From the NCBI GenBank assembly GCA_034521815.1, contig JAXHLW010000013.1, positions 672,001 to 736,000 on the forward strand: DNA of 64,000 nt. The letters are read 5' to 3'. Numbering within the stretch: the first letter of the stretch is position 1; each line of letters begins with the position of its first letter. Of the stretch, positions 1 to 64,000 are shown piece after piece. The translations under genes and the position numbers were made by a program. This DNA is from Trueperaceae bacterium. Lineage in GTDB: Bacteria; Deinococcota; Deinococci; Deinococcales; Trueperaceae. A model generated the notes under the pieces. That model saw only the letters and a program-made list of their open reading frames with translations. It made no database searches and had not been told where the DNA came from.

Positions 1-466
1 CCAGGGCGCCCGTCGTCGTTCTCAACACGACCAGCGCGACCGGCAGCGACCAGCCGTAGAACACGGTATCGGCCGTCGTCGCCGCCACCGCCACGGACCA
101 CGCCGCGCCGTGGGGGATCCCCTGGCGCTGCAGCACCAGCGCTACCGCCGGCATGCCGCCGCTTCCGCCCGGCGTGACGGTGCTGGCGAACAGGCCCAGC
201 ACGTGCGCGCGCACGGCGTGACGGAGGTGGATGCGCTCCCCCGACCTCCGTACCAGCATCGCGAGTCTCGCACCCGCGAACAGGAACGACGCCAGGAAGA
301 AGCCGATGGCCAGCGCCAGCCAGGCGGGCCGAATCGCCCGAACGGCGCGCAGCTCGTCGGGACCGAGCCACCACACGACCAGAGCGAGGGCGCCTGCGCC
401 CAGAAGGAGCGAGAGCACCAGAGCGCGCAGCAAGCTGCGGGATGCGAGAGGGTTCAGGGTCGGCAT
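1..466 (-). CDS. Lysylphosphatidylglycerol synthase TM-domain / flippase-like membrane protein (UPF0104-like), truncated by window edge
   Basis: Not in ORF track; hand translation from ATG at 466 (GGAG RBS upstream): MPTLNPLASRSLLRALVLSLLLGAGALALVVWLGPDELRAVRAIRPAWLALAIGFFLASFLFAGARL...VLGLFASTVTPGGSGGMP; hydrophobic helices and the TPxxxGG motif typical of the family. Confidence 0.75.
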   Translation of the reverse strand, partial: MPTLNPLASRSLLRALVLSLLLGAGALALVVWWLGPDELRAVRAIRPAWLALAIGFFLASFLFAGARLAMLVRRSGERIHLRHAVRAHVLGLFASTVTPGGSGGMPAVALVLQRQGIPHGAAWSVAVAATTADTVFYGWSLPVALVVLRTTTGAL

Positions 467-558
467 CAGCGGATCTCCAGGCGGCGTGGCGTCGCGGCGT
501 GGCGTCGAAGCGGCAGTCTACCCGGCCGGGTCGCGCCGCCGAGGCGCCAGACGCGCGG

Positions 559-2757
559 TCAGCCGTGCTGAAGCCCGATCCGGTCGATCAGCCTCCCGAG
601 CCAACGCGGAATGCGCCAGTTCCAGTCGCCCAGCAGCACCACCGTCGACGGCACCAGCACCGAGCGCACCAGCGTCGCATCGAGCAGCACGGCCACCGTC
701 AGCCCCAACGCCAGCGTCTTGATCAACACCACGCTGCTGAACAGGAAGACCGAAAACACCACGACCATGATCAACGCGGCCGAGGTGATCACGCCCCCGG
801 TGGACGCCAGCGCGTCCCCCACCGCCTCCCGGTCGGATCGCCCCAGGCGGTGGCTCTCGGCCACCCGCGAGATCAGGAACACCTCGTAGTCCATCGACAA
901 GCCGAACACGACGGCGAAGATGAAGATCGGGACGCTGGTCTCGACGAAGCCCAGTCCCCCTGGCACGCCGAACAGGCCGCCCGCCCAGCCGTGCTGGAAC
1001 ACGAGCGTGATCACGCCGAACGCCGAGCCGACCGTGAGCGTGTTCAACACCAGCGACTTCAGCGGAATCGCCAACGACCGGAAGGCCAGACCGAGCAGGA
1101 CGAACGTCGAGACGAACACCAGCGCCATCGCCCACGGAAAGTTCCCGTACAACGTTCGCGTCCACTCCTGCCCGCCGACGCGCGCGCCGCCCACCACCGC
1201 CACCAGGCCCGCCTCCTGCGCCATCTGCTCCAGGGTCCGGCCCAACGAGCTCGACACCTCGGCGCCGGTCGGGAACGCCCGAATCAGGGCGTAGCGCCCA
1301 GCGGTCGAGACGGTGGCGCGCGCGACGTCGGCCAGCGGGCTCTCCATCGCGAGCTCGCGCGTGGCGTAGTACTGCTGGACGAACAGGCCGGGCAGCGTCC
1401 CGGCGGTGGTGGGCGCCAGCACGCGGTCCACGTCGTCCAGAGTCCGGATCTCGCGAGCGAAGCCGGACACCGCGCGAACCGAGCTGGGGTGGAAGAACCC
1501 GCGCTCGCCGAAGTCGAGCAGCACGTTGTACGGCTCGAGCAGCCCTGCCAAGCCCGCGTCGACCAGCAGCCGTTGCGCACGGCTGGTGTCGCTCGTGCCG
1601 GTGATCCCCTCCACGCCGGAGAAGCCGAACCGCATGGTCAGCGTCGCGGAGCTGATCAGCAGCAGGAACGTCGTGCCCGTGATCGTCCACAAGCGAGGTC
1701 GAGCGAGGACCCGCTCCGACCACGATCGCCAGAAGGTCGTGCTACGCGTCCCTGGAGCGCGGCGTCCGATCCGGCCGGCGTCGACGTTGGCGCCCAGGAG
1801 CACCAGCATCGCCGGAACCGCGGTCACGGCGACGGCCATGCCGACGGCGAGCACGATCATCGACGCGGCCCCCATCGTGCGCACGAAGCCCAAGGGCGGG
1901 ACCAGCAGGGCGGAGAGGGCCAGCAGGACCGTGCTACCGCTGAACAGCACCGACGCGCCTGCGGTCCTCAACGTGACGCGCAGCGCGGTCTCGGTGTCGG
2001 GGTCGTTGCGAAGCTCCTCGCGATAGCGATTGACGAGCAGCAGCGCGTAGTCGATGCCGATCGCGAGCCCCAGCATCGTGACGATGATCTGTGCGAACGC
2101 GGCGATCTGGACCAGCTGACCCAGCACGAACAGCAGGGCGAACGACACCGTGATCGACGTGACCGCCGCGATCAGCGGAAGCGACGCCGCCACCCAGGAG
2201 CCGAACACCACGACCAGGACCGCCAGGCTCAACGGCAACCCGATCAGCTCGGCACGGAACGCGTCGCGCTCGCTGGTGCGCTTGAGGTCCAGATCGACGA
2301 CCGACGCGCCGGTGACGTAGATGGGATCTCCGCTACGGTCCGCGACGGCGGCACGGACGGCGTCCACCGCGCTCGCGACCTGCCCGTCGTCGCCGTCGCG
2401 CACCTCGACGAGCGCGACGGACAGCTGCATGGCCAGCTCCTGCAGCAGCGGGTCGTTGCGGCCGTCCCGTACCGCGACGACCTGATCGAGGTCGGCGACG
2501 CGGTCCACGACGCCGCGGAACGCCGACGTCGGTGCCTCGGACACCAGAAGCAGCTCGGGCCGATCGTGGCTCGCGAACGCGTCGCCCAGCACCCGATCGA
2601 CGTGCTCGGCCGCGCCGCCCGGCGCGAACCCCGCGTCGGTGCTCAGCACGCTCGACAGCCTCGCGGCCGTCGGGGCGCCGACGGCAAGGATCAGCGTCCA
2701 CACCAGCAGGACGGCGCGAGGTCGGGCGAGGAGGAGGGAGGCGAGGCGATCGATCAT
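559..2757 (-). CDS. MMPL family (RND superfamily) lipid transporter
   Basis: 732 aa, two repeated membrane halves with GLAIGIDYALLLVNRYREE and FGLSMDYEVFLISRVAE (Asp-Tyr proton-relay pairs). Confidence 0.92.
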   Translation of the reverse strand: MIDRLASLLLARPRAVLLVWTLILAVGAPTAARLSSVLSTDAGFAPGGAAEHVDRVLGDAFASHDRPELLLVSEAPTSAFRGVVDRVADLDQVVAVRDGRNDPLLQELAMQLSVALVEVRDGDDGQVASAVDAVRAAVADRSGDPIYVTGASVVDLDLKRTSERDAFRAELIGLPLSLAVLVVVFGSWVAASLPLIAAVTSITVSFALLFVLGQLVQIAAFAQIIVTMLGLAIGIDYALLLVNRYREELRNDPDTETALRVTLRTAGASVLFSGSTVLLALSALLVPPLGFVRTMGAASMIVLAVGMAVAVTAVPAMLVLLGANVDAGRIGRRAPGTRSTTFWRSWSERVLARPRLWTITGTTFLLLISSATLTMRFGFSGVEGITGTSDTSRAQRLLVDAGLAGLLEPYNVLLDFGERGFFHPSSVRAVSGFAREIRTLDDVDRVLAPTTAGTLPGLFVQQYYATRELAMESPLADVARATVSTAGRYALIRAFPTGAEVSSSLGRTLEQMAQEAGLVAVVGGARVGGQEWTRTLYGNFPWAMALVFVSTFVLLGLAFRSLAIPLKSLVLNTLTVGSAFGVITLVFQHGWAGGLFGVPGGLGFVETSVPIFIFAVVFGLSMDYEVFLISRVAESHRLGRSDREAVGDALASTGGVITSAALIMVVVFSVFLFSSVVLIKTLALGLTVAVLLDATLVRSVLVPSTVVLLGDWNWRIPRWLGRLIDRIGLQHG

Positions 2758-2861
2758 GGCGGTAGCAACGTCAGTCCTCGGAGCGTACCAGAGGCGACGC
2801 TCTGCCGCGCTCGCACGAAACGCCGAGGCGCCGGAGCGCCATCACCACCGGAGCGCCATCG

Positions 2862-4034
2862 TCACCGCGGGGTCGCGGTCCGCGGCGACCACGGATCGAC
2901 GTCCAAGCCCAACGGTGCCGCCTGCGCCGTTCCGTCCGCGAGGGTCGTGAGGTGGACGCCCAGCCGCTCCGACATCCGCTGGAAGGCGGCCCTGACCGAG
3001 CCAGGCACGCCGGACGTGAACGAGGCCCCGAGCACGGCCGCCAGATCGTCCGGGTGCGGCAGGTAGCGACCCGTTCCGGACGCTTCGAGATAGGCGATGA
3101 CCGCGCGCTCGTTCAGGCCCGCGTACGAGGTCGCCACGAACGGTCGCCCGGCCGCCACCGCCTCGAGCGCCGAAGCGGGGCCCGCCTTGCCCACCACGAC
3201 GTCCACCGCCGCGAGCCGCAACGGCATGTCGTCCACGAAGCCGTGGACCGACACCGAGACGCCGGCACCGGGGTGGCCCGACAGTCGTTCACGGAGCGCC
3301 TCGTTACGTCCGGCCACGACCATCACCTGCCAGCCCGCCGCGACGAGCGCCTCGATCCACGCCTCGGGCCGGTCGGCGACCCCTTCGCCGCCCAGGCTGA
3401 GCAACGCCCAGCGTCCCGTGGTCAGGCCCAGTCGGCGACGCGCTTCCTCCTGGGGACGGGGGGTGAGGATCGCACCGGCCACCGGGTAGCCCATCAGGTC
3501 GATCCGCTCGGCGGGGACGCCCAGGCGGATCAGGTGCGTCCGGGCCGCAAGCGAAGGCGCCACGACCCGGTCCGGATCGGGCTCGGCCCAGAGCGCGTTG
3601 GCGTCGAACGGCTCGGTCGCGAAGGTGACGACGGTCCGACGCAAGCCGTAGCGCTGCCGAGCGCGGGCGTACGCCACCATCAGGAAGCCGTGGTTCACGA
3701 CGACGAGGTCCACGGGGCGCGCGTTCAGGTCGGCCGCCGCGCGGCGAGCCAGCTCGTCCAGCCAGCGAGCTTCCGCCGCATGGACCAGGGAGGGCGCCAT
3801 CTCCATCGCACGCTGCCCCGCACGCACCAGCCAGGGCACCCGCAACAGGCGCGACCACGTCCGCTTGTGCCGTCGGTCCTGGGCTCCTAGGTCCAGGGCC
3901 GCCATGGCGTCGCGGACCTCGCCTCGGACACGTCCTCGCGACACGCGCTCGACGGCGTCTCGCATGGCGCGCGCGGTGGCGACGTGCCCGCCGCCTGCGG
4001 CGATGGTGTCGAACAGGATGGTGCGGGACGTCAT
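2862..4034 (-). CDS. GT28 / MGDG-synthase-like glycosyltransferase (candidate ceramide glycosyltransferase)
   Basis: N-terminal GGGH motif, GFVDDMP and VVGKAGPASALEA C-terminal motifs; ATGA overlap with upstream gene. Confidence 0.85.
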   Translation of the reverse strand: MTSRTILFDTIAAGGGHVATARAMRDAVERVSRGRVRGEVRDAMAALDLGAQDRRHKRTWSRLLRVPWLVRAGQRAMEMAPSLVHAAEARWLDELARRAAADLNARPVDLVVVNHGFLMVAYARARQRYGLRRTVVTFATEPFDANALWAEPDPDRVVAPSLAARTHLIRLGVPAERIDLMGYPVAGAILTPRPQEEARRRLGLTTGRWALLSLGGEGVADRPEAWIEALVAAGWQVMVVAGRNEALRERLSGHPGAGVSVSVHGFVDDMPLRLAAVDVVVGKAGPASALEAVAAGRPFVATSYAGLNERAVIAYLEASGTGRYLPHPDDLAAVLGASFTSGVPGSVRAAFQRMSERLGVHLTTLADGTAQAAPLGLDVDPWSPRTATPR

Positions 4035-5053
4035 CGCGGCGACGCTCCCGCCGTCCCGAGCGGAGGCGCGCCTGTGCCGTCCAGGTCGCGCAGCGCTGCC
4101 TCGAGGGCGGCGCGACGCGTCCGCGTCGGACGGACGCCCAGCTCGCCGTAGGCGGCAGAGGCGTCCAGCACCACGTCGCTCCGCATCAGGCCGGCCCGGT
4201 AGCGGGTCAAGGGAGGCTCGCCGCGCAGCCGCAGCGAGGCCCAGGCCGACTCGAATGCCGGGGCGACCGCTTCGAGCGGCCCGCCCGGCAGCGCCAGGCG
4301 AGGCGGGGAGGCTCCCAGTAGCTCGGCGATCTCGCCGAACAGCTCGCGCCAGGTCGGTGCGCCAGGATCGGCCACCAGGTAGCTGCGACCGATCGCGACC
4401 GGGTCACGGGCGCAAACGACCAGCGCCGTCGCCAGCAACGCGGCGTCCACCGTCTGCAGCCGCGCCCGGCCCCCGTCCACGAGGGGCAGAACGCCCCGCC
4501 TGAGCGCCGTGGCCACGCGGGCGAGGTTCGGATCCCGCGTCCCGTACGGCCACAGCGCGGGCCGGACGACGACCGGCTCGGGGGCCGCGGCGCGCACCAC
4601 GTCCTCGGCCAGCGCCTTCGAGCGGCCGTAAGGGAGCACGTGCTGGTCGCGCGGCCGGGTGCGGGGGTCGTCGCCCGAGATGCCGCGGTAGCGCCAGACG
4701 GCGACGCTCGAGACCAGCACGACCCTGGCGACGCCGCTGCGCACGGCGGCTCGGGCCACGTTCGCGGTGCCTTGGACGTTCACGCGGTGGAACGCACGCC
4801 ACGGCCCGTGGTCGGCGACCCGGGCAGCGGCGTGGACGACCGCGTCGACGCCGTCGAACACGCCGTTCAGCGAGGCGGGGTCGGTGACGTCGGCGCGGAG
4901 CAGGCGGACCGCCGGGTCGTGCGCGTGCGCCGCGAGGCGGTCCGTTCGGCCCCACGGCGAGACCACGGCGACGACGTCCGCGCCGTCCAGCCTCGCGGCG
5001 TCGACGACGTGCGAGCCCAAGAAGCCGTGCGCGCCCGTGACCGCCAGCTTCAC
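4031..5053 (-). CDS. NAD(P)-dependent epimerase/dehydratase-family reductase (extended SDR; candidate ceramide reductase CerR-like)
   Basis: GTG start at 5053 overlapping upstream TGA; VTGAHGFLG Rossmann motif, HAAA, VNVQGT, YGRSK catalytic YxxxK. Confidence 0.85.
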   Translation of the reverse strand: MKLAVTGAHGFLGSHVVDAARLDGADVVAVVSPWGRTDRLAAHAHDPAVRLLRADVTDPASLNGVFDGVDAVVHAAARVADHGPWRAFHRVNVQGTANVARAAVRSGVARVVLVSSVAVWRYRGISGDDPRTRPRDQHVLPYGRSKALAEDVVRAAAPEPVVVRPALWPYGTRDPNLARVATALRRGVLPLVDGGRARLQTVDAALLATALVVCARDPVAIGRSYLVADPGAPTWRELFGEIAELLGASPPRLALPGGPLEAVAPAFESAWASLRLRGEPPLTRYRAGLMRSDVVLDASAAYGELGVRPTRTRRAALEAALRDLDGTGAPPLGTAGASPR

Positions 5054-5736
5054 GGCGCGCTCCGCAGCACCACCGCGAGGTCCAGCGTCAGTCCGATCAC
5101 GAGGTGCAGCGCGGCGGCCGGCCAGATCGAGCGGAACCGTAGCGTGAGCCAGCCGAACGCCAGGCTCGCGGGGAAGGCGGCGATCGTTTCGGTGAGCGGC
5201 TTTCCGACGTGGATCAGCGTCGCCAGCATCGCTTGCGCGACGTTGGCCGAGCGCGGCCCCAGACGGCCGACGAGGGCGTGCAGGACGGCTCCGCGGTAGA
5301 ACGCCTCGAACGCGAGGTAGTACGCCGCGTACCCCGCTGCCCAGAGCGTGAAGCGGCCGGGACGCCCGGCCAGCCAGTCGACGCCGACCCACGGATAGGT
5401 CGCCGCCAAGGCGGGGTCGTCCGCGATCCACCACAGCACCGGAATCGCCAGCAACGCCGCGCCGGCGGCCCACGCCAGCCCGCGACCGCTGCGGCCCCAC
5501 CCCAGCCCGATCTCGCTCAGCGTGCGACGCAGCAACGGTGCGGCGAGAAGCGACGCCGTCAGCAGCGTCGCGACCGACCAGGCGATCCACGCCGCCGCGG
5601 CGCCCGGCCCGCGCTGGGCGCCGGCCAGCACCACCGGACCGGGCGTGGCCAGGAACCAGAACGCCAGCTGCGCGGCGGTCGCCAGCGTCAGGAAGGCCGG
5701 CAGACGCCAGCCGGCCTCCGGCCGGAGCGACGCCAC
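5050..5736 (-). CDS. CPBP (CAAX protease-like/Abi) intramembrane protein
   Basis: Multiple TM helices; FEAFYRG, LIHVGKP..E, AAALH motifs. Confidence 0.82.
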   Translation of the reverse strand: MASLRPEAGWRLPAFLTLATAAQLAFWFLATPGPVVLAGAQRGPGAAAAWIAWSVATLLTASLLAAPLLRRTLSEIGLGWGRSGRGLAWAAGAALLAIPVLWWIADDPALAATYPWVGVDWLAGRPGRFTLWAAGYAAYYLAFEAFYRGAVLHALVGRLGPRSANVAQAMLATLIHVGKPLTETIAAFPASLAFGWLTLRFRSIWPAAALHLVIGLTLDLAVVLRSAP

Positions 5737-5737
5737 C

Positions 5738-6850
5738 TCACACGGCCTTCTGGTACAGCCGATACGTCTTGTAGATCTCGCCGCCCAGCGCGCGCAGGCC
5801 TTTCGCGATCGGCTCGTTGTCCTCGAGGATCCACGACAGCTCGGCCCGGTGGTAGCCCGCCGCGACCCCGCGGTTCCACACCTCGTCGATCAGGATCAGC
5901 TCCAGGCCGCGATTGCGGAAGCTGGGCAGGACGCCCAGGATCGCCAGGCGAATCTGATCGACGATCGCCTTGCGGCGCAGGAGCGGCACGATGCCGAACG
6001 GCACGATCCGACCGTCGAACTTCGCCAGCACCTGATTCAGGTCGGGCAGGCCCAGCGACACGCCGACGATCTCGTCGTCGATCTCGAGGAACAGCGCGAT
6101 ACGGGGGTCGATGATCAGCTTCAGCGTCTCGGCGAGGTGGGCGAACTCGGCGTCGGTGTACGGCACTTGCCCCCAGTTCCGTTCCCACGCCTCGGTGTAG
6201 ATCCGCTGAACGGTGTCCAGCTCGGCCTTCCAGTCGCTCATGCGGACCTCGCGCACCACCGCGCCGGTGCGTTCGCGAGCACGTTGGGCCAGACGCCCGA
6301 ACCGCTCGGGAATCCCCTTCTCCTCGTCCGCCATCCAGGCGTGGAGGTCCTTGATCTTCTCGAAGCCGTGCGCTTCGATCCACGCCCGGTACTCGGGCGG
6401 GTTCCACGGCATCATCACGAACGGGGGCTTGTCGAACGCGTCGATCTGCAGCCCCGAGCTGTCGTTCATCGACGGGTTCATCGGGCCGCGCACAGCGCGC
6501 TTTCCGAGCTCGGACGCGCGCTCGTCGACCACGTCGAGGAGCGCCTTGGCGACGTCCGCGTCGGCGGCGTCGAAGAACCCGAAGAACAGGAGATCGTCGT
6601 CGGGATGGAACGCGGCGTGACGGTCGTCGTCGATCACCGCGACACGGCCTACGACCCGGCCGCCTCGCTCCGCCAGCCAGGTCTCGACCCGTGCGTGCTC
6701 GAAGAACGGGTTGCGACGCGGATCGAGGGTCTCGAGCTCGGCCATGCGCAACGGCGCCACGAAGCCGGCGCGACCCCGGTGCAGGCGAACGGGCAGATCC
6801 ACGAAGCGCCCCAGGTCGCGGCGGGAGTCGGTCGGTCGAACGCGGATCAT
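5738..6850 (-). CDS. YghO-like double-GNAT N-acyltransferase; candidate bacterial ceramide synthase (bCerS)
   Basis: NPFFEHA, VVGRVA, FFGFFD, RGPMN, PWNPPEY, GFEKIKDL, NWG, LGVLPSFRNRG, ELSWILEDN motifs; GGAGG RBS; directly downstream of spt-like gene. Confidence 0.8.
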   Translation of the reverse strand: MIRVRPTDSRRDLGRFVDLPVRLHRGRAGFVAPLRMAELETLDPRRNPFFEHARVETWLAERGGRVVGRVAVIDDDRHAAFHPDDDLLFFGFFDAADADVAKALLDVVDERASELGKRAVRGPMNPSMNDSSGLQIDAFDKPPFVMMPWNPPEYRAWIEAHGFEKIKDLHAWMADEEKGIPERFGRLAQRARERTGAVVREVRMSDWKAELDTVQRIYTEAWERNWGQVPYTDAEFAHLAETLKLIIDPRIALFLEIDDEIVGVSLGLPDLNQVLAKFDGRIVPFGIVPLLRRKAIVDQIRLAILGVLPSFRNRGLELILIDEVWNRGVAAGYHRAELSWILEDNEPIAKGLRALGGEIYKTYRLYQKAV

Positions 6851-6920
6851 CGCTTCCTCCAGATGCCGTCGGCGCGCCCGAGCGAGTCGGGAGCGCCGCT
6901 TCGGGCCGTGCCGGTGCGGC

Positions 6921-8177
6921 TCAGATCACGCCCAACGACCGGCCCACACGGTCGAACGCGTCCAGCAGGAGGTTCAGCTGATCGGGCGTGTGGTTCGCGT
7001 TCACGCTGGTGCGGATGATCGACTGGCCCTTGGGCACGCCGGGCGGAATGGCCGGGGTCGTGAACACGCCGGCGTCCCAGAGGCCGCGCCAGAAGCGGAT
7101 CGTCTCGTCGTCGCCGCCGATCAGGACCGGCACGATCGGCGTGCGACTGCCGAGCGTGTCGAAGCCCAGGTCGTGCAGCCCGCCACGGAGCTGGCGGACG
7201 TTCCGCCACAGGGCCTCGCGCAGCTCGGGCTCGGACGACATGATCTCGAGCGCCTTCAGGGCCGCGGCCATCTGCATGGCGGGCAACGCGGCGGTGAACA
7301 TGAACGGGCGCGCGTGGTGCTTGACGTACTTCACCACGCTGGACGTTCCGGCCATGAACCCGCCCACCGAGCCGAACGACTTCGAGAAGGTGCCGATGAT
7401 CAGGTCGACTTCGCGCTCGAGGCCGAAGTGCTCGGCCGTGCCGCGGCCACCGGCGCCCAGCACACCGGTGGCGTGCGCGTCGTCGACGATCAGGCGCGCT
7501 CCGTAGCGCCGCGCGACCTCGACCAGCTCGGGCAGGGGAGCGATGTGACCGGTCATCGAGAAGACGCCGTCGGTGACGATCATCCGTCCTCCCGACCGCC
7601 CAACGTCGCGCTCCAGCAGGCGGGCCAGATCGTCCACGTCGGCGTGGTCGTACTTGCGCAGCGAGCCGTAGCTGAGCCGGGCCCCGTCGTACAGGCAGGC
7701 GTGGTTCTCGCGATCGAAGTACAGCACGTCGTGACGGCCGGTGAGGGCGGAGAGGACCGAGAGCGAGCCGAGGTAGCCGGCGCTGAACGTCAGCGCCGCC
7801 TCCTTGTTCAGGTACTCGGCCAAGCGCAGCTCCAAGGTCCGATGCAGCGTCAGCGTGCCGGTCAGGAACCGCGAGCCGGTACAGCTGGTGCCGAAGTGGG
7901 TCAGCGCGTCGCGGGCGGCTTGCTTCAGCCGCGGGTCCTGCGTCAAGCCGAGGTAGTCGTTCGACCCGGAGATCACCATCTCGCGGCCGTCCACCACGAC
8001 CGTTCCGCCGCGCTGCTCCTCGATCACCTTGAAGTAGGGGTGAACGCCGGCGGCCTCGGCCTGGTCGGCGCGCGTGAACGCCTCGGCTTTCGCGAACGCG
8101 TCTTGCGGGGGCCGTGAGGCGTCGATCTTCTCGGCCGCGCCGTACGGTGGCGGTCGGGTGTCGGGAGCGTCAGACAA
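6921..8177 (-). CDS. spt: PLP-dependent alpha-oxoamine synthase, serine palmitoyltransferase-like
   Basis: GVHPYF, GSNDYLGL, GTSCTGSRFLTGT, NHAC, DGVFSM, DDAH, GTFSKS (PLP lysine); TTG start at 8177 with GGAGG RBS and TAGCAT -10 box upstream. Family certain, substrate specificity inferred. Confidence 0.75.
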   Translation of the reverse strand: MSDAPDTRPPPYGAAEKIDASRPPQDAFAKAEAFTRADQAEAAGVHPYFKVIEEQRGGTVVVDGREMVISGSNDYLGLTQDPRLKQAARDALTHFGTSCTGSRFLTGTLTLHRTLELRLAEYLNKEAALTFSAGYLGSLSVLSALTGRHDVLYFDRENHACLYDGARLSYGSLRKYDHADVDDLARLLERDVGRSGGRMIVTDGVFSMTGHIAPLPELVEVARRYGARLIVDDAHATGVLGAGGRGTAEHFGLEREVDLIIGTFSKSFGSVGGFMAGTSSVVKYVKHHARPFMFTAALPAMQMAAALKALEIMSSEPELREALWRNVRQLRGGLHDLGFDTLGSRTPIVPVLIGGDDETIRFWRGLWDAGVFTTPAIPPGVPKGQSIIRTSVNANHTPDQLNLLLDAFDRVGRSLGVI

Positions 8178-9180
8178 CGGGTCCTCCAGCGCCGGCACCG
8201 ACCGGCGAAGTTTCTATGCTAGCACGGGCGGGAGGCGTCTCCGGGAGCCCTCCGGCGAGGGTCGACCCCAAGCACGTCACGATCTCCTCGACCGTCTCGG
8301 CGCGCACCAGGGCGGAGCGCAATCCGCGTCCCTCGGCGTACGGCGCCACGTAGCGGGCCAGGTGGCCACGGAGGGCGCGCACGCCCCGCGCCTCGCCGTA
8401 CCAGGCGGCCTGAAGGCGGGCGTGACGCACGATCAGCGTGGCCGCCTCGGGCCAGTCGGGGGCGGGGGCGCCGCGCAGCTCGGCGAAGATCCAGGGGCGG
8501 CCCAGCGCGCCGCGCGCGATCATCACCCCCACGCCCTGAGCCCGCCGCTCCCGGAAGGTGGCCAGGTCCGTCACGTCGCCGGACCCGACCACGGGGACGG
8601 GCAGACGCGCAGCGAGCTCCACGATCGGCGCCCAGTCGGCGGTTCCTTCGTACTTCTGCGCACCGGTGCGGCCGTGCACCGCGACCAGCGAGGCGCCCCC
8701 GTCGACGACGGCGTGAGCGGCTTCGCTCAGCCTGACCTCGTCCTTGCCCAGCCGCATCTTCGTCGAGACCGGCAGACCGGTGGCGTCCCGCACGGCGGCG
8801 ACGATCGACCTGGCCAGCTCGGGACGGGCCATCAGCTCCACCCCGCAGCCCTTGTGCACGACCTTCTTCACCGGGCAGCCCATGTTCAGGTCGAACGCCA
8901 CGGGGCGGTAACGCTCATGCAGCTTCCGCGCAGCGATCGCCGCGTCGTCCGGATCCGAGGCGAACAGCTGGATCACGAGATCCGGCTCGCCCGGGTAGGG
9001 CGCGCCGATGAGCAGGGTCCGCTCGTCGCCACGCGCCAGCGCGCGGGCGCTGACCATCTCGGTCACGGCCCAGGCGCTGCCCTGTTCTCTGCACAGTCGC
9101 CGAAACGGCGCGTCGGTGTAGCCGGCCATCGGCGCCAGCACCGCGCCGCCCTGCGCCAGTCTGGAGGCGAAGAGGTTCAC
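8170..9180 (-). CDS. dusB: tRNA-dihydrouridine synthase (DusB-like)
   Basis: LAPMAGYTD, DLNMGCP, VHGRT, GVMIARGALGRPW; GTG start 8 nt after TAGACT. Confidence 0.9.
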   Translation of the reverse strand: MNLFASRLAQGGAVLAPMAGYTDAPFRRLCREQGSAWAVTEMVSARALARGDERTLLIGAPYPGEPDLVIQLFASDPDDAAIAARKLHERYRPVAFDLNMGCPVKKVVHKGCGVELMARPELARSIVAAVRDATGLPVSTKMRLGKDEVRLSEAAHAVVDGGASLVAVHGRTGAQKYEGTADWAPIVELAARLPVPVVGSGDVTDLATFRERRAQGVGVMIARGALGRPWIFAELRGAPAPDWPEAATLIVRHARLQAAWYGEARGVRALRGHLARYVAPYAEGRGLRSALVRAETVEEIVTCLGSTLAGGLPETPPARASIETSPVGAGAGGPVV

Positions 9181-9334
9181 GTTGGCGCAGTCTACCCGCC
9201 ATGTCCGGGTCGTCGGCCTAGCCGCCCGCGGTACACGCCCTCCACGGAAGGGGCGTACACGCACAGGGTGGTACCCTCCCTCGAGTGACGCATTCACGGA
9301 CGATCCACGCCGTCGGGCGGCGACCGTCGTGCAG

Positions 9335-9856
9335 GTGACGGCTCCATCGGTGACGTTTCGGCCGGTAGGGCCGGACGAGGCTGCTGCGGTGCACGCCATC
9401 TACTGCGGCGCGCCGAGCTACTTCGACGCGCTCTCGATCCCGCTTCCCACGGTCCGCGAGGTCCAGACCGAGCTCGAGACCGCCGCAGCCGACCCGCGCC
9501 GCAGTACCGAGCTCGTCCTCGCCCACCTCGGCTCGGACGAGCCGCAGGTCGCGGGCTATCTCGACGTGACGCTGGCCTACCTCGAGCCCGACGACGCCAC
9601 GGTCAACCTCCTGCTGGTCCGTGAAGAGCTGCAGGGCAGAGGCATCGGCTCGGAGGCGATCCGTCGGCTCGAGGAGCGTCTCGCCGGTCGCGTGAGCCGC
9701 GTGCTGGCCAGCGTGTACGGCAAGAACGCCCGCGCCCAGCGGTTCTGGCGCTCGCTCGGCTACGTGTTCGCGATCGACGCCGCTCCCGTCCTCGAGTGGT
9801 ACGCCAAGCGCCTGGGGGCCCCGGCCAGCGACGGTCCGACACGGCTGCTGGTCTGA
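9335..9856 (+). CDS. GNAT family N-acetyltransferase
   Basis: LLLVREELQGRGIG acetyl-CoA motif, NARAQRFWRSLGY; start uncertain (GTG 9329/9335). Confidence 0.82.
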   Translation: MTAPSVTFRPVGPDEAAAVHAIYCGAPSYFDALSIPLPTVREVQTELETAAADPRRSTELVLAHLGSDEPQVAGYLDVTLAYLEPDDATVNLLLVREELQGRGIGSEAIRRLEERLAGRVSRVLASVYGKNARAQRFWRSLGYVFAIDAAPVLEWYAKRLGAPASDGPTRLLV

Positions 9857-10013
9857 GGCGGTAGAGCGCGCCGTCCGTACGGGCCGTCGCCGGGACCGTC
9901 GGTGGTCAGGACGACGCGGTCCGGGAACGGCGCGCGCCGGGTGGTAGACTGCGCAGGACATTCCCGAAACCGTGGGCGCCGCGCGTGCCCCGCCCCCAGT
10001 GGAGGAAACGACA

Positions 10014-10571
10014 ATGATCAGCGTGACGGACTTGCGCAACGGCACGAAGGTGGACATGGACGGCGGTCTCTGGGAGTGCTTGGACTACCAGCACCAGAAG
10101 ATCGGCCGTGGCGGCGCGAAGGTCGTGGCGAAGTTCCGCAACCTCGAGACCGGCAGCATCGTGGAACGAACCTTCAACGCCTCCGAGAAGCTTCAGGACA
10201 TCTTCATCGACTACAAGACGATGCAGTACCTCTTCAACGACGGCGATCACTACACCTTCATGGACCTCGAGACGTTCGAGCAACCGACGCTCAGCCGTGC
10301 GCAGATCGGTGACGCGGCGAAGTGGCTGAAGCAGAACACCGAGGTCACGGTCGACTACTACCGCGACAAGCCGCTCAAGGTCACCCTTCCCAACGTGATG
10401 GAGCTCCAGATCGTCGAGACCGATCCGGGCGTCAAGGGCGACACCGTGTCGGGCGGGACGAAGCGCGCGAAGCTCGAGACGGGCGCGACCGTGGCCGTCC
10501 CTCTGTTCATCGACCAGGGGACGGTCGTCAAGGTCGATACGCGCACCGGCGACTACCTCGGGCGAGCCTGA
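10014..10571 (+). CDS. efp: Elongation factor P
   Basis: [19 protein letters not shown] loop, [27 protein letters not shown]. Confidence 0.97.
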
Positions 10572-11071
10572 TGGACGTCAAGGAGGTCAAGAAGCTTCTC
10601 GACGCCGCGGCCGCCGCCGACGTCAACGAGCTGACCTACGAGACCGGCGACGTGCGCATCACCGTCAAGCGTGGCGCGCAGCCGACCGAGGAGTCCCCGG
10701 TCGGGCCCGTCGTCCCTGCGCCCCAGGCGGCCTCCGTACCGGACGCCGCCACGACCGTCGCTGCGCCCGCCGGAGCGCCAGCGGCGGTCCCGCCGGCCGA
10801 GGAGACGCCGCCTCCCGCGGCCGGTGCGCACCTCGTCGAGGTCACCGCGCCGATCGTCGGCACGTTCTACGACTCGCCAGCGCCGGACGCCGACGCCTAC
10901 GTCAAGGTGGGCGACCGCGTCAAAGCCGGCGCGGTTCTGTGCATCATCGAGGCGATGAAGCTCATGAACGAAATCGAGGCCGAGACGGCCGGAACCGTGG
11001 CCGAGATCCTCGTCCGCGACGAAGAGCCGGTCGAATACGGCCAGGTGCTGTTCCGCATCGATCCGGACTGA
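10571..11071 (+). CDS. accB: Acetyl-CoA carboxylase biotin carboxyl carrier protein
   Basis: EAMKLMNEI biotinylation motif, Pro/Ala linker. Confidence 0.96.
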
Positions 11072-11076
11072 CGCCG

Positions 11077-12411
11077 GTGTTCAAGAAGATCCTGATCGCG
11101 AACCGCGGCGAGATCGCCCTCCGAATCCTGCGAGCCGCGCGCGAGCTGGGGATCCGTACCGTCGCGGCGTACTCGGAAGCCGACGAGTCCAGCCTGCCGG
11201 TGCTGCTCGCCGACGAGGCGGTCTGCATCGGGCCGCCCTCCGCGACCGGCTCGTACCTGAACGTCCGCAACCTGTTGTCCGCGGCGCTGGTGTCCGGGTG
11301 CGAAGCGATCCACCCGGGCTACGGCTTCCTCGCGGAGAACGCCGAGTTCGCCGAGAAGTGCGAAGAGCACAACCTGGTGTTCATCGGGCCTCGACCGGAA
11401 ACGATCCGCCTCATCGGCGACAAGGCCAGCGCCCGACGCTTGGCCGAGGAGGCCGGTGTGCCGCTCACCCCCGGATCCGGTGCTCTCGAGAACGTCGCGG
11501 CGGCCGAGGCGTACGCCGAGAAGGTCGGCTACCCGGTCATCCTCAAGGCGTCCGCCGGCGGGGGAGGCCGTGGCATGCGCGTCGTGCAGAGCCCGACCGA
11601 TCTGGAGCGCCAGTTCGTGAACGCTCGCGAAGAGGCGCGCAGCTCGTTCGGGAACCCCGAGATGTACCTCGAGAAGTACCTCGAGGAGCCCAAGCACGTC
11701 GAGATCCAGGTGTTCGGCGACGGCGAGGGCGAGGTGATCCATTTCTTCGATCGCGACTGCTCGATCCAGCGTCGCTATCAGAAGGTGCTCGAGGAGGCGC
11801 CCAGCATCCTCGATCCAGGGCTGCGTGCCCGCATCGCGACCGCCGCCGTGGACCTCGCCAAGCACATCCACTATCGGGGCGCCGGCACGACCGAGTTCCT
11901 GGTCGACAAACACGGCGACTTCTTCTTCAGCGAGATGAACACGCGGATCCAGGTCGAGCATCCCGTCACCGAGATGGTGACCCGGGTGGACCTGGTGCAA
12001 GAGCAGTTCCGCGTCGCGTTCGGCCAGGGCCTGTCGCTGACGCAGGACGACGTACGCGTCGACGGTCACGCGATCGAGGTCCGGATCAACGCCGAGGATC
12101 CGGATCGCGACTTCAGGCCCGCTGCGGGCACCGTCACCGACCTGCACTGGCCCGGCGGACCGGGGATTCGCGTCGATTCGCACATCTATGCGGGGTACCG
12201 CGTCCCTCCGAACTACGACAGCCTGATCGCCAAGGTGATCGCCTGGGCGCCGACCCGTGAACAGGCGATCGCCCGCATGGAGCGCGCCCTGCGCGAGACG
12301 GTGATCGAAGGGATCACGACCACGATTCCGTTCCATTTGCGCGTTCTGGACAACGCCTTCTATCGCCGTGGCGCGGTCTACACGAACTTCGTGGCGCGCC
12401 GCATGAGCTGA
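11077..12411 (+). CDS. accC: Acetyl-CoA carboxylase biotin carboxylase
   Basis: KKILIANRGEIA, HPGYGFLAEN, EMNTRIQVEH, YDSLIAK. Confidence 0.97.
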   Translation: MFKKILIANRGEIALRILRAARELGIRTVAAYSEADESSLPVLLADEAVCIGPPSATGSYLNVRNLLSAALVSGCEAIHPGYGFLAENAEFAEKCEEHNLVFIGPRPETIRLIGDKASARRLAEEAGVPLTPGSGALENVAAAEAYAEKVGYPVILKASAGGGGRGMRVVQSPTDLERQFVNAREEARSSFGNPEMYLEKYLEEPKHVEIQVFGDGEGEVIHFFDRDCSIQRRYQKVLEEAPSILDPGLRARIATAAVDLAKHIHYRGAGTTEFLVDKHGDFFFSEMNTRIQVEHPVTEMVTRVDLVQEQFRVAFGQGLSLTQDDVRVDGHAIEVRINAEDPDRDFRPAAGTVTDLHWPGGPGIRVDSHIYAGYRVPPNYDSLIAKVIAWAPTREQAIARMERALRETVIEGITTTIPFHLRVLDNAFYRRGAVYTNFVARRMS

Positions 12412-12427
12412 GGACGAGGAGACCCAC

Positions 12428-12784
12428 GTGAACGACACAGCTCCGCCCGAACTCGGTCAGGACGTTCTGTTCGGCATCGCGCAGCTCGCTTTGGAGCAGG
12501 TCGAAGGCATCAAGCCTCTCGCGCCGCCGCCCCGCGTCGGCGAGTTCCTCACCGGCCGACGCGCGAAGGGCATCCGCATCGAGCGTGACGGCGACGTCGT
12601 GGACATCGATCTCAACGTCACGGTGCGCTACGGCCTGGAGATCCCCAAGGTCGCCGAGCGTGCGCGGCGGGTCGTCCGCGAGGCGATCGGCTCGATGACG
12701 GGCCTGAAGGTTCGCTCGGTCCGCGTCTCGGTCGTCGGAATCGACGTCGCCGAGGACGGCGTGTCGGAGGACGAGGATGGCTAG
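12428..12784 (+). CDS. Asp23/Gls24 family protein (YqhY-like)
   Basis: IDLNVTVRYG..IP, MTGLKV..V.V.V motif; conserved accC-asp23-nusB order. Confidence 0.88.
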   Translation: MNDTAPPELGQDVLFGIAQLALEQVEGIKPLAPPPRVGEFLTGRRAKGIRIERDGDVVDIDLNVTVRYGLEIPKVAERARRVVREAIGSMTGLKVRSVRVSVVGIDVAEDGVSEDEDG

Positions 12785-13244
12785 ACGCCGAGCGCGGGAG
12801 CTGGCGTTCCGCGCGCTGTTCCAAGCGGACCGTGGCAGCGCCGATCTGGACACCGTGTGGGCGCAGGTCCGGGGCGACGTCGGTGAGCGTGAGGACGACC
12901 GTTCGGGCGAGAACGGCTACGGCGACGTGCTGGACGCAGAGGCGCTGAGCTTCGCGGAGCGGCTGGTTCACGCCTACCGCGACCACCGCGGCGAGATCGA
13001 CGAGCTCCTCGGGGAGCTGATCGAAGGATGGAGCTTTTCGCAGATGTCTCAGACCGACCTGAACGTGTTGCGGCTGTCCGTGACCGAGATGCTGTACGAA
13101 GACGACATTCCGCCTCGCGTCACCCTGGAGATGGCGGTCCGGCTGGCCAAGCGCTTCGGAGGCGAGGACTCGGGCCGATTCGTCAACGGGGTGCTCGGAA
13201 CCCTTTACCGCAAGCGGCACCCGCGCGCCGCCGAGGCATCGTGA
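12777..13244 (+). CDS. nusB: Transcription antitermination factor NusB
   Basis: RRRARELAFRALFQ, AVRLAKRFG, FVNGVL. Confidence 0.95.
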   Translation: MARRRARELAFRALFQADRGSADLDTVWAQVRGDVGEREDDRSGENGYGDVLDAEALSFAERLVHAYRDHRGEIDELLGELIEGWSFSQMSQTDLNVLRLSVTEMLYEDDIPPRVTLEMAVRLAKRFGGEDSGRFVNGVLGTLYRKRHPRAAEAS

Positions 13245-14086
13245 GCGCCCGCATCCTGAACGGTCGCGAGGTGGCGGCCTCGCTGATGGAGGAGCTCCGC
13301 GTGGAGGTCGCCGACATGCCGGTCGCCCCCAGGCTGGTGTTCGTGCGCGCCGGGGACGATCCCGCGAGCGCCTCGTACGTGCGCTCCAAGCAGCGCCTGG
13401 CCGCGAAGGCCGGCGTTCGCGCCGAAACACGGGTCTTGGACCCGGACACGACGCAGCGCGCGCTGATGGCGGAAGTCGCGTCCCTGAACGACGATCCGGA
13501 CGTCGACGGCATTCTGGTCCAGCTTCCGCTGTACGACCATCTCGACGCCGCGCCCGTGCTGGAGGCGATCGATCCCGCCAAGGACGTCGACGGGTTCCAT
13601 CCCGTGAACGTCGGGCGTCTCTGGAGCGGCCGGCCGACGTTGGTGCCCGCCACGCCGTCCGGTCTGATTCGGATCCTCGACCACTACGGCTACGAGATCG
13701 AGGGGCGGGACGTGCTGATCGTGGGTCGCAGCAACCTGGTGGGCAAACCGGCCGCGGCCCTGTTCCTGGCGCGGCACGCCACGGTGACGCTGGCGCACTC
13801 CCGCACGCGCGACCTACCGGGCTGGATCCGTAAAGCCGACATGATCGTCGCCGCCGCCGGACGTCCCGGCATGATCCGACCCGACATGGTGCGTGCCGGC
13901 GCGGTGCTGCTGGACGTCGGCCAATCTCCGGTCGAAGGCGTGCTGCGTGGCGACGTGGCGCCGGAGGTGGCGGAGGTCGCCGGCGCGATGACCCCGACGC
14001 CCGGCGGAACGGGGCCGATGACGGTGGCGATGGTCGTCGCCAACACCGTGAAGGCGGCCCGAGCCCGGCGAGGGACCGGTGGCTGA
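13241..14086 (+). CDS. folD: Methylenetetrahydrofolate dehydrogenase/cyclohydrolase
   Basis: YVRSK, GILVQLPL, KDVDGFHP, GRSNLVGKP, TPTPGGTGPMT. Confidence 0.96.
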   Translation: MSARILNGREVAASLMEELRVEVADMPVAPRLVFVRAGDDPASASYVRSKQRLAAKAGVRAETRVLDPDTTQRALMAEVASLNDDPDVDGILVQLPLYDHLDAAPVLEAIDPAKDVDGFHPVNVGRLWSGRPTLVPATPSGLIRILDHYGYEIEGRDVLIVGRSNLVGKPAAALFLARHATVTLAHSRTRDLPGWIRKADMIVAAAGRPGMIRPDMVRAGAVLLDVGQSPVEGVLRGDVAPEVAEVAGAMTPTPGGTGPMTVAMVVANTVKAARARRGTGG

Positions 14087-14522
14087 GCTGCTCGCCAACC
14101 GGCCGCTGGTGATCGCCCTGGCGGCGACGTTGGCGGCCCAGATCGTCAAGATCCTGATCGTTGCCGCGACGGAGCGCCGCTTCGCGCCCGAGCGGCTGCT
14201 CGAGACCGGAGGCATGCCGTCGTCGCACTCCGCGGCGGTCACGGCGCTGGCCATCTCGATCGGAATCCAGTACGGCTGGTCGTCGCCGCTGTTCGCGGTC
14301 GCCGCCGTCACCGGCGGGATCGTCATGTACGACGCGACCGGTATCCGGCGTGCCGCCGGCATGCAGGCGCAGATGATCAACGACCTGGTCGACGAGCTGG
14401 CTCACCTGTTCGACGAAGGGTTCCAGCCGCAGGCGCTCAAGACGCTTCTCGGTCATACCTACCCCCAAGTCCTGATCGGCGGCGTGTTGGGCGCGCTGAC
14501 GGCGGTCGTCCTGAACCCCTGA
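14079..14522 (+). CDS. Divergent PAP2 family protein (DUF212)
   Basis: GGMPSSHSA, VMYDATGIRRAAG, LGHTYPQV. Confidence 0.92.
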   Translation: MAELLANRPLVIALAATLAAQIVKILIVAATERRFAPERLLETGGMPSSHSAAVTALAISIGIQYGWSSPLFAVAAVTGGIVMYDATGIRRAAGMQAQMINDLVDELAHLFDEGFQPQALKTLLGHTYPQVLIGGVLGALTAVVLNP

Positions 14523-15142
14523 CCCGCCGCATCGTTGCCGGCGCGCGCGACGACGGCGACGCGGACCTCACGCGCACCTGCTCTCAGCAGCGCGGTCCGG
14601 CACGCGCGCGCCGTCGCCCCGGTCGTCCAGACGTCGTCGACGAGCAGCACCGGGACCGGCGGCAGGCGTAGGCACTCGAACGCGCCCTCCACGTTCGATC
14701 GGCGCGCCGCCGAATCGCCGCGGGCCTGCCGCGCGGTCGCGCGGACCCGGCGCAGCCCGGCCCAGGCGGGCGCCCCCAGCTGAGGCGCAGCGGCGGCGGC
14801 CAACAGCCACGCCTGGTCGTAGCCGCGGCGGATCCTCCTGGACCGGTGCAACGGCACCGGCACGACCCGCCCGACCGGCCAGCCGGCGTAGCGCGTCTGC
14901 CGACCCAAGGCGCATCCGAGCGCGTGCGCCAGCGACCGGCGGCTTCCGAACTTGACCGCCCGGACGGCGCGCAGCCACGGCCCGTCGTACGGGCCGAGCC
15001 ACAGCACCTCGACCCCGTCCAGGCGGGAGGAGCCTGGCGGGACCGACAGCGTGGCGAGGCAGGCAGGGCAGGCGCCCGAGCGGCCGGACGCCGCGCGTCC
15101 GCAGAGTGGGCAGGGAAGAAGCGTGGCAGCGAGGATCCGCAT
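14459..15142 (-). CDS. comF: ComF family protein (zinc finger + PRTase domain)
   Basis: CPLC..CPAC, VPVPLH, RGYDQA, LLVDDVWTTGAT. Confidence 0.88.
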   Translation of the reverse strand: MRILAATLLPCPLCGRAASGRSGACPACLATLSVPPGSSRLDGVEVLWLGPYDGPWLRAVRAVKFGSRRSLAHALGCALGRQTRYAGWPVGRVVPVPLHRSRRIRRGYDQAWLLAAAAAPQLGAPAWAGLRRVRATARQARGDSAARRSNVEGAFECLRLPPVPVLLVDDVWTTGATARACRTALLRAGAREVRVAVVARAGNDAAGQGFRTTAVSAPNTPPIRTWG

Positions 15143-15210
15143 GGAGGCAGCCTAGACGGCCGCGTGCGCCGACACGCTGGCACCTGGGACGCCGGCCGCG
15201 GGTCCAGCGA

Positions 15211-16218
15211 TCAGGAGCGGCGGGCCGCCAAGCTTTCGACCAACGTGGTCACGGCCGATGCGCCTTCGGCGTCGGCGACCGTGGTCAGCGCATCGCGAAG
15301 AAGCGCGAGGCCTTCCTCGGCCTTCGCTTCCGCGACGTCTTGGGCGTGGTTCAGCGCACCCGCACGGCGCAGCAGGCTCAGCGCCTCGTCCATCTCCTCG
15401 GCCGACTTCGCGGCGCGCGGCCGATCGAGCAGCGCGCGCAGCCTGTCGCCACCGCTCGCGTCCAGCGTCGCGAACGCGTGCGCCAGGACGAGCGTCCGCT
15501 TTCCCTCGTAGAGGTCGCCGGCGAACTCCTTGCCGTAGCCGCCGTGCTCGTCGGGAAGCAGGTTCAGCACGTCGTCACGGATCTGGAACGCCGCGCCCAG
15601 CGCCAAGCCCGCGGCCTCGTAGCGAGGATCGGGAACCGCGCCCGCGATCAGAGCTCCGAGCCGAAGCGGCGCGACGACGGTGTAGTACGCGGTCTTGCGC
15701 TCGACCATCGCCAGGTAGTCGGCTTCGCCGACGTCGAAGCGGCGGGTCGCGACCCACGCCAGATCCAGATGCTGGCCTTCCGCGGTGCGGTCGATCGTGT
15801 CCAGGAACTCGCTCAGCACGTCGTCGCGCCAGGCGGCACGCTGCTCGATCAGGAGCCGCCACATCGCGACGTGCATCGCGTCGCCGACGTTGATCGCGAC
15901 CGGCGTGCCCACCGCGCGGTGCAGGGCGGGCTGGCCACGACGCGTCTCGGAGTCGTCCTCGACGTCGTCGTGAACGAGCACCCAGTTCTGGAACAGCTCC
16001 AGCGCGGCCGCGACCGGGAGCGCCGCGTCCGCGCTCGCGCCGTGCGCCAACGCCGAGGCGACCGTCAGCCGGCCGCGAAGGCCTTTTCCGCTCCGCTGCG
16101 GGTAGTCGCGTTGCAAACGCGCGAAGCGATCCAGCTCGGGCACGTCGTGACCTGCCGGTAACGCCGCCAGGACGCGCCGTTGGACGAGGCGATCGAGATC
16201 GCTGGGGAGTCGCGTCAC
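15211..16218 (-). CDS. Polyprenyl diphosphate synthase (GGPP synthase-like)
   Basis: GKGLR, LVHDDVED..RRG, GQHLDL, FQIRDD. Confidence 0.92.
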   Translation of the reverse strand: MTRLPSDLDRLVQRRVLAALPAGHDVPELDRFARLQRDYPQRSGKGLRGRLTVASALAHGASADAALPVAAALELFQNWVLVHDDVEDDSETRRGQPALHRAVGTPVAINVGDAMHVAMWRLLIEQRAAWRDDVLSEFLDTIDRTAEGQHLDLAWVATRRFDVGEADYLAMVERKTAYYTVVAPLRLGALIAGAVPDPRYEAAGLALGAAFQIRDDVLNLLPDEHGGYGKEFAGDLYEGKRTLVLAHAFATLDASGGDRLRALLDRPRAAKSAEEMDEALSLLRRAGALNHAQDVAEAKAEEGLALLRDALTTVADAEGASAVTTLVESLAARRS

Positions 16219-16406
16219 CGGAACAGGACCGTCGTGAACAGCCAGGTGGCCAGAACCAGACCGAGCAGGACCACCAGGAACACCGGCAGCGTGGCGCGGT
16301 ACGAGGCGAAGATCAGTCGCACCACATCGCGTCGCGACAGGGCGGGCCGCCCCTCTCGGGGCGACCCGTCACGTTCGCGTCTGGTGGACTCGTCGTCTTC
16401 GACCAT
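16215..16406 (-). CDS. Small membrane protein, unknown function
   Basis: 63 aa with C-terminal TM helix; GGAGG RBS; GTGA overlap with the prenyl synthase gene. Confidence 0.6.
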   Translation of the reverse strand: MVEDDESTRRERDGSPREGRPALSRRDVVRLIFASYRATLPVFLVVLLGLVLATWLFTTVLFR

Positions 16407-16449
16407 GTCCGAGGCGACCTCCTGTCCGATCGTTCTGTGGACCGGTCCT

Positions 16450-17510
<1,061 letters not shown>

Positions 17511-17514
<4 letters not shown>

Positions 17515-18527
17515 GCGCCCACCTCGTCGTCCTTCAGATTGATCTCGTCCCACCGGATGCAGCGCACCATGTGACCTGCGCCGGTGTCCTCGAGCGGCGG
17601 GATCGCCTCCTTGCAGGCGTCCTTCATGTACTTGCAGCGCGGGTGGAACGCGCAGCCCTCGGGCAGGTTCAGCGGGTTGGGCACGTTGCCGGGGATCGCC
17701 TCGAGACGCTCCTGCGCCTCCGCGGCCTGGTCCACGCGCGGAATCGAGTTCAGCAGGCCCCTCGTGTACGGCATCTGCGGCTTCGCGTAGATGTCGTTCA
17801 CGTCCGCCTCCTCGACGGCGCGACCGGCGTACATCACCACCACGCGATCGGCGATCTCGGCCACGACGCCCAGATCGTGCGTGATGAACAGGATCGACAT
17901 GCCGATCTCGCGCTGCAGCTGCCGCATCAGGTCGAGGATCTGCGCCTGGATCGTCACGTCGAGCGCGGTGGTGGGCTCGTCCGCGATCAGCAGCTTCGGA
18001 CCGCACGACAGCGCCATCGCGATCATCACGCGCTGCCGCATGCCGCCCGACATCTGGTGCGGGTAGTTCCGCACGCGCTTGGCGGGCTCGGGGATCCCGA
18101 CGAGGTCCAGCATCTCCGTCGCGAGCTTCATCGCCTGCTTGCGGGTCTTGCCCTGGTGCAGCACGATCGCCTCGGCGATCTGATCACCGACGGTGTAGAC
18201 CGGGTTCAGGCTCGTCATCGGCTCCTGGAAGATCATGCTGATCTCGTTGCCGCGGATCTTGCGCATCTCGCGCTCGGACTTCTTCAGAATGTCCTGGCCC
18301 TCGAACTTGATCTCGCCCCCCGCGAACCGTCCGGGAGGCTGAGGAATGAGGCGCATCGCGGAGAGGCTGGTCACCGACTTGCCGGAGCCGGACTCGCCGA
18401 CCACGCCGAGCGTCTCGCCCTTGTCGATGTGGAAGCTGACGCCGTCCACCGCCTTGACGGTGCCTTCATCGGTGTCGAAGTACGTCTTGAGGTCGTGGAC
18501 CTCCAAGAGCCGGTCAGAATCGGGCAT
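17511..18527 (-). CDS. oppD: Oligopeptide/dipeptide ABC transporter ATP-binding subunit (OppD-like)
   Basis: [24 protein letters not shown]. Confidence 0.94.
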
Positions 18528-18802
18528 GCATGAATCTCCTCACGGAACCGGAATGGAACCCCGCACAGGCGGTCGCCCCCGGTGAGGGGGACGGCGACGG
18601 AATAGCGTGCCTCCGCCGCGGCAAGATCGCCTGCTCGAGATTCCGATTCGTGAGAGAACGCGCGACGCACGGCGCAAGACCAGCAGATAGGCGTCCGAAA
18701 GGAACGGACTGAGGAAGTGTACCCCAGATCGCCGACGGTCGGGCGGGGCCTCCAGTGTGTCCACGACGACGAAGGACTCAGCGTGCCGTGCGGAGGCCCG
18801 GC

Positions 18803-19945
18803 TCAGCGTCGCTTGCGGGGATCGAGCGCGTCGCGGAGACCGTCGCCGACCAAGTTCCACGACAGCACCGCGAGGAAGATCGGGATCCCCGGAATCAGGA
18901 GCCACGGCACGAACTGGATCGAGATCCCTCGCGCCGTCGCGTCGCGCAACAGCAGGCCCCAGCTGGCCGTGTCCACCTCGCTGGGGCCCAGGCCGATGAA
19001 CGACAGGCCCGTCTCGGTCAGGATGAAGCCGGGGATCGCGAGGGTCAGGTCCACGATCACGTAGCTCGCGGTGGCGGGCAGCAGGTGCCGCCACAGCACC
19101 CGGCTCTCGCTGGCGCCCAGCGCCTTGGCCGCCTGGGCGTAGTCCATCTCGCGAATCGACAGGATCAGGCTGCGGATCGTGCGCGCCAGGCCACCCCAGC
19201 CGACGAGCCCGAGCACCATCACGATCATCAGGAACGTCTGCGCGGAGTTCATCTGCAGACCGAACGCCCGCGCGAGCGGGTTGCGGGGGTCCTGCAGAAG
19301 GCTGGCCAGCACCACCAGCAGGAACAGGCCCGGAATCGCCGAGAGCACCTCGACGAGGCGCATCACGAACTCGTCGACCCAGCCTCCGTAGAACCCGGCC
19401 AGCCCGCCGAACAGCAGGCCGAGGGACAACGACACCCAGACGGCCAGGATGCCGATGGTGAGACTGACCTGTCCCCCGTACAGCACGCGACTGAACACGT
19501 CCTTGCCCAGGTTGTTCGTTCCCCACAGGAAGATGCGGGCGGGATCGTCCACCCCGAACAGGTGCAGGTCGCTCTCGATCAGACCGAGGATCTTGTACGT
19601 GGCTTCGGGACGCTGCACGAAGAACCGGATCGGATAGCGGGTGCTGGTGTCCTCGACGTACACCCGCTGGAACGTGATCGGGTCGCGCTCCTGCGCGACG
19701 TCGTACACGAACGGGCGCGTCAGGCGACCGGTGTCGGGGTCGGTCCAGTGGATTTGCGTGGGAGCGCGGAACGCCGCGGACGGACGCGTGCGGTACTCGT
19801 TGATCCCGTACGGCGCCAGGAAACCCGCGAACGCCGCGATGAGGTACATCACGATCAGCACGCCGCCGCCGATCAGGGCGACCCTGTGCTTCTTGAACTG
19901 CTCCCAGGCGATCTCGCCCTGGCTCTTGGACTGCTTCTTCAGCAC
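18803..19945 (-). CDS. oppC: Peptide ABC transporter permease (OppC-like); start uncertain
   Basis: WEQFKKHR, WGTNNLGKDVFSR, DYAQAAKALGAS, GDGLRDALDPR; in-frame GTG at 19945, but best RBS+ATG (19995) is out of frame. Confidence 0.88.
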   Translation of the reverse strand: MLKKQSKSQGEIAWEQFKKHRVALIGGGVLIVMYLIAAFAGFLAPYGINEYRTRPSAAFRAPTQIHWTDPDTGRLTRPFVYDVAQERDPITFQRVYVEDTSTRYPIRFFVQRPEATYKILGLIESDLHLFGVDDPARIFLWGTNNLGKDVFSRVLYGGQVSLTIGILAVWVSLSLGLLFGGLAGFYGGWVDEFVMRLVEVLSAIPGLFLLVVLASLLQDPRNPLARAFGLQMNSAQTFLMIVMVLGLVGWGGLARTIRSLILSIREMDYAQAAKALGASESRVLWRHLLPATASYVIVDLTLAIPGFILTETGLSFIGLGPSEVDTASWGLLLRDATARGISIQFVPWLLIPGIPIFLAVLSWNLVGDGLRDALDPRKRR

Positions 19946-20004
19946 CGGATCGGCGCTATCGGGCGAAGGACGGCTTCGGGGGATCGGTCGCTCATCGCAC
20001 GGCC

Positions 20005-21006
20005 TCAGTCGTACCGGATCCGTGGGTCGACCACGGCCAGAAGGAGATCGGAGATCAGGTTGCCCACCATCAGCAGCAACGTCGTGATCACGACGAGCCC
20101 GAGCACCACGTAGATGTCCTGGCGGCTGATCGCCTCGAGCAGCGTCGGCGTGATACCGGGCCAGGACACGACGATCTCGACCAGGCCAGCGCCTCCGATC
20201 AGCACCGGCAGAATGCCGCCGATGCCGGCGACGAACGGGATGATCGCCGGCCGCAGCGCGTGCTTGTACGTCACGCTCCGTTGGCCCAGGCCTTTGGCGC
20301 GTGCGGTCCGGATGAAGTCGCTCGAGAGGTACTCGATCATCTGCGCGCGCAGCACCCGGGTGAACCCGGCGATGCCGGCGGTCGCGACCACGAACGCCGG
20401 CATCAGCGCGTGGAGGAAGATGTCCCACGCCTGCCGGTACCACGGCCAGTCCAGGTAGCCGCTGCTGGTCATCTGCGCGACCGGCAACAGCAGCTGGTTG
20501 AAGCCGAACGCCTCGCGCGTCCAGCCGCGGAGCACGAACAGGCCCAGGATCAGCACCTGCGCGAAGAAGAAGTTCGGGATCGCGAGGCCGAAGTAGCTGA
20601 CGGCGGACACGATCTGGTCCGCCGCGGAGTACTGACGCACCGCCGAGTACACGCCCAGCGGGATCGCCAGCGTGTACAGCATCACCAGCGACATCAGCAC
20701 CAGGATCATCGAGTTGCGGATCGGATCGAGGATCAGGTTCGTGACCGGCTGGTTGCTGCTGAACGACAGGCCCAGGTCGCCCTGGAGCAGGCTGCCCATC
20801 CACCGCACGTACTGCACCGGCCAGGGGAGATCGAGACCGAACTGGGTGCGCAGACGCTCGATCGTCTCGGGACGCACGTTGGGCTCCAGCGCACGTTGCG
20901 CCAGGAAGTCGCCCGGCACCAGCTGCGCGATCAGGAATGCGAGCAGGGTCGCCCCGACGAACGTGGGGATCAGGTTGAACAGGCGCCGGACGATATACGC
21001 GAACAC
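20005..21006 (-). CDS. oppB: Peptide ABC transporter permease (OppB-like)
   Basis: YIVRRL, GLDLP..VQY, GDLGLS, FIRTARAKGL, VDPRIRY; GGAGG RBS before GTG 21006. Confidence 0.93.
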   Translation of the reverse strand: MFAYIVRRLFNLIPTFVGATLLAFLIAQLVPGDFLAQRALEPNVRPETIERLRTQFGLDLPWPVQYVRWMGSLLQGDLGLSFSSNQPVTNLILDPIRNSMILVLMSLVMLYTLAIPLGVYSAVRQYSAADQIVSAVSYFGLAIPNFFFAQVLILGLFVLRGWTREAFGFNQLLLPVAQMTSSGYLDWPWYRQAWDIFLHALMPAFVVATAGIAGFTRVLRAQMIEYLSSDFIRTARAKGLGQRSVTYKHALRPAIIPFVAGIGGILPVLIGGAGLVEIVVSWPGITPTLLEAISRQDIYVVLGLVVITTLLLMVGNLISDLLLAVVDPRIRYD

Positions 21007-21060
21007 GAAAGAGGAGCCTCCTGCGAGGATCCGCGCCCCACGCGGGACGCGGCGCTTGCG

Positions 21061-21098
21061 AAAAAATAGGGGTCGGGGCGCGCTGGGCGCCCCGACCC
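21061..21098 (-). terminator. Intrinsic terminator / stabilising hairpin after oppA
   Basis: GGGTCGGGGCGC...GCGCCCCGACCC stem followed on the minus strand by CTATTTTTT. Confidence 0.85.
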
Positions 21099-21104
21099 GA
21101 AGTG

Positions 21105-22850
21105 CTACTGGACCTTGTAGGTCAGCGGCAGCTCGCGGGAGCCGAGCGCGTCGTTGATCAGGCCTTCGGGGTGCTCGCCGGCCACGTCGTTCAGCCAGCT
21201 GTAGTGCGACAGCGGGCTGACCGTGAAGATCTGCCCCTGGAGCGTCGCCAGCGTGTTCTGGAGCCGGAAGCCGATCTCCTGGGCAGCGTCGGTGTCGAGC
21301 TCCTGGCGACCCTGGAAGTAGAGCTCCTCGGCCAGCGTCTCCTGCGCGCTGAGGCACTCGCCGGAGGTGTTGTACATGTGCAGGTTCGTCCCGCACGGGA
21401 TCACGTTCACGCCGAACGGCCACACCCGGTTGCCGCCCTGCAGACCGATCAGGATCGCGTCGAACGGACGATCGTCGCCGGTCGAGAGGAGCTGGTCGAC
21501 GAGCAGGTTGAAGTCGATCGCCTGCACGTCGATGTCGACGCCCACCTCGCGGGCCGCGTCGGCGAAGATCTGGGTGATCTGCTCGCGCTGGGAGTTGCCG
21601 GCGTTCGTGGCCAGCGTGAACGACAGCTCGTTGCCGTCGGCGTCGACCAGGATGCCCGCCGAGTTCGTCTGCGTGAAGCCGATCTCGGCCAGCAGCTCGG
21701 TGGCGCGCTCGGGATCGAACGGGTACTTCGGAACGTCCGGGTTCACCCAGAAGTCGTACACCTGGTACACGTTCGACCACATCGGCGAGGCGGAGCCGCC
21801 GTACACCAGGTCCACGAGCGCCTCGCGATCCATGAGGTGGCTCATCGCCTGACGGAACGCCGTGTTGCGGAACAGGTTCTGCTTGAACGGATCGCTGGCC
21901 TTGTTCCAGTTGAACACCACGAACTGGCTGGAGGCGACGGGAGCGACGTTGGGAAGCAGCGTCGCGTCGACGTCGCCGTTGTTGATCGCCTGGCTGACGA
22001 CGCCGACCTCGTCGAGGTTCGCCGGCGAGTACGCGTCGATCTCGCCCGCGAGGTAGAGGTTCAGCGCGGCGTCGGTCGACTCGACGGTCTGGACGATGTA
22101 GCGGTCCAGGTAGGGAAGCGCGTTGCCCTGCTCGTCGACGTTCCACTCGCCGAAGTACTCGTTGCGCTCGAACACGACGCGCTGGCCGGGAACGTACTCG
22201 GTCGGCACGAACGCCGTGGCCCAGACGGTCTCGGAGATCTCCGCGTCGGTGCCCCAGGCGCCCTGCAGCGCCTCGGCGCCGCCGTCACGGTAGATCTCGC
22301 CCAGAACGTGATCGGGCGTGGGCACGATGGCCAGCACCGGCAGCGCGGTGCGGTCCTGCGTCGGGAAGGTGAAGCGCAGCGTCATCTCGTCGACCAGCTC
22401 GGCCTCGATCTGGGCGTCGCCGATGAACCAGCTGTCGTAGCCGTTCGAGCCGACGTCGGGATCGGTCTCCGCGAGGTAGGTGAGGTAGAAGTCCTGCGCG
22501 GTGATGTCTTCGCCGTCGGACCACTTCATGCCCTCACGCACGTTGACCGTCACGACCAGCCCGTCGTCGCTGATCTCGAAGCTCTCGGCCATGTACGGAA
22601 TGAACGCGTCCGAGTCGGGACCCTGCTGGATCAGCGTGGTGGCGTCAGCCAGGTCGACGACCTGGTTCTGCTCGGCGCTGATGATCGGGTTGAACGTCCG
22701 CGGGTCCGAGATGGCGTAATCGCGGAACGTACCGCCGTACGCCGCTTCGCCGGGCTCGGCGGCGGTCCAGGCGTTGGGCCACACGAACGGCTGCGCCGCC
22801 GCCATGGACACCACAGCCAGAGCTGCGAGGGAAAGAAGGACTCTCTTCAT
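21105..22850 (-). CDS. oppA: Peptide ABC transporter substrate-binding protein (family 5)
   Basis: Signal peptide MKRVLLSLAALAVVSMAAAQ, DPRTFNP, KWSDGEDITAQD, FRQAMS. Confidence 0.92.
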   Translation of the reverse strand: MKRVLLSLAALAVVSMAAAQPFVWPNAWTAAEPGEAAYGGTFRDYAISDPRTFNPIISAEQNQVVDLADATTLIQQGPDSDAFIPYMAESFEISDDGLVVTVNVREGMKWSDGEDITAQDFYLTYLAETDPDVGSNGYDSWFIGDAQIEAELVDEMTLRFTFPTQDRTALPVLAIVPTPDHVLGEIYRDGGAEALQGAWGTDAEISETVWATAFVPTEYVPGQRVVFERNEYFGEWNVDEQGNALPYLDRYIVQTVESTDAALNLYLAGEIDAYSPANLDEVGVVSQAINNGDVDATLLPNVAPVASSQFVVFNWNKASDPFKQNLFRNTAFRQAMSHLMDREALVDLVYGGSASPMWSNVYQVYDFWVNPDVPKYPFDPERATELLAEIGFTQTNSAGILVDADGNELSFTLATNAGNSQREQITQIFADAAREVGVDIDVQAIDFNLLVDQLLSTGDDRPFDAILIGLQGGNRVWPFGVNVIPCGTNLHMYNTSGECLSAQETLAEELYFQGRQELDTDAAQEIGFRLQNTLATLQGQIFTVSPLSHYSWLNDVAGEHPEGLINDALGSRELPLTYKVQ

Positions 22851-23116
22851 GCTACCTCCAAGATATCGGGGCGTCGCTCGTTCGGTGGTCCGACCCGATG
22901 TCGGCGTTCGTCCGAAACCGATACGGCGTACGCGTTCCGCGACACGTGCAGAGGGTAACCCAGGCAGGCGGCCCGAGACGTGAGGAGTCCCGCGCCGGGG
23001 ACGCCGTCGCCGCCGCACTATCGCGGTGTCGCTCGACTCACCATGGAGCGAGGCCCGGACCGTCACCGGGCCAGGCCTCTCGCGTTCGTTCGGCGGGTTC
23101 GCTGTCCAGCGGAACG

Positions 23117-23350
23117 CTAGCGGGGAACGACCTGCAGCAGCAGCGCCAGTGCGCCCCAGGAGACGCCCAGGTAGATCGTCACGCGCTGAAGCCCGCCGGC
23201 GGTGCCGCCGCCGGTGCCGAAGTCCTGGCCCCCGCCGCCACCGCCCGTCAAGCCGTCGCCCAGACCGGCCTGCTTGGGCTCTTGAATCAGGACGACCGTG
23301 GTGAGCAACACGGACGCGAGGACGAATAGGACGAGAACGATCCAGAACAA
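23117..23350 (-). CDS. secG: Preprotein translocase subunit SecG
   Basis: TTG start with GGAGG RBS; TM-VLIQEPKQAGL-Gly-rich loop-LQRVT-TM. Confidence 0.88.
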   Translation of the reverse strand: MFWIVLVLFVLASVLLTTVVLIQEPKQAGLGDGLTGGGGGGQDFGTGGGTAGGLQRVTIYLGVSWGALALLLQVVPR

Positions 23351-23391
23351 GGGGACCTCCAACGCGGACGAGGGTCCGGGGGAAACGATGC

Positions 23392-23475
23392 TGGTGCCGG
23401 GAGCGGGATTCGAACCCGCACGGGTCTCCCCGGTAGATTTTGAGTCTACTGCGTCTACCGTTCCGCCATCCCGGC
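23392..23475 (-). tRNA. tRNA-Leu (anticodon CAA)
   Basis: GCCGGGATGGCGGAACGGTAGACGCAGTAGACTCAAAATCTACCGGGGAGACCCGTGCGGGTTCGAATCCCGCTCCCGGCACCA: cloverleaf, long variable arm, encoded CCA. Confidence 0.97.
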
Positions 23476-23613
23476 ACGGAGTCAACGTTCGATGCTAGCA
23501 ACGAGGGGCCCTGCGGTCAACCGACGCGGGAGCCGAAGCCCCGATACGGACGCGCTCCGAACACCGTCTTTTGGGCGTCCGCCCGGCCGGAGCGCGCTGG
23601 TAGCATGGCGCGC

Positions 23614-24327
23614 ATGGCCATCGCCGTCGTCCTCTTCCCGGGCTCCAACTGCGACCAGGACACCGTTTGGGCGTTGGGGCGCATCCTCGGAGCCGAGGTG
23701 GTCGAGGTTCCGCACACCAGCGCGGACGTGATGGGCGCCGACGCGGTGGTGCTGCCGGGCGGCTTCAGCTACGGCGACTACCTTCGCAGCGGCGCGTTGG
23801 CGGCCCGCAGCCCGGTGATGGGAGCGGTCCGCGCGTTCGCCCAGCGTGGCGGTCCGGTCCTCGGCGTCTGCAACGGCTTCCAGGTCTTGACCGAGGCCGG
23901 GCTGCTCCCCGGCGCCCTGGCGCGGAACGACGGCCTGCACTTCGTGTGCAAGGACGTGCACGTGCGCGTCGAGCGGGCAGCCCCGCCGTTCACCGGGCGC
24001 GCCGCACGGGGCGACGTGCTGCGTCTTCCCGTCGCGCATCACGACGGGCGTTTCGTCGCCGGCCCCGAGCTGCTGGCGCGTCTCGAGGGAGAGGGCCGGA
24101 TCGCGTTCCGCTACGTCGCTTCGGACGGGCGCAGGGATCCCGCGGCGAATCCGAACGGCAGCGACGGCGACGTGGCGGGCATCGTCGACGCGCGCGGCAC
24201 GGTGCTGGGCATGATGCCGCACCCCGAGCGGGCCGCCGATCCTCTCCTGGGCGGCGAGGACGGACTCGTCGTGCTGGGATCCCTGCTGGACGCTCTGGCC
24301 GGCGCGGCCGCCGAGGCGACGGCGTGA
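23614..24327 (+). CDS. purQ: FGAM synthase glutaminase subunit PurQ
   Basis: FPGSNCD, PGGFSYGDYLR, GVCNGFQ, MMPHPER; ATG 7 nt after TAGCAT. Confidence 0.96.
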   Translation: MAIAVVLFPGSNCDQDTVWALGRILGAEVVEVPHTSADVMGADAVVLPGGFSYGDYLRSGALAARSPVMGAVRAFAQRGGPVLGVCNGFQVLTEAGLLPGALARNDGLHFVCKDVHVRVERAAPPFTGRAARGDVLRLPVAHHDGRFVAGPELLARLEGEGRIAFRYVASDGRRDPAANPNGSDGDVAGIVDARGTVLGMMPHPERAADPLLGGEDGLVVLGSLLDALAGAAAEATA

Positions 24328-26564
24328 CGGTCGCGGACGCCGGCGCGGACCTGCGCCACCGCGCCGCCGAGTTCGGCCTGAGCGGCGACGAGTACGCGCG
24401 CCTGGTGGCCGGCCTGGGGCGGCAGCCCAGTCCGCTGGAGGCCGCCATCACCGGCGCCCTCTGGAGCGAGCACTGCGGGTACAAGAACTCGCGTCCGCTC
24501 CTGCGTCGGCTTCCGACCGAGGGGCCGCAGGTGCTTCAGGGCCCCGGCGAGAACGCGGGGGTCGTCGCGATCGGCCACGGCCTCGGCCTGGCGTTCAAGA
24601 TGGAGAGCCACAACCACCCCAGCGCGGTCGAGCCGGTCCAGGGAGCCGCCACCGGCGTGGGCGGCATCCTGCGCGACATCTTCGCGATGGGCGCCCGTCC
24701 GGTCGCGGTGCTGGACGCGCTGCGCTTCGGGCCGCTGGACCACCCCCGCACGCGCTACCTGCTGCACGGCGTCGTCGAGGGGATCGCGTCGTACGGCAAC
24801 GCGGTCGGCGTGCCCACCGTCGGCGGCGACCTGGCGTTCCACGACAGCTACCTCGAGAACCCGCTCGTGAACGTGATGGCGCTGGGCGTGCTCCCCGTCG
24901 AGCGTCTCCAGAGCGGCACGGTCGGCCAGCCCGGGAACCGCCTTCTTTACGTGGGCTCCCGGACCGGCCGTGACGGCCTTGGCGGCGCGGTGTTCGCCTC
25001 GGCCGACCTGTCCGGCGCCTCGGCCGCCGATCGGCCCGCGGTCCAGGTCGGCGATCCGTTCCTCGAGAAGCAGCTGCTCGAGGCGACCCTGGCCGTGATC
25101 GAGGCCGAGCTGGTCGAAGGGGTCCAGGACATGGGCGCCGCCGGGCTGACCAGCAGCGTGGCCGAGATGGCGCACCGGGCGGGCCGCGGCGTCGACCTGC
25201 ACGTCGATCGCGTGCCCAGACGCGAGCGCGGCATGACCCCGCTCGAGGTGATGCTGTCCGAGTCGCAGGAGCGCATGGTGCTGACGGTTCGGCCCGACCG
25301 GATGGAGGCGGTGCTGGCCGTGCTCGAGCGCTTCGAGCTGGACGCCGCCTGGATCGGCGAGGTGGTCGAGGGCGACCGCTTCCGGGTCCTGGACGACGGC
25401 CGGGTCGTCGCCGACCTGCCGGTCGCCCTGATCAACGAGGCACCCGCCTACGTCCGCGACCATCACGAGGACCCCGCCGTCACGGCCGCTCGCGAGACCG
25501 ATCCGGACCCGGAGATGCCGCGCGACCTCGGGGCGGTGCTGGACACGATGGTCGCCGCGCCGGGCCTGGCCTCGACCCGGCCGATCTGGCAGCGCTACGA
25601 CCATCAGGTCCGGACGGACACGGTCGTCGCGCCCGGCGCCGCCGACGCCGCGGTCATCCGCGTCAAGGGAACGCCGCTCGGGATCGCCGCGACCGTGGAC
25701 GCGAACCCGCGCCAGGTCCGCCTCGATCCGTACCAGGGCGCGGTGCTGGCGGTCGCGGAGGCCGCGCGCAACCTGTCCGCCGTGGGCGCGACGCCGCTGG
25801 GCGTGACGGACAACCTCAACTTCGGCAACCCCGAGCGGCCGCACGTGTACCACCAGATGGTTCGCGCCGTGGAGGGACTGCGCGACGCCTGCCTGGCGCT
25901 CGGCACGCCGGTCACGGGAGGCAACGTGAGTCTGTACAACCAGTGGCGCGACGGCGACGACGACCGGGCGATCGCGCCGACGCCGACCGTCGGCATGGTC
26001 GGCGTCCTGAGCGACGTGCGGCGCCACGCCACCACCGGGCTCAAGCGCGCCGGCGACCGGCTGTGGCTGATCGGCGAGACGCTGGACGAGCTGGGGGCCA
26101 GCGCGTACCTCTGGCACGTGCACCGGCTCGAGGTCGGGCGCCCACCGGCGTGCGACCTGGCGCGCGAGGCGGCCGTGCAGGCGGTCGTGCGCGAGCTGGT
26201 CGCGGACGGGCTGGTCGACACGGCGCACGACTGCGGCGAAGGCGGGCTGGCCGTCGCCCTGGCCGAGATGACGTTCGAAGGCGGTATCGGGCTGGCGGCC
26301 GACGTCGGCGCCGGCGCCGCGCCCGGGGTCCGTCCCGACGCGCTGCTGTTCGGCGAGAGCGCGTCGCGCATCGTGATCGCCGGGCCGGCCTCCAGGACGG
26401 CCGAGATCGAGCGGCGACTCGCCGCGTCGGACGTGCCCTGGTCGGTGCTCGGCCGCAGCGGCGGGGGCGACCTGGTGCTGCGCTGGCCGGACGGCCGGCT
26501 GCGCAGGAGCGTGGACGACCTCCGCGCCCGTCACGAAGCGCCGCTGACCGAGGCGCTGGCGTGA
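24324..26564 (+). CDS. purL: FGAM synthase subunit PurL (small form)
   Basis: WSEHCGYK, ESHNHPS, QDMGAAG, SESQERM, DNLNFGNP. Confidence 0.97.
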   Translation: MTVADAGADLRHRAAEFGLSGDEYARLVAGLGRQPSPLEAAITGALWSEHCGYKNSRPLLRRLPTEGPQVLQGPGENAGVVAIGHGLGLAFKMESHNHPSAVEPVQGAATGVGGILRDIFAMGARPVAVLDALRFGPLDHPRTRYLLHGVVEGIASYGNAVGVPTVGGDLAFHDSYLENPLVNVMALGVLPVERLQSGTVGQPGNRLLYVGSRTGRDGLGGAVFASADLSGASAADRPAVQVGDPFLEKQLLEATLAVIEAELVEGVQDMGAAGLTSSVAEMAHRAGRGVDLHVDRVPRRERGMTPLEVMLSESQERMVLTVRPDRMEAVLAVLERFELDAAWIGEVVEGDRFRVLDDGRVVADLPVALINEAPAYVRDHHEDPAVTAARETDPDPEMPRDLGAVLDTMVAAPGLASTRPIWQRYDHQVRTDTVVAPGAADAAVIRVKGTPLGIAATVDANPRQVRLDPYQGAVLAVAEAARNLSAVGATPLGVTDNLNFGNPERPHVYHQMVRAVEGLRDACLALGTPVTGGNVSLYNQWRDGDDDRAIAPTPTVGMVGVLSDVRRHATTGLKRAGDRLWLIGETLDELGASAYLWHVHRLEVGRPPACDLAREAAVQAVVRELVADGLVDTAHDCGEGGLAVALAEMTFEGGIGLAADVGAGAAPGVRPDALLFGESASRIVIAGPASRTAEIERRLAASDVPWSVLGRSGGGDLVLRWPDGRLRRSVDDLRARHEAPLTEALA

Positions 26565-27991
26565 GCGGGTTCGTGAACGACCGTCCCGTCGAGGAGTGCG
26601 GCGTCGTCGCGATCCGCGTTCCCGACGCGGTCGAGGCCGACGTCGCCGGGATGTGTCAAATCGGGCTGTTCGCCCTGCAGCACCGCGGCCAGGAGTCGTG
26701 CGGCATCTCGGTCGCGGGCGGCGAGGAGTTCCGGATCGAGAAGGACATGGGCCTCGTCGCCGAGGTGTTCGACGAGCCCCGCTTGGACAAGCTGCGATTC
26801 GAAGAGGCCCGCGTCGGCGTCGGGCACACCCGCTACTCGACGACCGGGTCCAGCCTGCGCTTCAACGCGCAGCCGCTCACCGTGCGCAGCAACAAGGGCC
26901 TGATCGCGCTGGCGCACAACGGCAACTTCACGAACGCCCGCGCCATGCGCGACCGGATGCTGGGCGAGGGCGCGGTGTTCCAGACCACGAACGACAGCGA
27001 GGTGATGATCAACCTCGTCGCGCGCTACGCGCACCTCGACCTCGCGAACGCCACCGCCCGCGTCATGGGCGAGCTCGAGGGCGGGTTCGCGGTGGTGCTG
27101 ATGGACAAGGAACGGATCGTGGGCCTGCGCGACGGCCACGGCGTGCGGCCGCTGGTGATCGGCGAGAGCGACGACGGCACCGTGGTGTTCGCCAGCGAGC
27201 CCGCCGCCCTGGCCGTCGTGGGGGCACGGTTCGTTCGCGACGTGCGGCCGGGCGAGCTGGTCGTCGCCGACGGCCGGGGATTCCGGTCGATGCAGGTCCT
27301 GGCGCCCACGCCCACGCCGTGCGCGTTCGAATGGATCTACTTCGCGCGCGGCGACGGCGTGCTGGACGGTGCGCCTGTGCACGACGCCCGCGTTCGGATG
27401 GGGGAGCGGCTGTGGACCGAGGCGCCGGCCGACGCGGACGTCGTCGTCGGCGTGCCCGAGTCGGGGCTGGCCGCGGCCCTGGGCTACGCCCGCGCCAGCG
27501 GCATCCCGTACGACCTGGGGCTGTACAAGAGCCCGTACGCAGGGCGGACGTTCATCAACCCGAACCAGCGCCTGCGCGAGCGCAAGGTTCGGCTCAAGCT
27601 CGCCGCGACCGGCGCGGTCCACGGCAAGCGGGTCGTCCTGGTCGACGACTCGATCGTGCGCGGCACCACCTCGGGACGGATCGTCGGGCTGCTCAGGGAA
27701 GCCGGAGCGCTCGAGGTGCACTTCCGCGTCTCGAGCCCGCCGATTCGCTACCCGTGCTACTACGGGATCGACACCGCCGCGCGCAAGGAGCTGGCCGCGG
27801 CCACGCTGACGGTCGAGCAGATCCGCGAACGAATCGGCGCGGACAGCCTGGCGTTCATCAGCGACGACGGTCTGCAGCGGGCGATCGGTCTGGCGCGCAC
27901 CTGCACCGCCTGCTTCGACGGCCACTACCCGGCGGGGCACCCCGGCGACGACGCCGAGAAGGACGCGCTGGACGTTCTCACCGCAGGCTGA
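26561..27991 (+). CDS. purF: Amidophosphoribosyltransferase
   Basis: EECGV, LQHRGQE, GHTRYST, AHNGN, VDDSIVRGTT. Confidence 0.97.
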   Translation: MSGFVNDRPVEECGVVAIRVPDAVEADVAGMCQIGLFALQHRGQESCGISVAGGEEFRIEKDMGLVAEVFDEPRLDKLRFEEARVGVGHTRYSTTGSSLRFNAQPLTVRSNKGLIALAHNGNFTNARAMRDRMLGEGAVFQTTNDSEVMINLVARYAHLDLANATARVMGELEGGFAVVLMDKERIVGLRDGHGVRPLVIGESDDGTVVFASEPAALAVVGARFVRDVRPGELVVADGRGFRSMQVLAPTPTPCAFEWIYFARGDGVLDGAPVHDARVRMGERLWTEAPADADVVVGVPESGLAAALGYARASGIPYDLGLYKSPYAGRTFINPNQRLRERKVRLKLAATGAVHGKRVVLVDDSIVRGTTSGRIVGLLREAGALEVHFRVSSPPIRYPCYYGIDTAARKELAAATLTVEQIRERIGADSLAFISDDGLQRAIGLARTCTACFDGHYPAGHPGDDAEKDALDVLTAG

Positions 27992-28050
27992 CGCGCGCCT
28001 ACCGCTCGCGCTTGCCGCACGCGCTCATCGCACGCGCTCACTGCACGCGC

Positions 28051-29877
28051 TCACTGCACCAGCGCCGCCGCCAGGGCGTACGTCTCGCCCCGCGTCAGCA
28101 CGCCCTCCCGCGCCACACCGGGAGGCCACAAGCCCACGCGCGCCAGATCGTCCGGAGCGTCTCCGTCGGGGCAGGGAAGCCCCAGGCGGCAGGCGGCGGC
28201 GCGCTGGACCGGGGCGACGCGCTCCACGAGGGCGGGACCGCTCACGCCCCCGTACGCCGCGACGAGGTCGACCGCGAGCTCGGGGCGCAGCGCGAACCTG
28301 CGGATCACGTTCGACGTCAGGTAGACGTGGCTCAACGCGCCCACCGGCTGGTCCAGGCTGGGATCGTTCTGATAGCCGCCGAGGGCGAGGCCGCGACTCA
28401 GCATCAGGCGATACGCGCCGAAGTGCGGATGCCCGGTCGGACCGACCGGAGCACGGTTCCTGGCTGGAGGAAGGTAGGCGCCGCGCTCTCGCAGCTCGTC
28501 GCGCACGCCGGCCAGGAAGGCCTCGTCGACCGACGCGAGCCGAGGGTCGCCGCCCCGCAGGGCGAGGCGTGCCGCAGCCACCCCGACACCCTCCGCGACC
28601 GCCATGCCCAACGGCACCACCCGGGTGCTGGCGTGCGCCAACGGGTCGTATCCCACGCTTCGTCCCACCGTCCACAGCCCCACGGGGCCGTGCTCCGGGA
28701 CGGCGACGCAGAGGGGCACGCCGTAGAGCTCGGGCGTGCCGAACACGAAGCCGGTGTCGTCGGGCGTGAGGCTCTGCACGTCCAGCGGGTAGCCCCCGAC
28801 CGCGACGTCCAGCGGCCCGGTGACGTTGTCGAGAAGGTGGTCGGCGTCCAGCACGCAACGAGCTTGCAGGTGCCGGGTCTCGCGGACGTAGAGGCGAGCC
28901 GCGACCGCGCCCAGCCGGGCGTCCGCGAAGCCGGGAAGCCGATCGGCCAGCCACGCCACCATGCGCTCCGCCTCGTCGGCCGCACGGGCGCGGGCGGCTT
29001 CCCGCGCGTCCGCATCGAACGGATCGACGCCGTGGATCAGCAGCGCGTTCACCCAGACGCCGCTCCCCGCGTCGCGTCCCAGATTGAGGCCGCGAAGCCG
29101 GATCGTCGGATCGCGCGACGGATAGTCGGCCGGGACGCCGCCGAACGGCCCCCAGGCGACACCGTCGTCGACGCGGGCCCAGCCCGATCCGCGTGCGCGG
29201 GCCGCGGCCCGCAGCGTGGACCAGTCGACGCCGTCGATGCGGAACACCAGCGTGTCGGCCATGCGGGCGTCGATCCCGAACGACGCCCACCCGAACGAAG
29301 CGCGGGCGCCCGCCGCGACGGCGTATCGAAGGTCGGCGTCACCGTCGACGACCTGACGCGCGGTCAGCGATCCGCCGTCCCACGACACGCCGACCACGAT
29401 CGCGGCGGTGGCCGTCGTGTCGGTCGCCGTCGTGTCGGTCGCCGCGGCCTCGGTCGTCACGATTCGCAGATCGCCCGCGTTCAGGACCACGCTCACGCCG
29501 GCCTCCGCCAGCATCTCGCCGAACACCCGCTCGGCCTCGGCAGGATCGAACGCGCCACGCCCGCCGACGCGCTGCCACCAGCGCTCGAAGATGCCGCGCT
29601 GGTACGGCTCGGGCGAGGTTCGCATGTCCAACACGTTCAGCGCGCCCAGCACGAAAAGGCCGCCCAGGCGAGCGTCCTGGCTCAGCAGGGCGGTACGCGC
29701 GCCGCTCTCGGCCGCCGCGATCGCAGCGCTGATCGCCTCGGGCTCCGAGCCGAGCACCACCACGTCGAAGCTTCGGCGTCCCTCCGTCGCGAGGGGCTGA
29801 ACGGCCTGCGCAGCGGCGACGCACGCCAGCGACGCCAGCGCCACGAGCGCCACCGCGACCCGGGACCGAACGCTCAC
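28051..29877 (-). CDS. Exported FAD-dependent oxidoreductase family protein
   Basis: N-terminal signal peptide, DVVVLGSEPEAISAAIAAAESG, YVRETRH, GGYPLD, YGVP, STRVVP..MA.AEGVG; GTGA overlap with upstream GT. Confidence 0.8.
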   Translation of the reverse strand: MSVRSRVAVALVALASLACVAAAQAVQPLATEGRRSFDVVVLGSEPEAISAAIAAAESGARTALLSQDARLGGLFVLGALNVLDMRTSPEPYQRGIFERWWQRVGGRGAFDPAEAERVFGEMLAEAGVSVVLNAGDLRIVTTEAAATDTTATDTTATAAIVVGVSWDGGSLTARQVVDGDADLRYAVAAGARASFGWASFGIDARMADTLVFRIDGVDWSTLRAAARARGSGWARVDDGVAWGPFGGVPADYPSRDPTIRLRGLNLGRDAGSGVWVNALLIHGVDPFDADAREAARARAADEAERMVAWLADRLPGFADARLGAVAARLYVRETRHLQARCVLDADHLLDNVTGPLDVAVGGYPLDVQSLTPDDTGFVFGTPELYGVPLCVAVPEHGPVGLWTVGRSVGYDPLAHASTRVVPLGMAVAEGVGVAAARLALRGGDPRLASVDEAFLAGVRDELRERGAYLPPARNRAPVGPTGHPHFGAYRLMLSRGLALGGYQNDPSLDQPVGALSHVYLTSNVIRRFALRPELAVDLVAAYGGVSGPALVERVAPVQRAAACRLGLPCPDGDAPDDLARVGLWPPGVAREGVLTRGETYALAAALVQ

Positions 29878-31016
29878 GCCGCCACCCCCAGGAGCTCCCG
29901 GCACGACGCCGCGACCGTGGCGGCGGCGGCCGGACGTCCCATGCGCAGCGAGGCCGAGCGCATCGAGGCACGACGCTCCGGATCGCTCAGCACCCGCACG
30001 ACCTTGTGGCCGAACGTGGTCAGCGGCTCGATGCGCACGCCAGCGCCGTGCTCCAGCAGGTACGTCGCGTTCGCTTCCTCCTGCAGGGGGTAGGGCTGGA
30101 TCACCGCGAACGGCAGGCCGACCGCCAACGCCTCGCTGACCGTCAGGCCGCCGGGCTTGCCGGCGATCATGTCCGCCGCCGTCATCAGCGCCGGCACCTC
30201 GGTCGTGAAGCCCATCGGCCGGATGCGCACCAGGCCCTCGCGCGACTCCGACGCCCGGGTGGCCGCGTCCAGCAGCTCGGGGCTGCGTCCGCACACCACG
30301 ATCGCGGTCAGCGGCCAGCGCACCGACGAGAGCTCCTCGAGCAGCGTCGAGAGCGTTCGCCGGTCCATCCCGCCCGCCATCAGCAGCAGCAGGTCGCGGT
30401 CCGGCGGAACGTCCAGCGCTGCGCGAACCGTGGTCCGGTCGGGCGGCCGCGTGAAGCGCTTGTCGATCGGAATGCCCGTCACGTCGATTCGGCCTGCGTC
30501 CACGCCGCTGGCGCGGAGGTGCACCGCGACCTCTTCGGCGGCGACGAAGTAGCGCTCGATGCCCCTCTGGATCCAGAGGGCGTGCGCGCCGAAGTCGGTG
30601 ACGATGACCGCCTGGCGCGGGAGCGATGGACGACGCGTCGAAGAGAGGATCTCGGGCGGCAGGAAGTGGGTATGGACGATCAGATCGGGCCGGTACGAGG
30701 CGAGCACGCCTGGGAGCTGGTAGGAGACGAGACGCGACAGTCGGGCGCGCACGCGCCTGGCGCGGCTGGGCACCTCGCCCGGACTGCGGTCGAGTCGCTT
30801 CCCGAGCCAGTCCACGAAGTCGGGCGCGCTCCGCACCAGCTCGAAGTAGCTGCGGCGGTACAGACGCCGGAACGGCGCCGAGGTGTAGTCGAGCAGGTCG
30901 ACGTGGAGGCACGGATCGCCGCTGGCGCCGAACGCCGCCTCCAACGCCCGGCCGGCCGCGACGTGACCGCCACCGATCGACGCGGACAGGATCAGGACCC
31001 GGGGTCGGATGGACAC
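29874..31016 (-). CDS. GT28 / MGDG-synthase (UgtP-like) glycosyltransferase
   Basis: SASIGGGH, HTHF, VTDFGAHALW, GKPGGLTVSEA, QEEAN. Confidence 0.92.
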   Translation of the reverse strand: MSIRPRVLILSASIGGGHVAAGRALEAAFGASGDPCLHVDLLDYTSAPFRRLYRRSYFELVRSAPDFVDWLGKRLDRSPGEVPSRARRVRARLSRLVSYQLPGVLASYRPDLIVHTHFLPPEILSSTRRPSLPRQAVIVTDFGAHALWIQRGIERYFVAAEEVAVHLRASGVDAGRIDVTGIPIDKRFTRPPDRTTVRAALDVPPDRDLLLLMAGGMDRRTLSTLLEELSSVRWPLTAIVVCGRSPELLDAATRASESREGLVRIRPMGFTTEVPALMTAADMIAGKPGGLTVSEALAVGLPFAVIQPYPLQEEANATYLLEHGAGVRIEPLTTFGHKVVRVLSDPERRASMRSASLRMGRPAAAATVAASCRELLGVAA

Positions 31017-31078
31017 GCGCCAGAGTCTAGCAACTGGTCCTCACGGCGGCTCACCCGGCGGTGCTACCGTGGTGCGCG

Positions 31079-32218
31079 ATGCGCACCCACCTGCTCGCCC
31101 CCCTGCTCCTGGCCGTCCTGCTGGCCGCGTGCGCGCCGGTCGGAAGCCGGGAGCTCCACGAGGTCGTCCTGATCGATTCAGAAGGCGCGACCCGCCTTCG
31201 CTACGTGTACGGCAGTGCGGACACGCTTCCCCTCGACGGCCGCGACCTCGAGCTCGGTCGAACGGCGGGCGACGCCGCCGACGCCGCCGCGTTCGGCGTC
31301 CCCGGCGCGCGGCTCGTGGACGGAGCCCCGCTTCTCCGCGACTCGCTCCCCGCCGACTCGCTCCCCGCCGCGGTCGAGCCGCCCCTGCGCGTGGCGCGGA
31401 TTCCGCTCACCACCGATCTCCGGGTGGTGACCACCCGGGCGATCCCGCGCTCGTTCTACTTCGACGGGCAGCGTTGGTTCGAGCTCCCGCGCGACCTGAG
31501 CGCCGGGGTGACGGTCACCGCCGTCCCACGTCCGGTCGGTACCCCGCTCCGCGGCACGTCCTCGCTCACCCCGGCCGAGGCGGACGCCGTGGCCGCGGGC
31601 CTCGCCGAAGAGGGTCGCCCCCTGGTGGTCGCCGCGCTCGCCGGCGATGCGGCGGACGGCGAGGCCGGAGAGGCGGCGTCGACCGGGATCGGCCCGCGCC
31701 CTCCGGGCGGCTTGGACGAGTACCGCTACAGCGCCTACTGGGTGCAACGCGCGGTCACGACCGACCCGGACGCGTACCGCGCGCCCGCACGCCGGACGGT
31801 CTACGAGGTGATCGCGCGGGGCGACCAGGGTGTCGACCCGGGTCGTGACCGGTTCGTGCTGATCGACGACGCGGACGAGCTGCGATCGTTCTGGAACGCG
31901 GTCCAGGCGGCGTCGTTCCGGCCGGACGCCGTCCCCGAGGCCGACTTCGGTCGAGAGACCGTGCTGGGCGTGCGACTCTCGCAGCGCCCCAGCGGCGGCT
32001 ACCGAATCGAGATCGTCGACGTTCACGAGGAGGGTGGCGAGCTGTTCGTCGACGTGCGGCTGGTCGAGCCCGCTGCGGACGCGCTGGCCACGACCGTGGT
32101 GACCACGCCGTGGATCCTCGTTCGGGTCCTGGGCGTCGACGCCTCGGTCGTCTGGTTCCGCGATCCGGACGACGGTGCGCTGTTCGGTGTCGCCCGCGAC
32201 CAGGACGCCCCGTTCTGA
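31079..32218 (+). CDS. Lipoprotein with C-terminal PrcB-like domain
   Basis: Lipobox LAAC; C-terminal P..DF.RETVLGV..QRPSGGY.I.I motif. Confidence 0.72.
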   Translation: MRTHLLAPLLLAVLLAACAPVGSRELHEVVLIDSEGATRLRYVYGSADTLPLDGRDLELGRTAGDAADAAAFGVPGARLVDGAPLLRDSLPADSLPAAVEPPLRVARIPLTTDLRVVTTRAIPRSFYFDGQRWFELPRDLSAGVTVTAVPRPVGTPLRGTSSLTPAEADAVAAGLAEEGRPLVVAALAGDAADGEAGEAASTGIGPRPPGGLDEYRYSAYWVQRAVTTDPDAYRAPARRTVYEVIARGDQGVDPGRDRFVLIDDADELRSFWNAVQAASFRPDAVPEADFGRETVLGVRLSQRPSGGYRIEIVDVHEEGGELFVDVRLVEPAADALATTVVTTPWILVRVLGVDASVVWFRDPDDGALFGVARDQDAPF

Positions 32219-32264
32219 CCCTGCCGAGGGCGCTCTCAGCGCGCCAGCCGGCGGGGCCGGCTCG

Positions 32265-33413
32265 TTACGTCAGGCTGCCGGGATCGAACAGCCGGCGATG
32301 CTCGTCGCCCGCGAACCGGTCGGTGAAGCCGGCCAGGTAGTCCGTCACCGCCCGCAGCAGGCCACGCTCGTCGGCCGCGGCCTGCCAGTCGGGCGGCAGC
32401 ATCGTCGGCGTGGCCTGGTAGGCGGAATGGATGTCGGTCAGGATCCGGTCGGCCTTGCGGGTCATGCGGATCTGCCGGTGGTGCTTGTAGAGGTTCGCGT
32501 AGAGGTATCGCTTCAGCTCGGCCGCTTCGGCGGCGCCCTGCTCGCTGGCGCCCGCCAGCGCGGTGGGCGCGGCGCGCACGTCGTCCAGCGTCGCGACGCC
32601 CGCCTCGTGCAGGCGGGCGTGCGTGGCGGCGACCACGTCCTCGATGCTCCTGCCCAACAGCTCCCGGATCAGCAGGTACCGATCCTGGGGCGAGAACTCG
32701 CCCTGAGACACGCCCAGCTCGTGCAGGAGTCGCCCGACCACCGTCACCTCCGAGATCCCGGCGCGGTCCAGCAGGCCGGCACGGAGCCCGTCGTCGAGGT
32801 CGTGCGCGTTGTACGCCATCTCGTCCGCGAGGTTCACCACCTGCGCCTCGAGGCTGGGTCGCTTGTCCGGCTCCCAGGCCGCGTCAGGGACGTCGTACTC
32901 GGTCTCGTGCTTCATGATCCCCTCGAGCGTCTCCCAGCTGAGGTTCAGCCCTTCGAACCGCGGGTAGCGCCGCTCGAGCCTCGTGACGATGCGCAGGCTC
33001 TGCTTGTTGTGGTCGAACCCTCCGACCTCGGCCGCCAGCCGGTCCAGCGTCCGCTCGCCGGCGTGCCCGAACGGCGGGTGCCCGAGGTCGTGCGCCAGCG
33101 CGATCGTCTCGGCCAGGTCCTCGTTCAGGCCCAGCGCGCGGCAGACGGCCTTGGCCACCTGAGCCACCTCGAGCGTGTGGGTGAGGCGGGTCCGGTAGTG
33201 GTCGCCCTGGTAGTTCACGAACACCTGCGTCTTGTACTCGAGCCGCCGGAACGCCGTGGTGTGCACGACCCGGTCGCGGTCCTTCTGGAACGCGGTCCGG
33301 TAGCGGCTCTCGGTCTCCTCGTGGATCCGACCGCGCGATTCGTGCGCCAACGCGGCGTAGGGGGCGAGGGTCTCGCGTTCGCGGGCTTCGAGGCGTTCGC
33401 GCGTGAACAGCAT
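32265..33413 (-). CDS. dgt: Deoxyguanosinetriphosphate triphosphohydrolase
   Basis: RTAFQKDRDR, FRRLEYKTQV, RTRLTH, HDLGHPPFGH. Confidence 0.95.
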   Translation of the reverse strand: MLFTRERLEARERETLAPYAALAHESRGRIHEETESRYRTAFQKDRDRVVHTTAFRRLEYKTQVFVNYQGDHYRTRLTHTLEVAQVAKAVCRALGLNEDLAETIALAHDLGHPPFGHAGERTLDRLAAEVGGFDHNKQSLRIVTRLERRYPRFEGLNLSWETLEGIMKHETEYDVPDAAWEPDKRPSLEAQVVNLADEMAYNAHDLDDGLRAGLLDRAGISEVTVVGRLLHELGVSQGEFSPQDRYLLIRELLGRSIEDVVAATHARLHEAGVATLDDVRAAPTALAGASEQGAAEAAELKRYLYANLYKHHRQIRMTRKADRILTDIHSAYQATPTMLPPDWQAAADERGLLRAVTDYLAGFTDRFAGDEHRRLFDPGSLT

Positions 33414-33519
33414 GGTGAGGCGAGCCTACCGTGCTGGTGCTAGCCTGCGGCGCACGAAGCCGTTACGGCGCCCGAGCGCCTGACGCCGTTCAAGCGCCCG
33501 AACTGTTGGGGAGACCCGA

Positions 33520-34335
33520 ATGTCCGAACTCGCATCGCTGCTCGACCTCGCTCTCGACCTCGCCGACCGGGCGGGACGGCTCACGCTGGGGTACTTCCGC
33601 ACGGGCACCCGGCCGGAGTGGAAAGAGGACGCGACGCCCGTGACCGTCGCCGATCGCGAGGCCGAGACCCTGATCCGGCACGAGCTGGCCCGCCTGCACC
33701 CGGACCACGCCGTGGTGGGCGAGGAGTTCGGCGAGAGCGCCGGAACGGCCCCCTACCGCTGGTGGATCGACCCGATCGACGGGACGAAGGCGTTCGTACG
33801 CGGCGTGCCGCTCTACGCCGTGCTGATCGGCCTGGAGCGCGACGGCGAGATCGTGGCCGGCGTCGCGTCGTTTCCGGCGCTGGGCGAGACCGTCGCCGCG
33901 GGGCGGGGGATGGGCTGCCGCCTGAACGGTCGGCGCTGCTGGGTCTCGGGCGTCGCCGATCCGGGTCGCGCCGTCGTCGCCACCACCGATGCGGGCCGGT
34001 TCCGACAGGAGGGCCGGGCGGAGCCGTGGGCCCGCGTGCAGGAGGCGTTCTGGCTCCGGGCGGGCTGGGGCGACGCCTACGGCTACGCGCTGGTCGCGTC
34101 GGGTCGGATCGAGGCGATGATCGATCCCGTCCTGAGTCCGTGGGACGCGGGGCCGTTCCCGGTGGTGCTGTCCGAGGCGGGGGGGTTCTTCGGCGATTGG
34201 CGCGGCGAGCCGACGCTGCACGGTGGCGACGGGGTCGGCGTGAACGAGGCGCTTCGGCGTCCGCTGCTGGCGATGCTGGCTGACCAGAGCGACCAGCCTG
34301 GCGGCCGGCCTGGCGTCCAGGCCACGGAACGCTGA
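33520..34335 (+). CDS. Inositol monophosphatase family (HisN-like histidinol-phosphatase)
   Basis: TPVTVADREAE, GEE, WIDPIDGT, WD. Confidence 0.85.
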   Translation: MSELASLLDLALDLADRAGRLTLGYFRTGTRPEWKEDATPVTVADREAETLIRHELARLHPDHAVVGEEFGESAGTAPYRWWIDPIDGTKAFVRGVPLYAVLIGLERDGEIVAGVASFPALGETVAAGRGMGCRLNGRRCWVSGVADPGRAVVATTDAGRFRQEGRAEPWARVQEAFWLRAGWGDAYGYALVASGRIEAMIDPVLSPWDAGPFPVVLSEAGGFFGDWRGEPTLHGGDGVGVNEALRRPLLAMLADQSDQPGGRPGVQATER

Positions 34336-34358
34336 GCCCTGCCGGGTAGGCTGTGAGC

Positions 34359-35606
34359 GTGAGCGCCTTCGACCGTCGTCCCACCGTCAGCGTCCCCGTC
34401 GGGTCGGTCCGGATCGGCTCGGATCACCCGGTGGTGGTCCAGTCGATGACGAACACCGACACCTCCGACGTGCACGCCACCGTCCGACAGATCGCCGCCC
34501 TGCACCGGGCCGGCAGCGAGATCGTGCGCGTCACCGTGAACGACGAGGCGGCCGCCCGCGCGGTGCCGCAGGTCGTTCGGATCCTGGCCGAGCACGGACT
34601 GGACGTCCCCATCGTCGGCGACTTCCACTACAACGGCCACATCCTGCTGCGCGACGTGCCGGAGGCCGCCGAGGCGCTGGCGAAGTACCGCATCAACCCG
34701 GGCAACGTCGGTGCGGGCGCGCGGCACGACGACAACTTCCGCAGCATCGTCGAGATCGCCATCCACTATCGCAAGCCGGTCCGGATCGGCGTGAACTGGG
34801 GAAGCCTGGACCAAGCGCTGCTGACGCGGATGATGGACGCGAACGCGGAGTCGGACCGGCCGGCGGACGCGCACGAGGTGATGATGCGCGCCATGGTCGC
34901 CTCGGCGCTGGGCTCGGCCCGCATGGCCGAGGAGATCGGTCTTCCGCACGAACGAATCGTTCTGTCGGCCAAGGTGAGCCGCGTCCCCGACATGTGGGAC
35001 GTCTATCGGCGCCTGGGCGCGGCGTGCGACTACCCGCTGCACCTGGGCCTGACCGAGGCGGGGATGGGCGTCAAGGGCGCCGTGGCGTCGACGGCCGGCC
35101 TGGCGCCGTTGATCGCGGAGGGGATCGGAGACACGATCCGGGTCTCGCTCACGCCCGACCCGGGCGCCCCACGCGAGCGAGAGGTCGAGATCGCGCAGGA
35201 GGTGCTGGCGGCCCTGGGCGTGCGCAGGTTCGCGCCCTCCGTCACGGCGTGTCCAGGGTGCGGCCGGACGACCAGCACGCTGTTCCAGGAGATGGCCCGC
35301 GACATCCAGGCCTACCTCAAGGCGCAGATGCCGGCGTGGAGCGAGCGCTACCCCGGCGTCGAGCACATGAACGTCGCCGTGATGGGCTGCGTCGTGAACG
35401 GGCCGGGCGAGTCGAAGCACGCCGACATCGGGATCAGCCTGCCCGGCACCGGCGAGACGCCCCGTGCGCCGGTGTACCGCGACGGGAAGCTCGTGGGCAC
35501 GCTGCAAGGCGACGGCGCGACGATCGCGACGGCGTTCAACGCGATGGTCGAGGCGTACGTCGAGGAACGGTTCGGCCGAGCCGCCTCCCCGTCCGATTCG
35601 GGCTGA
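34359..35606 (+). CDS. ispG: (E)-4-hydroxy-3-methylbut-2-enyl-diphosphate synthase
   Basis: [39 protein letters not shown]. Confidence 0.97.
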
Positions 35607-35694
35607 TCCTCACGTTTCCGCCAACCTACCGCATGCTAGGTTGAGGTGGTGGAGCTCACGACGCCAGCGCAGAAACGCCGTCACGGACGGCCGC

Positions 35695-36603
35695 GTGACG
35701 GGCGACGGCCTCGGTCCGGCGATCGAACCGCAGCGCGCGCTTCGCGCCTGCGTCGACCTCACACGCGAGCATTCGAGCACGTTCTTCCTCGGGTCCCGGC
35801 TGTTCGGCACCGACAAGCGGCTGGCGGTCAGCGCCGTGTACGCCGCCTGCCGGACCGGCGACGACGCCGTCGACGAGGCGGACGGACCCGGCGAAGCGCG
35901 CCGTCGCCTGGCCGCATGGTGGGCGGGGCTCGAGCGGGCGTACGACGGGCGGCCCGATCCCGGCTCCAGCACCGAGGTCGCGCTGAGCTGGGTTCTGGAC
36001 CGCCACGACGTGCCGATGTCGGCGTTCCACGAGCTGCGCCTCGGTTTCGAGACCGACCTGACCGTGTCCCGCGTCCAGACCACCGACGAGCTGATGACGT
36101 ACTGCAGGCGGGTCGCGGGGGTCGTCGGGCTGATGATCGCGCCCATCGCCGGGTACGACGGCGGCGACGACACGCTGGGCGCCGCCGTCGCCCTCGGCGA
36201 GGCGATGCAGCTCACGAACATCCTTCGCGACGTCGGCGAGGACCTGCGTCGGGACCGCTGCTACCTGCCGGCCGAGCTCATGGACGCGCACGGCGTGTCG
36301 CTGGCCGACCTGCGCGAAGGGGCCGTCACCCCGGCCTACGTCGCACTGTTGGGGCATCTCGCCCAGCTGGCCGACGAGCGCTACCGCCGAGGCTGGACCG
36401 GCATTCCGAAGCTGCACGGCGCGGCCGGTCTGGCCGTGGGGGTCGCCGCCCTGAACTACGAGGCGATCCTCCGAAAGCTCAGGCAGAACCGCTACGACAA
36501 CCTCAGCAAGCGGGCCTACCTCCGGCCGTACGAGCGCGTGGCGTTGATTCCACGCGCCGCGCTCACGGTGTGGGGCGGGACGGTGTGGAGCGGGGCCTCC
36601 TGA
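35695..36603 (+). CDS. crtB: Phytoene synthase; start uncertain
   Basis: HSSTF, VYAACRTGDDAVD, YCRRVAGVVG, MQLTNILRDVGED, YLP. Confidence 0.92.
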   Translation: MTGDGLGPAIEPQRALRACVDLTREHSSTFFLGSRLFGTDKRLAVSAVYAACRTGDDAVDEADGPGEARRRLAAWWAGLERAYDGRPDPGSSTEVALSWVLDRHDVPMSAFHELRLGFETDLTVSRVQTTDELMTYCRRVAGVVGLMIAPIAGYDGGDDTLGAAVALGEAMQLTNILRDVGEDLRRDRCYLPAELMDAHGVSLADLREGAVTPAYVALLGHLAQLADERYRRGWTGIPKLHGAAGLAVGVAALNYEAILRKLRQNRYDNLSKRAYLRPYERVALIPRAALTVWGGTVWSGAS

Positions 36604-36636
36604 GCCCACCTCCGCCCCGGCGGTAGGATGCCAAGC

Positions 36637-38193
36637 GTGCCGGACTACGACGTCATCACCATCGGCTCGGGACACAACGCCCTCATCACCAGCGCGTACC
36701 TGGCCCAGGCCGGCAAGCGGGTGGGCGTGTTCGAGCGCCGCGACATCGTCGGCGGCGCGGTCTCCACCGTCGAGCAGGTGCCCGGCTACCGCTTCGACCT
36801 CGGCGGAAGCGCCCACATCCTGATTCGGCTCACCCCGATCGTCGAGGAGCTGGGTCTAGGGCGCTACGGCCTCGAGTACCTCGAGCTCGACCCGCTGTTC
36901 TTCGCACCGTTCCCCGATGGCGACCACCTGTTCATCCACCGCAGCGAGCGCAAGACCGCCGAGCATCTCGACGAGCGTTTCCCCGGCGAAGGCCAGGCGT
37001 ACCTGCGCTTCATGGACGAGTGGCGACCGTTCGCCCGGGTCGTGAAGGACCTGTTCCTGAGCACGCCGAGTCCCCTGAACCTGGGCCGCAAGATGATGTT
37101 CGGCGACGCCATCCAAGGCGACTGGAAGCGCGCTTTGCAGAGCATCCTGGCGCCGTACGGCGAGGTCGTCGATCGCTACTTCACGGAGGAGAAGGTCAAG
37201 GCTCCGCTGGTGTGGATGGCGGCCCAGTCGGGCCCGCCCCCCGGCGAGCCGATGACCAGTCCGTTCCTGCTCTGGCATCCGCTCTACCACGAGGGCGGGG
37301 TCGCCCGGCCGCGTGGCGGCTCGGGGATGCTCACCCAGGCGCTGGCCAGGCACATCGAGGACCACGGCGGGGAGGTCCACACCTCCGCGCCGGTCGACCG
37401 CATCGTCGTCGAGGGCGGCCGCGCGGTCGGCGTCGAGGTCGCCGGGCAGCGCTACACGGCGGGCACGATCGTTGCGGGCGCCCATGCGCTCGAGACCTTC
37501 GCCCGCCTGCTGCCCGAGGAGCACCGCCCCGCGGGCAGCCGCACGATGCGGGTCGGGAACGGCTTCGGCGCGATCCTGCGGCTGGCGCTCGACAAGCCGA
37601 TCCGCTACGCGGCGCACCCCGGGGACGAGGCGCGCGTCGCGCTTCAGCTCGTCGCGCGCGATCGCCGCCAGGTCGCCGCGGCGTACGGCGAGTACCTGGG
37701 CGGCGAGCCGGCCAGCGACCCGCCGATCGTCGCGATGAGCTTCAGCGCGGTGGACGACAGCTTGGCGCCTCCCGGCGGCGAGGTGCTGTGGCTGTGGGCC
37801 CAGTACTTCCCCTACGAGCTGTCGGGCGGACGAAGCTGGTCGGACGTGGAGGACGAGGTCGCAGAGCGGATCCTGGACACGTTCGAGGCGTACGCGCCCG
37901 GCACGAAGGCGTCGGTGGTGGGCTCGCTGTTCCAGCACCCCGAGTGGCTCGAGAGGGAGCTGGGGCTGTTCCGCGGCAACGTGATGCACCTCGAGATGAG
38001 CCTCGACCAGATGTTCGCGCTGCGACCGTTCCTCGGCATGGCCGAGTACCGCACGCACCTGCGCGGCTTGTACCTGACGGGCGCCAGCACCCACCCCGGT
38101 GGCGGCATCATGGGCGCCTCGGGCCGGAACGCCGCCCGCACCGTGCTCGGTGACCTGGAGCGCCGCTGGTGGAGGGGGGGACCCCGCGGGTGA
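36637..38193 (+). CDS. crtO: CrtO-type carotenoid ketolase (phytoene desaturase superfamily)
   Basis: [57 protein letters not shown], closely resembling Deinococcus CrtO as recalled; GTG 7 nt after TAGGAT. Confidence 0.8.
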
Positions 38194-39671
38194 CCTACCT
38201 GCAGTTCCACCTCGTGTTCACGCTGCCCTGGCTGGCGCTGCTGGGCGTCGCGACGTGGCGGGCGGCCCGTGCGGGACGCCCGCTGGCGGGCGACCCCGGC
38301 ATCCGCGGCCGATTCGCCCTGGCGGCGCTTCTGGTCCACATGGCGATCGCGTTCGTCTACACCACGCCGTGGGACAACTACCTGGTGGCGCGGGAGGTGT
38401 GGGGCTACCCGCCGGGCCGGGTTCTGGCCACGATCGGCTTCGTTCCGGTCGAGGAGTACGCCTTCTTCCTGATCCAGACGGCGGCGACCGGCCTGTTCCT
38501 GCTGTGGCTGCTGCGGGCACGCCCGTGGCAGCGGTACGACGGGGCGCTCCCAGGGGCGTGGATCCGCTGGGGAGGCGCCGGGATGCTGCTGATGCTGGCG
38601 GCGCTGGGGGCGACCGCGCTGGCCTGGCAGAGCGGCACCTACCTCGGCCTGATCACGGCCTGGTCGCTCCCGGTCCTGGCGCTGCAGTGGGGCTTCGGGG
38701 GCGACCTGCTGCTCAGGCGCTGGCGGCTGGTGGCCGTCGCCGTCGCGGTGCCGACCGCCTGGCTGTGGCTGGCGGACCGGATCGCGATCGGCCAGGAGAT
38801 CTGGTGGATCAGCGAGCCGCTGACGACCGGCCTGCGGCCGCTGGGCCTGCCGGTCGAGGAGGCGCTGTTCTTCCTGGTCACGAACCTGCTGGTCGTGTTC
38901 GGCATGACGATGGCCCTGGACCGCGACGCCCCCGCACGGGCGCGCGACGTGTGGCGGGCACGGCGCGAGGCGTGGCGGGTCGCGCTGCTGGCCTGGGCGG
39001 TGTCGATGGTGCCGGCGCCGCTGGTGCCCGAGGCGTTCGCGTACCTCGCCTACCTGTCCACGGGCCTGTTGACGCTGGGCATGCTGGGCTACGCGCTGCA
39101 GCGGTTCGGCAGGCGCGCCTGGATCGCGTTCGGGGTCGCGATCGCGTTCGGCGTCGCGATCGAGGCGATCGGCACGCGCACCGGCCTGCCGTTCGGCGCG
39201 TACGACTACACCGCGCCCGGACCGCGCCTGCTGGGGGTACCGCTGCTGGTCCCGCTGGGCTGGTGGTCGTTCACGCTGCTCGCGCTGGCCGCCGCCCCGC
39301 GGCGCGGCCGCCGCTGGCTGGCGCCGTTGGCGCTGGTGGCGTGGGACCTGGGCCTCGACCCCCTGATGGTCCACCTCGGCTTCTGGCGGTTCGAGAACGC
39401 GGACTGGTTCGGCGTCCCGATCAGCAACTTCGTCGGCTGGTACCTCGCGGGCCTGGTGCTCGTGGCGCTGCTGCTCCGGATCGTGCCCGAGTTGGCCGAG
39501 GACGGAGCCCCGGTACTCCGCGGCGTCTTCGCCGCGCAGGCGGCGCTGATGGGCTTGGGGCTCGCCATGTTCGGCCTGCCGCTGGCCGGCGCGGTGGCGG
39601 GGGCGGCGATGGGCGGCTACGCGCTGCTGGCCTGGCGCATCCGGATCGGGCGACGCTGGGCGACGCCGTGA
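38190..39671 (+). CDS. Fusion of two membrane lycopene cyclase domains (CrtYc/Yd-type) and a CruF-like carotenoid 1,2-hydratase
   Basis: [27 protein letters not shown]; second [14 protein letters not shown]; then [35 protein letters not shown], all in one frame. Confidence 0.82.
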
Positions 39672-40372
39672 GCGAAGGTGGCCCAAGGGGAATGACCGAA
39701 CGTGTCCGGGCGCGCGGAACGGCGTGGATCCAGAGCGGGATCGCGGCGACGCTGCCGTGGCTGATCCGACGCTCGCTGCGCGGCGGGCTTTCCGGTGTCT
39801 GGGCACGGGGCGAGCTGACGGCCGTCCGGCCAGGCACCGTGCTGGCCCCGAACCACCACAGCTGGTGGGACGCCTACCTGGCGTGGCTGGTCGCGCGCAG
39901 GCTGGGCCTTCCGCTGGCGGCGCTGATGAGCGACGAGCAGCTGGCCCGCTTTCCGTTCTTCGAGGCGCACGGGGCGATTCCGCGTCGCCGCCCGCGCACG
40001 CTGGTCCGGCGGCTCGAGCTCGGCGCCGTGGGGATCGTGTTTCCAGAGGGCCGGCTGCGACCCGCCGGCCAGCCCGGCGTGCTGGACCCCGGCGCCGCCC
40101 GGCTGGCCGAGATGGCCGGCGCACCGCTCCGGCCGCTGGCCATCCGCGTCGTCTTGCGCGGCGCGCAGCACCCCGAGGCGTACCTCTCGATCGGGCCGGT
40201 CGTGGAGGGCCACGACGAGCTCGACGCCGCGCTGCGGCGCGAGCTGGCGACGCTCGACCGGGATCTGTCCGAGACCGACCCCGAGGCCGTACCGGACGGG
40301 TTCGAGATCTGGATGGCGGGCGCCCGGTCGCCCGACCGGCGTGCGCGCCGGTTCGAGCGGTGGTGGCGGTGA
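39668..40372 (+). CDS. PlsC-family acyltransferase (carotenoid glycoside acyltransferase, CruD-like)
   Basis: PNHHSWWD, FPEG motifs; coupled within carotenoid operon. Confidence 0.82.
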   Translation: MSEGGPRGMTERVRARGTAWIQSGIAATLPWLIRRSLRGGLSGVWARGELTAVRPGTVLAPNHHSWWDAYLAWLVARRLGLPLAALMSDEQLARFPFFEAHGAIPRRRPRTLVRRLELGAVGIVFPEGRLRPAGQPGVLDPGAARLAEMAGAPLRPLAIRVVLRGAQHPEAYLSIGPVVEGHDELDAALRRELATLDRDLSETDPEAVPDGFEIWMAGARSPDRRARRFERWWR

Positions 40373-41520
40373 CGCCGTTCGCCGCCACCCTCTCCGCGAT
40401 CGTCGCCGACGCGGCGTTCTGGATCTCGGCGCTGTTCGTGGGCGTCCAGCTGGTCGTGGCGATGACGAACGCGGTCACCTTTCCGCGCCTCGCAGCGGCG
40501 TCGTCCGACGGAGCGGCCGAGGGACCGGCGGCCGAGGGACCGAAGGTGAGCCTGCTGGTCCCGGCCCGGAACGAGGCGGCCACGCTTCCCCGGACGCTTC
40601 CGCAGCTGATGGCGCAGGGCGCCGACGAGGTGATCGTGCTGGACGACGCGTCCGACGACGGCACCGGGGCGCTCCTGAGGGAGGCGGAGGGGCGCTACCA
40701 GGCGCTGCGCGTGGTGCGGGGAGCGGCCCTGCCGTCCGGCTGGAACGGGAAGAACTGGGCCTGCCATCAGCTGGCGCACGAGGCCAGCGGCGACGTCTGG
40801 GTGTTCACCGACGCCGACGTCGACTGGCGACCGGGGGCGCTGGACGCGCTGATGAGGGGGTGGCGCCGAGACCGGCCGGGCCTGGCCACCGTATGGCCGC
40901 GGCAGCGGACGCTGAGCTGGGCGGAACGGATCGCCGTCCCGCAGATCGACCTGATCCTGCTGGGATCGCTGCCCTACCCGCTGGTGCGCCTCGTTCCGTT
41001 CGCGTCGCTGGCCGCCGCGAACGGCCAGCTGATGGCCTGGTCGCCGGCGGCCTACCGCGCATCGGGTGGACACGCTGCGGTCCGGGGAGAGGTGTTGGAG
41101 GACGTTCGGCTGGCGCAACGCGCGAAAGCGGCCGGCGTGCGACTGTCGCTGGCGCTGGGCGGCGAGCTCGTCGAGGCGCGCATGTACCGGAGCGCGTCCG
41201 ACGTCGTCGCCGGTTTCGCCAAGAACGTCCTGGCCGCAGCCGGCTCCGTGCCGGTCCTGGTAGGTCTCACCGCGCTGAACGTCGCGGCGTACCTCGCTGC
41301 CTGGCCCCTGGCGCTGGTGGACCGCCGTTGGGCGGTCGTGGCCGTGGGCGGCGTGGCGTTCCGGGCGCTGGTGTCGGCGATCACGCGGCGCCCACTGTGG
41401 GAGGCCGCGCTGCAGCCCGCGGCGCCTCTGGCGCTGACCCTCGTCGTCGCTCGCTCGCTGCGCCACGCGGGCGGCTACGTGTGGAAGGGCCGAGCGTACG
41501 CCGCAGGGCGTCGCCGATGA
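40369..41520 (+). CDS. GT2 carotenoid glycosyltransferase (CruC/CrtQ-like)
   Basis: VPARNE, DDASDDGT, GWNGKNWAC, FTDAD, ANGQ, LEDV. Confidence 0.88.
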   Translation: MTPFAATLSAIVADAAFWISALFVGVQLVVAMTNAVTFPRLAAASSDGAAEGPAAEGPKVSLLVPARNEAATLPRTLPQLMAQGADEVIVLDDASDDGTGALLREAEGRYQALRVVRGAALPSGWNGKNWACHQLAHEASGDVWVFTDADVDWRPGALDALMRGWRRDRPGLATVWPRQRTLSWAERIAVPQIDLILLGSLPYPLVRLVPFASLAAANGQLMAWSPAAYRASGGHAAVRGEVLEDVRLAQRAKAAGVRLSLALGGELVEARMYRSASDVVAGFAKNVLAAAGSVPVLVGLTALNVAAYLAAWPLALVDRRWAVVAVGGVAFRALVSAITRRPLWEAALQPAAPLALTLVVARSLRHAGGYVWKGRAYAAGRRR

Positions 41521-43010
41521 GCCGCCGCGGGCCGGCGCCTTCGAGCGCGCCGAGCGAGGCCGTCGACGCCCTGGTGCTCGGAGCGGGCTTCGCCGGGCTG
41601 GCAGCGGCGATCGAGCTGGCCCTGACCGGGGCCGAGGTGACCGTCGTCGAGAGGATGGGCGCGCCCGGAGGCAAGGCCGGCGAGGTCCGCAGCGCCGGCT
41701 ACCGGTTCGATACCGGGCCCAGCGTGGTGACGCTGCCCGAGGTGATCGCCGCGCCGTTCCGCGACGCCGGCCGCGCCGTCCCGCTGAAGCTGCGTCCCCT
41801 CGACCCGCCGGCCCGTTATCGCTTCGCCTCCGGCCGTGTGCTGGACGTGCGCAGAGACGTCGAGGCCACGACGGCCCAGCTGTCCGCGTCCGAGGCCCGC
41901 GCCTACCGGACGTTGCTGGACGAGGCCCGGGCGATGTACGAGGCGGCCGCGCCGACGTTCGTGCACGGGCCGCACCCGGGACCCGCGCGGCTGCTGCGCT
42001 ACGGATTGCGGCACGGGCTGCGAGCCAAGCCGTGGGCCAAGCTGCCGGACCTCCTGGCGCGGCACGGAGCCCACGGCGAGCTTCGCGACCTGTTCCTGCG
42101 GTTCGCGACCTACTTCGGCGCCGATCCGTTCCAGGCGCCCGCGGTGCTCCACAACATCGCCTGGGTCGAGCTGGGCCTCGGCGTCGTCGCCCCGGAAGGA
42201 GGCGTCGCCGGCCTGGTGCGAGCGTACGAGACGCTGGCGCGTCAGCTGGGCGTACGGTTCGTGTACGGCGCGACCGTGACCGAGCTGCGACCTCGCGCCA
42301 GCGCCGCGCCCGAGGTCCGCGTCCAGCGAGACGGCCGCGCCGCGGCGTACCGACCGACCAGGCTGGTCTCGACCCTCGACCGTGACCGCACGCTTCGCTT
42401 GCTGGGCCGGCGAGCGCCAGGCGCCCGGGTCACGCCCAGCCTGTCGGGACTGGTGCTGCTGATGGCGGTCGAGGGGAGGCACCAGGACGTTCTCCACCAC
42501 ACCCTGTCGATGCCGGCGGACTACGCCGCGGAGTTCCAGGCGATCCGCCACGGCCGTGCGCCTGCGGACCCCGCTCTGTACCTGTCGCTGTCGTGCCGCT
42601 CGGAGCCGGAGGACGCGCCGCCCGGTGCGGAGAACTGGTTCGTGATGGCGAACGCTCCTGCCCTGGACGGCGACGGCGCGGGGATCGACGAGGAGGCGTA
42701 CGCCAGGCGCGTGGAGGCGCTGCTCGTCCGGCGGGGCTGGCTTCGCGAGGGCGAGGGCCGGACGCTGGCGGTGCTGGGGCCCCGCCACCTGGCCGAGCTC
42801 GCCAGCCGCGGCGCGATCTACGGGGCCGCACCCCACTCGCTGGCGGCGACCCTCAGGCCGCCGCAGCGCCTTCGAGGCGTGCGCGACACGGTGCTGGCGG
42901 GCGGTACCGTTCATCCAGGCGGTGGGATTCCGCTGGCCGTGCTGTCCGGACGGCGGGCGGCGCGGACCGTCGCCCGCCGTCGCGGTCGGCATGCGACGGG
43001 CGCAGGCTGA
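41517..43010 (+). CDS. Phytoene desaturase family protein, probably carotenoid 3,4-desaturase (CrtD-like)
   Basis: GAGFAGL, GYRFDTGPS, GAIYG, GGTVHPGGGIPLAVLSG. Confidence 0.75.
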   Translation: MSRRGPAPSSAPSEAVDALVLGAGFAGLAAAIELALTGAEVTVVERMGAPGGKAGEVRSAGYRFDTGPSVVTLPEVIAAPFRDAGRAVPLKLRPLDPPARYRFASGRVLDVRRDVEATTAQLSASEARAYRTLLDEARAMYEAAAPTFVHGPHPGPARLLRYGLRHGLRAKPWAKLPDLLARHGAHGELRDLFLRFATYFGADPFQAPAVLHNIAWVELGLGVVAPEGGVAGLVRAYETLARQLGVRFVYGATVTELRPRASAAPEVRVQRDGRAAAYRPTRLVSTLDRDRTLRLLGRRAPGARVTPSLSGLVLLMAVEGRHQDVLHHTLSMPADYAAEFQAIRHGRAPADPALYLSLSCRSEPEDAPPGAENWFVMANAPALDGDGAGIDEEAYARRVEALLVRRGWLREGEGRTLAVLGPRHLAELASRGAIYGAAPHSLAATLRPPQRLRGVRDTVLAGGTVHPGGGIPLAVLSGRRAARTVARRRGRHATGAG

Positions 43011-43028
43011 GCGGCCGCCGGTCCAGCG

Positions 43029-44126
43029 CTACGCCCTCGCCGCGTAGCCCTCGGGCCCGCCGGCCTGGGCCGTCGTGGACTCCAGCATGATCGTCTGGGT
43101 GGGGAAGGCGAACTCGATTCCGCGCTCCGCGAACGCGTCGACCAGCGCCAGGTTGATCTCCTGCTGGACGTCCATGTACAGGTTGTAGGTCGGATCGAGC
43201 ATCCAGTACACGACCTCGAAGTCCAGCGAGAACTGTCCGAACGCCTTGAAGTGCGCCCGATCGAAGCGGACCGGCGACCTGGCCTCCACGATCTCGCGAA
43301 TCACCTCGGGGATCTCTCGCAGTCGATCCGGCGGCGTTCCGTACACCACGCCCAAGGTGAACAGGACGCGCCGCTCGGCCATCCGCTTGTAGTTGCGGAT
43401 CCGACTCTGGATCAGGTCGTTGTTGGAGAACACCAGCTGCTCGCCCCCCAGGCTGCGCACGCGGGTGGTGCGAAGCCCGACGTTCTCGACCGTGCCCACG
43501 AGGTCGTCGACGATGATGAAATCGCCGATCTCGAACGGTTTGTCCAGCACGATCGACAGCGACGCGAACAGGTCGCCCAGGATGTTCTGCAGCGCCAAGC
43601 CGATCGCGACCGAGGCGATCCCGATCCCGGCCAGGAGCGCCGTGATGTCGATGCCGAGGTTGTCCAGCGCCAGGATCAGCAACAGCGAGAACAGCGCCAG
43701 GCGGCCGAGGAAGGTCAGCGCGGACAGCGTGGTCTTGCGACTGCCGTCCATGCCGTCCTGCCGGCGGTAGTGCTCGGTCGCGACCTGGATCGCCCGGTTG
43801 CCCCACAGGGCGGCCTGCAGGATGAGCACGATCGTGATGAGCGTGTCGAGCGTTCCCGAGAGGTCGCCCGGCAGCGCCAACGCTCGCGAACCGACCCACA
43901 GGCCGATCAGGAGCATCAACGGCGCGCGCACGCTGGCGATCACGTCGGAGAGGATGTCGTCGAAGACGTTCTTCGTCAGGTCCGCCATCTTCCGAAGGCG
44001 CCGCCGAGCGAGACCGCGAAGGGTTCGCAGCACGACCATCGTGACCACGACCAGAACCAGCGCCAGAAGCCAGCGAAGCAGATTGTTGCCGTACAAGGTC
44101 GCTTCGGTCAGGAGGGTCCAATCCAT
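43029..44126 (-). CDS. Small-conductance mechanosensitive channel family protein
   Basis: ALLAGIGIASVAIGLALQNIL, DKPFEIGDFI, GLRTT, IEFAFPT. Confidence 0.93.
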   Translation of the reverse strand: MDWTLLTEATLYGNNLLRWLLALVLVVVTMVVLRTLRGLARRRLRKMADLTKNVFDDILSDVIASVRAPLMLLIGLWVGSRALALPGDLSGTLDTLITIVLILQAALWGNRAIQVATEHYRRQDGMDGSRKTTLSALTFLGRLALFSLLLILALDNLGIDITALLAGIGIASVAIGLALQNILGDLFASLSIVLDKPFEIGDFIIVDDLVGTVENVGLRTTRVRSLGGEQLVFSNNDLIQSRIRNYKRMAERRVLFTLGVVYGTPPDRLREIPEVIREIVEARSPVRFDRAHFKAFGQFSLDFEVVYWMLDPTYNLYMDVQQEINLALVDAFAERGIEFAFPTQTIMLESTTAQAGGPEGYAARA

Positions 44127-44205
44127 GGGGCGCATGCTACATGAGACCGCCGCGATGGCGCCCGAGGACCCTGAGACAGGGACGCATCGGCGCTATCCTC
44201 CGGGC

Positions 44206-44778
44206 ATGAAGATCTATACCCGGACCGGCGACGCCGGCGACACCGGCCTCTTCGGCGGCGAGCGCGTCTCCAAGACCTCGGCGCGTGTCGGCGCCTACGG
44301 AAGCGTCGACGAGGCGAACGCGCATCTCGGCATGGCGCGCGCGACGCTGCACGATGCCGAGATCGACGAGCTCCTGGGCACGCTCCAGAGCGACCTGTTC
44401 GACGTCGGCGCCGATCTCGCGACGAAGGCGGGCGTGCCGGCACGGGAGCGCATCCATCCGTCGAGCGCATCGGACGTCGCCCGGATCGAGGCCTGGATCG
44501 ACCGGCTCGAGGGCGAGCTCGCACCGCTACGGAGCTTCATTCTGCCGGGTGGCCACCCGGCCGCCGCGACGCTGCATGTCGCCCGGACCGTGGTGCGACG
44601 CGCCGAGCGCGACGCCGTGGCCTTGGCGGAGGCCGAGGAGGCGAACCCTCACGCGGTCGTCTACCTCAACCGGCTCTCCGATCTGCTCTTCGTGCTGGCG
44701 CGCGTGGTGAACGCCCGTCACGGCGTCGACGAGGCGACCTGGTCCGCTGGGGCGCGCGCCGACGCGAGCGACACCTGA
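44206..44778 (+). CDS. PduO-type ATP:cob(I)alamin adenosyltransferase
   Basis: MKIYTRTGDAGDT, YGSVDEAN, FILPGG, RRAER, YLNRLSDLLF. Confidence 0.94.
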   Translation: MKIYTRTGDAGDTGLFGGERVSKTSARVGAYGSVDEANAHLGMARATLHDAEIDELLGTLQSDLFDVGADLATKAGVPARERIHPSSASDVARIEAWIDRLEGELAPLRSFILPGGHPAAATLHVARTVVRRAERDAVALAEAEEANPHAVVYLNRLSDLLFVLARVVNARHGVDEATWSAGARADASDT

Positions 44779-44857
44779 GGGCGATCACCCGGCCGGCGGC
44801 CACCCGGCCGGCGGCCACCTGACCGCCGCCCCCTGCCGCCGCCCCCCGGGAGGCGGC

Positions 44858-45928
44858 CTAGACCGTGTCTCGGGGGTCGGCGCGCAGCTCCCCGACGTGG
44901 CTCAGGCCGCGCCGATCGAGCTCGGCGACGATGCCGTCCGCGATCCGTCGCGGCAAGCTTGGACCTTCGTAGATCAGCCCGGTGTAGACCTGCAGCAGGT
45001 CCGCACCGGCCTCCAGGCGACGGATGGCCTCGGCAGCGCCGTCGATGCCGCCCACCGACACGATCGGCAGCGACGTCGAGCGGCGCAGGACGCGAAGGAC
45101 CTGCATGGCCCGCAGCGCCAGCGGGGGGCCCGACAGCCCTCCGGGCGCGCCCGGATCGAGCTTCAGACCGGCCCGACCGACCGTCGTGTTCGTCGCCACG
45201 ATGCCGTCCACCTTCGTCGCCTCGCACAGGGCGGCCAAGCGCCCTAGCGCGCGGTCGCTCAGATCGGGCGCCAGCTTGACGAGCACCGGCGTGCCCGCGG
45301 CCGCCTCACGGACGGCGCGAAGCAACGCCTCGAACGGCTCCTCGTCCTGAAGGTCGCGAAGCCCCGGCGTGTTCGGGGACGAGACGTTGATCGCGATCGC
45401 GTCCGCGTAGGGCAGAAGCGTGCGAATCGACGTCAGGTAGTCGTCGGTGGCGTGCTCCAGCGACACCGCGCGGCTCTTGCCCACGTTCACGACCACCGGC
45501 ACGTCGGGCCAGGCGTCCAAGCGACGCCACGCCTCCAGCCGCGACGCGAGCGCGTCCGCCCCGATGCTGGGGAACCCCATCGCGTTCACGATCGCCCGAT
45601 CCGCCCGGAGCCGCACGGCCCGCGGACGCGGGTTGCCCGGCTGGGCGCGGGCGGTCACGGTGCCGATCTCGACGTGGCCGAAGCCCAGCGCGGACCAGAA
45701 CGGCAGCGCGTCGGCGTCCTTGTCCAGCCCTGCCGCCAGGCCCAGCGGCGAGGGGAAGCTCAGGCCGAACGCCTCGACCCGAAGCCTAGGGTCGTCGCGG
45801 CGGGCGCGACGCGCGAGCAGGCGGCGGGCGGACGCGCTACGCGCCACGACCGAGGCCGCCCGCATCGCGAGCCAGTGGGCGGTCTCGGGCTCCAACAGGA
45901 ACAGCGCGGGGCGCAGCGAGCGGTACAC
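44858..45928 (-). CDS. pyrD: Quinone-dependent dihydroorotate dehydrogenase
   Basis: GLAAGLDK, GTVT..QPGNPRPR, NVSSPNTPGLR, GGLSG, VGGI; GTG 7 nt after TAGCAT. Confidence 0.95.
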   Translation of the reverse strand: MYRSLRPALFLLEPETAHWLAMRAASVVARSASARRLLARRARRDDPRLRVEAFGLSFPSPLGLAAGLDKDADALPFWSALGFGHVEIGTVTARAQPGNPRPRAVRLRADRAIVNAMGFPSIGADALASRLEAWRRLDAWPDVPVVVNVGKSRAVSLEHATDDYLTSIRTLLPYADAIAINVSSPNTPGLRDLQDEEPFEALLRAVREAAAGTPVLVKLAPDLSDRALGRLAALCEATKVDGIVATNTTVGRAGLKLDPGAPGGLSGPPLALRAMQVLRVLRRSTSLPIVSVGGIDGAAEAIRRLEAGADLLQVYTGLIYEGPSLPRRIADGIVAELDRRGLSHVGELRADPRDTV

Positions 45929-45982
45929 GCCGCCCATGCTATCCCGCGCCCCGTCCGCCCGGACGGCCCCGACGCGCGCTCT

Positions 45983-46020
45983 TCACTGTTCACACGTCAC
46001 GCGTCACGCGTCACGCGTCA
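45983..46020. repeat. Heptamer tandem array (TCACGCG-like x6)
   Basis: tcactgt tcacacg tcacgcg tcacgcg tcacgcg tca; TCA recurs every 7 nt. Confidence 0.85.
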
Positions 46021-46737
46021 GCGCGCGGACGGCGGTCGGCTGGGCCGCACCTCGATCTTCGACGGCAGCGTACGCGCCGGCATGCGGACGAGCTCCATCA
46101 CCAGCGAGCCCACGTCCTCCGGCTGGATCTTCCAAGCGTCGGCGTCGCCCGGCTCGTGCCCGCCGAAGTGCGTCGCGACCGAGCCGGGCATGATCGTGGA
46201 GACCCGCACGCCCTTGCGGCGAAGGTCCAGCATGACGGCCTGCGAGAACCCGGCGAGCCCGAACTTGCTGGCGTTGTACGCCGCGCCGCCCTCGAAGAAG
46301 TTCGTGCCCGCCAGCGAGCCGATCGTCACGACGAGACCTTCGGCCGCCTCGAGCGGCTCGAGCGCGGCCTTGATCGAGTAGAAGACGCCGGTGAGGTTCG
46401 TGTCGAGCACCCGGTGCCAGGCGTCCGGCTCGAGATCCACGATGCTCGCGAAGTGCCCGACGCCCGCGTTCGCGATCAGCACGTCCAGACGGCCGAACGC
46501 CTGCATCGCCTCCGCGACCGCAGCGCGCTGCTGCCCCAAGTCGCGCACGTCGCACGGAATGCCGAGGGCCCGGCCGCCGCCGCGTGCGGTCAGCTCGGCC
46601 TCGGCCCGTTCGACGTCGTCCTTGGTCCGAGCCGTGATGACGACGTCCATCCCGGCGTCCACCATCGCCTCGGCGATGCCGAGCCCGATGCCCTTGCTGC
46701 CTCCGGTGACCAGTGCGGTTCGTCCTTGAGGGTCCAT
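46018..46737 (-). CDS. SDR family oxidoreductase
   Basis: TGGSKGIG, NAG, YNASK. Confidence 0.93.
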   Translation of the reverse strand: MDPQGRTALVTGGSKGIGLGIAEAMVDAGMDVVITARTKDDVERAEAELTARGGGRALGIPCDVRDLGQQRAAVAEAMQAFGRLDVLIANAGVGHFASIVDLEPDAWHRVLDTNLTGVFYSIKAALEPLEAAEGLVVTIGSLAGTNFFEGGAAYNASKFGLAGFSQAVMLDLRRKGVRVSTIMPGSVATHFGGHEPGDADAWKIQPEDVGSLVMELVRMPARTLPSKIEVRPSRPPSAR

Positions 46738-46809
46738 GTCGGGACGCTAGCATGCGACCGCCCGCCTGGACGGGTCGGATGCCGAGAGCCAGCGTGGTAG
46801 CCTCCCGGC

Positions 46810-47433
46810 GTGCGACGCGCGCTGACCTTGATCCGTCACGGCCTGACCGACTGGAACGTCGAGGGCAGGTTCCAAGGTCAGACCGATCGGCCCCTGTCCG
46901 AGGAGGGGCGACGGCAGGCGCGCAGGCTGTCGCGTCGCACCGCCCGTTTCGGCCACGTCGACACCGTCGTGGCGAGCCCGCTCGTCAGGGCCGTCGAGAC
47001 GGCCAGGCTGGCGTTCCCGGGGCGCGAGCCGACGACCGATCCCCGCCTGATGGAGCTCCACTTCGGCGTGTTCGAGGGCCGTACCGCGGCCGAGAACGAA
47101 GCGCGGCCCGAGTGGCCCACCTGGGCCGCGGATCCCTACGGGCGCGTGCCGCCCGGCGGCGAGTCGTACGAACAGCTGCGCGACCGCGCCGTGGCGTGGT
47201 TCGAGGAGCTTCCACATGATCAGGGGCACGTGGTCGCGGTCACGCACAGCGGCACGATCCAGATGATCCTCGCGCACGTCCTCGGGATCGAGCGGCCCCG
47301 CTGGCGCAAACGCATCTACGTGCGGCACAGCAGCGTCAGCCGCATCGTGATGCAGGACGGCCACCTGGTCGTGGAGCGCGTGAACGACACGCGTCACCTG
47401 GACGAGAACGGCGCCGATCCGTTTTGGGAGTGA
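46810..47433 (+). CDS. Histidine phosphatase (phosphoglycerate mutase family)
   Basis: RHGLT, SPLVRA, ELHFG, GES, VTHSG. Confidence 0.92.
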   Translation: MRRALTLIRHGLTDWNVEGRFQGQTDRPLSEEGRRQARRLSRRTARFGHVDTVVASPLVRAVETARLAFPGREPTTDPRLMELHFGVFEGRTAAENEARPEWPTWAADPYGRVPPGGESYEQLRDRAVAWFEELPHDQGHVVAVTHSGTIQMILAHVLGIERPRWRKRIYVRHSSVSRIVMQDGHLVVERVNDTRHLDENGADPFWE

Positions 47434-48179
47434 CCGCCGGAAGCCCCGCGCCCAAGCAACGCGTGGGCGCCACGCCGCCCGAGCCGGACGCCTTCGTCGT
47501 ACGTCAGCCCGGGTATCAGGGCGATCTGGCCGGCCTGGCGCGGGCGTTGCGGTCCGGCGCGCTGGCGCCGCGCGATCTCGATCTGCGCGCTCTGGTGGAC
47601 GACGTCCTGGTCTGGTTCGAGCGGGAGGCGGAGCGGGATCTGGACCTCGCCTCGACCGCGCTGCCGCAGGTGGCTCAGGTTCTCGAGCTCAAGCTGCGGC
47701 TGCTCCTGCCGAGGCCGCCCCGCGATTCCGACGACGACGAGGACCTGCCCACGACCGGCGACGAGACGCTCGCCGCGGTCGCGCTGCTCGAGGACCTCGA
47801 GTCCGCGATCGCCTTCCTGAGGCGTCGGCGGTTCGAGCGGTCGGTCGTGCTTCCCGCCCGGACGCCGCGCCCCGACCTGCCCAGGCCGACGCGTCCGGTC
47901 GCGACGACCGCGTCGCGGCTGGCCGCACTGGCCAAGAACCTGCGTCCCGGCGGGTACTTCGAGCTGGCGCACGATCGCCTCACGCTCGAGGATGCGGTGC
48001 GCAGGCTGCGCTCGGCGCTGGCGCGGGCGGCGCGTGGCACGCTGCGAAGCTTGACGCCCAGCCGGAGCTGGGCGGAGCGGACCGTGCTGTTCTCGGCGTT
48101 CCTGGAGCTGGTGCGGGAGGGCCGCGTCAGCGCTCGCCAGGACGAGGCGTACGGCGAGATCGAGATCGAGCGGCGCTGA
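47430..48179 (+). CDS. scpA: Segregation and condensation protein A
   Basis: GYQGDL..L, ELKLRLLLP, FSAFLELVREG...QDEAYGEI kleisin C-terminus. Confidence 0.8.
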   Translation: MTAGSPAPKQRVGATPPEPDAFVVRQPGYQGDLAGLARALRSGALAPRDLDLRALVDDVLVWFEREAERDLDLASTALPQVAQVLELKLRLLLPRPPRDSDDDEDLPTTGDETLAAVALLEDLESAIAFLRRRRFERSVVLPARTPRPDLPRPTRPVATTASRLAALAKNLRPGGYFELAHDRLTLEDAVRRLRSALARAARGTLRSLTPSRSWAERTVLFSAFLELVREGRVSARQDEAYGEIEIERR

Positions 48180-48198
48180 CGCCGCGCGGCGCTCCGGC

Positions 48199-50007
48199 TC
48201 AGGCCGTGGCTCGCTGCTTCGCTTCGCGCTTGCGCAGGTTCGGCTCGAGCGTGCGCTTGCGAAGCCTGAGATGCTTCGGGGTCACCTCGAGCAGGTCGTC
48301 CTCGCCCAGGTACTCGAGCGCCTCTTCGAGCGTGGGCTTGCGTGCGGGGGTGAGCACGATGTTGTCGTCGCTGCCCGACGCCCGGACGTTCGTCAGCTTC
48401 TTGTTCTTCGTCACGTTCACGTCCATGTCGCCGCTCCGGGCGTTGGCGCCGATGATCATCCCGACGTACACCTCGGTGCCCGGATCGATGAAGAACGTGC
48501 CGCGATCCTGCAGCTTGAACAGCGAGTAGGCGAACGTCTCGCCCGGCTCCATCGCCACCAGCGAGCCGGTAGCGCGGGTGCGGATCTCTCCGGCGAGCGG
48601 CTCGTAGCCGTCGAACACGTGGCTGAGCAGGCCCTCACCGGCGGTCATCGACAGGAACGTGGTTCGGAAGCCGAACAGGCCGCGACTGGGCATCTGGAAC
48701 TCGGCACGGGCACGCGTCTCGCCCTGCTGCAGGTCGACGAGCTTGCCACGCCGCTGGTTCAGCGCCTCGATGATGCTGCCGAGCGTCTCGGATGGAACGT
48801 CGGCCACGACGCGCTCGACCGGCTCGAGCGTGACGCCGTCCTGCTCGCGGAGGATCACCTCGGGACGCGACACGCTGAACTCGTACCCCTCGCGGCGCAT
48901 CTGCTCGAGCAGGATCGACAGGTGCAGCTCGCCACGGCCGGAGACCCGGTAGCTCTCGCCACCGAGCGGCTCGACGCGCAGCGCGACGTTCGTGAGCAGC
49001 TCGCGCTCCAGCCGGTCGGCGATGTGGCGGCTGGTCAGGTAACGGCCGTCACGCCCCGCGAACGGGCTGGTGTTGGGGCTGAGGGTGATCGCGACGGTGG
49101 GCTCGTCGATCGCCGTGGTCGGCATCCGCTCGGGATGCTCGGGCGACGCGAGCGTCTCGCCGATCTGGACACCGTCCACGCCCGAGAGGACGACGATGTC
49201 GCCCGCCAGGGCCATCTCCGTCTCGACACGGCCGAGGCCGAGGTGGGTGTACACCTTCGTGACGCGCGACTTGAGCTCGCTGCCGTCGCGTGCGAGCCGC
49301 AGCAGGTCGTCGCCCGGACGCAGCCGTCCGCGGCGCAGGCGGCCGATCGCCAGCCGACCGACGTAGTCGTCGTAGTCCAGGTTCGCTACCTGGAGCAGGA
49401 CCGGTCCGTCGGGATCGTCGGTGGTGGCGGGAAAGTGGCTCAGGATCGTCTCGAACAGCGGGGCGAGGTCGCCCGCGGGTTCCTCGCCGTCGCGCCAGGC
49501 GCGGCCGTCGCGTGCGATGGCGTGGATGACGGGAAAGTCGAGCTGCGCGTCGCTCGCGCCGAGGTCGACCATCAGGTCGAAGGTGAGGTCGACGACCTCG
49601 TCGGGACGGGCGTCCGCGCGGTCGATCTTGTTCACGACCACGATCGGCCTCAGTCCCAGCGCCAGCGCCTTCTTCAGAACGAAGCGGGTCTGGGGCATCG
49701 GTCCTTCGGCCGCATCGACGAGCAGCAGCACGCCGTCGACCATCTGCAACGCGCGCTCGACCTCGCCACCGAAGTCGGCGTGGCCGGGCGTGTCGACGAT
49801 GTTGATCTTGTCGCCTCTCCAGGCGACGGCGGTGTTCTTGGCCAGGATGGTGATGCCTCGCTCGCGCTCGATAGCGCCGGAGTCCATCACGCGCTCGGCG
49901 ACTTCCTGGTTCTCGCGGAAGATGCCGGACTGGCGCAACATGCCGTCGACGAGGGTGGTCTTGCCATGGTCGACGTGCGCGACGATGGCGACGTTTCGGT
50001 AGCTCAT
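48199..50007 (-). CDS. typA: Translational GTPase TypA/BipA
   Basis: [40 protein letters not shown]. Confidence 0.97.
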
Positions 50008-50110
50008 AGGGCTCGCTTCCCGGGCGCGGCGTTCGCGGCCCGAAGAGGGATCGTAGCACCTCGCACCCTCGCTGCGGTGACGCCAGCCGACGGCGCACGG
50101 TGCGTGCAAG

Positions 50111-50147
50111 CGTTCGCCCCGCCGGCATCGAGCCGGCGGGGCGAACG
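50111..50147. terminator. Perfect 16-bp hairpin downstream of the fasciclin gene (likely terminator, no clear U-tract)
   Basis: CGTTCGCCCCGCCGGC-atcga-GCCGGCGGGGCGAACG. Confidence 0.6.
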
Positions 50148-50218
50148 AGCGGGCGGGGCGTCACGACACGCTAGACGCGTCGGACCGCTCGATCCGAGCG
50201 CTGGATCCGACCGCTGGG

Positions 50219-51043
50219 TCAGAGGCCGGGGGCGCCCGCTCCGACCTCGCCGCAGGCGACGAAGGTCGAGATCTCCTCGGGCGACAGGTGCACCATCACC
50301 AGGTGGTTGTCCGTGAGGATCGCTTCGATCGGGGCGTCGACCTCGGTGACCGACAACCCGGTCGAGCCGTCGACGGGATTCAGGGGGATCACGACGGAGC
50401 CGGGGGCGGTGCAGTCGCCTGCGTGGAAGTGCGCGGGGTGGACGCCGCCGGACGGCGTGCCCTGCAGCGACAACGTGACCAGGGTTCCGCCCATGAAGCG
50501 ATCGATCGTCACGGTTCCGGACACGCCCGAGTCGTTCAGCGAGCCGACGGGCAGGACCGTCGTGTCGGTGGCGGCGGCGGTGACGGACGGGGGCAGAAGC
50601 ACGGTGTCGATGACGTGGATCACGCCGTTCGAGGCCGGCACGTCGGTGGCCACGACGTTCGCGTCGTTCACGCGGACGCCGTCACCGTCGACGGTGACGG
50701 TCAGCGACTCGCCCTGGACGGTCTCGGCCGAGCGAAGGCCCACGACCTGATCCGAGCCGACCTCGCCGGCGACGACGTGGTAGGTGAGGATGGCGGTGAG
50801 CAGCTCGGTGTCGGCCAGAATCGCGTCGAGGGTGTCGGCGGGGATCTTGGCGAAGGCGGCGTCGGTCGGCGCGAACACCGTGAACGGTCCGTCGCTGGAC
50901 AGCACGCCGGCGAGGTCGGCCGCCTGGACGGCGGTCACGAGGGTGCCGAAGTCTCCGGCGTCAGCAGCCACGTCGACGATGGTCTGTGCGGATACCAGCG
51001 GGACGAGGGCGATGATCAGGGTTGCGAGTGAACGCTTGAACAT
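50219..51043 (-). CDS. Secreted fasciclin (FAS1) domain protein with C-terminal CHRD/Cu-Zn SOD-like domain
   Basis: Signal peptide; [28 protein letters not shown]-terminal [10 protein letters not shown]...VMVH...VACG. Confidence 0.85.
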
Positions 51044-51316
51044 GTGGGTCTCCTTGGAAGTGCGCCGCAGTTCTGCGGCGACGTCGCGCTCGCGTCGAAA
51101 TTACGAGCGATACATGAAGGTAGGCCCTGAAGGGTTGAACGAACCGTCGTCGAGATCACGTTCGACAGCTGGGTACCGGTTCGACGTCTGGACGACGGAC
51201 GGCGGGCCCAGCGAGCCGGTACGGTCCCCCAGGCAGAGCTCCCGGACCGAGTCGCGGCCGCAGCGTATGACCGGCCGCACGCAGATGATGCAGTCGACCA
51301 GATGGAGAGGACACCG

Positions 51317-51667
51317 ATGAGCGAGAGCGACACGCTGACCGTCTACACCACGTCCATGTGCGGCGATTGCGTCGCCGTGAAACGAGCACTGGACGCGCGC
51401 CGTATTCCGTTCACGGAGGTCCGGCTCGAGGAGGACGCCTCCGCGGTCGCGTTCGTGATGTCCGTGAACGACGGACGGCGAAGCGTGCCGACCTTGGCGC
51501 ACCGTGGCCGAGCCGCGAGCCTGTCGCGCTTCTCGCCACGTCGCCTCGACGCGTTCCTCGCCGAGGCGGGTCTTGTCGATGCAGGTCTCGGCGATGCAGG
51601 TCCCTTCGAGGCGGGTCTCGGCGAGCACCGTCAGGCCGTACCCGAAGGCAGCTCGGACGGGGGCTGA
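51317..51667 (+). CDS. Glutaredoxin-like (NrdH/mycoredoxin-type) protein
   Basis: YTTSMCGDC, SVPT motifs; low-complexity C-terminal extension. Confidence 0.82.
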   Translation: MSESDTLTVYTTSMCGDCVAVKRALDARRIPFTEVRLEEDASAVAFVMSVNDGRRSVPTLAHRGRAASLSRFSPRRLDAFLAEAGLVDAGLGDAGPFEAGLGEHRQAVPEGSSDGG

Positions 51668-51731
51668 GCAGCCCGGCGAACCGTGTCGGCGGCGCGTTCG
51701 CGCCGACGGGGCACGTGGTAGGCTCCCCGCC

Positions 51732-52475
51732 ATGTCCGACCTCCCGCCCGCCACGCAGCACCCCGAGAAAGGTCGTTCGGTGCGGGCGATGTTCGACGCG
51801 ATCGCCCCTCGCTACGACCTCCTGAACGGGGTCCTCAGCCTGGGCGTCGACCGCGGCTGGCGGCGGGCGGCGGTTCGCGCGGCGTTGGCCAAGCGTCCAC
51901 GGCGGATCCTCGACGTGGCGACGGGAACGGCCGATCTGGCGCTGGCGATGGCCGCGTCCGACGCCAGCGCGGAGGTGATCGGCGTCGATTTCGCCGAGGA
52001 GATGCTGGCCGTGGGGCGCGCCAAGGCGAATCGGCGCCGGCTAGCCGTCCGGCTGGACACGGGCGACGGGATGGCGCTGCCGTACCCGGATGCCGCTTTC
52101 GACGCGCTCACGATCGCGTTCGGCCTCCGCAACTTCGCGGACATCGACGCCGGCCTCGCGGAGTTCCGGCGCGTGATCAGGCCCGGGGGGCGCCTGGTGG
52201 TGCTCGAGTTTCCGCCCCCGCCGCGCGGACCGCTGGGGAGCGCGTTCAAGCTGTACTTCACCCGCATGCTCCCCTGGATCGGACGGATGGTATCCGGTCA
52301 TGACGGCGCGTACCGCTACCTCCCCGCGAGCGTGATGGCGTTCCCCGAGCCCCAGCGGCTGGCGGAGCGCATTCTCGCAGCCGGCTTCGACGACGTCGTC
52401 TGGACGCCCCTCACCGCCGGCGTGGCGGCGCTCCACGTCGCCGACGTAGGTCCTCCATCGGAGGCGACCCCATGA
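51732..52475 (+). CDS. menG: Demethylmenaquinone methyltransferase (UbiE/MenG)
   Basis: MFDAIAPRYDLLN, LDVATGTAD, FGLRN, AYRYLPASV. Confidence 0.92.
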   Translation: MSDLPPATQHPEKGRSVRAMFDAIAPRYDLLNGVLSLGVDRGWRRAAVRAALAKRPRRILDVATGTADLALAMAASDASAEVIGVDFAEEMLAVGRAKANRRRLAVRLDTGDGMALPYPDAAFDALTIAFGLRNFADIDAGLAEFRRVIRPGGRLVVLEFPPPPRGPLGSAFKLYFTRMLPWIGRMVSGHDGAYRYLPASVMAFPEPQRLAERILAAGFDDVVWTPLTAGVAALHVADVGPPSEATP

Positions 52476-53062
52476 GATCCGAGCTCAACGACTTCGAGAT
52501 CAACACCGATGCGGCCCTGGTCGATCCAGACTGGGAAGCGTTCGTCGAGCGCCACGACGAACGGTACGGACTGGCGATCCATCACCTCAAGAGCCTCGTC
52601 AAGGGGCGCCGGTTCGACAACGAGGCGATGAAGCTCCGGGTCGGGCCGCGTGGGTTCTACCTCCAGTCGCGTCGCTTTCCCGCCGCGTTCTTCGGAGGTA
52701 CCGACCTGCCCGACCTGACGTTCGTCTCCGAGGACGAGGCGCACGCCCTCGTCTGGGAGGCGGTCGCCGCGTATCGGGGCGGCGACGCCCAGTCGCTGAC
52801 CTGCGTGTACGACGACGACGACCCGCCCGACGTGTTCTTCGGCTACCGCACCGGCGCCGACGAGCGCTACGAGCTGGGCGAGCTTCAGGGCGGACTGCCG
52901 CTGCACGCGCGGGTGATGGTCGACGCGGTCGAGCCGATCGATCTCGTCGGCTCCCGGCAGGGCACCCTCGTGTATCAGCGGATGGCCGACGGGCGGCACG
53001 TGGTCCTGCGCCGCACCGGGCGCCGCCATCCGTTCCAGCCGGTCGACCCGATCCACGATTGA
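52472..53062 (+). CDS. Hypothetical acidic protein
   Basis: 196 aa ORF with protein-like composition, ATGA overlap with menG, GGAGG RBS. Confidence 0.75.
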   Translation: MRSELNDFEINTDAALVDPDWEAFVERHDERYGLAIHHLKSLVKGRRFDNEAMKLRVGPRGFYLQSRRFPAAFFGGTDLPDLTFVSEDEAHALVWEAVAAYRGGDAQSLTCVYDDDDPPDVFFGYRTGADERYELGELQGGLPLHARVMVDAVEPIDLVGSRQGTLVYQRMADGRHVVLRRTGRRHPFQPVDPIHD

Positions 53063-53069
53063 CGCCCCC

Positions 53070-53837
53070 ATGACGCGGCCGGGCGGCCTGGGCGAAGGCG
53101 GACGGGGCGGTGGCGCCTACGACGTCGTGGTCATCGGCGCCGGCGCCTGCGGCTGCGAGGCCGCTGCGCGTCTCGGACGCCTGGGGTACGACGTTCTTCT
53201 GGTCACGACCAGCCTCGACACCGTGTTCGCGGCGCCGGTCGAGCGTGTCGTCGCGGCGGCGCCCGACGACACGCTGATGGCCGAGGTCCTTCCCGAGCTT
53301 CGCGTCGCCAGCGACGGAACGATCGGAGCGTGGGAGCTCCACGCCGCAGCGAAGTACCTGCTCGAGGCGGAGCCGAACGTGCACCTGCTCCAGTCCAACG
53401 TCGACGCGCTGAACGTCCACGACGGCACCGTTCGAGGGATCGAGACCTGGGAGGGCGTGCCCCGCGCCGCCCGGGCGGTCGCGCTCTGCGTCGGATCGTT
53501 CCTACGCGCCCGTCTTCGCGTCGGGGACGCGGAGGAGAGCGCGGGCCGGCCCGGCGAGATGGCGTACGACGCGCTGGCCGACCAGCTCGCGGAGCTGAGG
53601 CTGCCGCTCACGACCGTCCACGCCAGCGGAAGCGACGCCGGCCATCCCTCGTGGTCGGTTCGCTTCGAGCGGCTCGCCGACGGCGCCCTAGGGGGAACGC
53701 GGGTGCACCTGGTCGCCGGCCTGTACGCCGCCGGCATCTGCACGGCGGGTCCGATGAGCTACGAAGCCGCGGCGCAGGACGGGGCCCGCTTGGCACGCGA
53801 CGTGGCCGCCGATCTGGGCCCCGTCCACGCGGCCTGA
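53070..53837 (+). CDS. Short GidA/MnmG-related FAD-binding protein
   Basis: YDVVVIGAGACGCEAA, G.FL..R..G...AGR, GLYAAG...YEAAA; only ~255 aa. Confidence 0.78.
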   Translation: MTRPGGLGEGGRGGGAYDVVVIGAGACGCEAAARLGRLGYDVLLVTTSLDTVFAAPVERVVAAAPDDTLMAEVLPELRVASDGTIGAWELHAAAKYLLEAEPNVHLLQSNVDALNVHDGTVRGIETWEGVPRAARAVALCVGSFLRARLRVGDAEESAGRPGEMAYDALADQLAELRLPLTTVHASGSDAGHPSWSVRFERLADGALGGTRVHLVAGLYAAGICTAGPMSYEAAAQDGARLARDVAADLGPVHAA

Positions 53838-53889
53838 GGGCAGCCGTGTCGGCGCCGGTGACGGCGCATCGGCCGGTGCGTCGCGAGCG

Positions 53890-54102
53890 TCAGCGAGAGC
53901 CGGTATCGTCGCGCGAGCGCAGGTACGAATCCAGCTTGGACAGGCCGGACTCGGCCGTCCACACGATGTCCGCGTCGCGCGCGTGCCGATCGCTGGCCGA
54001 CAACAGCCGAACGCCGTACGGCCCGGGACGCCGGCCGGCGATCACGTAGCGTCGCCCTTGGTAGAGCACCTCTTCACCGACCATGAACGTTGGAGCTGTC
54101 AT
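53890..54102 (-). CDS. Small hypothetical protein (70 aa)
   Basis: MTAPTFMVGEEVLYQGRRYVI...; ATG 6 nt after TATGCT box. Confidence 0.6.
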   Translation of the reverse strand: MTAPTFMVGEEVLYQGRRYVIAGRRPGPYGVRLLSASDRHARDADIVWTAESGLSKLDSYLRSRDDTGSR

Positions 54103-54155
54103 GACGCGAGCATACCCGGCCGCGATCCCCGGCCGTCGCCGCTCCGCGGCCCGGC

Positions 54156-54719
54156 TCAGGCGAGGTTCGACAGCACCGTGACGGTGAACGCCAGCAGCGC
54201 CGAGGGAAGCCCGAACACGGCCACGATGTACAGGATGAACGCCGTCCGCGCACCGCCGGCTGCGTGCACCTCGACGCCGCGCCACACGACCCAGAGATGC
54301 CACGGAGGCAGGAGCAGAGCGGCGCCCGCCAGCGCGGGCCACGGCGCGAGCAGGCCCACCGGGAGGATCGACAGGGCCAGCAGGCCGATCGGGGTCCAGG
54401 CCCAGGCGACGATCTCGAACGCGCGCAGGTCGAGGGCGGCCGGCCGCATGAGCATCAGCCCGCCCAGCACCGTCACGATCGCCAGGTACGGCAGCGTCAG
54501 CGCGGGAGCGCCCAGCAGGAACGGCAGCCAGGCGTCCGACCCGGTCGCCCGGGCCGCCACGACGCCGAGGATCCACGACCCCACCACGGTCGACACCGCG
54601 GCCGCAGCGATCGGCGCCCTGAGGCGCGTACGGTCCCCCTGCGCCGCGAAGAACGCCCGCGGGTGCGACGCCACCCGCCAAACGTCCCTCGCCGTGCTTA
54701 CGACGACGTCGCTCGTCAC
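54156..54719 (-). CDS. Multi-pass membrane protein (Yip1-like)
   Basis: HPRAFF N-terminal motif then about five TM segments; GTGA overlap with mqnD. Confidence 0.62.
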   Translation of the reverse strand: MTSDVVVSTARDVWRVASHPRAFFAAQGDRTRLRAPIAAAAVSTVVGSWILGVVAARATGSDAWLPFLLGAPALTLPYLAIVTVLGGLMLMRPAALDLRAFEIVAWAWTPIGLLALSILPVGLLAPWPALAGAALLLPPWHLWVVWRGVEVHAAGGARTAFILYIVAVFGLPSALLAFTVTVLSNLA

Positions 54720-55549
54720 GCTCCGCCCCAGAACAGATCGGACCTCGGGACGGGAAACAGCCCGCGCCGAGCCGCGCGCTCGAACAGGGTGCCCACGGCC
54801 GCTCGCCCGACCGGTCCGGCGTCCAGGGTGAAGTCGTTGACGTAGGTGTCGATATGTCGTTCGCGCACCTCGGGCGACATCTCCTGAGCGTGCTCGGCGA
54901 CGTACGCCGCGCTCGCGCCAGGATCGCGGCGCGCCGCGACGACGCTGGCACGAACGGCGTCCGCCACGCGGTCGATCAGCCCAGGCGGCAGATCGCGTCG
55001 GACCGCGATGCCGCCCAGCGGAATCGGCGCGCCGGTCCAGGTCTCCCACCAGGCGCCCAGGTCGACGACCCTGTGCAACCCGTGATCTGCATAGGTGAAC
55101 CGCGACTCGTGAATGATCAGTCCGGCATCGACCTCGCCGGCTTCGACCGCCGGCATGATCCGGTCGTAGCGGAGCTCCACCCGACGCACGTTCGCGGGCG
55201 CGTACAGGTCGAGCAGGAGATTCGCCGTCGTGCGGCCCCCCGGCGTGGCCACCGTGGCGTTCGCGAGCTCCAGCTCGGGGTCCCGCGCCACGATCAGCGG
55301 GCCGACGCCGTGCCCCATGGCGCCGCCCGACGGCAGCATCCACCAGTCGTCCGCGATGCGGCCGAACGCGTGGTAGGAGACCTTGGCGACGTCCAGCTCG
55401 CCGTCCTGGGCCAGGCCGTTGAGCATCTCGACGTCCTCCAGGCGGACGTCCCACGACAGGTCGGGCGCGACCACGCCGTGCACCAGCGCGTGGAACACGA
55501 AGGCGTCGTTCGGACAGGGCGAGAAGCCGAGGCGGAGCGGGGCGTTCAT
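54716..55549 (-). CDS. mqnD: 1,4-dihydroxy-6-naphthoate synthase (futalosine pathway)
   Basis: GFSPCPNDAF, DVAKVS, IIHESRFTY, PIPLGGI, HIDTYVN. Confidence 0.93.
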   Translation of the reverse strand: MNAPLRLGFSPCPNDAFVFHALVHGVVAPDLSWDVRLEDVEMLNGLAQDGELDVAKVSYHAFGRIADDWWMLPSGGAMGHGVGPLIVARDPELELANATVATPGGRTTANLLLDLYAPANVRRVELRYDRIMPAVEAGEVDAGLIIHESRFTYADHGLHRVVDLGAWWETWTGAPIPLGGIAVRRDLPPGLIDRVADAVRASVVAARRDPGASAAYVAEHAQEMSPEVRERHIDTYVNDFTLDAGPVGRAAVGTLFERAARRGLFPVPRSDLFWGGA

Positions 55550-55633
55550 GGCGAAAGCGTACCAATCGCCTCGCCCGTGCAGGCGTCGCGGGGCGGCTCG
55601 TCGGCGGGCGATGGAGTCAGGGTTTGCAGCGCG

Positions 55634-55662
55634 TTGATCGGACCCGATCCGTCTGCTAGGAT
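55634..55662 (+). promoter_or_regulatory. Sigma70-type promoter of infC-rpmI-rplT
   Basis: TTGATC-17 bp-TAGGAT with TG extended -10. Confidence 0.65.
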
Positions 55663-55716
55663 ACAGCGCCGTGCCCGGGACGATTCGACCCCGGCCGCGC
55701 GTTGGAGGTGGAGTTC

Positions 55717-56244
55717 ATAGCGAAGGACATGAAGGTGAACGATCAGATTCGGGTGCGACAGGTGCGTCTGATCGAAGCGGACGGGAATCAGATCGGCATC
55801 GTCGACACGCGCGACGCGATGCGTCGTGCGCGTGAAGCGGATCTGGATCTCGTGCTGGTGGGCGAGCGGGCCCAACCTCCCGTCGCGCGGCTCATGGACT
55901 ACGGCAAGTACCGCTACGAGCTGCAGCAAGAGGAGAAGGAGTCGCGCAAGCGCTCCCGCCAGCAGGAACTGAAAGCGATCAAGTTCCGCGTCAAGATCGG
56001 CGATCACGACTACCGAACGAAGGTGAACCACGTCCGGCGCTTCCTCAAGGGCGGCCACAAGGTCAAGGTCACCATCATGTTCCGGGGTCGCGAACGTACG
56101 CATCCCGAGCTCGGCCAGGAGCTCCTGAACCGCGTCGCGCAGGACGTGTCCGACCTCGCGGTGGTCGATCAGCCGCCGATGATCGCGGGCATGGACATGA
56201 ACATGACGGTGCGACCGCTCGCGGAGCAGCCGAAGGAAGCCTGA
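55717..56244 (+). CDS. infC: Translation initiation factor IF-3 (probable ATA start)
   Basis: VNDQIR, LDLVLV, PPVARLMDYGKY, MFRGRE; GGAGG 8 nt before in-frame ATA. Confidence 0.95.
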   Translation: MAKDMKVNDQIRVRQVRLIEADGNQIGIVDTRDAMRRAREADLDLVLVGERAQPPVARLMDYGKYRYELQQEEKESRKRSRQQELKAIKFRVKIGDHDYRTKVNHVRRFLKGGHKVKVTIMFRGRERTHPELGQELLNRVAQDVSDLAVVDQPPMIAGMDMNMTVRPLAEQPKEA

Positions 56245-56318
56245 GCCCGACCGTCCCTTCGTCCGCGCCGTGGCTCGACGATTCAGCGCGATCCACTGCC
56301 ACCAGAAAGGGTGCAGAC

Positions 56319-56516
56319 ATGCCGAAACTCAAGACCCACAAGGGCACCAAAGCCCGTGTCAAGATCACAGGGCGAGGTAAGGTCATGGCCATGCGCTCCG
56401 GAAAGCGACACCTGAACTACAAGAAGTCTGGGAAGCGCATCCGGCAGGGCCGTACCGACCTCATCATCGCGAAGCCGGACGCAGAGCGCATCAAAGCGCT
56501 GCTGCCGTACGAGTGA
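56319..56516 (+). CDS. rpmI: 50S ribosomal protein L35
   Basis: MPKLKTHKG..ARVKITGRGK, LLPY. Confidence 0.96.
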   Translation: MPKLKTHKGTKARVKITGRGKVMAMRSGKRHLNYKKSGKRIRQGRTDLIIAKPDAERIKALLPYE

Positions 56517-56527
56517 GGGGGTAGCGC

Positions 56528-56887
56528 ATGCCACGGGCCAAGACCGGCACCGTCCGCCGTGCGAAGCACAAGAAGGTTCTCAAGGCCGCCAAAGGCTACT
56601 GGGGGCTTCGCTCCAAGAGTTTCAAGGTCGCGCAGCAGACGCTGCTCAACGCTGCCGACTACGAGTACCGCGATCGTCGCGACAAGAAGACGGTGTTCCG
56701 CCGGCTCTGGATCGCGCGCATCAACGCTGCCGCGCGTCAGCACGGGCTGAGCTACAGCCGCTTCACGCACGGCCTCAGGCTCGCCGGGGTCGAGCTGGAC
56801 CGCAAGGTTCTCGCCGATCTCGCGGTCAGGGAGCCTGACGCCTTCGCGAACCTCGTCGAGGTGGCCAAGGACCAGGCGACCGCCTGA
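56528..56887 (+). CDS. rplT: 50S ribosomal protein L20
   Basis: [35 protein letters not shown]. Confidence 0.97.
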
Positions 56888-56943
56888 GCATCCGCCACGG
56901 TCCGACATGACCTGTCCGACCTGAGCTAGTCCGACCGAACGAA

Positions 56944-56971
56944 TCGAGGGCGTCCATCCGGGCGCCCTCGA
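56944..56971. terminator. Hairpin between convergent rplT and dehydrogenase genes
   Basis: TCGAGGGCG...CGCCCTCGA inverted repeat. Confidence 0.55.
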
Positions 56972-56986
56972 CGCATGGTGCGACGT

Positions 56987-57970
56987 TCAGTAGCCGTCCT
57001 CCACGTCCACGCGGTTCCGTTCCGGATCGCGACCGCTCACGATCGCATCGATCGTCCTCAGCACGTCGCGGACGCTGGCCGCCTTCCAGCCCGCCACGGC
57101 GTTCGCGCGGTGCGGGCTGAGGACGACGTCGGGATGCAGGTGGAACGGGCGCCGCGAGGGCAGCGTGGTCGGCCGCTCCTCCGGCCCGTCCGGGTAGCGC
57201 CACCACACGTCCAAGCCCAGGCCGGCGATCCGTCCCGACGCCAAGGCGTCCCACGCCGCGTCCTCGTCGATCACCGAGCCCCGCCCGACGTTCACGAGCA
57301 GCGCGCCGGGACGAACGGCCGCGAACGCCGCCTCGTCCAGCAAGCCGTCGGTCGACGGGGTGGAGGGAAGGGACGCCAGCACCACGTCGGCCCGCCCCAG
57401 CACCGCATGCAGGTCGGAGAGGCCCCACTGCGCGACCTCTTCGTCGTCGCTGTCCGGGTGTCGGCGTACCGCCTCGACCTCCATCCCGAGGCCGCGCAGC
57501 ATCGGCACGGTCGCCCGCCCGATCGCCCCGAAACCCAGCAGCACGGCGACGCGCCCAGCCAGGTGCACGCTCTCGGGGCCGTCCGGGGCCGACCAGTCGC
57601 CCTGACGCAACGCCCGGTCGTAGCGCCCGAGCCGTCCAGCCAGCGACAGCAGCAGGGCGACGGCGTGCTGCGCGACGAACGGCGCGTTGAAGTGCGAGTT
57701 GTGCAGCGCCAGGCCGGGCCGCGCAGCCATGCGCTCGCGCAGCCCGCTGCGCACCCCGGCGTAGGGAACGATCACGTGGCGCAACGAAGGCGCGTCCAGG
57801 AGCTCGGCCGGCGGGTCGCCGTCCACGAGGATCGCCGCGCCGGCCGTGGTGACGGCGTCCGGATCGACGTCGATCGTGACGCCGTCCGGCCACCGTTCGC
57901 CGGCGACCTCGTCCGCGCCCAGACGGCTTTTCCACACGACGTTCACGACCCCGGAGTCCCCATCGCTCAT
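56987..57970 (-). CDS. D-2-hydroxyacid dehydrogenase family protein
   Basis: GFGAIG, LVNVGRG, GLDVW, LSPH. Confidence 0.9.
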   Translation of the reverse strand: MSDGDSGVVNVVWKSRLGADEVAGERWPDGVTIDVDPDAVTTAGAAILVDGDPPAELLDAPSLRHVIVPYAGVRSGLRERMAARPGLALHNSHFNAPFVAQHAVALLLSLAGRLGRYDRALRQGDWSAPDGPESVHLAGRVAVLLGFGAIGRATVPMLRGLGMEVEAVRRHPDSDDEEVAQWGLSDLHAVLGRADVVLASLPSTPSTDGLLDEAAFAAVRPGALLVNVGRGSVIDEDAAWDALASGRIAGLGLDVWWRYPDGPEERPTTLPSRRPFHLHPDVVLSPHRANAVAGWKAASVRDVLRTIDAIVSGRDPERNRVDVEDGY

Positions 57971-58011
57971 GGGGCAATCGTACCCGGGGCACCGCGGATA
58001 GAATGACCCTC

Positions 58012-59289
58012 ATGCGAATCGTACGCGGCCTCGAAGCCGCCCTAGACGCCGTCCGGCACCGAGCACAGGACCTCCTGGACGAACCGACCGAACGATCGGT
58101 GCGCGAGATCGTCGACGCCGTGCGGCGTAGCGGGGACGACGCCCTCAGAACCGCGACCGAGCGGCTCGACGGCGTTCGCCTCGACACGCTCCGAGTTCCC
58201 CGGACGGAGATCGACGCGGCGGCGGAGAAGATCGACCCGGAGCTCCGCGACGCGATCGACCTCGCCATCGAGCGGATCGAGTGGTACTACCGGAGGCAGC
58301 CGTCCGGCGGCTTTCTCGACACCGCCGACGGTGCCGTGCTCGGTCAGCTCGTTCGCCCGATCGAGCGCGTCGGCGTGTACGCCCCGGGCGGAACCGCCCC
58401 GCTGTTCAGCAGCCTGCTGATGAGCGCCGTCCCGGCCCGGGTCGCCGGCGTCGAACGGATCGTGGTCGTCACGCCGCCCCGGAAGGACGGCTCGGTGGCG
58501 GTCGAGGTGCTGTACGCCGCTGCGCGGGTCGGCGCCGAGCACGTCGTCCGGGTCGGCGGGGCGCAAGCCATCGCCGCCCTGGCGTACGGAACCGAGAGCG
58601 TTCCCAGGGTCGACAAGATCGTGGGGCCCGGCAACCGCTACGTCATCGCGGCGAAGCGACTCGTGTTCGGAACCGTCGGGATCGAGGCGCTTCCCGGTCC
58701 GACGGAGACGCTGGTGATCGCCGACGAGCATGCCGACCCGGAGCACGTCGCAGCGGACCTGCTGGCCCAGGCCGAGCACCTCGGCGCCCAGCCGGTTCTG
58801 GTCGCCTGGTCCGACGACGTCGTCCGGCGGACGCTGGATGCGGTCGAGGCCGCGCTCCAGACGCTCCCCACCGCCGTCGCGGCACGCGAGTCGACCGAGG
58901 AACGCGGCCTGGTGCTGCGCGTCGCCGACGAGGCGGAAGCGATGAGCGTGGCGAACGCCTACGCGCCCGAGCACCTCTGCCTGCTCGTCGAGGATCCGTG
59001 GCGGCTGCTGCCCGGCGTGCGCAACGCCGGCGGGGTGTTCCTGGGCGCGCACAGCATGGAAGCGCTCGGCGACTACGTCGCGGGCCCCAGCCACGTGATG
59101 CCGACCTCGGCGACCGCTCGCTTCGCGAGCTTCGTGAACCTGCGCGACTTCCAGAAGGTCATCCCGGTTCTGTCGCTCTCACCCAGCGTGGTGCAGGAGA
59201 TCGGGCCTGCCGCCGTCGCGATGGCCCGGTCCGAAGGCCTCGAGGCGCACGCCCGCGCCGTTCTTTCGCGCCTGAAGCCGGACGACTGA
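58012..59289 (+). CDS. hisD: Histidinol dehydrogenase
   Basis: GVYAPGG, GGAQAIAALAYG, GPGNRYV, QAEH, APEHL, GDYVAGPSHVMPT. Confidence 0.95.
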   Translation: MRIVRGLEAALDAVRHRAQDLLDEPTERSVREIVDAVRRSGDDALRTATERLDGVRLDTLRVPRTEIDAAAEKIDPELRDAIDLAIERIEWYYRRQPSGGFLDTADGAVLGQLVRPIERVGVYAPGGTAPLFSSLLMSAVPARVAGVERIVVVTPPRKDGSVAVEVLYAAARVGAEHVVRVGGAQAIAALAYGTESVPRVDKIVGPGNRYVIAAKRLVFGTVGIEALPGPTETLVIADEHADPEHVAADLLAQAEHLGAQPVLVAWSDDVVRRTLDAVEAALQTLPTAVAARESTEERGLVLRVADEAEAMSVANAYAPEHLCLLVEDPWRLLPGVRNAGGVFLGAHSMEALGDYVAGPSHVMPTSATARFASFVNLRDFQKVIPVLSLSPSVVQEIGPAAVAMARSEGLEAHARAVLSRLKPDD

Positions 59290-59293
59290 GCGG

Positions 59294-59914
59294 GTGCGCA
59301 GCGGACGCGACCGTGGGCCCGGACACGCCGACAGCGGCGACGCGTCGTCCGGGCCGCGGGTCGTCCGACTCCTGGTCTGGGCGCCGCTCCTGCTGCTGGC
59401 GCTCCTGGCCGCCGACGTCGTCGGCATCGTGGCCGGTCCGCCCACGCGACCCGACTGTACGGCGGATGCGGCGTTGGTGATGGGCGCCGCGCAGTACGAC
59501 GGTCGTCCGTCCCCGGTGTTCGAGCGACGGCTGCACGCCGCGCTGGAGCTGTACGAGGTGGGCTGCGTCGAGCGGATCGTCGTGTCGGGCGGCAGCCGGC
59601 CGGGTGACCGTACGACGGAAGGGGACACCGGCGTGCGCTGGCTGGCCGACCGGGGCGTCCCCGAGACCCGCCTGCTGGCCGAGACCCGGTCGACGACCAG
59701 CGCAGAGAACGTGTGGCTGTCCGCATCGCTGTTGGGTGACGGCCCGCTGCTGATCGTGACGGACGACCTGCACGCCTGGCGCGCCGTCTGGCTGGCCCGC
59801 CGCTTCGGGCTGGACGCGTCCGCGCACGGCGTGCCCACCGGTATCGTTCGCCCCAGCTACGTCCTGCGCGAGCTGACCGCCATGGCCTCCTACCGCGTCG
59901 GCTGGGTTCGCTGA
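59294..59914 (+). CDS. YdcF family protein (DUF218)
   Basis: LVMGAAQY, VVSGG, ETRSTTSAEN, VTDDLHAWRA, LRE. Confidence 0.88.
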   Translation: MRSGRDRGPGHADSGDASSGPRVVRLLVWAPLLLLALLAADVVGIVAGPPTRPDCTADAALVMGAAQYDGRPSPVFERRLHAALELYEVGCVERIVVSGGSRPGDRTTEGDTGVRWLADRGVPETRLLAETRSTTSAENVWLSASLLGDGPLLIVTDDLHAWRAVWLARRFGLDASAHGVPTGIVRPSYVLRELTAMASYRVGWVR

Positions 59915-59978
59915 GGGCGGGTTCGCTGAGGGCGGGTTCGCCGAGGGCGGCACCCGCGACCGCGCCGCCGATCGACGA

Positions 59979-60686
59979 TCACCTCCGCCACCAGGCCCGG
60001 ACCACGTCGCGGTACATCGCGGCACGCGCTCTCATGCCGCGCATCAGGCCCCGCTTCTCCTCCTTCATGACTTGGGCGACGCCGTCCAACGCCACGTCCT
60101 GGCAGCTCCACCCTTCGCGCGCCGCCGACCGGGTGAGCAGGATCTCGACGCCGAAACGGCTCTCGGCCAGGCCGGCGACGCTCCTGAGCCGGTCGCGCCG
60201 CAGCGCGCGCTGTCCAGCCAGCGCGGGCGCCAGCCGCTGAGCGGTGCTGGTCGACGCACGGGCACCGACGAACACGCCACGCGTCATGTCCACCAGGCCG
60301 TGCAGGACCGGGTCGGCCAGGGCCCGCACGTGCTCGGGCCGCAGACCGGTCAGGTCCGCGTCGAGCAGGATCAGGACGTCGGCCTCCAGCGCGTCCGCGC
60401 CTGCCGCGAACGCTCCGCCCTTTCCGACGTTCGACGGCAGCCTGAGCACCTCCGCGCCGGCCGCCTCCGCGACGTCGGCGGTCCCGTCGCTCGATCCGTC
60501 GTCCACGACGAGCACCGGTCCCCGTCCGGCCGCCCGTGCGGCCTGGATGACGGAGCCGATGCGGGCGGCCTCGTCGAGCGCGGGAATCAGCACCGCGCTC
60601 GCGACGCGGCTTCGCGTGGCAGCGTCGGTGCGTCGTGCATCGGCGCCCACCTCGGCGCCCACCTCGGCGCCCACCTCTGCGCTCAC
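59979..60686 (-). CDS. GT2 family glycosyltransferase
   Basis: LIPALDE, VDDGSSDGT, NVGKG, LDADL, GQRA, FGVE. Confidence 0.88.
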   Translation of the reverse strand: MSAEVGAEVGAEVGADARRTDAATRSRVASAVLIPALDEAARIGSVIQAARAAGRGPVLVVDDGSSDGTADVAEAAGAEVLRLPSNVGKGGAFAAGADALEADVLILLDADLTGLRPEHVRALADPVLHGLVDMTRGVFVGARASTSTAQRLAPALAGQRALRRDRLRSVAGLAESRFGVEILLTRSAAREGWSCQDVALDGVAQVMKEEKRGLMRGMRARAAMYRDVVRAWWRR

Positions 60687-60694
60687 CTCGTCCC

Positions 60695-61786
60695 TCAGCC
60701 TGCCGCGACCACGCCCTGAAGCTCCTGCAGCGTGATCAGCACGATGAGGGTCAGCACAGCGAGAATCCCGATGAAGTGGAACGCCTCTTCCTGACCGGGC
60801 TTGAACGGTCGCCCCCGGATCGCCACCACCGTGGACAGGAACAGCCGCCCGCCGTCCAGCCCCGGGATGGGCAAGAGGTTGAACACCGCCAGCGAGAAGT
60901 TGATGATCGCCGCGAGGACCAGAACGGGCGCCACCCCGATCCTGGCCGCGTCCGAGACCAGGCCGACCATCCCGACCGGTCCCGCGACCTCCTCGCTGGA
61001 CCGACCGGTCAGAACGCTTCCGAACCCTCGCACGAAGCCGCTGACCATCTGCGGCACGGCCCGGACGGCGAACGCCGCCGACTCGCCGAAGGCCGTCCAC
61101 GGTGCGACGCTCTCGACCGAGGCGGGCGCGAGCTGGACGCCCAGAAGGGGACGCTCGTCGGGTGCGAGCCCCTCGGGAGGCCAGGCGAGCGACAGCCGTC
61201 GCTCGCTCCCGTCGCGCTGGACGACGAGCTCCAGGGTCCCTTCCGCCGTCCGAATCGCTTCGGCGGCCTCGTCCGGCCTGGGGTCGGCGACGCCTTGGAC
61301 CGACAGCAGCCGATCGCCGGCGACCAGGCCGGCCTGGGCAGCGACCGAGTCGTCGACCACCTGGGCGATCACCGTCCCCGACACGTCGGGCTCCGTGCCG
61401 GTGGTGAGCGCACGGTAGCCGGGCTGCAGCAGCACCGCGATCGTGAGCAACACCGTGCCCAGCACGAAGTTCGCGAGAACGCCACCGCTCAGGACCCACG
61501 CCTTCGCGGCCAGCCCCAGGGTCGCCATGCCCTCGGTCGGGTTCTGCAGGGTGCCGTTCTCGTCCGGCTCCGACGACATGCCCGGAAGATCGACGTACCC
61601 GCCCAGCGGGATCGCCGACAGGCGCCACTCCGTGCCCCTCCAACGGCGGCGCCACAGGACCGGGCCGAAGCCGATGCTGAACGCCCGCACCGGCAAGCCG
61701 ACGCTGCGCGCGTTGAGGTAGTGCGCGAGCTCGTGCACCATCACCGCGCTGAAGAGGATGAGGACGAACACCAGGCCGGTCGTCAT
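60695..61786 (-). CDS. rseP: Site-2 membrane zinc metalloprotease (M50) with PDZ domain
   Basis: HELAH, FSIGFGP, IPLGGYV, NLLPIPGLDGG. Confidence 0.93.
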   Translation of the reverse strand: MTTGLVFVLILFSAVMVHELAHYLNARSVGLPVRAFSIGFGPVLWRRRWRGTEWRLSAIPLGGYVDLPGMSSEPDENGTLQNPTEGMATLGLAAKAWVLSGGVLANFVLGTVLLTIAVLLQPGYRALTTGTEPDVSGTVIAQVVDDSVAAQAGLVAGDRLLSVQGVADPRPDEAAEAIRTAEGTLELVVQRDGSERRLSLAWPPEGLAPDERPLLGVQLAPASVESVAPWTAFGESAAFAVRAVPQMVSGFVRGFGSVLTGRSSEEVAGPVGMVGLVSDAARIGVAPVLVLAAIINFSLAVFNLLPIPGLDGGRLFLSTVVAIRGRPFKPGQEEAFHFIGILAVLTLIVLITLQELQGVVAAG

Positions 61787-61921
61787 GCGGAACGCTCCAT
61801 GACGGCAGTATCCCAGCCCGGCGGCGGTTTTCCGGTCAGCCGCTTCACCATCGCGTCCAGGACCACCGCCGGCACCGGTTCGAGCGGAACCGGTTCGAGT
61901 GGACCGGTGCGCGGCGTCGAC

Positions 61922-63064
61922 TCAGCGAGCGACGTTCGTACGATCGTCGACCCAGGCACGCGTGACGCGTCGCGCCTCCGCGTCGGCCCTCTCGACCGCG
62001 TCCCAGCCCAGCGCTTCGGGCGCCACGGCGTCCAGCGCGGCGGCCAGCGCCTCGGTGATGGCGGGAAACGCGATCCGACCGTCCAGGAACGCCGCAACCG
62101 CCACTTCGTCGGCCGCGTTGAGCACCGCCGGCGCGGTGCCGCCCCGCCGTCCGGCCTCGAACGCCAGCGACAACGCGGGGAAGCGCTCGTGGTCGGGCGG
62201 CGCGAAGGTCCAGCTTCCGTTCAGCGGAAGCGGCGCGAGGGGCAACGCCGGCCGCGCCACGCCCTCGACGCCCCATGCGATCGGGAGCCGCATGTCGTGA
62301 GGGCCGATCTGGGCCTTCAGCGATCCGTCCCGGAACCGGATCAGCGCGTGCACCAGCGACTGAGGATGGACCACGACGTCGATGGCGTCCAAGGGCAGGT
62401 CGAACAGCGCGTGGGCCTCGAGCACCTCGAGGCCCTTGTTGAACAGCGTCGCCGAGTCGATCGTCACCTTCGGCCCCATCGACCAGGTCGGATGGTCCAG
62501 CGCCTGCTTCGGCGTTACGGAGGCGAGGTCGGCGGGCCCGTCGCGGAACGGTCCGCCCGAGGCGGTCAGGATCACCGTTTCGATCGCGTCGCGGCGCTCG
62601 CCGAGGAGCAGCTGAGCGATGCCGGCGTGCTCCGAGTCGACGGGCGTGATCCGCGCGTCCGATCTGCGCGCCTCCTCGCGGACCAGCGGCCCGGCGACGA
62701 CCATCGCTTCCTTCGTGGCCAGGGCGACGTGCCGGCCCGCCCGGACCGCGGCCCGCACCGGCGCGACGCCCGCCATGCCTGGAATGGCGGCCACGACCGT
62801 GTCGACCGGCCACGCGGCGGCGTCCGCCACCGCCTCGTCGCCCGAGGCGAGCCGGGTCCCCGCGGGCAGCCCGTCGCGCACGCGGTCCTCGACCCGGCGG
62901 TCGCATACGACCAGCTCGGGACGGAACTCGTGGGCCTGAGCGATGAGCAGGTCGGCGTTCCGGCCGGCGACGAGCGCCACGACGCGCCAGCCGCGCATGC
63001 GCGCGACGTCCAGCGTCTGCGTGCCGATCGAGCCGGTCGATCCGAGGACCGTCAAGGTTCGCAT
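61922..63064 (-). CDS. dxr: 1-deoxy-D-xylulose-5-phosphate reductoisomerase
   Basis: LGSTGSIG, PVDSEH, LTASGGPF, HPTWSMGPKVTIDSAT, NKGLE. Confidence 0.96.
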   Translation of the reverse strand: MRTLTVLGSTGSIGTQTLDVARMRGWRVVALVAGRNADLLIAQAHEFRPELVVCDRRVEDRVRDGLPAGTRLASGDEAVADAAAWPVDTVVAAIPGMAGVAPVRAAVRAGRHVALATKEAMVVAGPLVREEARRSDARITPVDSEHAGIAQLLLGERRDAIETVILTASGGPFRDGPADLASVTPKQALDHPTWSMGPKVTIDSATLFNKGLEVLEAHALFDLPLDAIDVVVHPQSLVHALIRFRDGSLKAQIGPHDMRLPIAWGVEGVARPALPLAPLPLNGSWTFAPPDHERFPALSLAFEAGRRGGTAPAVLNAADEVAVAAFLDGRIAFPAITEALAAALDAVAPEALGWDAVERADAEARRVTRAWVDDRTNVAR

Positions 63065-63106
63065 GCCCGCAGTTTCGCACGCGCTCGCGGGTGCTAGCAT
63101 CACGCC

Positions 63107-63736
63107 ATGCTGGTACGCGAATGGATGACGCCCCGTCCCGAGGTCGTGACGGAACGGACCCCGGTGATGGAGGCGATGGATCGGATGCGGCAGGGCGGGT
63201 ATCGCAGGCTTCCCGTCGTCGAGGAGGGGCGCCTGATCGGGATCGTGACCGATCGCGACCTCAAGGAGGCGACGCCCTCCTCGGCCACCACGCTGTCGGT
63301 CTACGAGCTGAACTTCCTGCTCGGTCGCATGAAGGTGGGCGAGGTGATGACGACCGACCTGAAGACGATCGACCAGGACGACACGATCGAGAACGCTGCG
63401 CTGACGATGGAGGAGGCCCGCGTGTCGGGCCTTCCGGTCGTCGGCCCGGACGGGCTGGTCGGGATCCTGACGATCACCGACCTGCTCCGGGCGCTGGTGG
63501 GGTTCCTGGGGCTGCGCGAGGGCGGCACCCGCGTCACGGTCGACGTGCCCGACGAGCCCGGCGTGCTGGCGCGGGTCGCGACGGCGGCGCCCCCGTCCAA
63601 CATCGTCGCCGCGGTGACCTCCGCGGTGGAGCCCGGCCGGACCCGTCGGATCGTGCTGCGGCTGGTCGGGCCCGAGGCGGCCTCGTTCCCGGAGCGACTG
63701 GCCGCCTCGGGTCTCACGGCGAGCGACGTGCGGTGA
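63107..63736 (+). CDS. CBS-pair + ACT domain protein (AcuB-like)
   Basis: Two CBS repeats (RLPVV..GIVTDRD; GLPVV..GILTITD), DEPGVLA ACT-like motif. Confidence 0.88.
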   Translation: MLVREWMTPRPEVVTERTPVMEAMDRMRQGGYRRLPVVEEGRLIGIVTDRDLKEATPSSATTLSVYELNFLLGRMKVGEVMTTDLKTIDQDDTIENAALTMEEARVSGLPVVGPDGLVGILTITDLLRALVGFLGLREGGTRVTVDVPDEPGVLARVATAAPPSNIVAAVTSAVEPGRTRRIVLRLVGPEAASFPERLAASGLTASDVR

Positions 63737-64000
63737 GCCAGCGTCCGAACGAGACCGCTGCACGTCTCGCCGACGCGGCCGCCGGCGGCCGCGTGGCGCA
63801 CTCGGGCTTCATGGACGAGGCGGACGCGGCCGCCTGCCTGGCCCGGCTGCGCTCGTTGGGCGTCGCGGCCAGCGCCACCGGCGGGGTTCCGGCGGCCGCT
63901 CGGCGGGTCGTGACCGCCCGACCGGAGCACGTGCCGGCCGCCAGCCGGGCCCTGGCGGCGCTGTACCTGCCCGGCGTGCACGATCCGGACGAGGCGCGTG
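63733..64000 (+). CDS. Probable YlmH/Sll1252-family RNA-binding protein, N-terminal part (truncated)
   Basis: Hand translation VSQRPNETAARLADAAAGGRVAHSGFMDE...GGVPAAARRVV; GTGA overlap with previous gene. Confidence 0.55.
   Translation, partial: MSQRPNETAARLADAAAGGRVAHSGFMDEADAAACLARLRSLGVAASATGGVPAAARRVVTARPEHVPAASRALAALYLPGVHDPDEAR

What the first reader, a model, noticed from the sequence alone, without database searches (positions are those of the whole stretch)
1..8177. Candidate glycosphingolipid biosynthesis and export cluster in a probable Deinococcota bacterium
Seen: seven co-oriented minus-strand genes; four consecutive ones are tightly coupled (1-bp gap, GTGA and ATGA overlaps). 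Order: alpha-oxoamine synthase with SPT-like signatures (GVHPYF, GTSCTGSRFLTGT, GTFSKS), YghO-like GNAT-fold acyltransferase, CPBP protein, extended-SDR reductase, GT28 glycosyltransferase, MMPL transporter, flippase-like protein. Established: bacterial ceramide synthesis, defined in Caulobacter crescentus, uses Spt, a GNAT-like bCerS and an NAD(P)H-dependent epimerase-family CerR. Inference: the three core activities are clustered here with a sugar transferase and two lipid movers, i.e. a self-contained route to a glycosylceramide. Deinococcota are known for phosphoglycolipids and glycolipids, and I know of no characterised sphingolipid pathway in them. Alternative: the same chemistry makes another amide-linked amino-lipid, e.g. 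related to the alkylamine-containing lipids of this phylum. The cluster runs off the window edge, so further genes may follow.
Basis: partly seen in the sequence, partly recalled or inferred. Interest (0 to 1): 0.92.

Follow-up and report, generated by a model that had tools for sequence, protein, structure and literature searches.

The report
Ceramide glycolipid gene cluster in Trueperaceae
An uncultured relative of Deinococcus (family Trueperaceae) carries the known bacterial gene trio for making ceramide lipids, joined to sugar-adding and lipid-moving genes, which extends a recently described pathway to a new lineage but is not a new kind of system.

Summary
Window 1-8177 carries seven co-oriented minus-strand genes with the stated junctions. 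It is wider than described: a tRNA-dihydrouridine synthase gene overlaps the first gene upstream. Beyond the window start lie the rest of the flippase gene, a GT4 glycosyltransferase and a MacB-type ABC exporter.

- **Oxoamine synthase:** it scores best against solved serine palmitoyltransferases. It groups with GNAT-linked synthases, including Sphingomonas Spt, apart from BioF and Kbl.
- **GNAT:** it is a full-length homologue of E. coli YghO, which a paper equates with Caulobacter ceramide synthase CC_1154.
- **Reductase:** it is CerR-like but more distant.
- **Conservation:** the gene pair is adjacent in 19 of 20 Trueperaceae loci first sampled. The two genes co-occur in 115 Deinococcota genomes and are essentially absent from three other families.

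The same trio occurs in many phyla. This scan has already noted it in at least eight other genomes.

Verdict: a new member of a known kind with lineage-specific accessory genes. Glycosylation and export are inferred. Interest is moderate.

The parts
6921..8177 (-). Spt-like alpha-oxoamine synthase (418 aa, TTG start with a GGAGGA Shine-Dalgarno sequence; overlaps the stop of the upstream Dus gene)
   Evidence: Pfam Aminotran_1_2, 193 bits. NCBIfam best hit is SerpalmtaseCFB at 429.5 bits, below its 640 cut-off; BioF scores 383 and Kbl 353. PDB scores: S. multivorum SPT 360 bits, S. paucimobilis SPT 285, Thermus BioF/Kbl 283-284, Kbl up to 249, BioF up to 215. Serine/PLP-contact residues of SmSPT are conserved except A79->T. 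In the tree it falls in a 93/97 clade with GNAT-linked AOS, including Sphingomonas Spt.
5738..6850 (-). bCerS/YghO-family tandem-GNAT N-acyltransferase (370 aa)
   Evidence: 29-30% identity over the full length to E. coli YghO and to the Sphingomonas N-acetyltransferase beside lptF/lptG. 52% identity to Rubrobacter. AF2 model has pLDDT 95 and a tandem-GNAT fold. Adjacent to the Spt-like AOS in 19 of 20 Trueperaceae loci.
5050..5736 (-). CPBP/Rce1-like polytopic membrane protein with non-canonical motifs; role unknown
   Evidence: Pfam Rce1-like, 41.6 bits against a cut-off of 22.4. Found between GNAT and SDR in 18 of 26 Trueperaceae loci examined. In 19 orthologues the motifs read FE..R (not EE..R) and HxxxG (not HxxxN/D). 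Found in 3 of the 8 Trueperaceae-like loci and in 0 of the 72 other loci.
4031..5053 (-). CerR-like extended SDR (340 aa), the presumed 3-keto reductase
   Evidence: Pfam Epimerase, 84 bits. NCBIfam OleD 115.7 and HpnA 105.8, both below cut-off. PDB hits include NDUFA9. 28-35% identity, E 1e-11 to 1e-21, to CerR-position SDRs of Sphingomonas, E. coli, Rubrobacter, Streptomyces and Aureispira. TGxxGxxG and YxxxK motifs are read.
2862..4034 (-). GT28-type lipid glycosyltransferase (MGDG-synthase-like)
   Evidence: PDB hits: Arabidopsis MGD1 4wyi, E 2.2e-21 over residues 13-337; processive DAG glucosyltransferase, 1.2e-9. NCBIfam diglucosyl-DAG synthase, 53.7 bits, below cut-off.
559..2757 (-). 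MMPL/RND lipid transporter (732 aa)
   Evidence: Pfam MMPL, 239.7 bits. NCBIfam MmpL3-type domain, 294 bits, below cut-off. Its position in the cluster varies among relatives.
1..466 (-). N-terminal part of an MprF-type flippase-like protein. The full gene is 363 aa and continues 1091 bases beyond the window start.
   Evidence: PF03706, 111.1 bits for the full gene L003 17375-18466. TIGR00374 flippase-like domain.
8170..9399 (-). tRNA dihydrouridine synthase (Dus). Co-oriented, and its stop overlaps the AOS start. Probably a neighbour and not a pathway member.
   Evidence: Pfam Dus, 220.8 bits. Adjacent to the AOS in 4 of the 20 loci and in 5 of the 80 loci.

Best explanation
This is a bacterial ceramide (sphingolipid) biosynthesis cluster of the Spt / bCerS / CerR kind, carried by a Trueperaceae (Deinococcota) genome and extended by lineage-specific head-group and transport genes.

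Proposed route:
1. The PLP-dependent Spt-like synthase condenses L-serine with a long-chain acyl thioester to give 3-ketosphinganine. The donor is probably acyl-CoA, since no dedicated ACP or acyl-ACP synthetase was found.
2. The tandem-GNAT YghO/bCerS-family enzyme N-acylates this base.
3. The extended SDR reduces the 3-keto group, giving dihydroceramide.
4. The GT28 (MGDG-synthase-like) enzyme adds a hexose to the C1 hydroxyl.
5. The MprF-type flippase moves the glycolipid across the inner membrane.
6. The MMPL and the MacB-type ABC system move it towards the outer membrane.

What is shown: homology of the three core enzymes, and their conserved linkage and co-occurrence. What is inferred: substrate identity, order of steps, glycosylation of ceramide rather than diacylglycerol, and the transport roles. 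The CPBP-like protein has no assigned role.
For: **Spt-like synthase**
- PDB scores: S. multivorum SPT 360 bits, against Thermus BioF/Kbl 283-284, Kbl up to 249 and BioF up to 215.
- SmSPT residues N52, Y54, G80, S81, F83, H138, S185, T241, S243, K244 and M271, described in PMC10196870 passages, are all conserved in the alignment.
- In a 21-row tree the window AOS lies in a 93/97 clade with the GNAT-linked AOS of Streptomyces, Aureispira, Rubrobacter, E. coli PN43 and Sphingomonas Spt.
- In the same tree the genome's second AOS pairs with E. coli Kbl at 100/99.

**GNAT**
- It is a full-length homologue of E. coli YghO (29-30% identity; tblastn E 9e-37, pairwise E 4e-57).
- It is also a full-length homologue of the Sphingomonas gene beside lptF/lptG (29% identity, E 5e-56).
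- The PMC9386255 figure legend lists yghO ECD_02850 as the counterpart of Caulobacter CC_1154, which is required for dihydroceramide.

**SDR**
- Same NCBIfam neighbours (HpnA, OleD, SdmB) as five CerR-position SDRs.
- PDB hits to NDUFA9 match the CerR-NDUFA9 homology stated in PMC11087976.

**Linkage and co-occurrence**
- AOS is next to the GNAT in 19 of 20 Trueperaceae loci.
- AOS lies within 6 kb of the GNAT in 46 of 80 named loci from many phyla, and an SDR in 34 of 80.
- Of 364 Deinococcota genomes, 116 have the Spt-like AOS and 126 the GNAT, and 115 have both. By family (GNAT/AOS): f1 104/97 of 127, f3 19/18 of 19, f2 1/0 of 125, f4 0/0 of 23, f5 0/0 of 68.

**Accessory genes**
- The best solved relative of the GT is MGD1, at E 2e-21.
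Against: - No lipid data exist for this organism.
- The AOS is below the NCBIfam equivalog cut-offs for serine palmitoyltransferase (429.5 against 640; 391 against 500).
- The tree is small and lacks HemA, cysteate acyltransferase and S. multivorum SPT rows.
- The window SDR is clearly more distant from CerR-position SDRs (E 1e-11 to 1e-21) than they are from one another (1e-23 to 1e-48), so orthology is not shown.
- Caulobacter proteins themselves could not be compared. The link runs through E. coli YghO, Sphingomonas synteny and a paper.
- In family f3 (5 of 5 loci) and genus g16 (2 of 2 loci) the GNAT is not next to the AOS, although an Spt-like AOS is elsewhere in all 5 such genomes tested.
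- A second GT28 plus flippase pair (40% and 35% identity) lies on contig C1, so this module may serve ordinary glycosyl-diacylglycerol lipids.
- The GT4 gene is conserved in only 3 loci.
- The genome has LpxC, so the lipid is not an obvious LPS substitute.
Confidence: 0.72

Rival explanations
1. The core trio makes ceramide, but the GT28, flippase, MMPL and ABC genes serve the ordinary glycosyl-diacylglycerol glycolipids of the organism and are only neighbours. The ceramide then stays free or gets another head group.
For: A paralogous GT28 plus flippase pair exists on contig C1 (40% and 35% identity). A further GT28-like gene lies at window 29883-30998. The closest solved relatives of the GT act on diacylglycerol. 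The position of the MMPL varies, and close relatives carry only 39-41% identical GTs in the cluster. None of the 72 non-Trueperaceae loci has these genes beside the trio.
Against: The SDR and GT genes overlap by ATGA. GT and flippase homologues both follow the trio in 14 of the 20 Trueperaceae loci, across many genera. The MacB/ABC pair also lies downstream in many of them.
Confidence: 0.25
2. The same chemistry is applied to another amino acid, giving a 1-deoxy or otherwise non-serine N-acyl amino-alcohol lipid or a sulfonolipid-like lipid in place of a true sphingolipid.
For: The AOS does not reach any NCBIfam Spt equivalog cut-off. SPT-related enzymes include cysteate acyltransferases that score only somewhat lower against it (265 and 249 bits). 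One substrate-pocket residue differs from SmSPT (A79->T).
Against: Eleven of twelve SmSPT active-site residues that were checked are conserved, including those that contact the serine hydroxyl network. PMC13692747 section 11 says cysteate enzymes have a remodelled pocket. S. paucimobilis SPT, whose product is established, also differs from SmSPT at the position of A79, reading Asn there.
Confidence: 0.12
3. The cluster makes the alkylamine-containing phosphoglycolipids typical of Deinococcus and Thermus.
For: It is an amide-lipid chemistry in the right phylum. The existence of those lipids is recalled, not retrieved from any call.
Against: The GNAT and the Spt-like AOS are found in 1 and 0 of 125 genomes of family f2, 0 of 23 of f4 and 0 of 68 of f5. 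That f2 and f5 are Deinococcaceae and Thermaceae is my inference from their sizes. The same trio occurs in many phyla that lack such lipids.
Confidence: 0.03
4. The AOS is a housekeeping BioF/Kbl enzyme, and the neighbourhood is coincidental.
For: TIGR01825 (BioF/Kbl family) and bioF models also score high, at 389 and 383 bits.
Against: The genome has a separate AOS that pairs with E. coli Kbl at 100/99 support. The window AOS is separated from BioF and Kbl in the tree. Its linkage to the GNAT is conserved across phyla.
Confidence: 0.02

Closest known systems
Caulobacter crescentus / rhodobacterial ceramide pathway: Spt (CC_1162), bCerS/CerS (CC_1154 = E. coli YghO), CerR (CC_1164), AcpR (CC_1163), AasR (CC_1165), with LptF2/LptG2 nearby (PMC11324152, PMC9386255, PMC11087976; passages read)
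   Same: It has the same three enzyme families in one locus: an Spt-like AOS, a YghO-family tandem GNAT and an NDUFA9/HpnA-like extended SDR. Lipid-transport genes are also attached to the locus.
   Different: No AcpR or AasR is present. The AOS is closer to the Bacteroidota-type SPT (360 bits) than to the Sphingomonas type (285 bits). Transport candidates are an MprF-type flippase, an MMPL and a MacB-type ABC system in place of LptF2/LptG2. A CPBP-like gene sits between bCerS and the reductase. The SDR is distant (28-33% identity, E 1e-11 to 1e-16).
Compact AOS-GNAT-SDR cassettes of Actinomycetota, Gemmatimonadota, Bacteroidota and others (Streptomyces sp. NBC_01001, Rubrobacter radiotolerans plasmid 1, Aureispira anguillae)
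   Same: Same gene order (AOS, GNAT, SDR) and no dedicated ACP. The Rubrobacter AOS nests within the Trueperaceae clade (96/88), and its GNAT is 52% identical.
   Different: Those cassettes lack the CPBP, GT28, flippase, MMPL and MacB genes. Rubrobacter has an LTA-synthase-family gene instead, and Streptomyces has a condensation-domain gene.
Sphingobacterium multivorum serine palmitoyltransferase (PDB 3a2b, 8guh)
   Same: It is the best solved match, aligned over residues 31-410 of 418 (360 bits). The PLP lysine, His138 and the serine-binding network residues are conserved.
   Different: Ala79 is Thr. Activity of the window enzyme is untested.
GT28 lipid glycosyltransferases (plant MGD1, bacterial UgtP-type processive glucosyltransferase)
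   Same: GT-B fold. The best solved relatives transfer hexose from a UDP-sugar to the free hydroxyl of a membrane lipid.
   Different: Their known acceptor is diacylglycerol. A ceramide acceptor here is inferred from gene linkage only.

Membership tests
Serine palmitoyltransferase (bacterial Spt) | Fold-type I PLP alpha-oxoamine synthase with the Schiff-base lysine (GTFSKS), the His that stacks on PLP, and the Asp/His of the DxxH motif | tested here: met
   The alignments to 8guh, 3a2b and 2jg2 show K, H and D/H conserved. Pfam Aminotran_1_2 scores 193 bits.
Serine palmitoyltransferase (bacterial Spt) | Residues that hold the L-serine external aldimine in S. multivorum SPT (N52, Y54, G80, S81, H138, S185, T241, S243, K244, M271; A79) | tested here: met
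   All are conserved except A79->T (alignment; residue list from PMC10196870 passages).
Serine palmitoyltransferase (bacterial Spt) | Score above a curated Spt equivalog cut-off | tested here: not met
   NF047600 429.5 against 640; NF047599 391.1 against 500; NF047603 313.3 against 670. These models are lineage-specific (CFB, beta, alpha). In the control run, NF047603 was over its cut-off in 0 of 14 genomes, including Caulobacter.
Serine palmitoyltransferase (bacterial Spt) | Groups with known Spt and apart from BioF, Kbl and HemA | tested here: inconclusive
   A 93/97 clade holds the window AOS with Sphingomonas Spt and other GNAT-linked AOS, apart from E. coli BioF and Kbl. The tree has only 21 rows, no HemA or cysteate-acyltransferase references, and long branches were flagged.
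Serine palmitoyltransferase (bacterial Spt) | Makes 3-ketosphinganine from L-serine and long-chain acyl-CoA/ACP | not testable with these tools
   An enzyme assay is needed.
bCerS / YghO family (bacterial ceramide synthase) | Full-length homology to CC_1154-type proteins | tested here: met
   29-30% identity over 377-380 aa to E. coli YghO and to the Sphingomonas gene beside lptG. yghO is listed as the CC_1154 counterpart in PMC9386255. The Caulobacter sequence itself was not available.
bCerS / YghO family (bacterial ceramide synthase) | GNAT-fold acyl-CoA N-acyltransferase | tested here: met
   AF2 model with pLDDT 95. The top Foldseek hits are tandem-GNAT proteins (2wpw, 5kf1, 7q3a, MshD) at E 1e-13. 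Pfam Acetyltransf_1 scores 26.7 bits.
bCerS / YghO family (bacterial ceramide synthase) | Encoded with, or co-occurring with, spt | tested here: met
   19 of 20 Trueperaceae loci. 115 of 116 AOS-positive Deinococcota genomes also have the GNAT.
CerR (bacterial ceramide reductase) | NAD(P)-binding extended SDR of the epimerase/NDUFA9-like kind with an intact cofactor motif and YxxxK | tested here: met
   Pfam Epimerase 84 bits. NDUFA9 chains are among the PDB hits. TGAHGFLG and YGRSK are read.
CerR (bacterial ceramide reductase) | Orthology to CC_1164-type reductases | tested here: inconclusive
   28-35% identity, E 1e-11 to 1e-21, to five CerR-position SDRs, which match each other at 1e-23 to 1e-48. 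No plasmid-collection hit at E 1e-8. Same NCBIfam neighbours.
Rhodobacterial AcpR/AasR acyl-donor module | Dedicated ACP and acyl-ACP synthetase beside spt | tested here: not met
   None is in the cluster. tblastn of the E. coli and Sphingomonas ACPs found nothing in the genome. The E. coli fatty acyl-AMP ligase gave only one distant hit, 24% identity. The genome is 83.5% complete.
GT28 lipid glycosyltransferase | Homology to MGDG synthase / UgtP over both GT-B domains | tested here: met
   4wyi, E 2.2e-21 over residues 13-337; 9wde, 1.2e-9. Pfam Glyco_tran_28_C scores 25 bits against a cut-off of 22.
CPBP (Rce1-like) intramembrane protease | Pfam domain above cut-off | tested here: met
   PF02517, 41.6 bits against 22.4, matching profile positions 20-90 of 93.
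CPBP (Rce1-like) intramembrane protease | Canonical EExxxR, FxxxH and HxxxN/D motifs (motif definitions recalled, not from a call) | tested here: not met
   In 19 Trueperaceae orthologues motif 1 reads F-E-x-F-x-R-G and motif 3 reads H-x-x-x-G. The FxxxH histidine is kept in at least 80%.

The most novel reading that the evidence does not exclude
Trueperaceae make a hexosyl-ceramide that accounts for part of their still uncharacterised glycolipids. They move it to the outer membrane by a route not yet described for sphingolipids: an MprF-type flippase, a MacB-type ABC exporter and an MMPL, in place of the LptF2/LptG2 candidates of Proteobacteria. The conserved, motif-divergent CPBP-like membrane protein, translationally coupled between bCerS and the reductase, would be a new non-proteolytic pathway component, for example handing the membrane-bound intermediate from acylation to reduction.
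Probability: 0.25. Interest if true: 0.6.

Novelty: new member of a known kind. Interest (0 to 1): 0.4.

Why it matters
It places the bacterial ceramide pathway in Deinococcota, and specifically in most Trueperaceae. It gives a concrete, testable candidate for the unidentified glycolipids of this radiation- and salt-tolerant group. One passage in the Truepera radiovictrix genome paper says its glycolipids were never characterised.

PMC11087976 states that no flippase or transporter for bacterial sphingolipids had been identified. The attached flippase, MMPL and MacB genes are therefore candidates for that missing step.

The finding does not change the picture of how bacteria make ceramide.

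Tried and rejected
**Literature and reference sequences not obtained**
- Stankeviciute et al. 2022 could not be read: it is not held under its DOI or its PMC id. Its taxon list and its supplements were not seen, nor were those of PMC11334938 and PMC11324152. They may already list Deinococcota.
- No Caulobacter sequence could be obtained. The control genomes of the genome search give only counts.

**Searches that gave little**
- The Atlas did not hold the window GNAT. A look-up with the homologue P0120 gave only generic GNAT clusters.
- PDB by sequence found nothing for the GNAT.
- The cluster look-up of ten distant GNAT representatives named only Cloacimonas and Spirochaetota members.
- The SDR found no match in the plasmid collection at E 1e-8.
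- The genome-contig scan used patterns from the window protein and did not return a named Truepera radiovictrix record. Whether the type strain has the cluster is therefore not shown under a name.
- Promoter and terminator scans of 1-11000 were at chance level: 0 promoters, and 4 terminators against 3.0 expected.
- Rfam found only one tRNA in the window.

**Ideas rejected**
- An LPS-replacement role was rejected, because LpxC is present at 194.8 bits. LptD was not found, but that model rings in only 2 of 14 controls.
- The GT4 gene was considered a conserved member and rejected, because it is present in only 3 of the loci searched.

**Literature searches for prior work**
- 'Truepera' with 'sphingolipid' gave 5 papers, judged from the search listing only (titles and abstract starts). 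All five titles concern community or host-associated surveys.
- 'Deinococcota' with 'bacterial sphingolipid' gave 1 paper, on the snail gut.
- 'Deinococc', 'Trueper' and 'Thermus' had 0 occurrences in the main text of PMC11334938.

Full report
**What is in the sequence**

The window is G000:C13:672001-736000 of a 2.63-Mb, 13-contig genome that is 83.5% complete. It has about 70% G+C.

On the minus strand of 1-9399 lie eight co-oriented genes:
- Dus, 8170-9399
- an alpha-oxoamine synthase (AOS), 6921-8177
- a 370-aa GNAT, 5738-6850
- a CPBP/Rce1-like membrane protein, 5050-5736
- an extended SDR, 4031-5053
- a GT-B glycosyltransferase, 2862-4034
- an MMPL transporter, 559-2757
- the start of an LPG_synthase_TM (MprF-type flippase) gene, 2-466

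The AOS most likely starts at the TTG at 8177, six bases after GGAGGA. That start overlaps the Dus stop codon.

I fetched the DNA beyond the window start (L003). There the flippase gene is complete at 363 aa (PF03706, 111 bits). It is followed by a GT4 glycosyltransferase on the opposite strand, then a MacB/FtsX-type permease and an ABC ATPase on the minus strand.

The nearest named proteins and loci are Trueperaceae MAGs at 71-90% identity.

**The oxoamine synthase**

Among solved structures it scores as follows:

| Solved relative | Bits |
|---|---|
| Sphingobacterium multivorum serine palmitoyltransferase | 360 |
| Sphingomonas paucimobilis SPT | 285 |
| Thermus BioF/Kbl enzyme | 283-284 |
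| cysteate acyltransferases | 265 and 249 |
| Kbl | up to 249 |
| BioF | up to 215 |

The residues that a structural paper names around the serine external aldimine of the S. multivorum enzyme are N52, Y54, G80, S81, F83, H138, S185, T241, S243, K244 and M271 (PMC10196870, passages). All are conserved in the printed alignment. Ala79 is Thr here. The Sphingomonas enzyme also differs at that position, reading Asn.

The protein does not reach any of the three NCBIfam Spt equivalog cut-offs (429.5 against 640 for the best). Those models are lineage-specific.

I built a 21-row maximum-likelihood tree. The window AOS sits in a clade (93/97) with the GNAT-linked AOS of Streptomyces, Aureispira, Rubrobacter and E. 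coli PN43, and with the Spt of Sphingomonas parapaucimobilis. This clade is separate from E. coli BioF and Kbl. The genome's only other AOS pairs with E. coli Kbl at 100/99.

The tree is small, has long branches and lacks HemA and cysteate-enzyme references. I count it as supportive, not decisive.

**The GNAT**

It has no NCBIfam model and no sequence match among solved structures. It belongs to a large family: 1054 clusters at 50% identity with E up to 1e-30.

A protein search of the plasmid collection gave full-length matches to genes annotated yghO in E. coli (29.4% identity). It also matched an N-acetyltransferase in a Sphingomonas parapaucimobilis record.

In the Sphingomonas record the gene lies after lptF, lptG and a desaturase, and 6 kb from a run of NAD(P)H-binding protein, acyl carrier protein and AOS. 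The E. coli PN43 record has yghO next to a fatty acyl-AMP ligase, an epimerase-family gene, an ACP, an AOS, lptG and lptF.

These layouts match the Caulobacter locus as described in PMC11324152 (CC_1165-CC_1162, CC_1156/1155, CC_1154; passages). A figure legend in PMC9386255 lists 'CC_1154, yghO ECD_02850, Swit_3908 ...' as the counterpart acyltransferases required for dihydroceramide synthesis.

Pairwise, the window GNAT is 29% identical to both proteins over about 380 residues (E 5e-56; E 4e-57).

An AlphaFold2 model from a 65-sequence alignment has mean pLDDT 95 and a tandem-GNAT fold. Its best structural matches are tandem-GNAT enzymes.

I could not obtain a Caulobacter sequence. The family assignment therefore rests on YghO, synteny and the papers.

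**The reductase**

The SDR has the TGxxGxxG and YxxxK motifs. Its nearest NCBIfam models are OleD (a lipid 3-oxo reductase), HpnA and SdmB, all below cut-off. Its PDB hits include several NDUFA9 chains.

PMC11087976 states that CerR is homologous to NDUFA9. Five SDRs that occupy the CerR position in Sphingomonas, E. coli, Rubrobacter, Streptomyces and Aureispira have the same NCBIfam neighbours.

The window SDR matches them only at 28-35% identity, E 1e-11 to 1e-21. They match one another at 1e-23 to 1e-48. It works like a CerR by position and family. Orthology is not shown.

Like the Sphingomonas protein, it starts directly with the Rossmann motif.

**Conservation**

- In 20 Trueperaceae loci of 20 kb, 19 have the AOS next to the GNAT. 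Most continue with CPBP, SDR, GT, flippase, MacB permease and ABC ATPase.
- With six more Trueperaceae loci, the CPBP gene is present in 18 of 26.
- In family f3 the GNAT stands alone in 5 of 5 loci, and in genus g16 in 2 of 2. All 5 such genomes tested nevertheless have an Spt-like AOS (57-67% identity) elsewhere.
- Across 364 Deinococcota genomes the GNAT is found in 126 and the Spt-like AOS (E up to 1e-120) in 116, and 115 have both. These tallies include the unpublished genome G325.

By family:

| Family | GNAT | Spt-like AOS | Genomes |
|---|---|---|---|
| f1 | 104 | 97 | 127 |
| f3 | 19 | 18 | 19 |
| f2 | 1 | 0 | 125 |
| f4 | 0 | 0 | 23 |
| f5 | 0 | 0 | 68 |

- Outside the phylum, 80 named loci returned by a pattern scan cover Calditrichota, Bacteroidota, Ignavibacteria, Acidobacteriota, Gemmatimonadota, Planctomycetota, Chloroflexota, Actinomycetota and others. 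Of these, 46 have an AOS and 34 an SDR within 6 kb of the GNAT. Several loci are cut by contig ends.
- The CPBP, GT, flippase, MMPL and MacB genes appear only in the Trueperaceae-like loci of that set.

**Accessory genes**

- The best solved relative of the GT is plant MGDG synthase MGD1 (E 2e-21). Next is a processive diacylglycerol glucosyltransferase. It is therefore a GT28-type enzyme that glycosylates a membrane lipid.
- The genome holds a second adjacent GT28 plus flippase pair on contig C1 (40% and 35% identity). A weaker GT28-like gene lies at window 29883-30998. The module is thus not unique to the ceramide locus.
- The CPBP-like protein passes the Pfam cut-off. Its 19 orthologues conserve F-E..R and H-x-x-x-G where the family (as I recall it) has E-E..R and H-x-x-x-N/D. 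I cannot assign it a role.
- No AcpR or AasR equivalent was found. Together with the closer similarity to the Bacteroidota-type SPT, this points to acyl-CoA as the donor.
- The genome has LpxC and an Omp85 protein. The cell is therefore probably diderm with lipid A, and the lipid is not an obvious LPS substitute.

**Comparison with what is known, and novelty**

The Spt/bCerS/CerR trio is a described pathway. Metagenomic work states that Spt-like proteins, often with bCerS and CerR nearby, occur in MAGs of 38 phyla, raising the number of candidate sphingolipid-producing phyla to 40 (PMC11334938, passages). Its main text does not mention Deinococcota (0 occurrences). The list is in a figure and supplements that I could not see.

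Notes from this scan describe the same trio in at least eight other genomes, and six of those eight notes call it an ordinary or known kind of cluster. One note also equated bCerS with YghO, which I checked independently.

My literature searches found no paper on sphingolipids in Truepera or Deinococcota. [quoted passage not shown]

I therefore file this as a new member of a known kind. It is well supported, family-wide in Trueperaceae, and has a lineage-specific set of head-group and transport genes that is worth a lipidomics test.

**Confidence**

| Claim | Confidence |
|---|---|
| A ceramide-type product | about 0.7 |
| The product is glycosylated by the linked GT28 and exported by the linked transporters | about 0.45 |
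| Interest | 0.4 |

Noticed in passing
L054 (Rubrobacter radiotolerans plasmid 1, NZ_CP007515.1) 10707-16299: This 191-kb Rubrobacter plasmid carries AOS, GNAT, SDR and an LTA-synthase-family gene. Its AOS nests inside the Trueperaceae clade (96/88), and its GNAT is 52% identical to the window's. This suggests horizontal transfer between two radiation-tolerant lineages.
   Followed up: partly
L058 (E. coli PN43 record NZ_MG591698.1) 1-7125: In this E. coli record yghO sits beside a fatty acyl-AMP ligase, an epimerase-family gene, an ACP, an AOS and second copies of lptG and lptF. This is a complete Caulobacter-type ceramide locus next to glcC.
   Followed up: partly
G000:C13:1305036-1305791 (outside the window): An LpxC homologue (194.8 bits, over the Pfam cut-off) is present in this Trueperaceae genome. 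The Thermus thermophilus and Deinococcus radiodurans control genomes do not ring for the family.
   Followed up: no
G000:C1:316518-318733 and window 29883-30998 (- strand): A second adjacent GT28-like plus MprF-type flippase pair lies on contig C1 (40% and 35% identity to the cluster's copies). A third, weaker GT28-like gene lies inside the window (27.6% identity).
   Followed up: partly
L035, L036, L087-L089 (same genus as the window): Some congeners carry a variant cluster without the CPBP gene, with only 37% (SDR) and 39-41% (GT) identical genes after the GNAT. At least two versions of the downstream module therefore exist within one genus.
   Followed up: no
L003 16099-17349 (+ strand; just outside the window start): A GT4 glycosyltransferase is convergent with the flippase gene and lies between it and the MacB permease. 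Homologues were found in only 3 of the loci searched (L048, L049, L065).
   Followed up: yes
L059-L063 (family f3) and L051, L073 (genus g16): In these genomes the bCerS-like GNAT is not beside an AOS, yet an Spt-like AOS (57-67% identity) is encoded elsewhere. The pair is unlinked but retained.
   Followed up: partly
window 23395-23475 (- strand): A single tRNA gene is the only Rfam match in the window.
   Followed up: no
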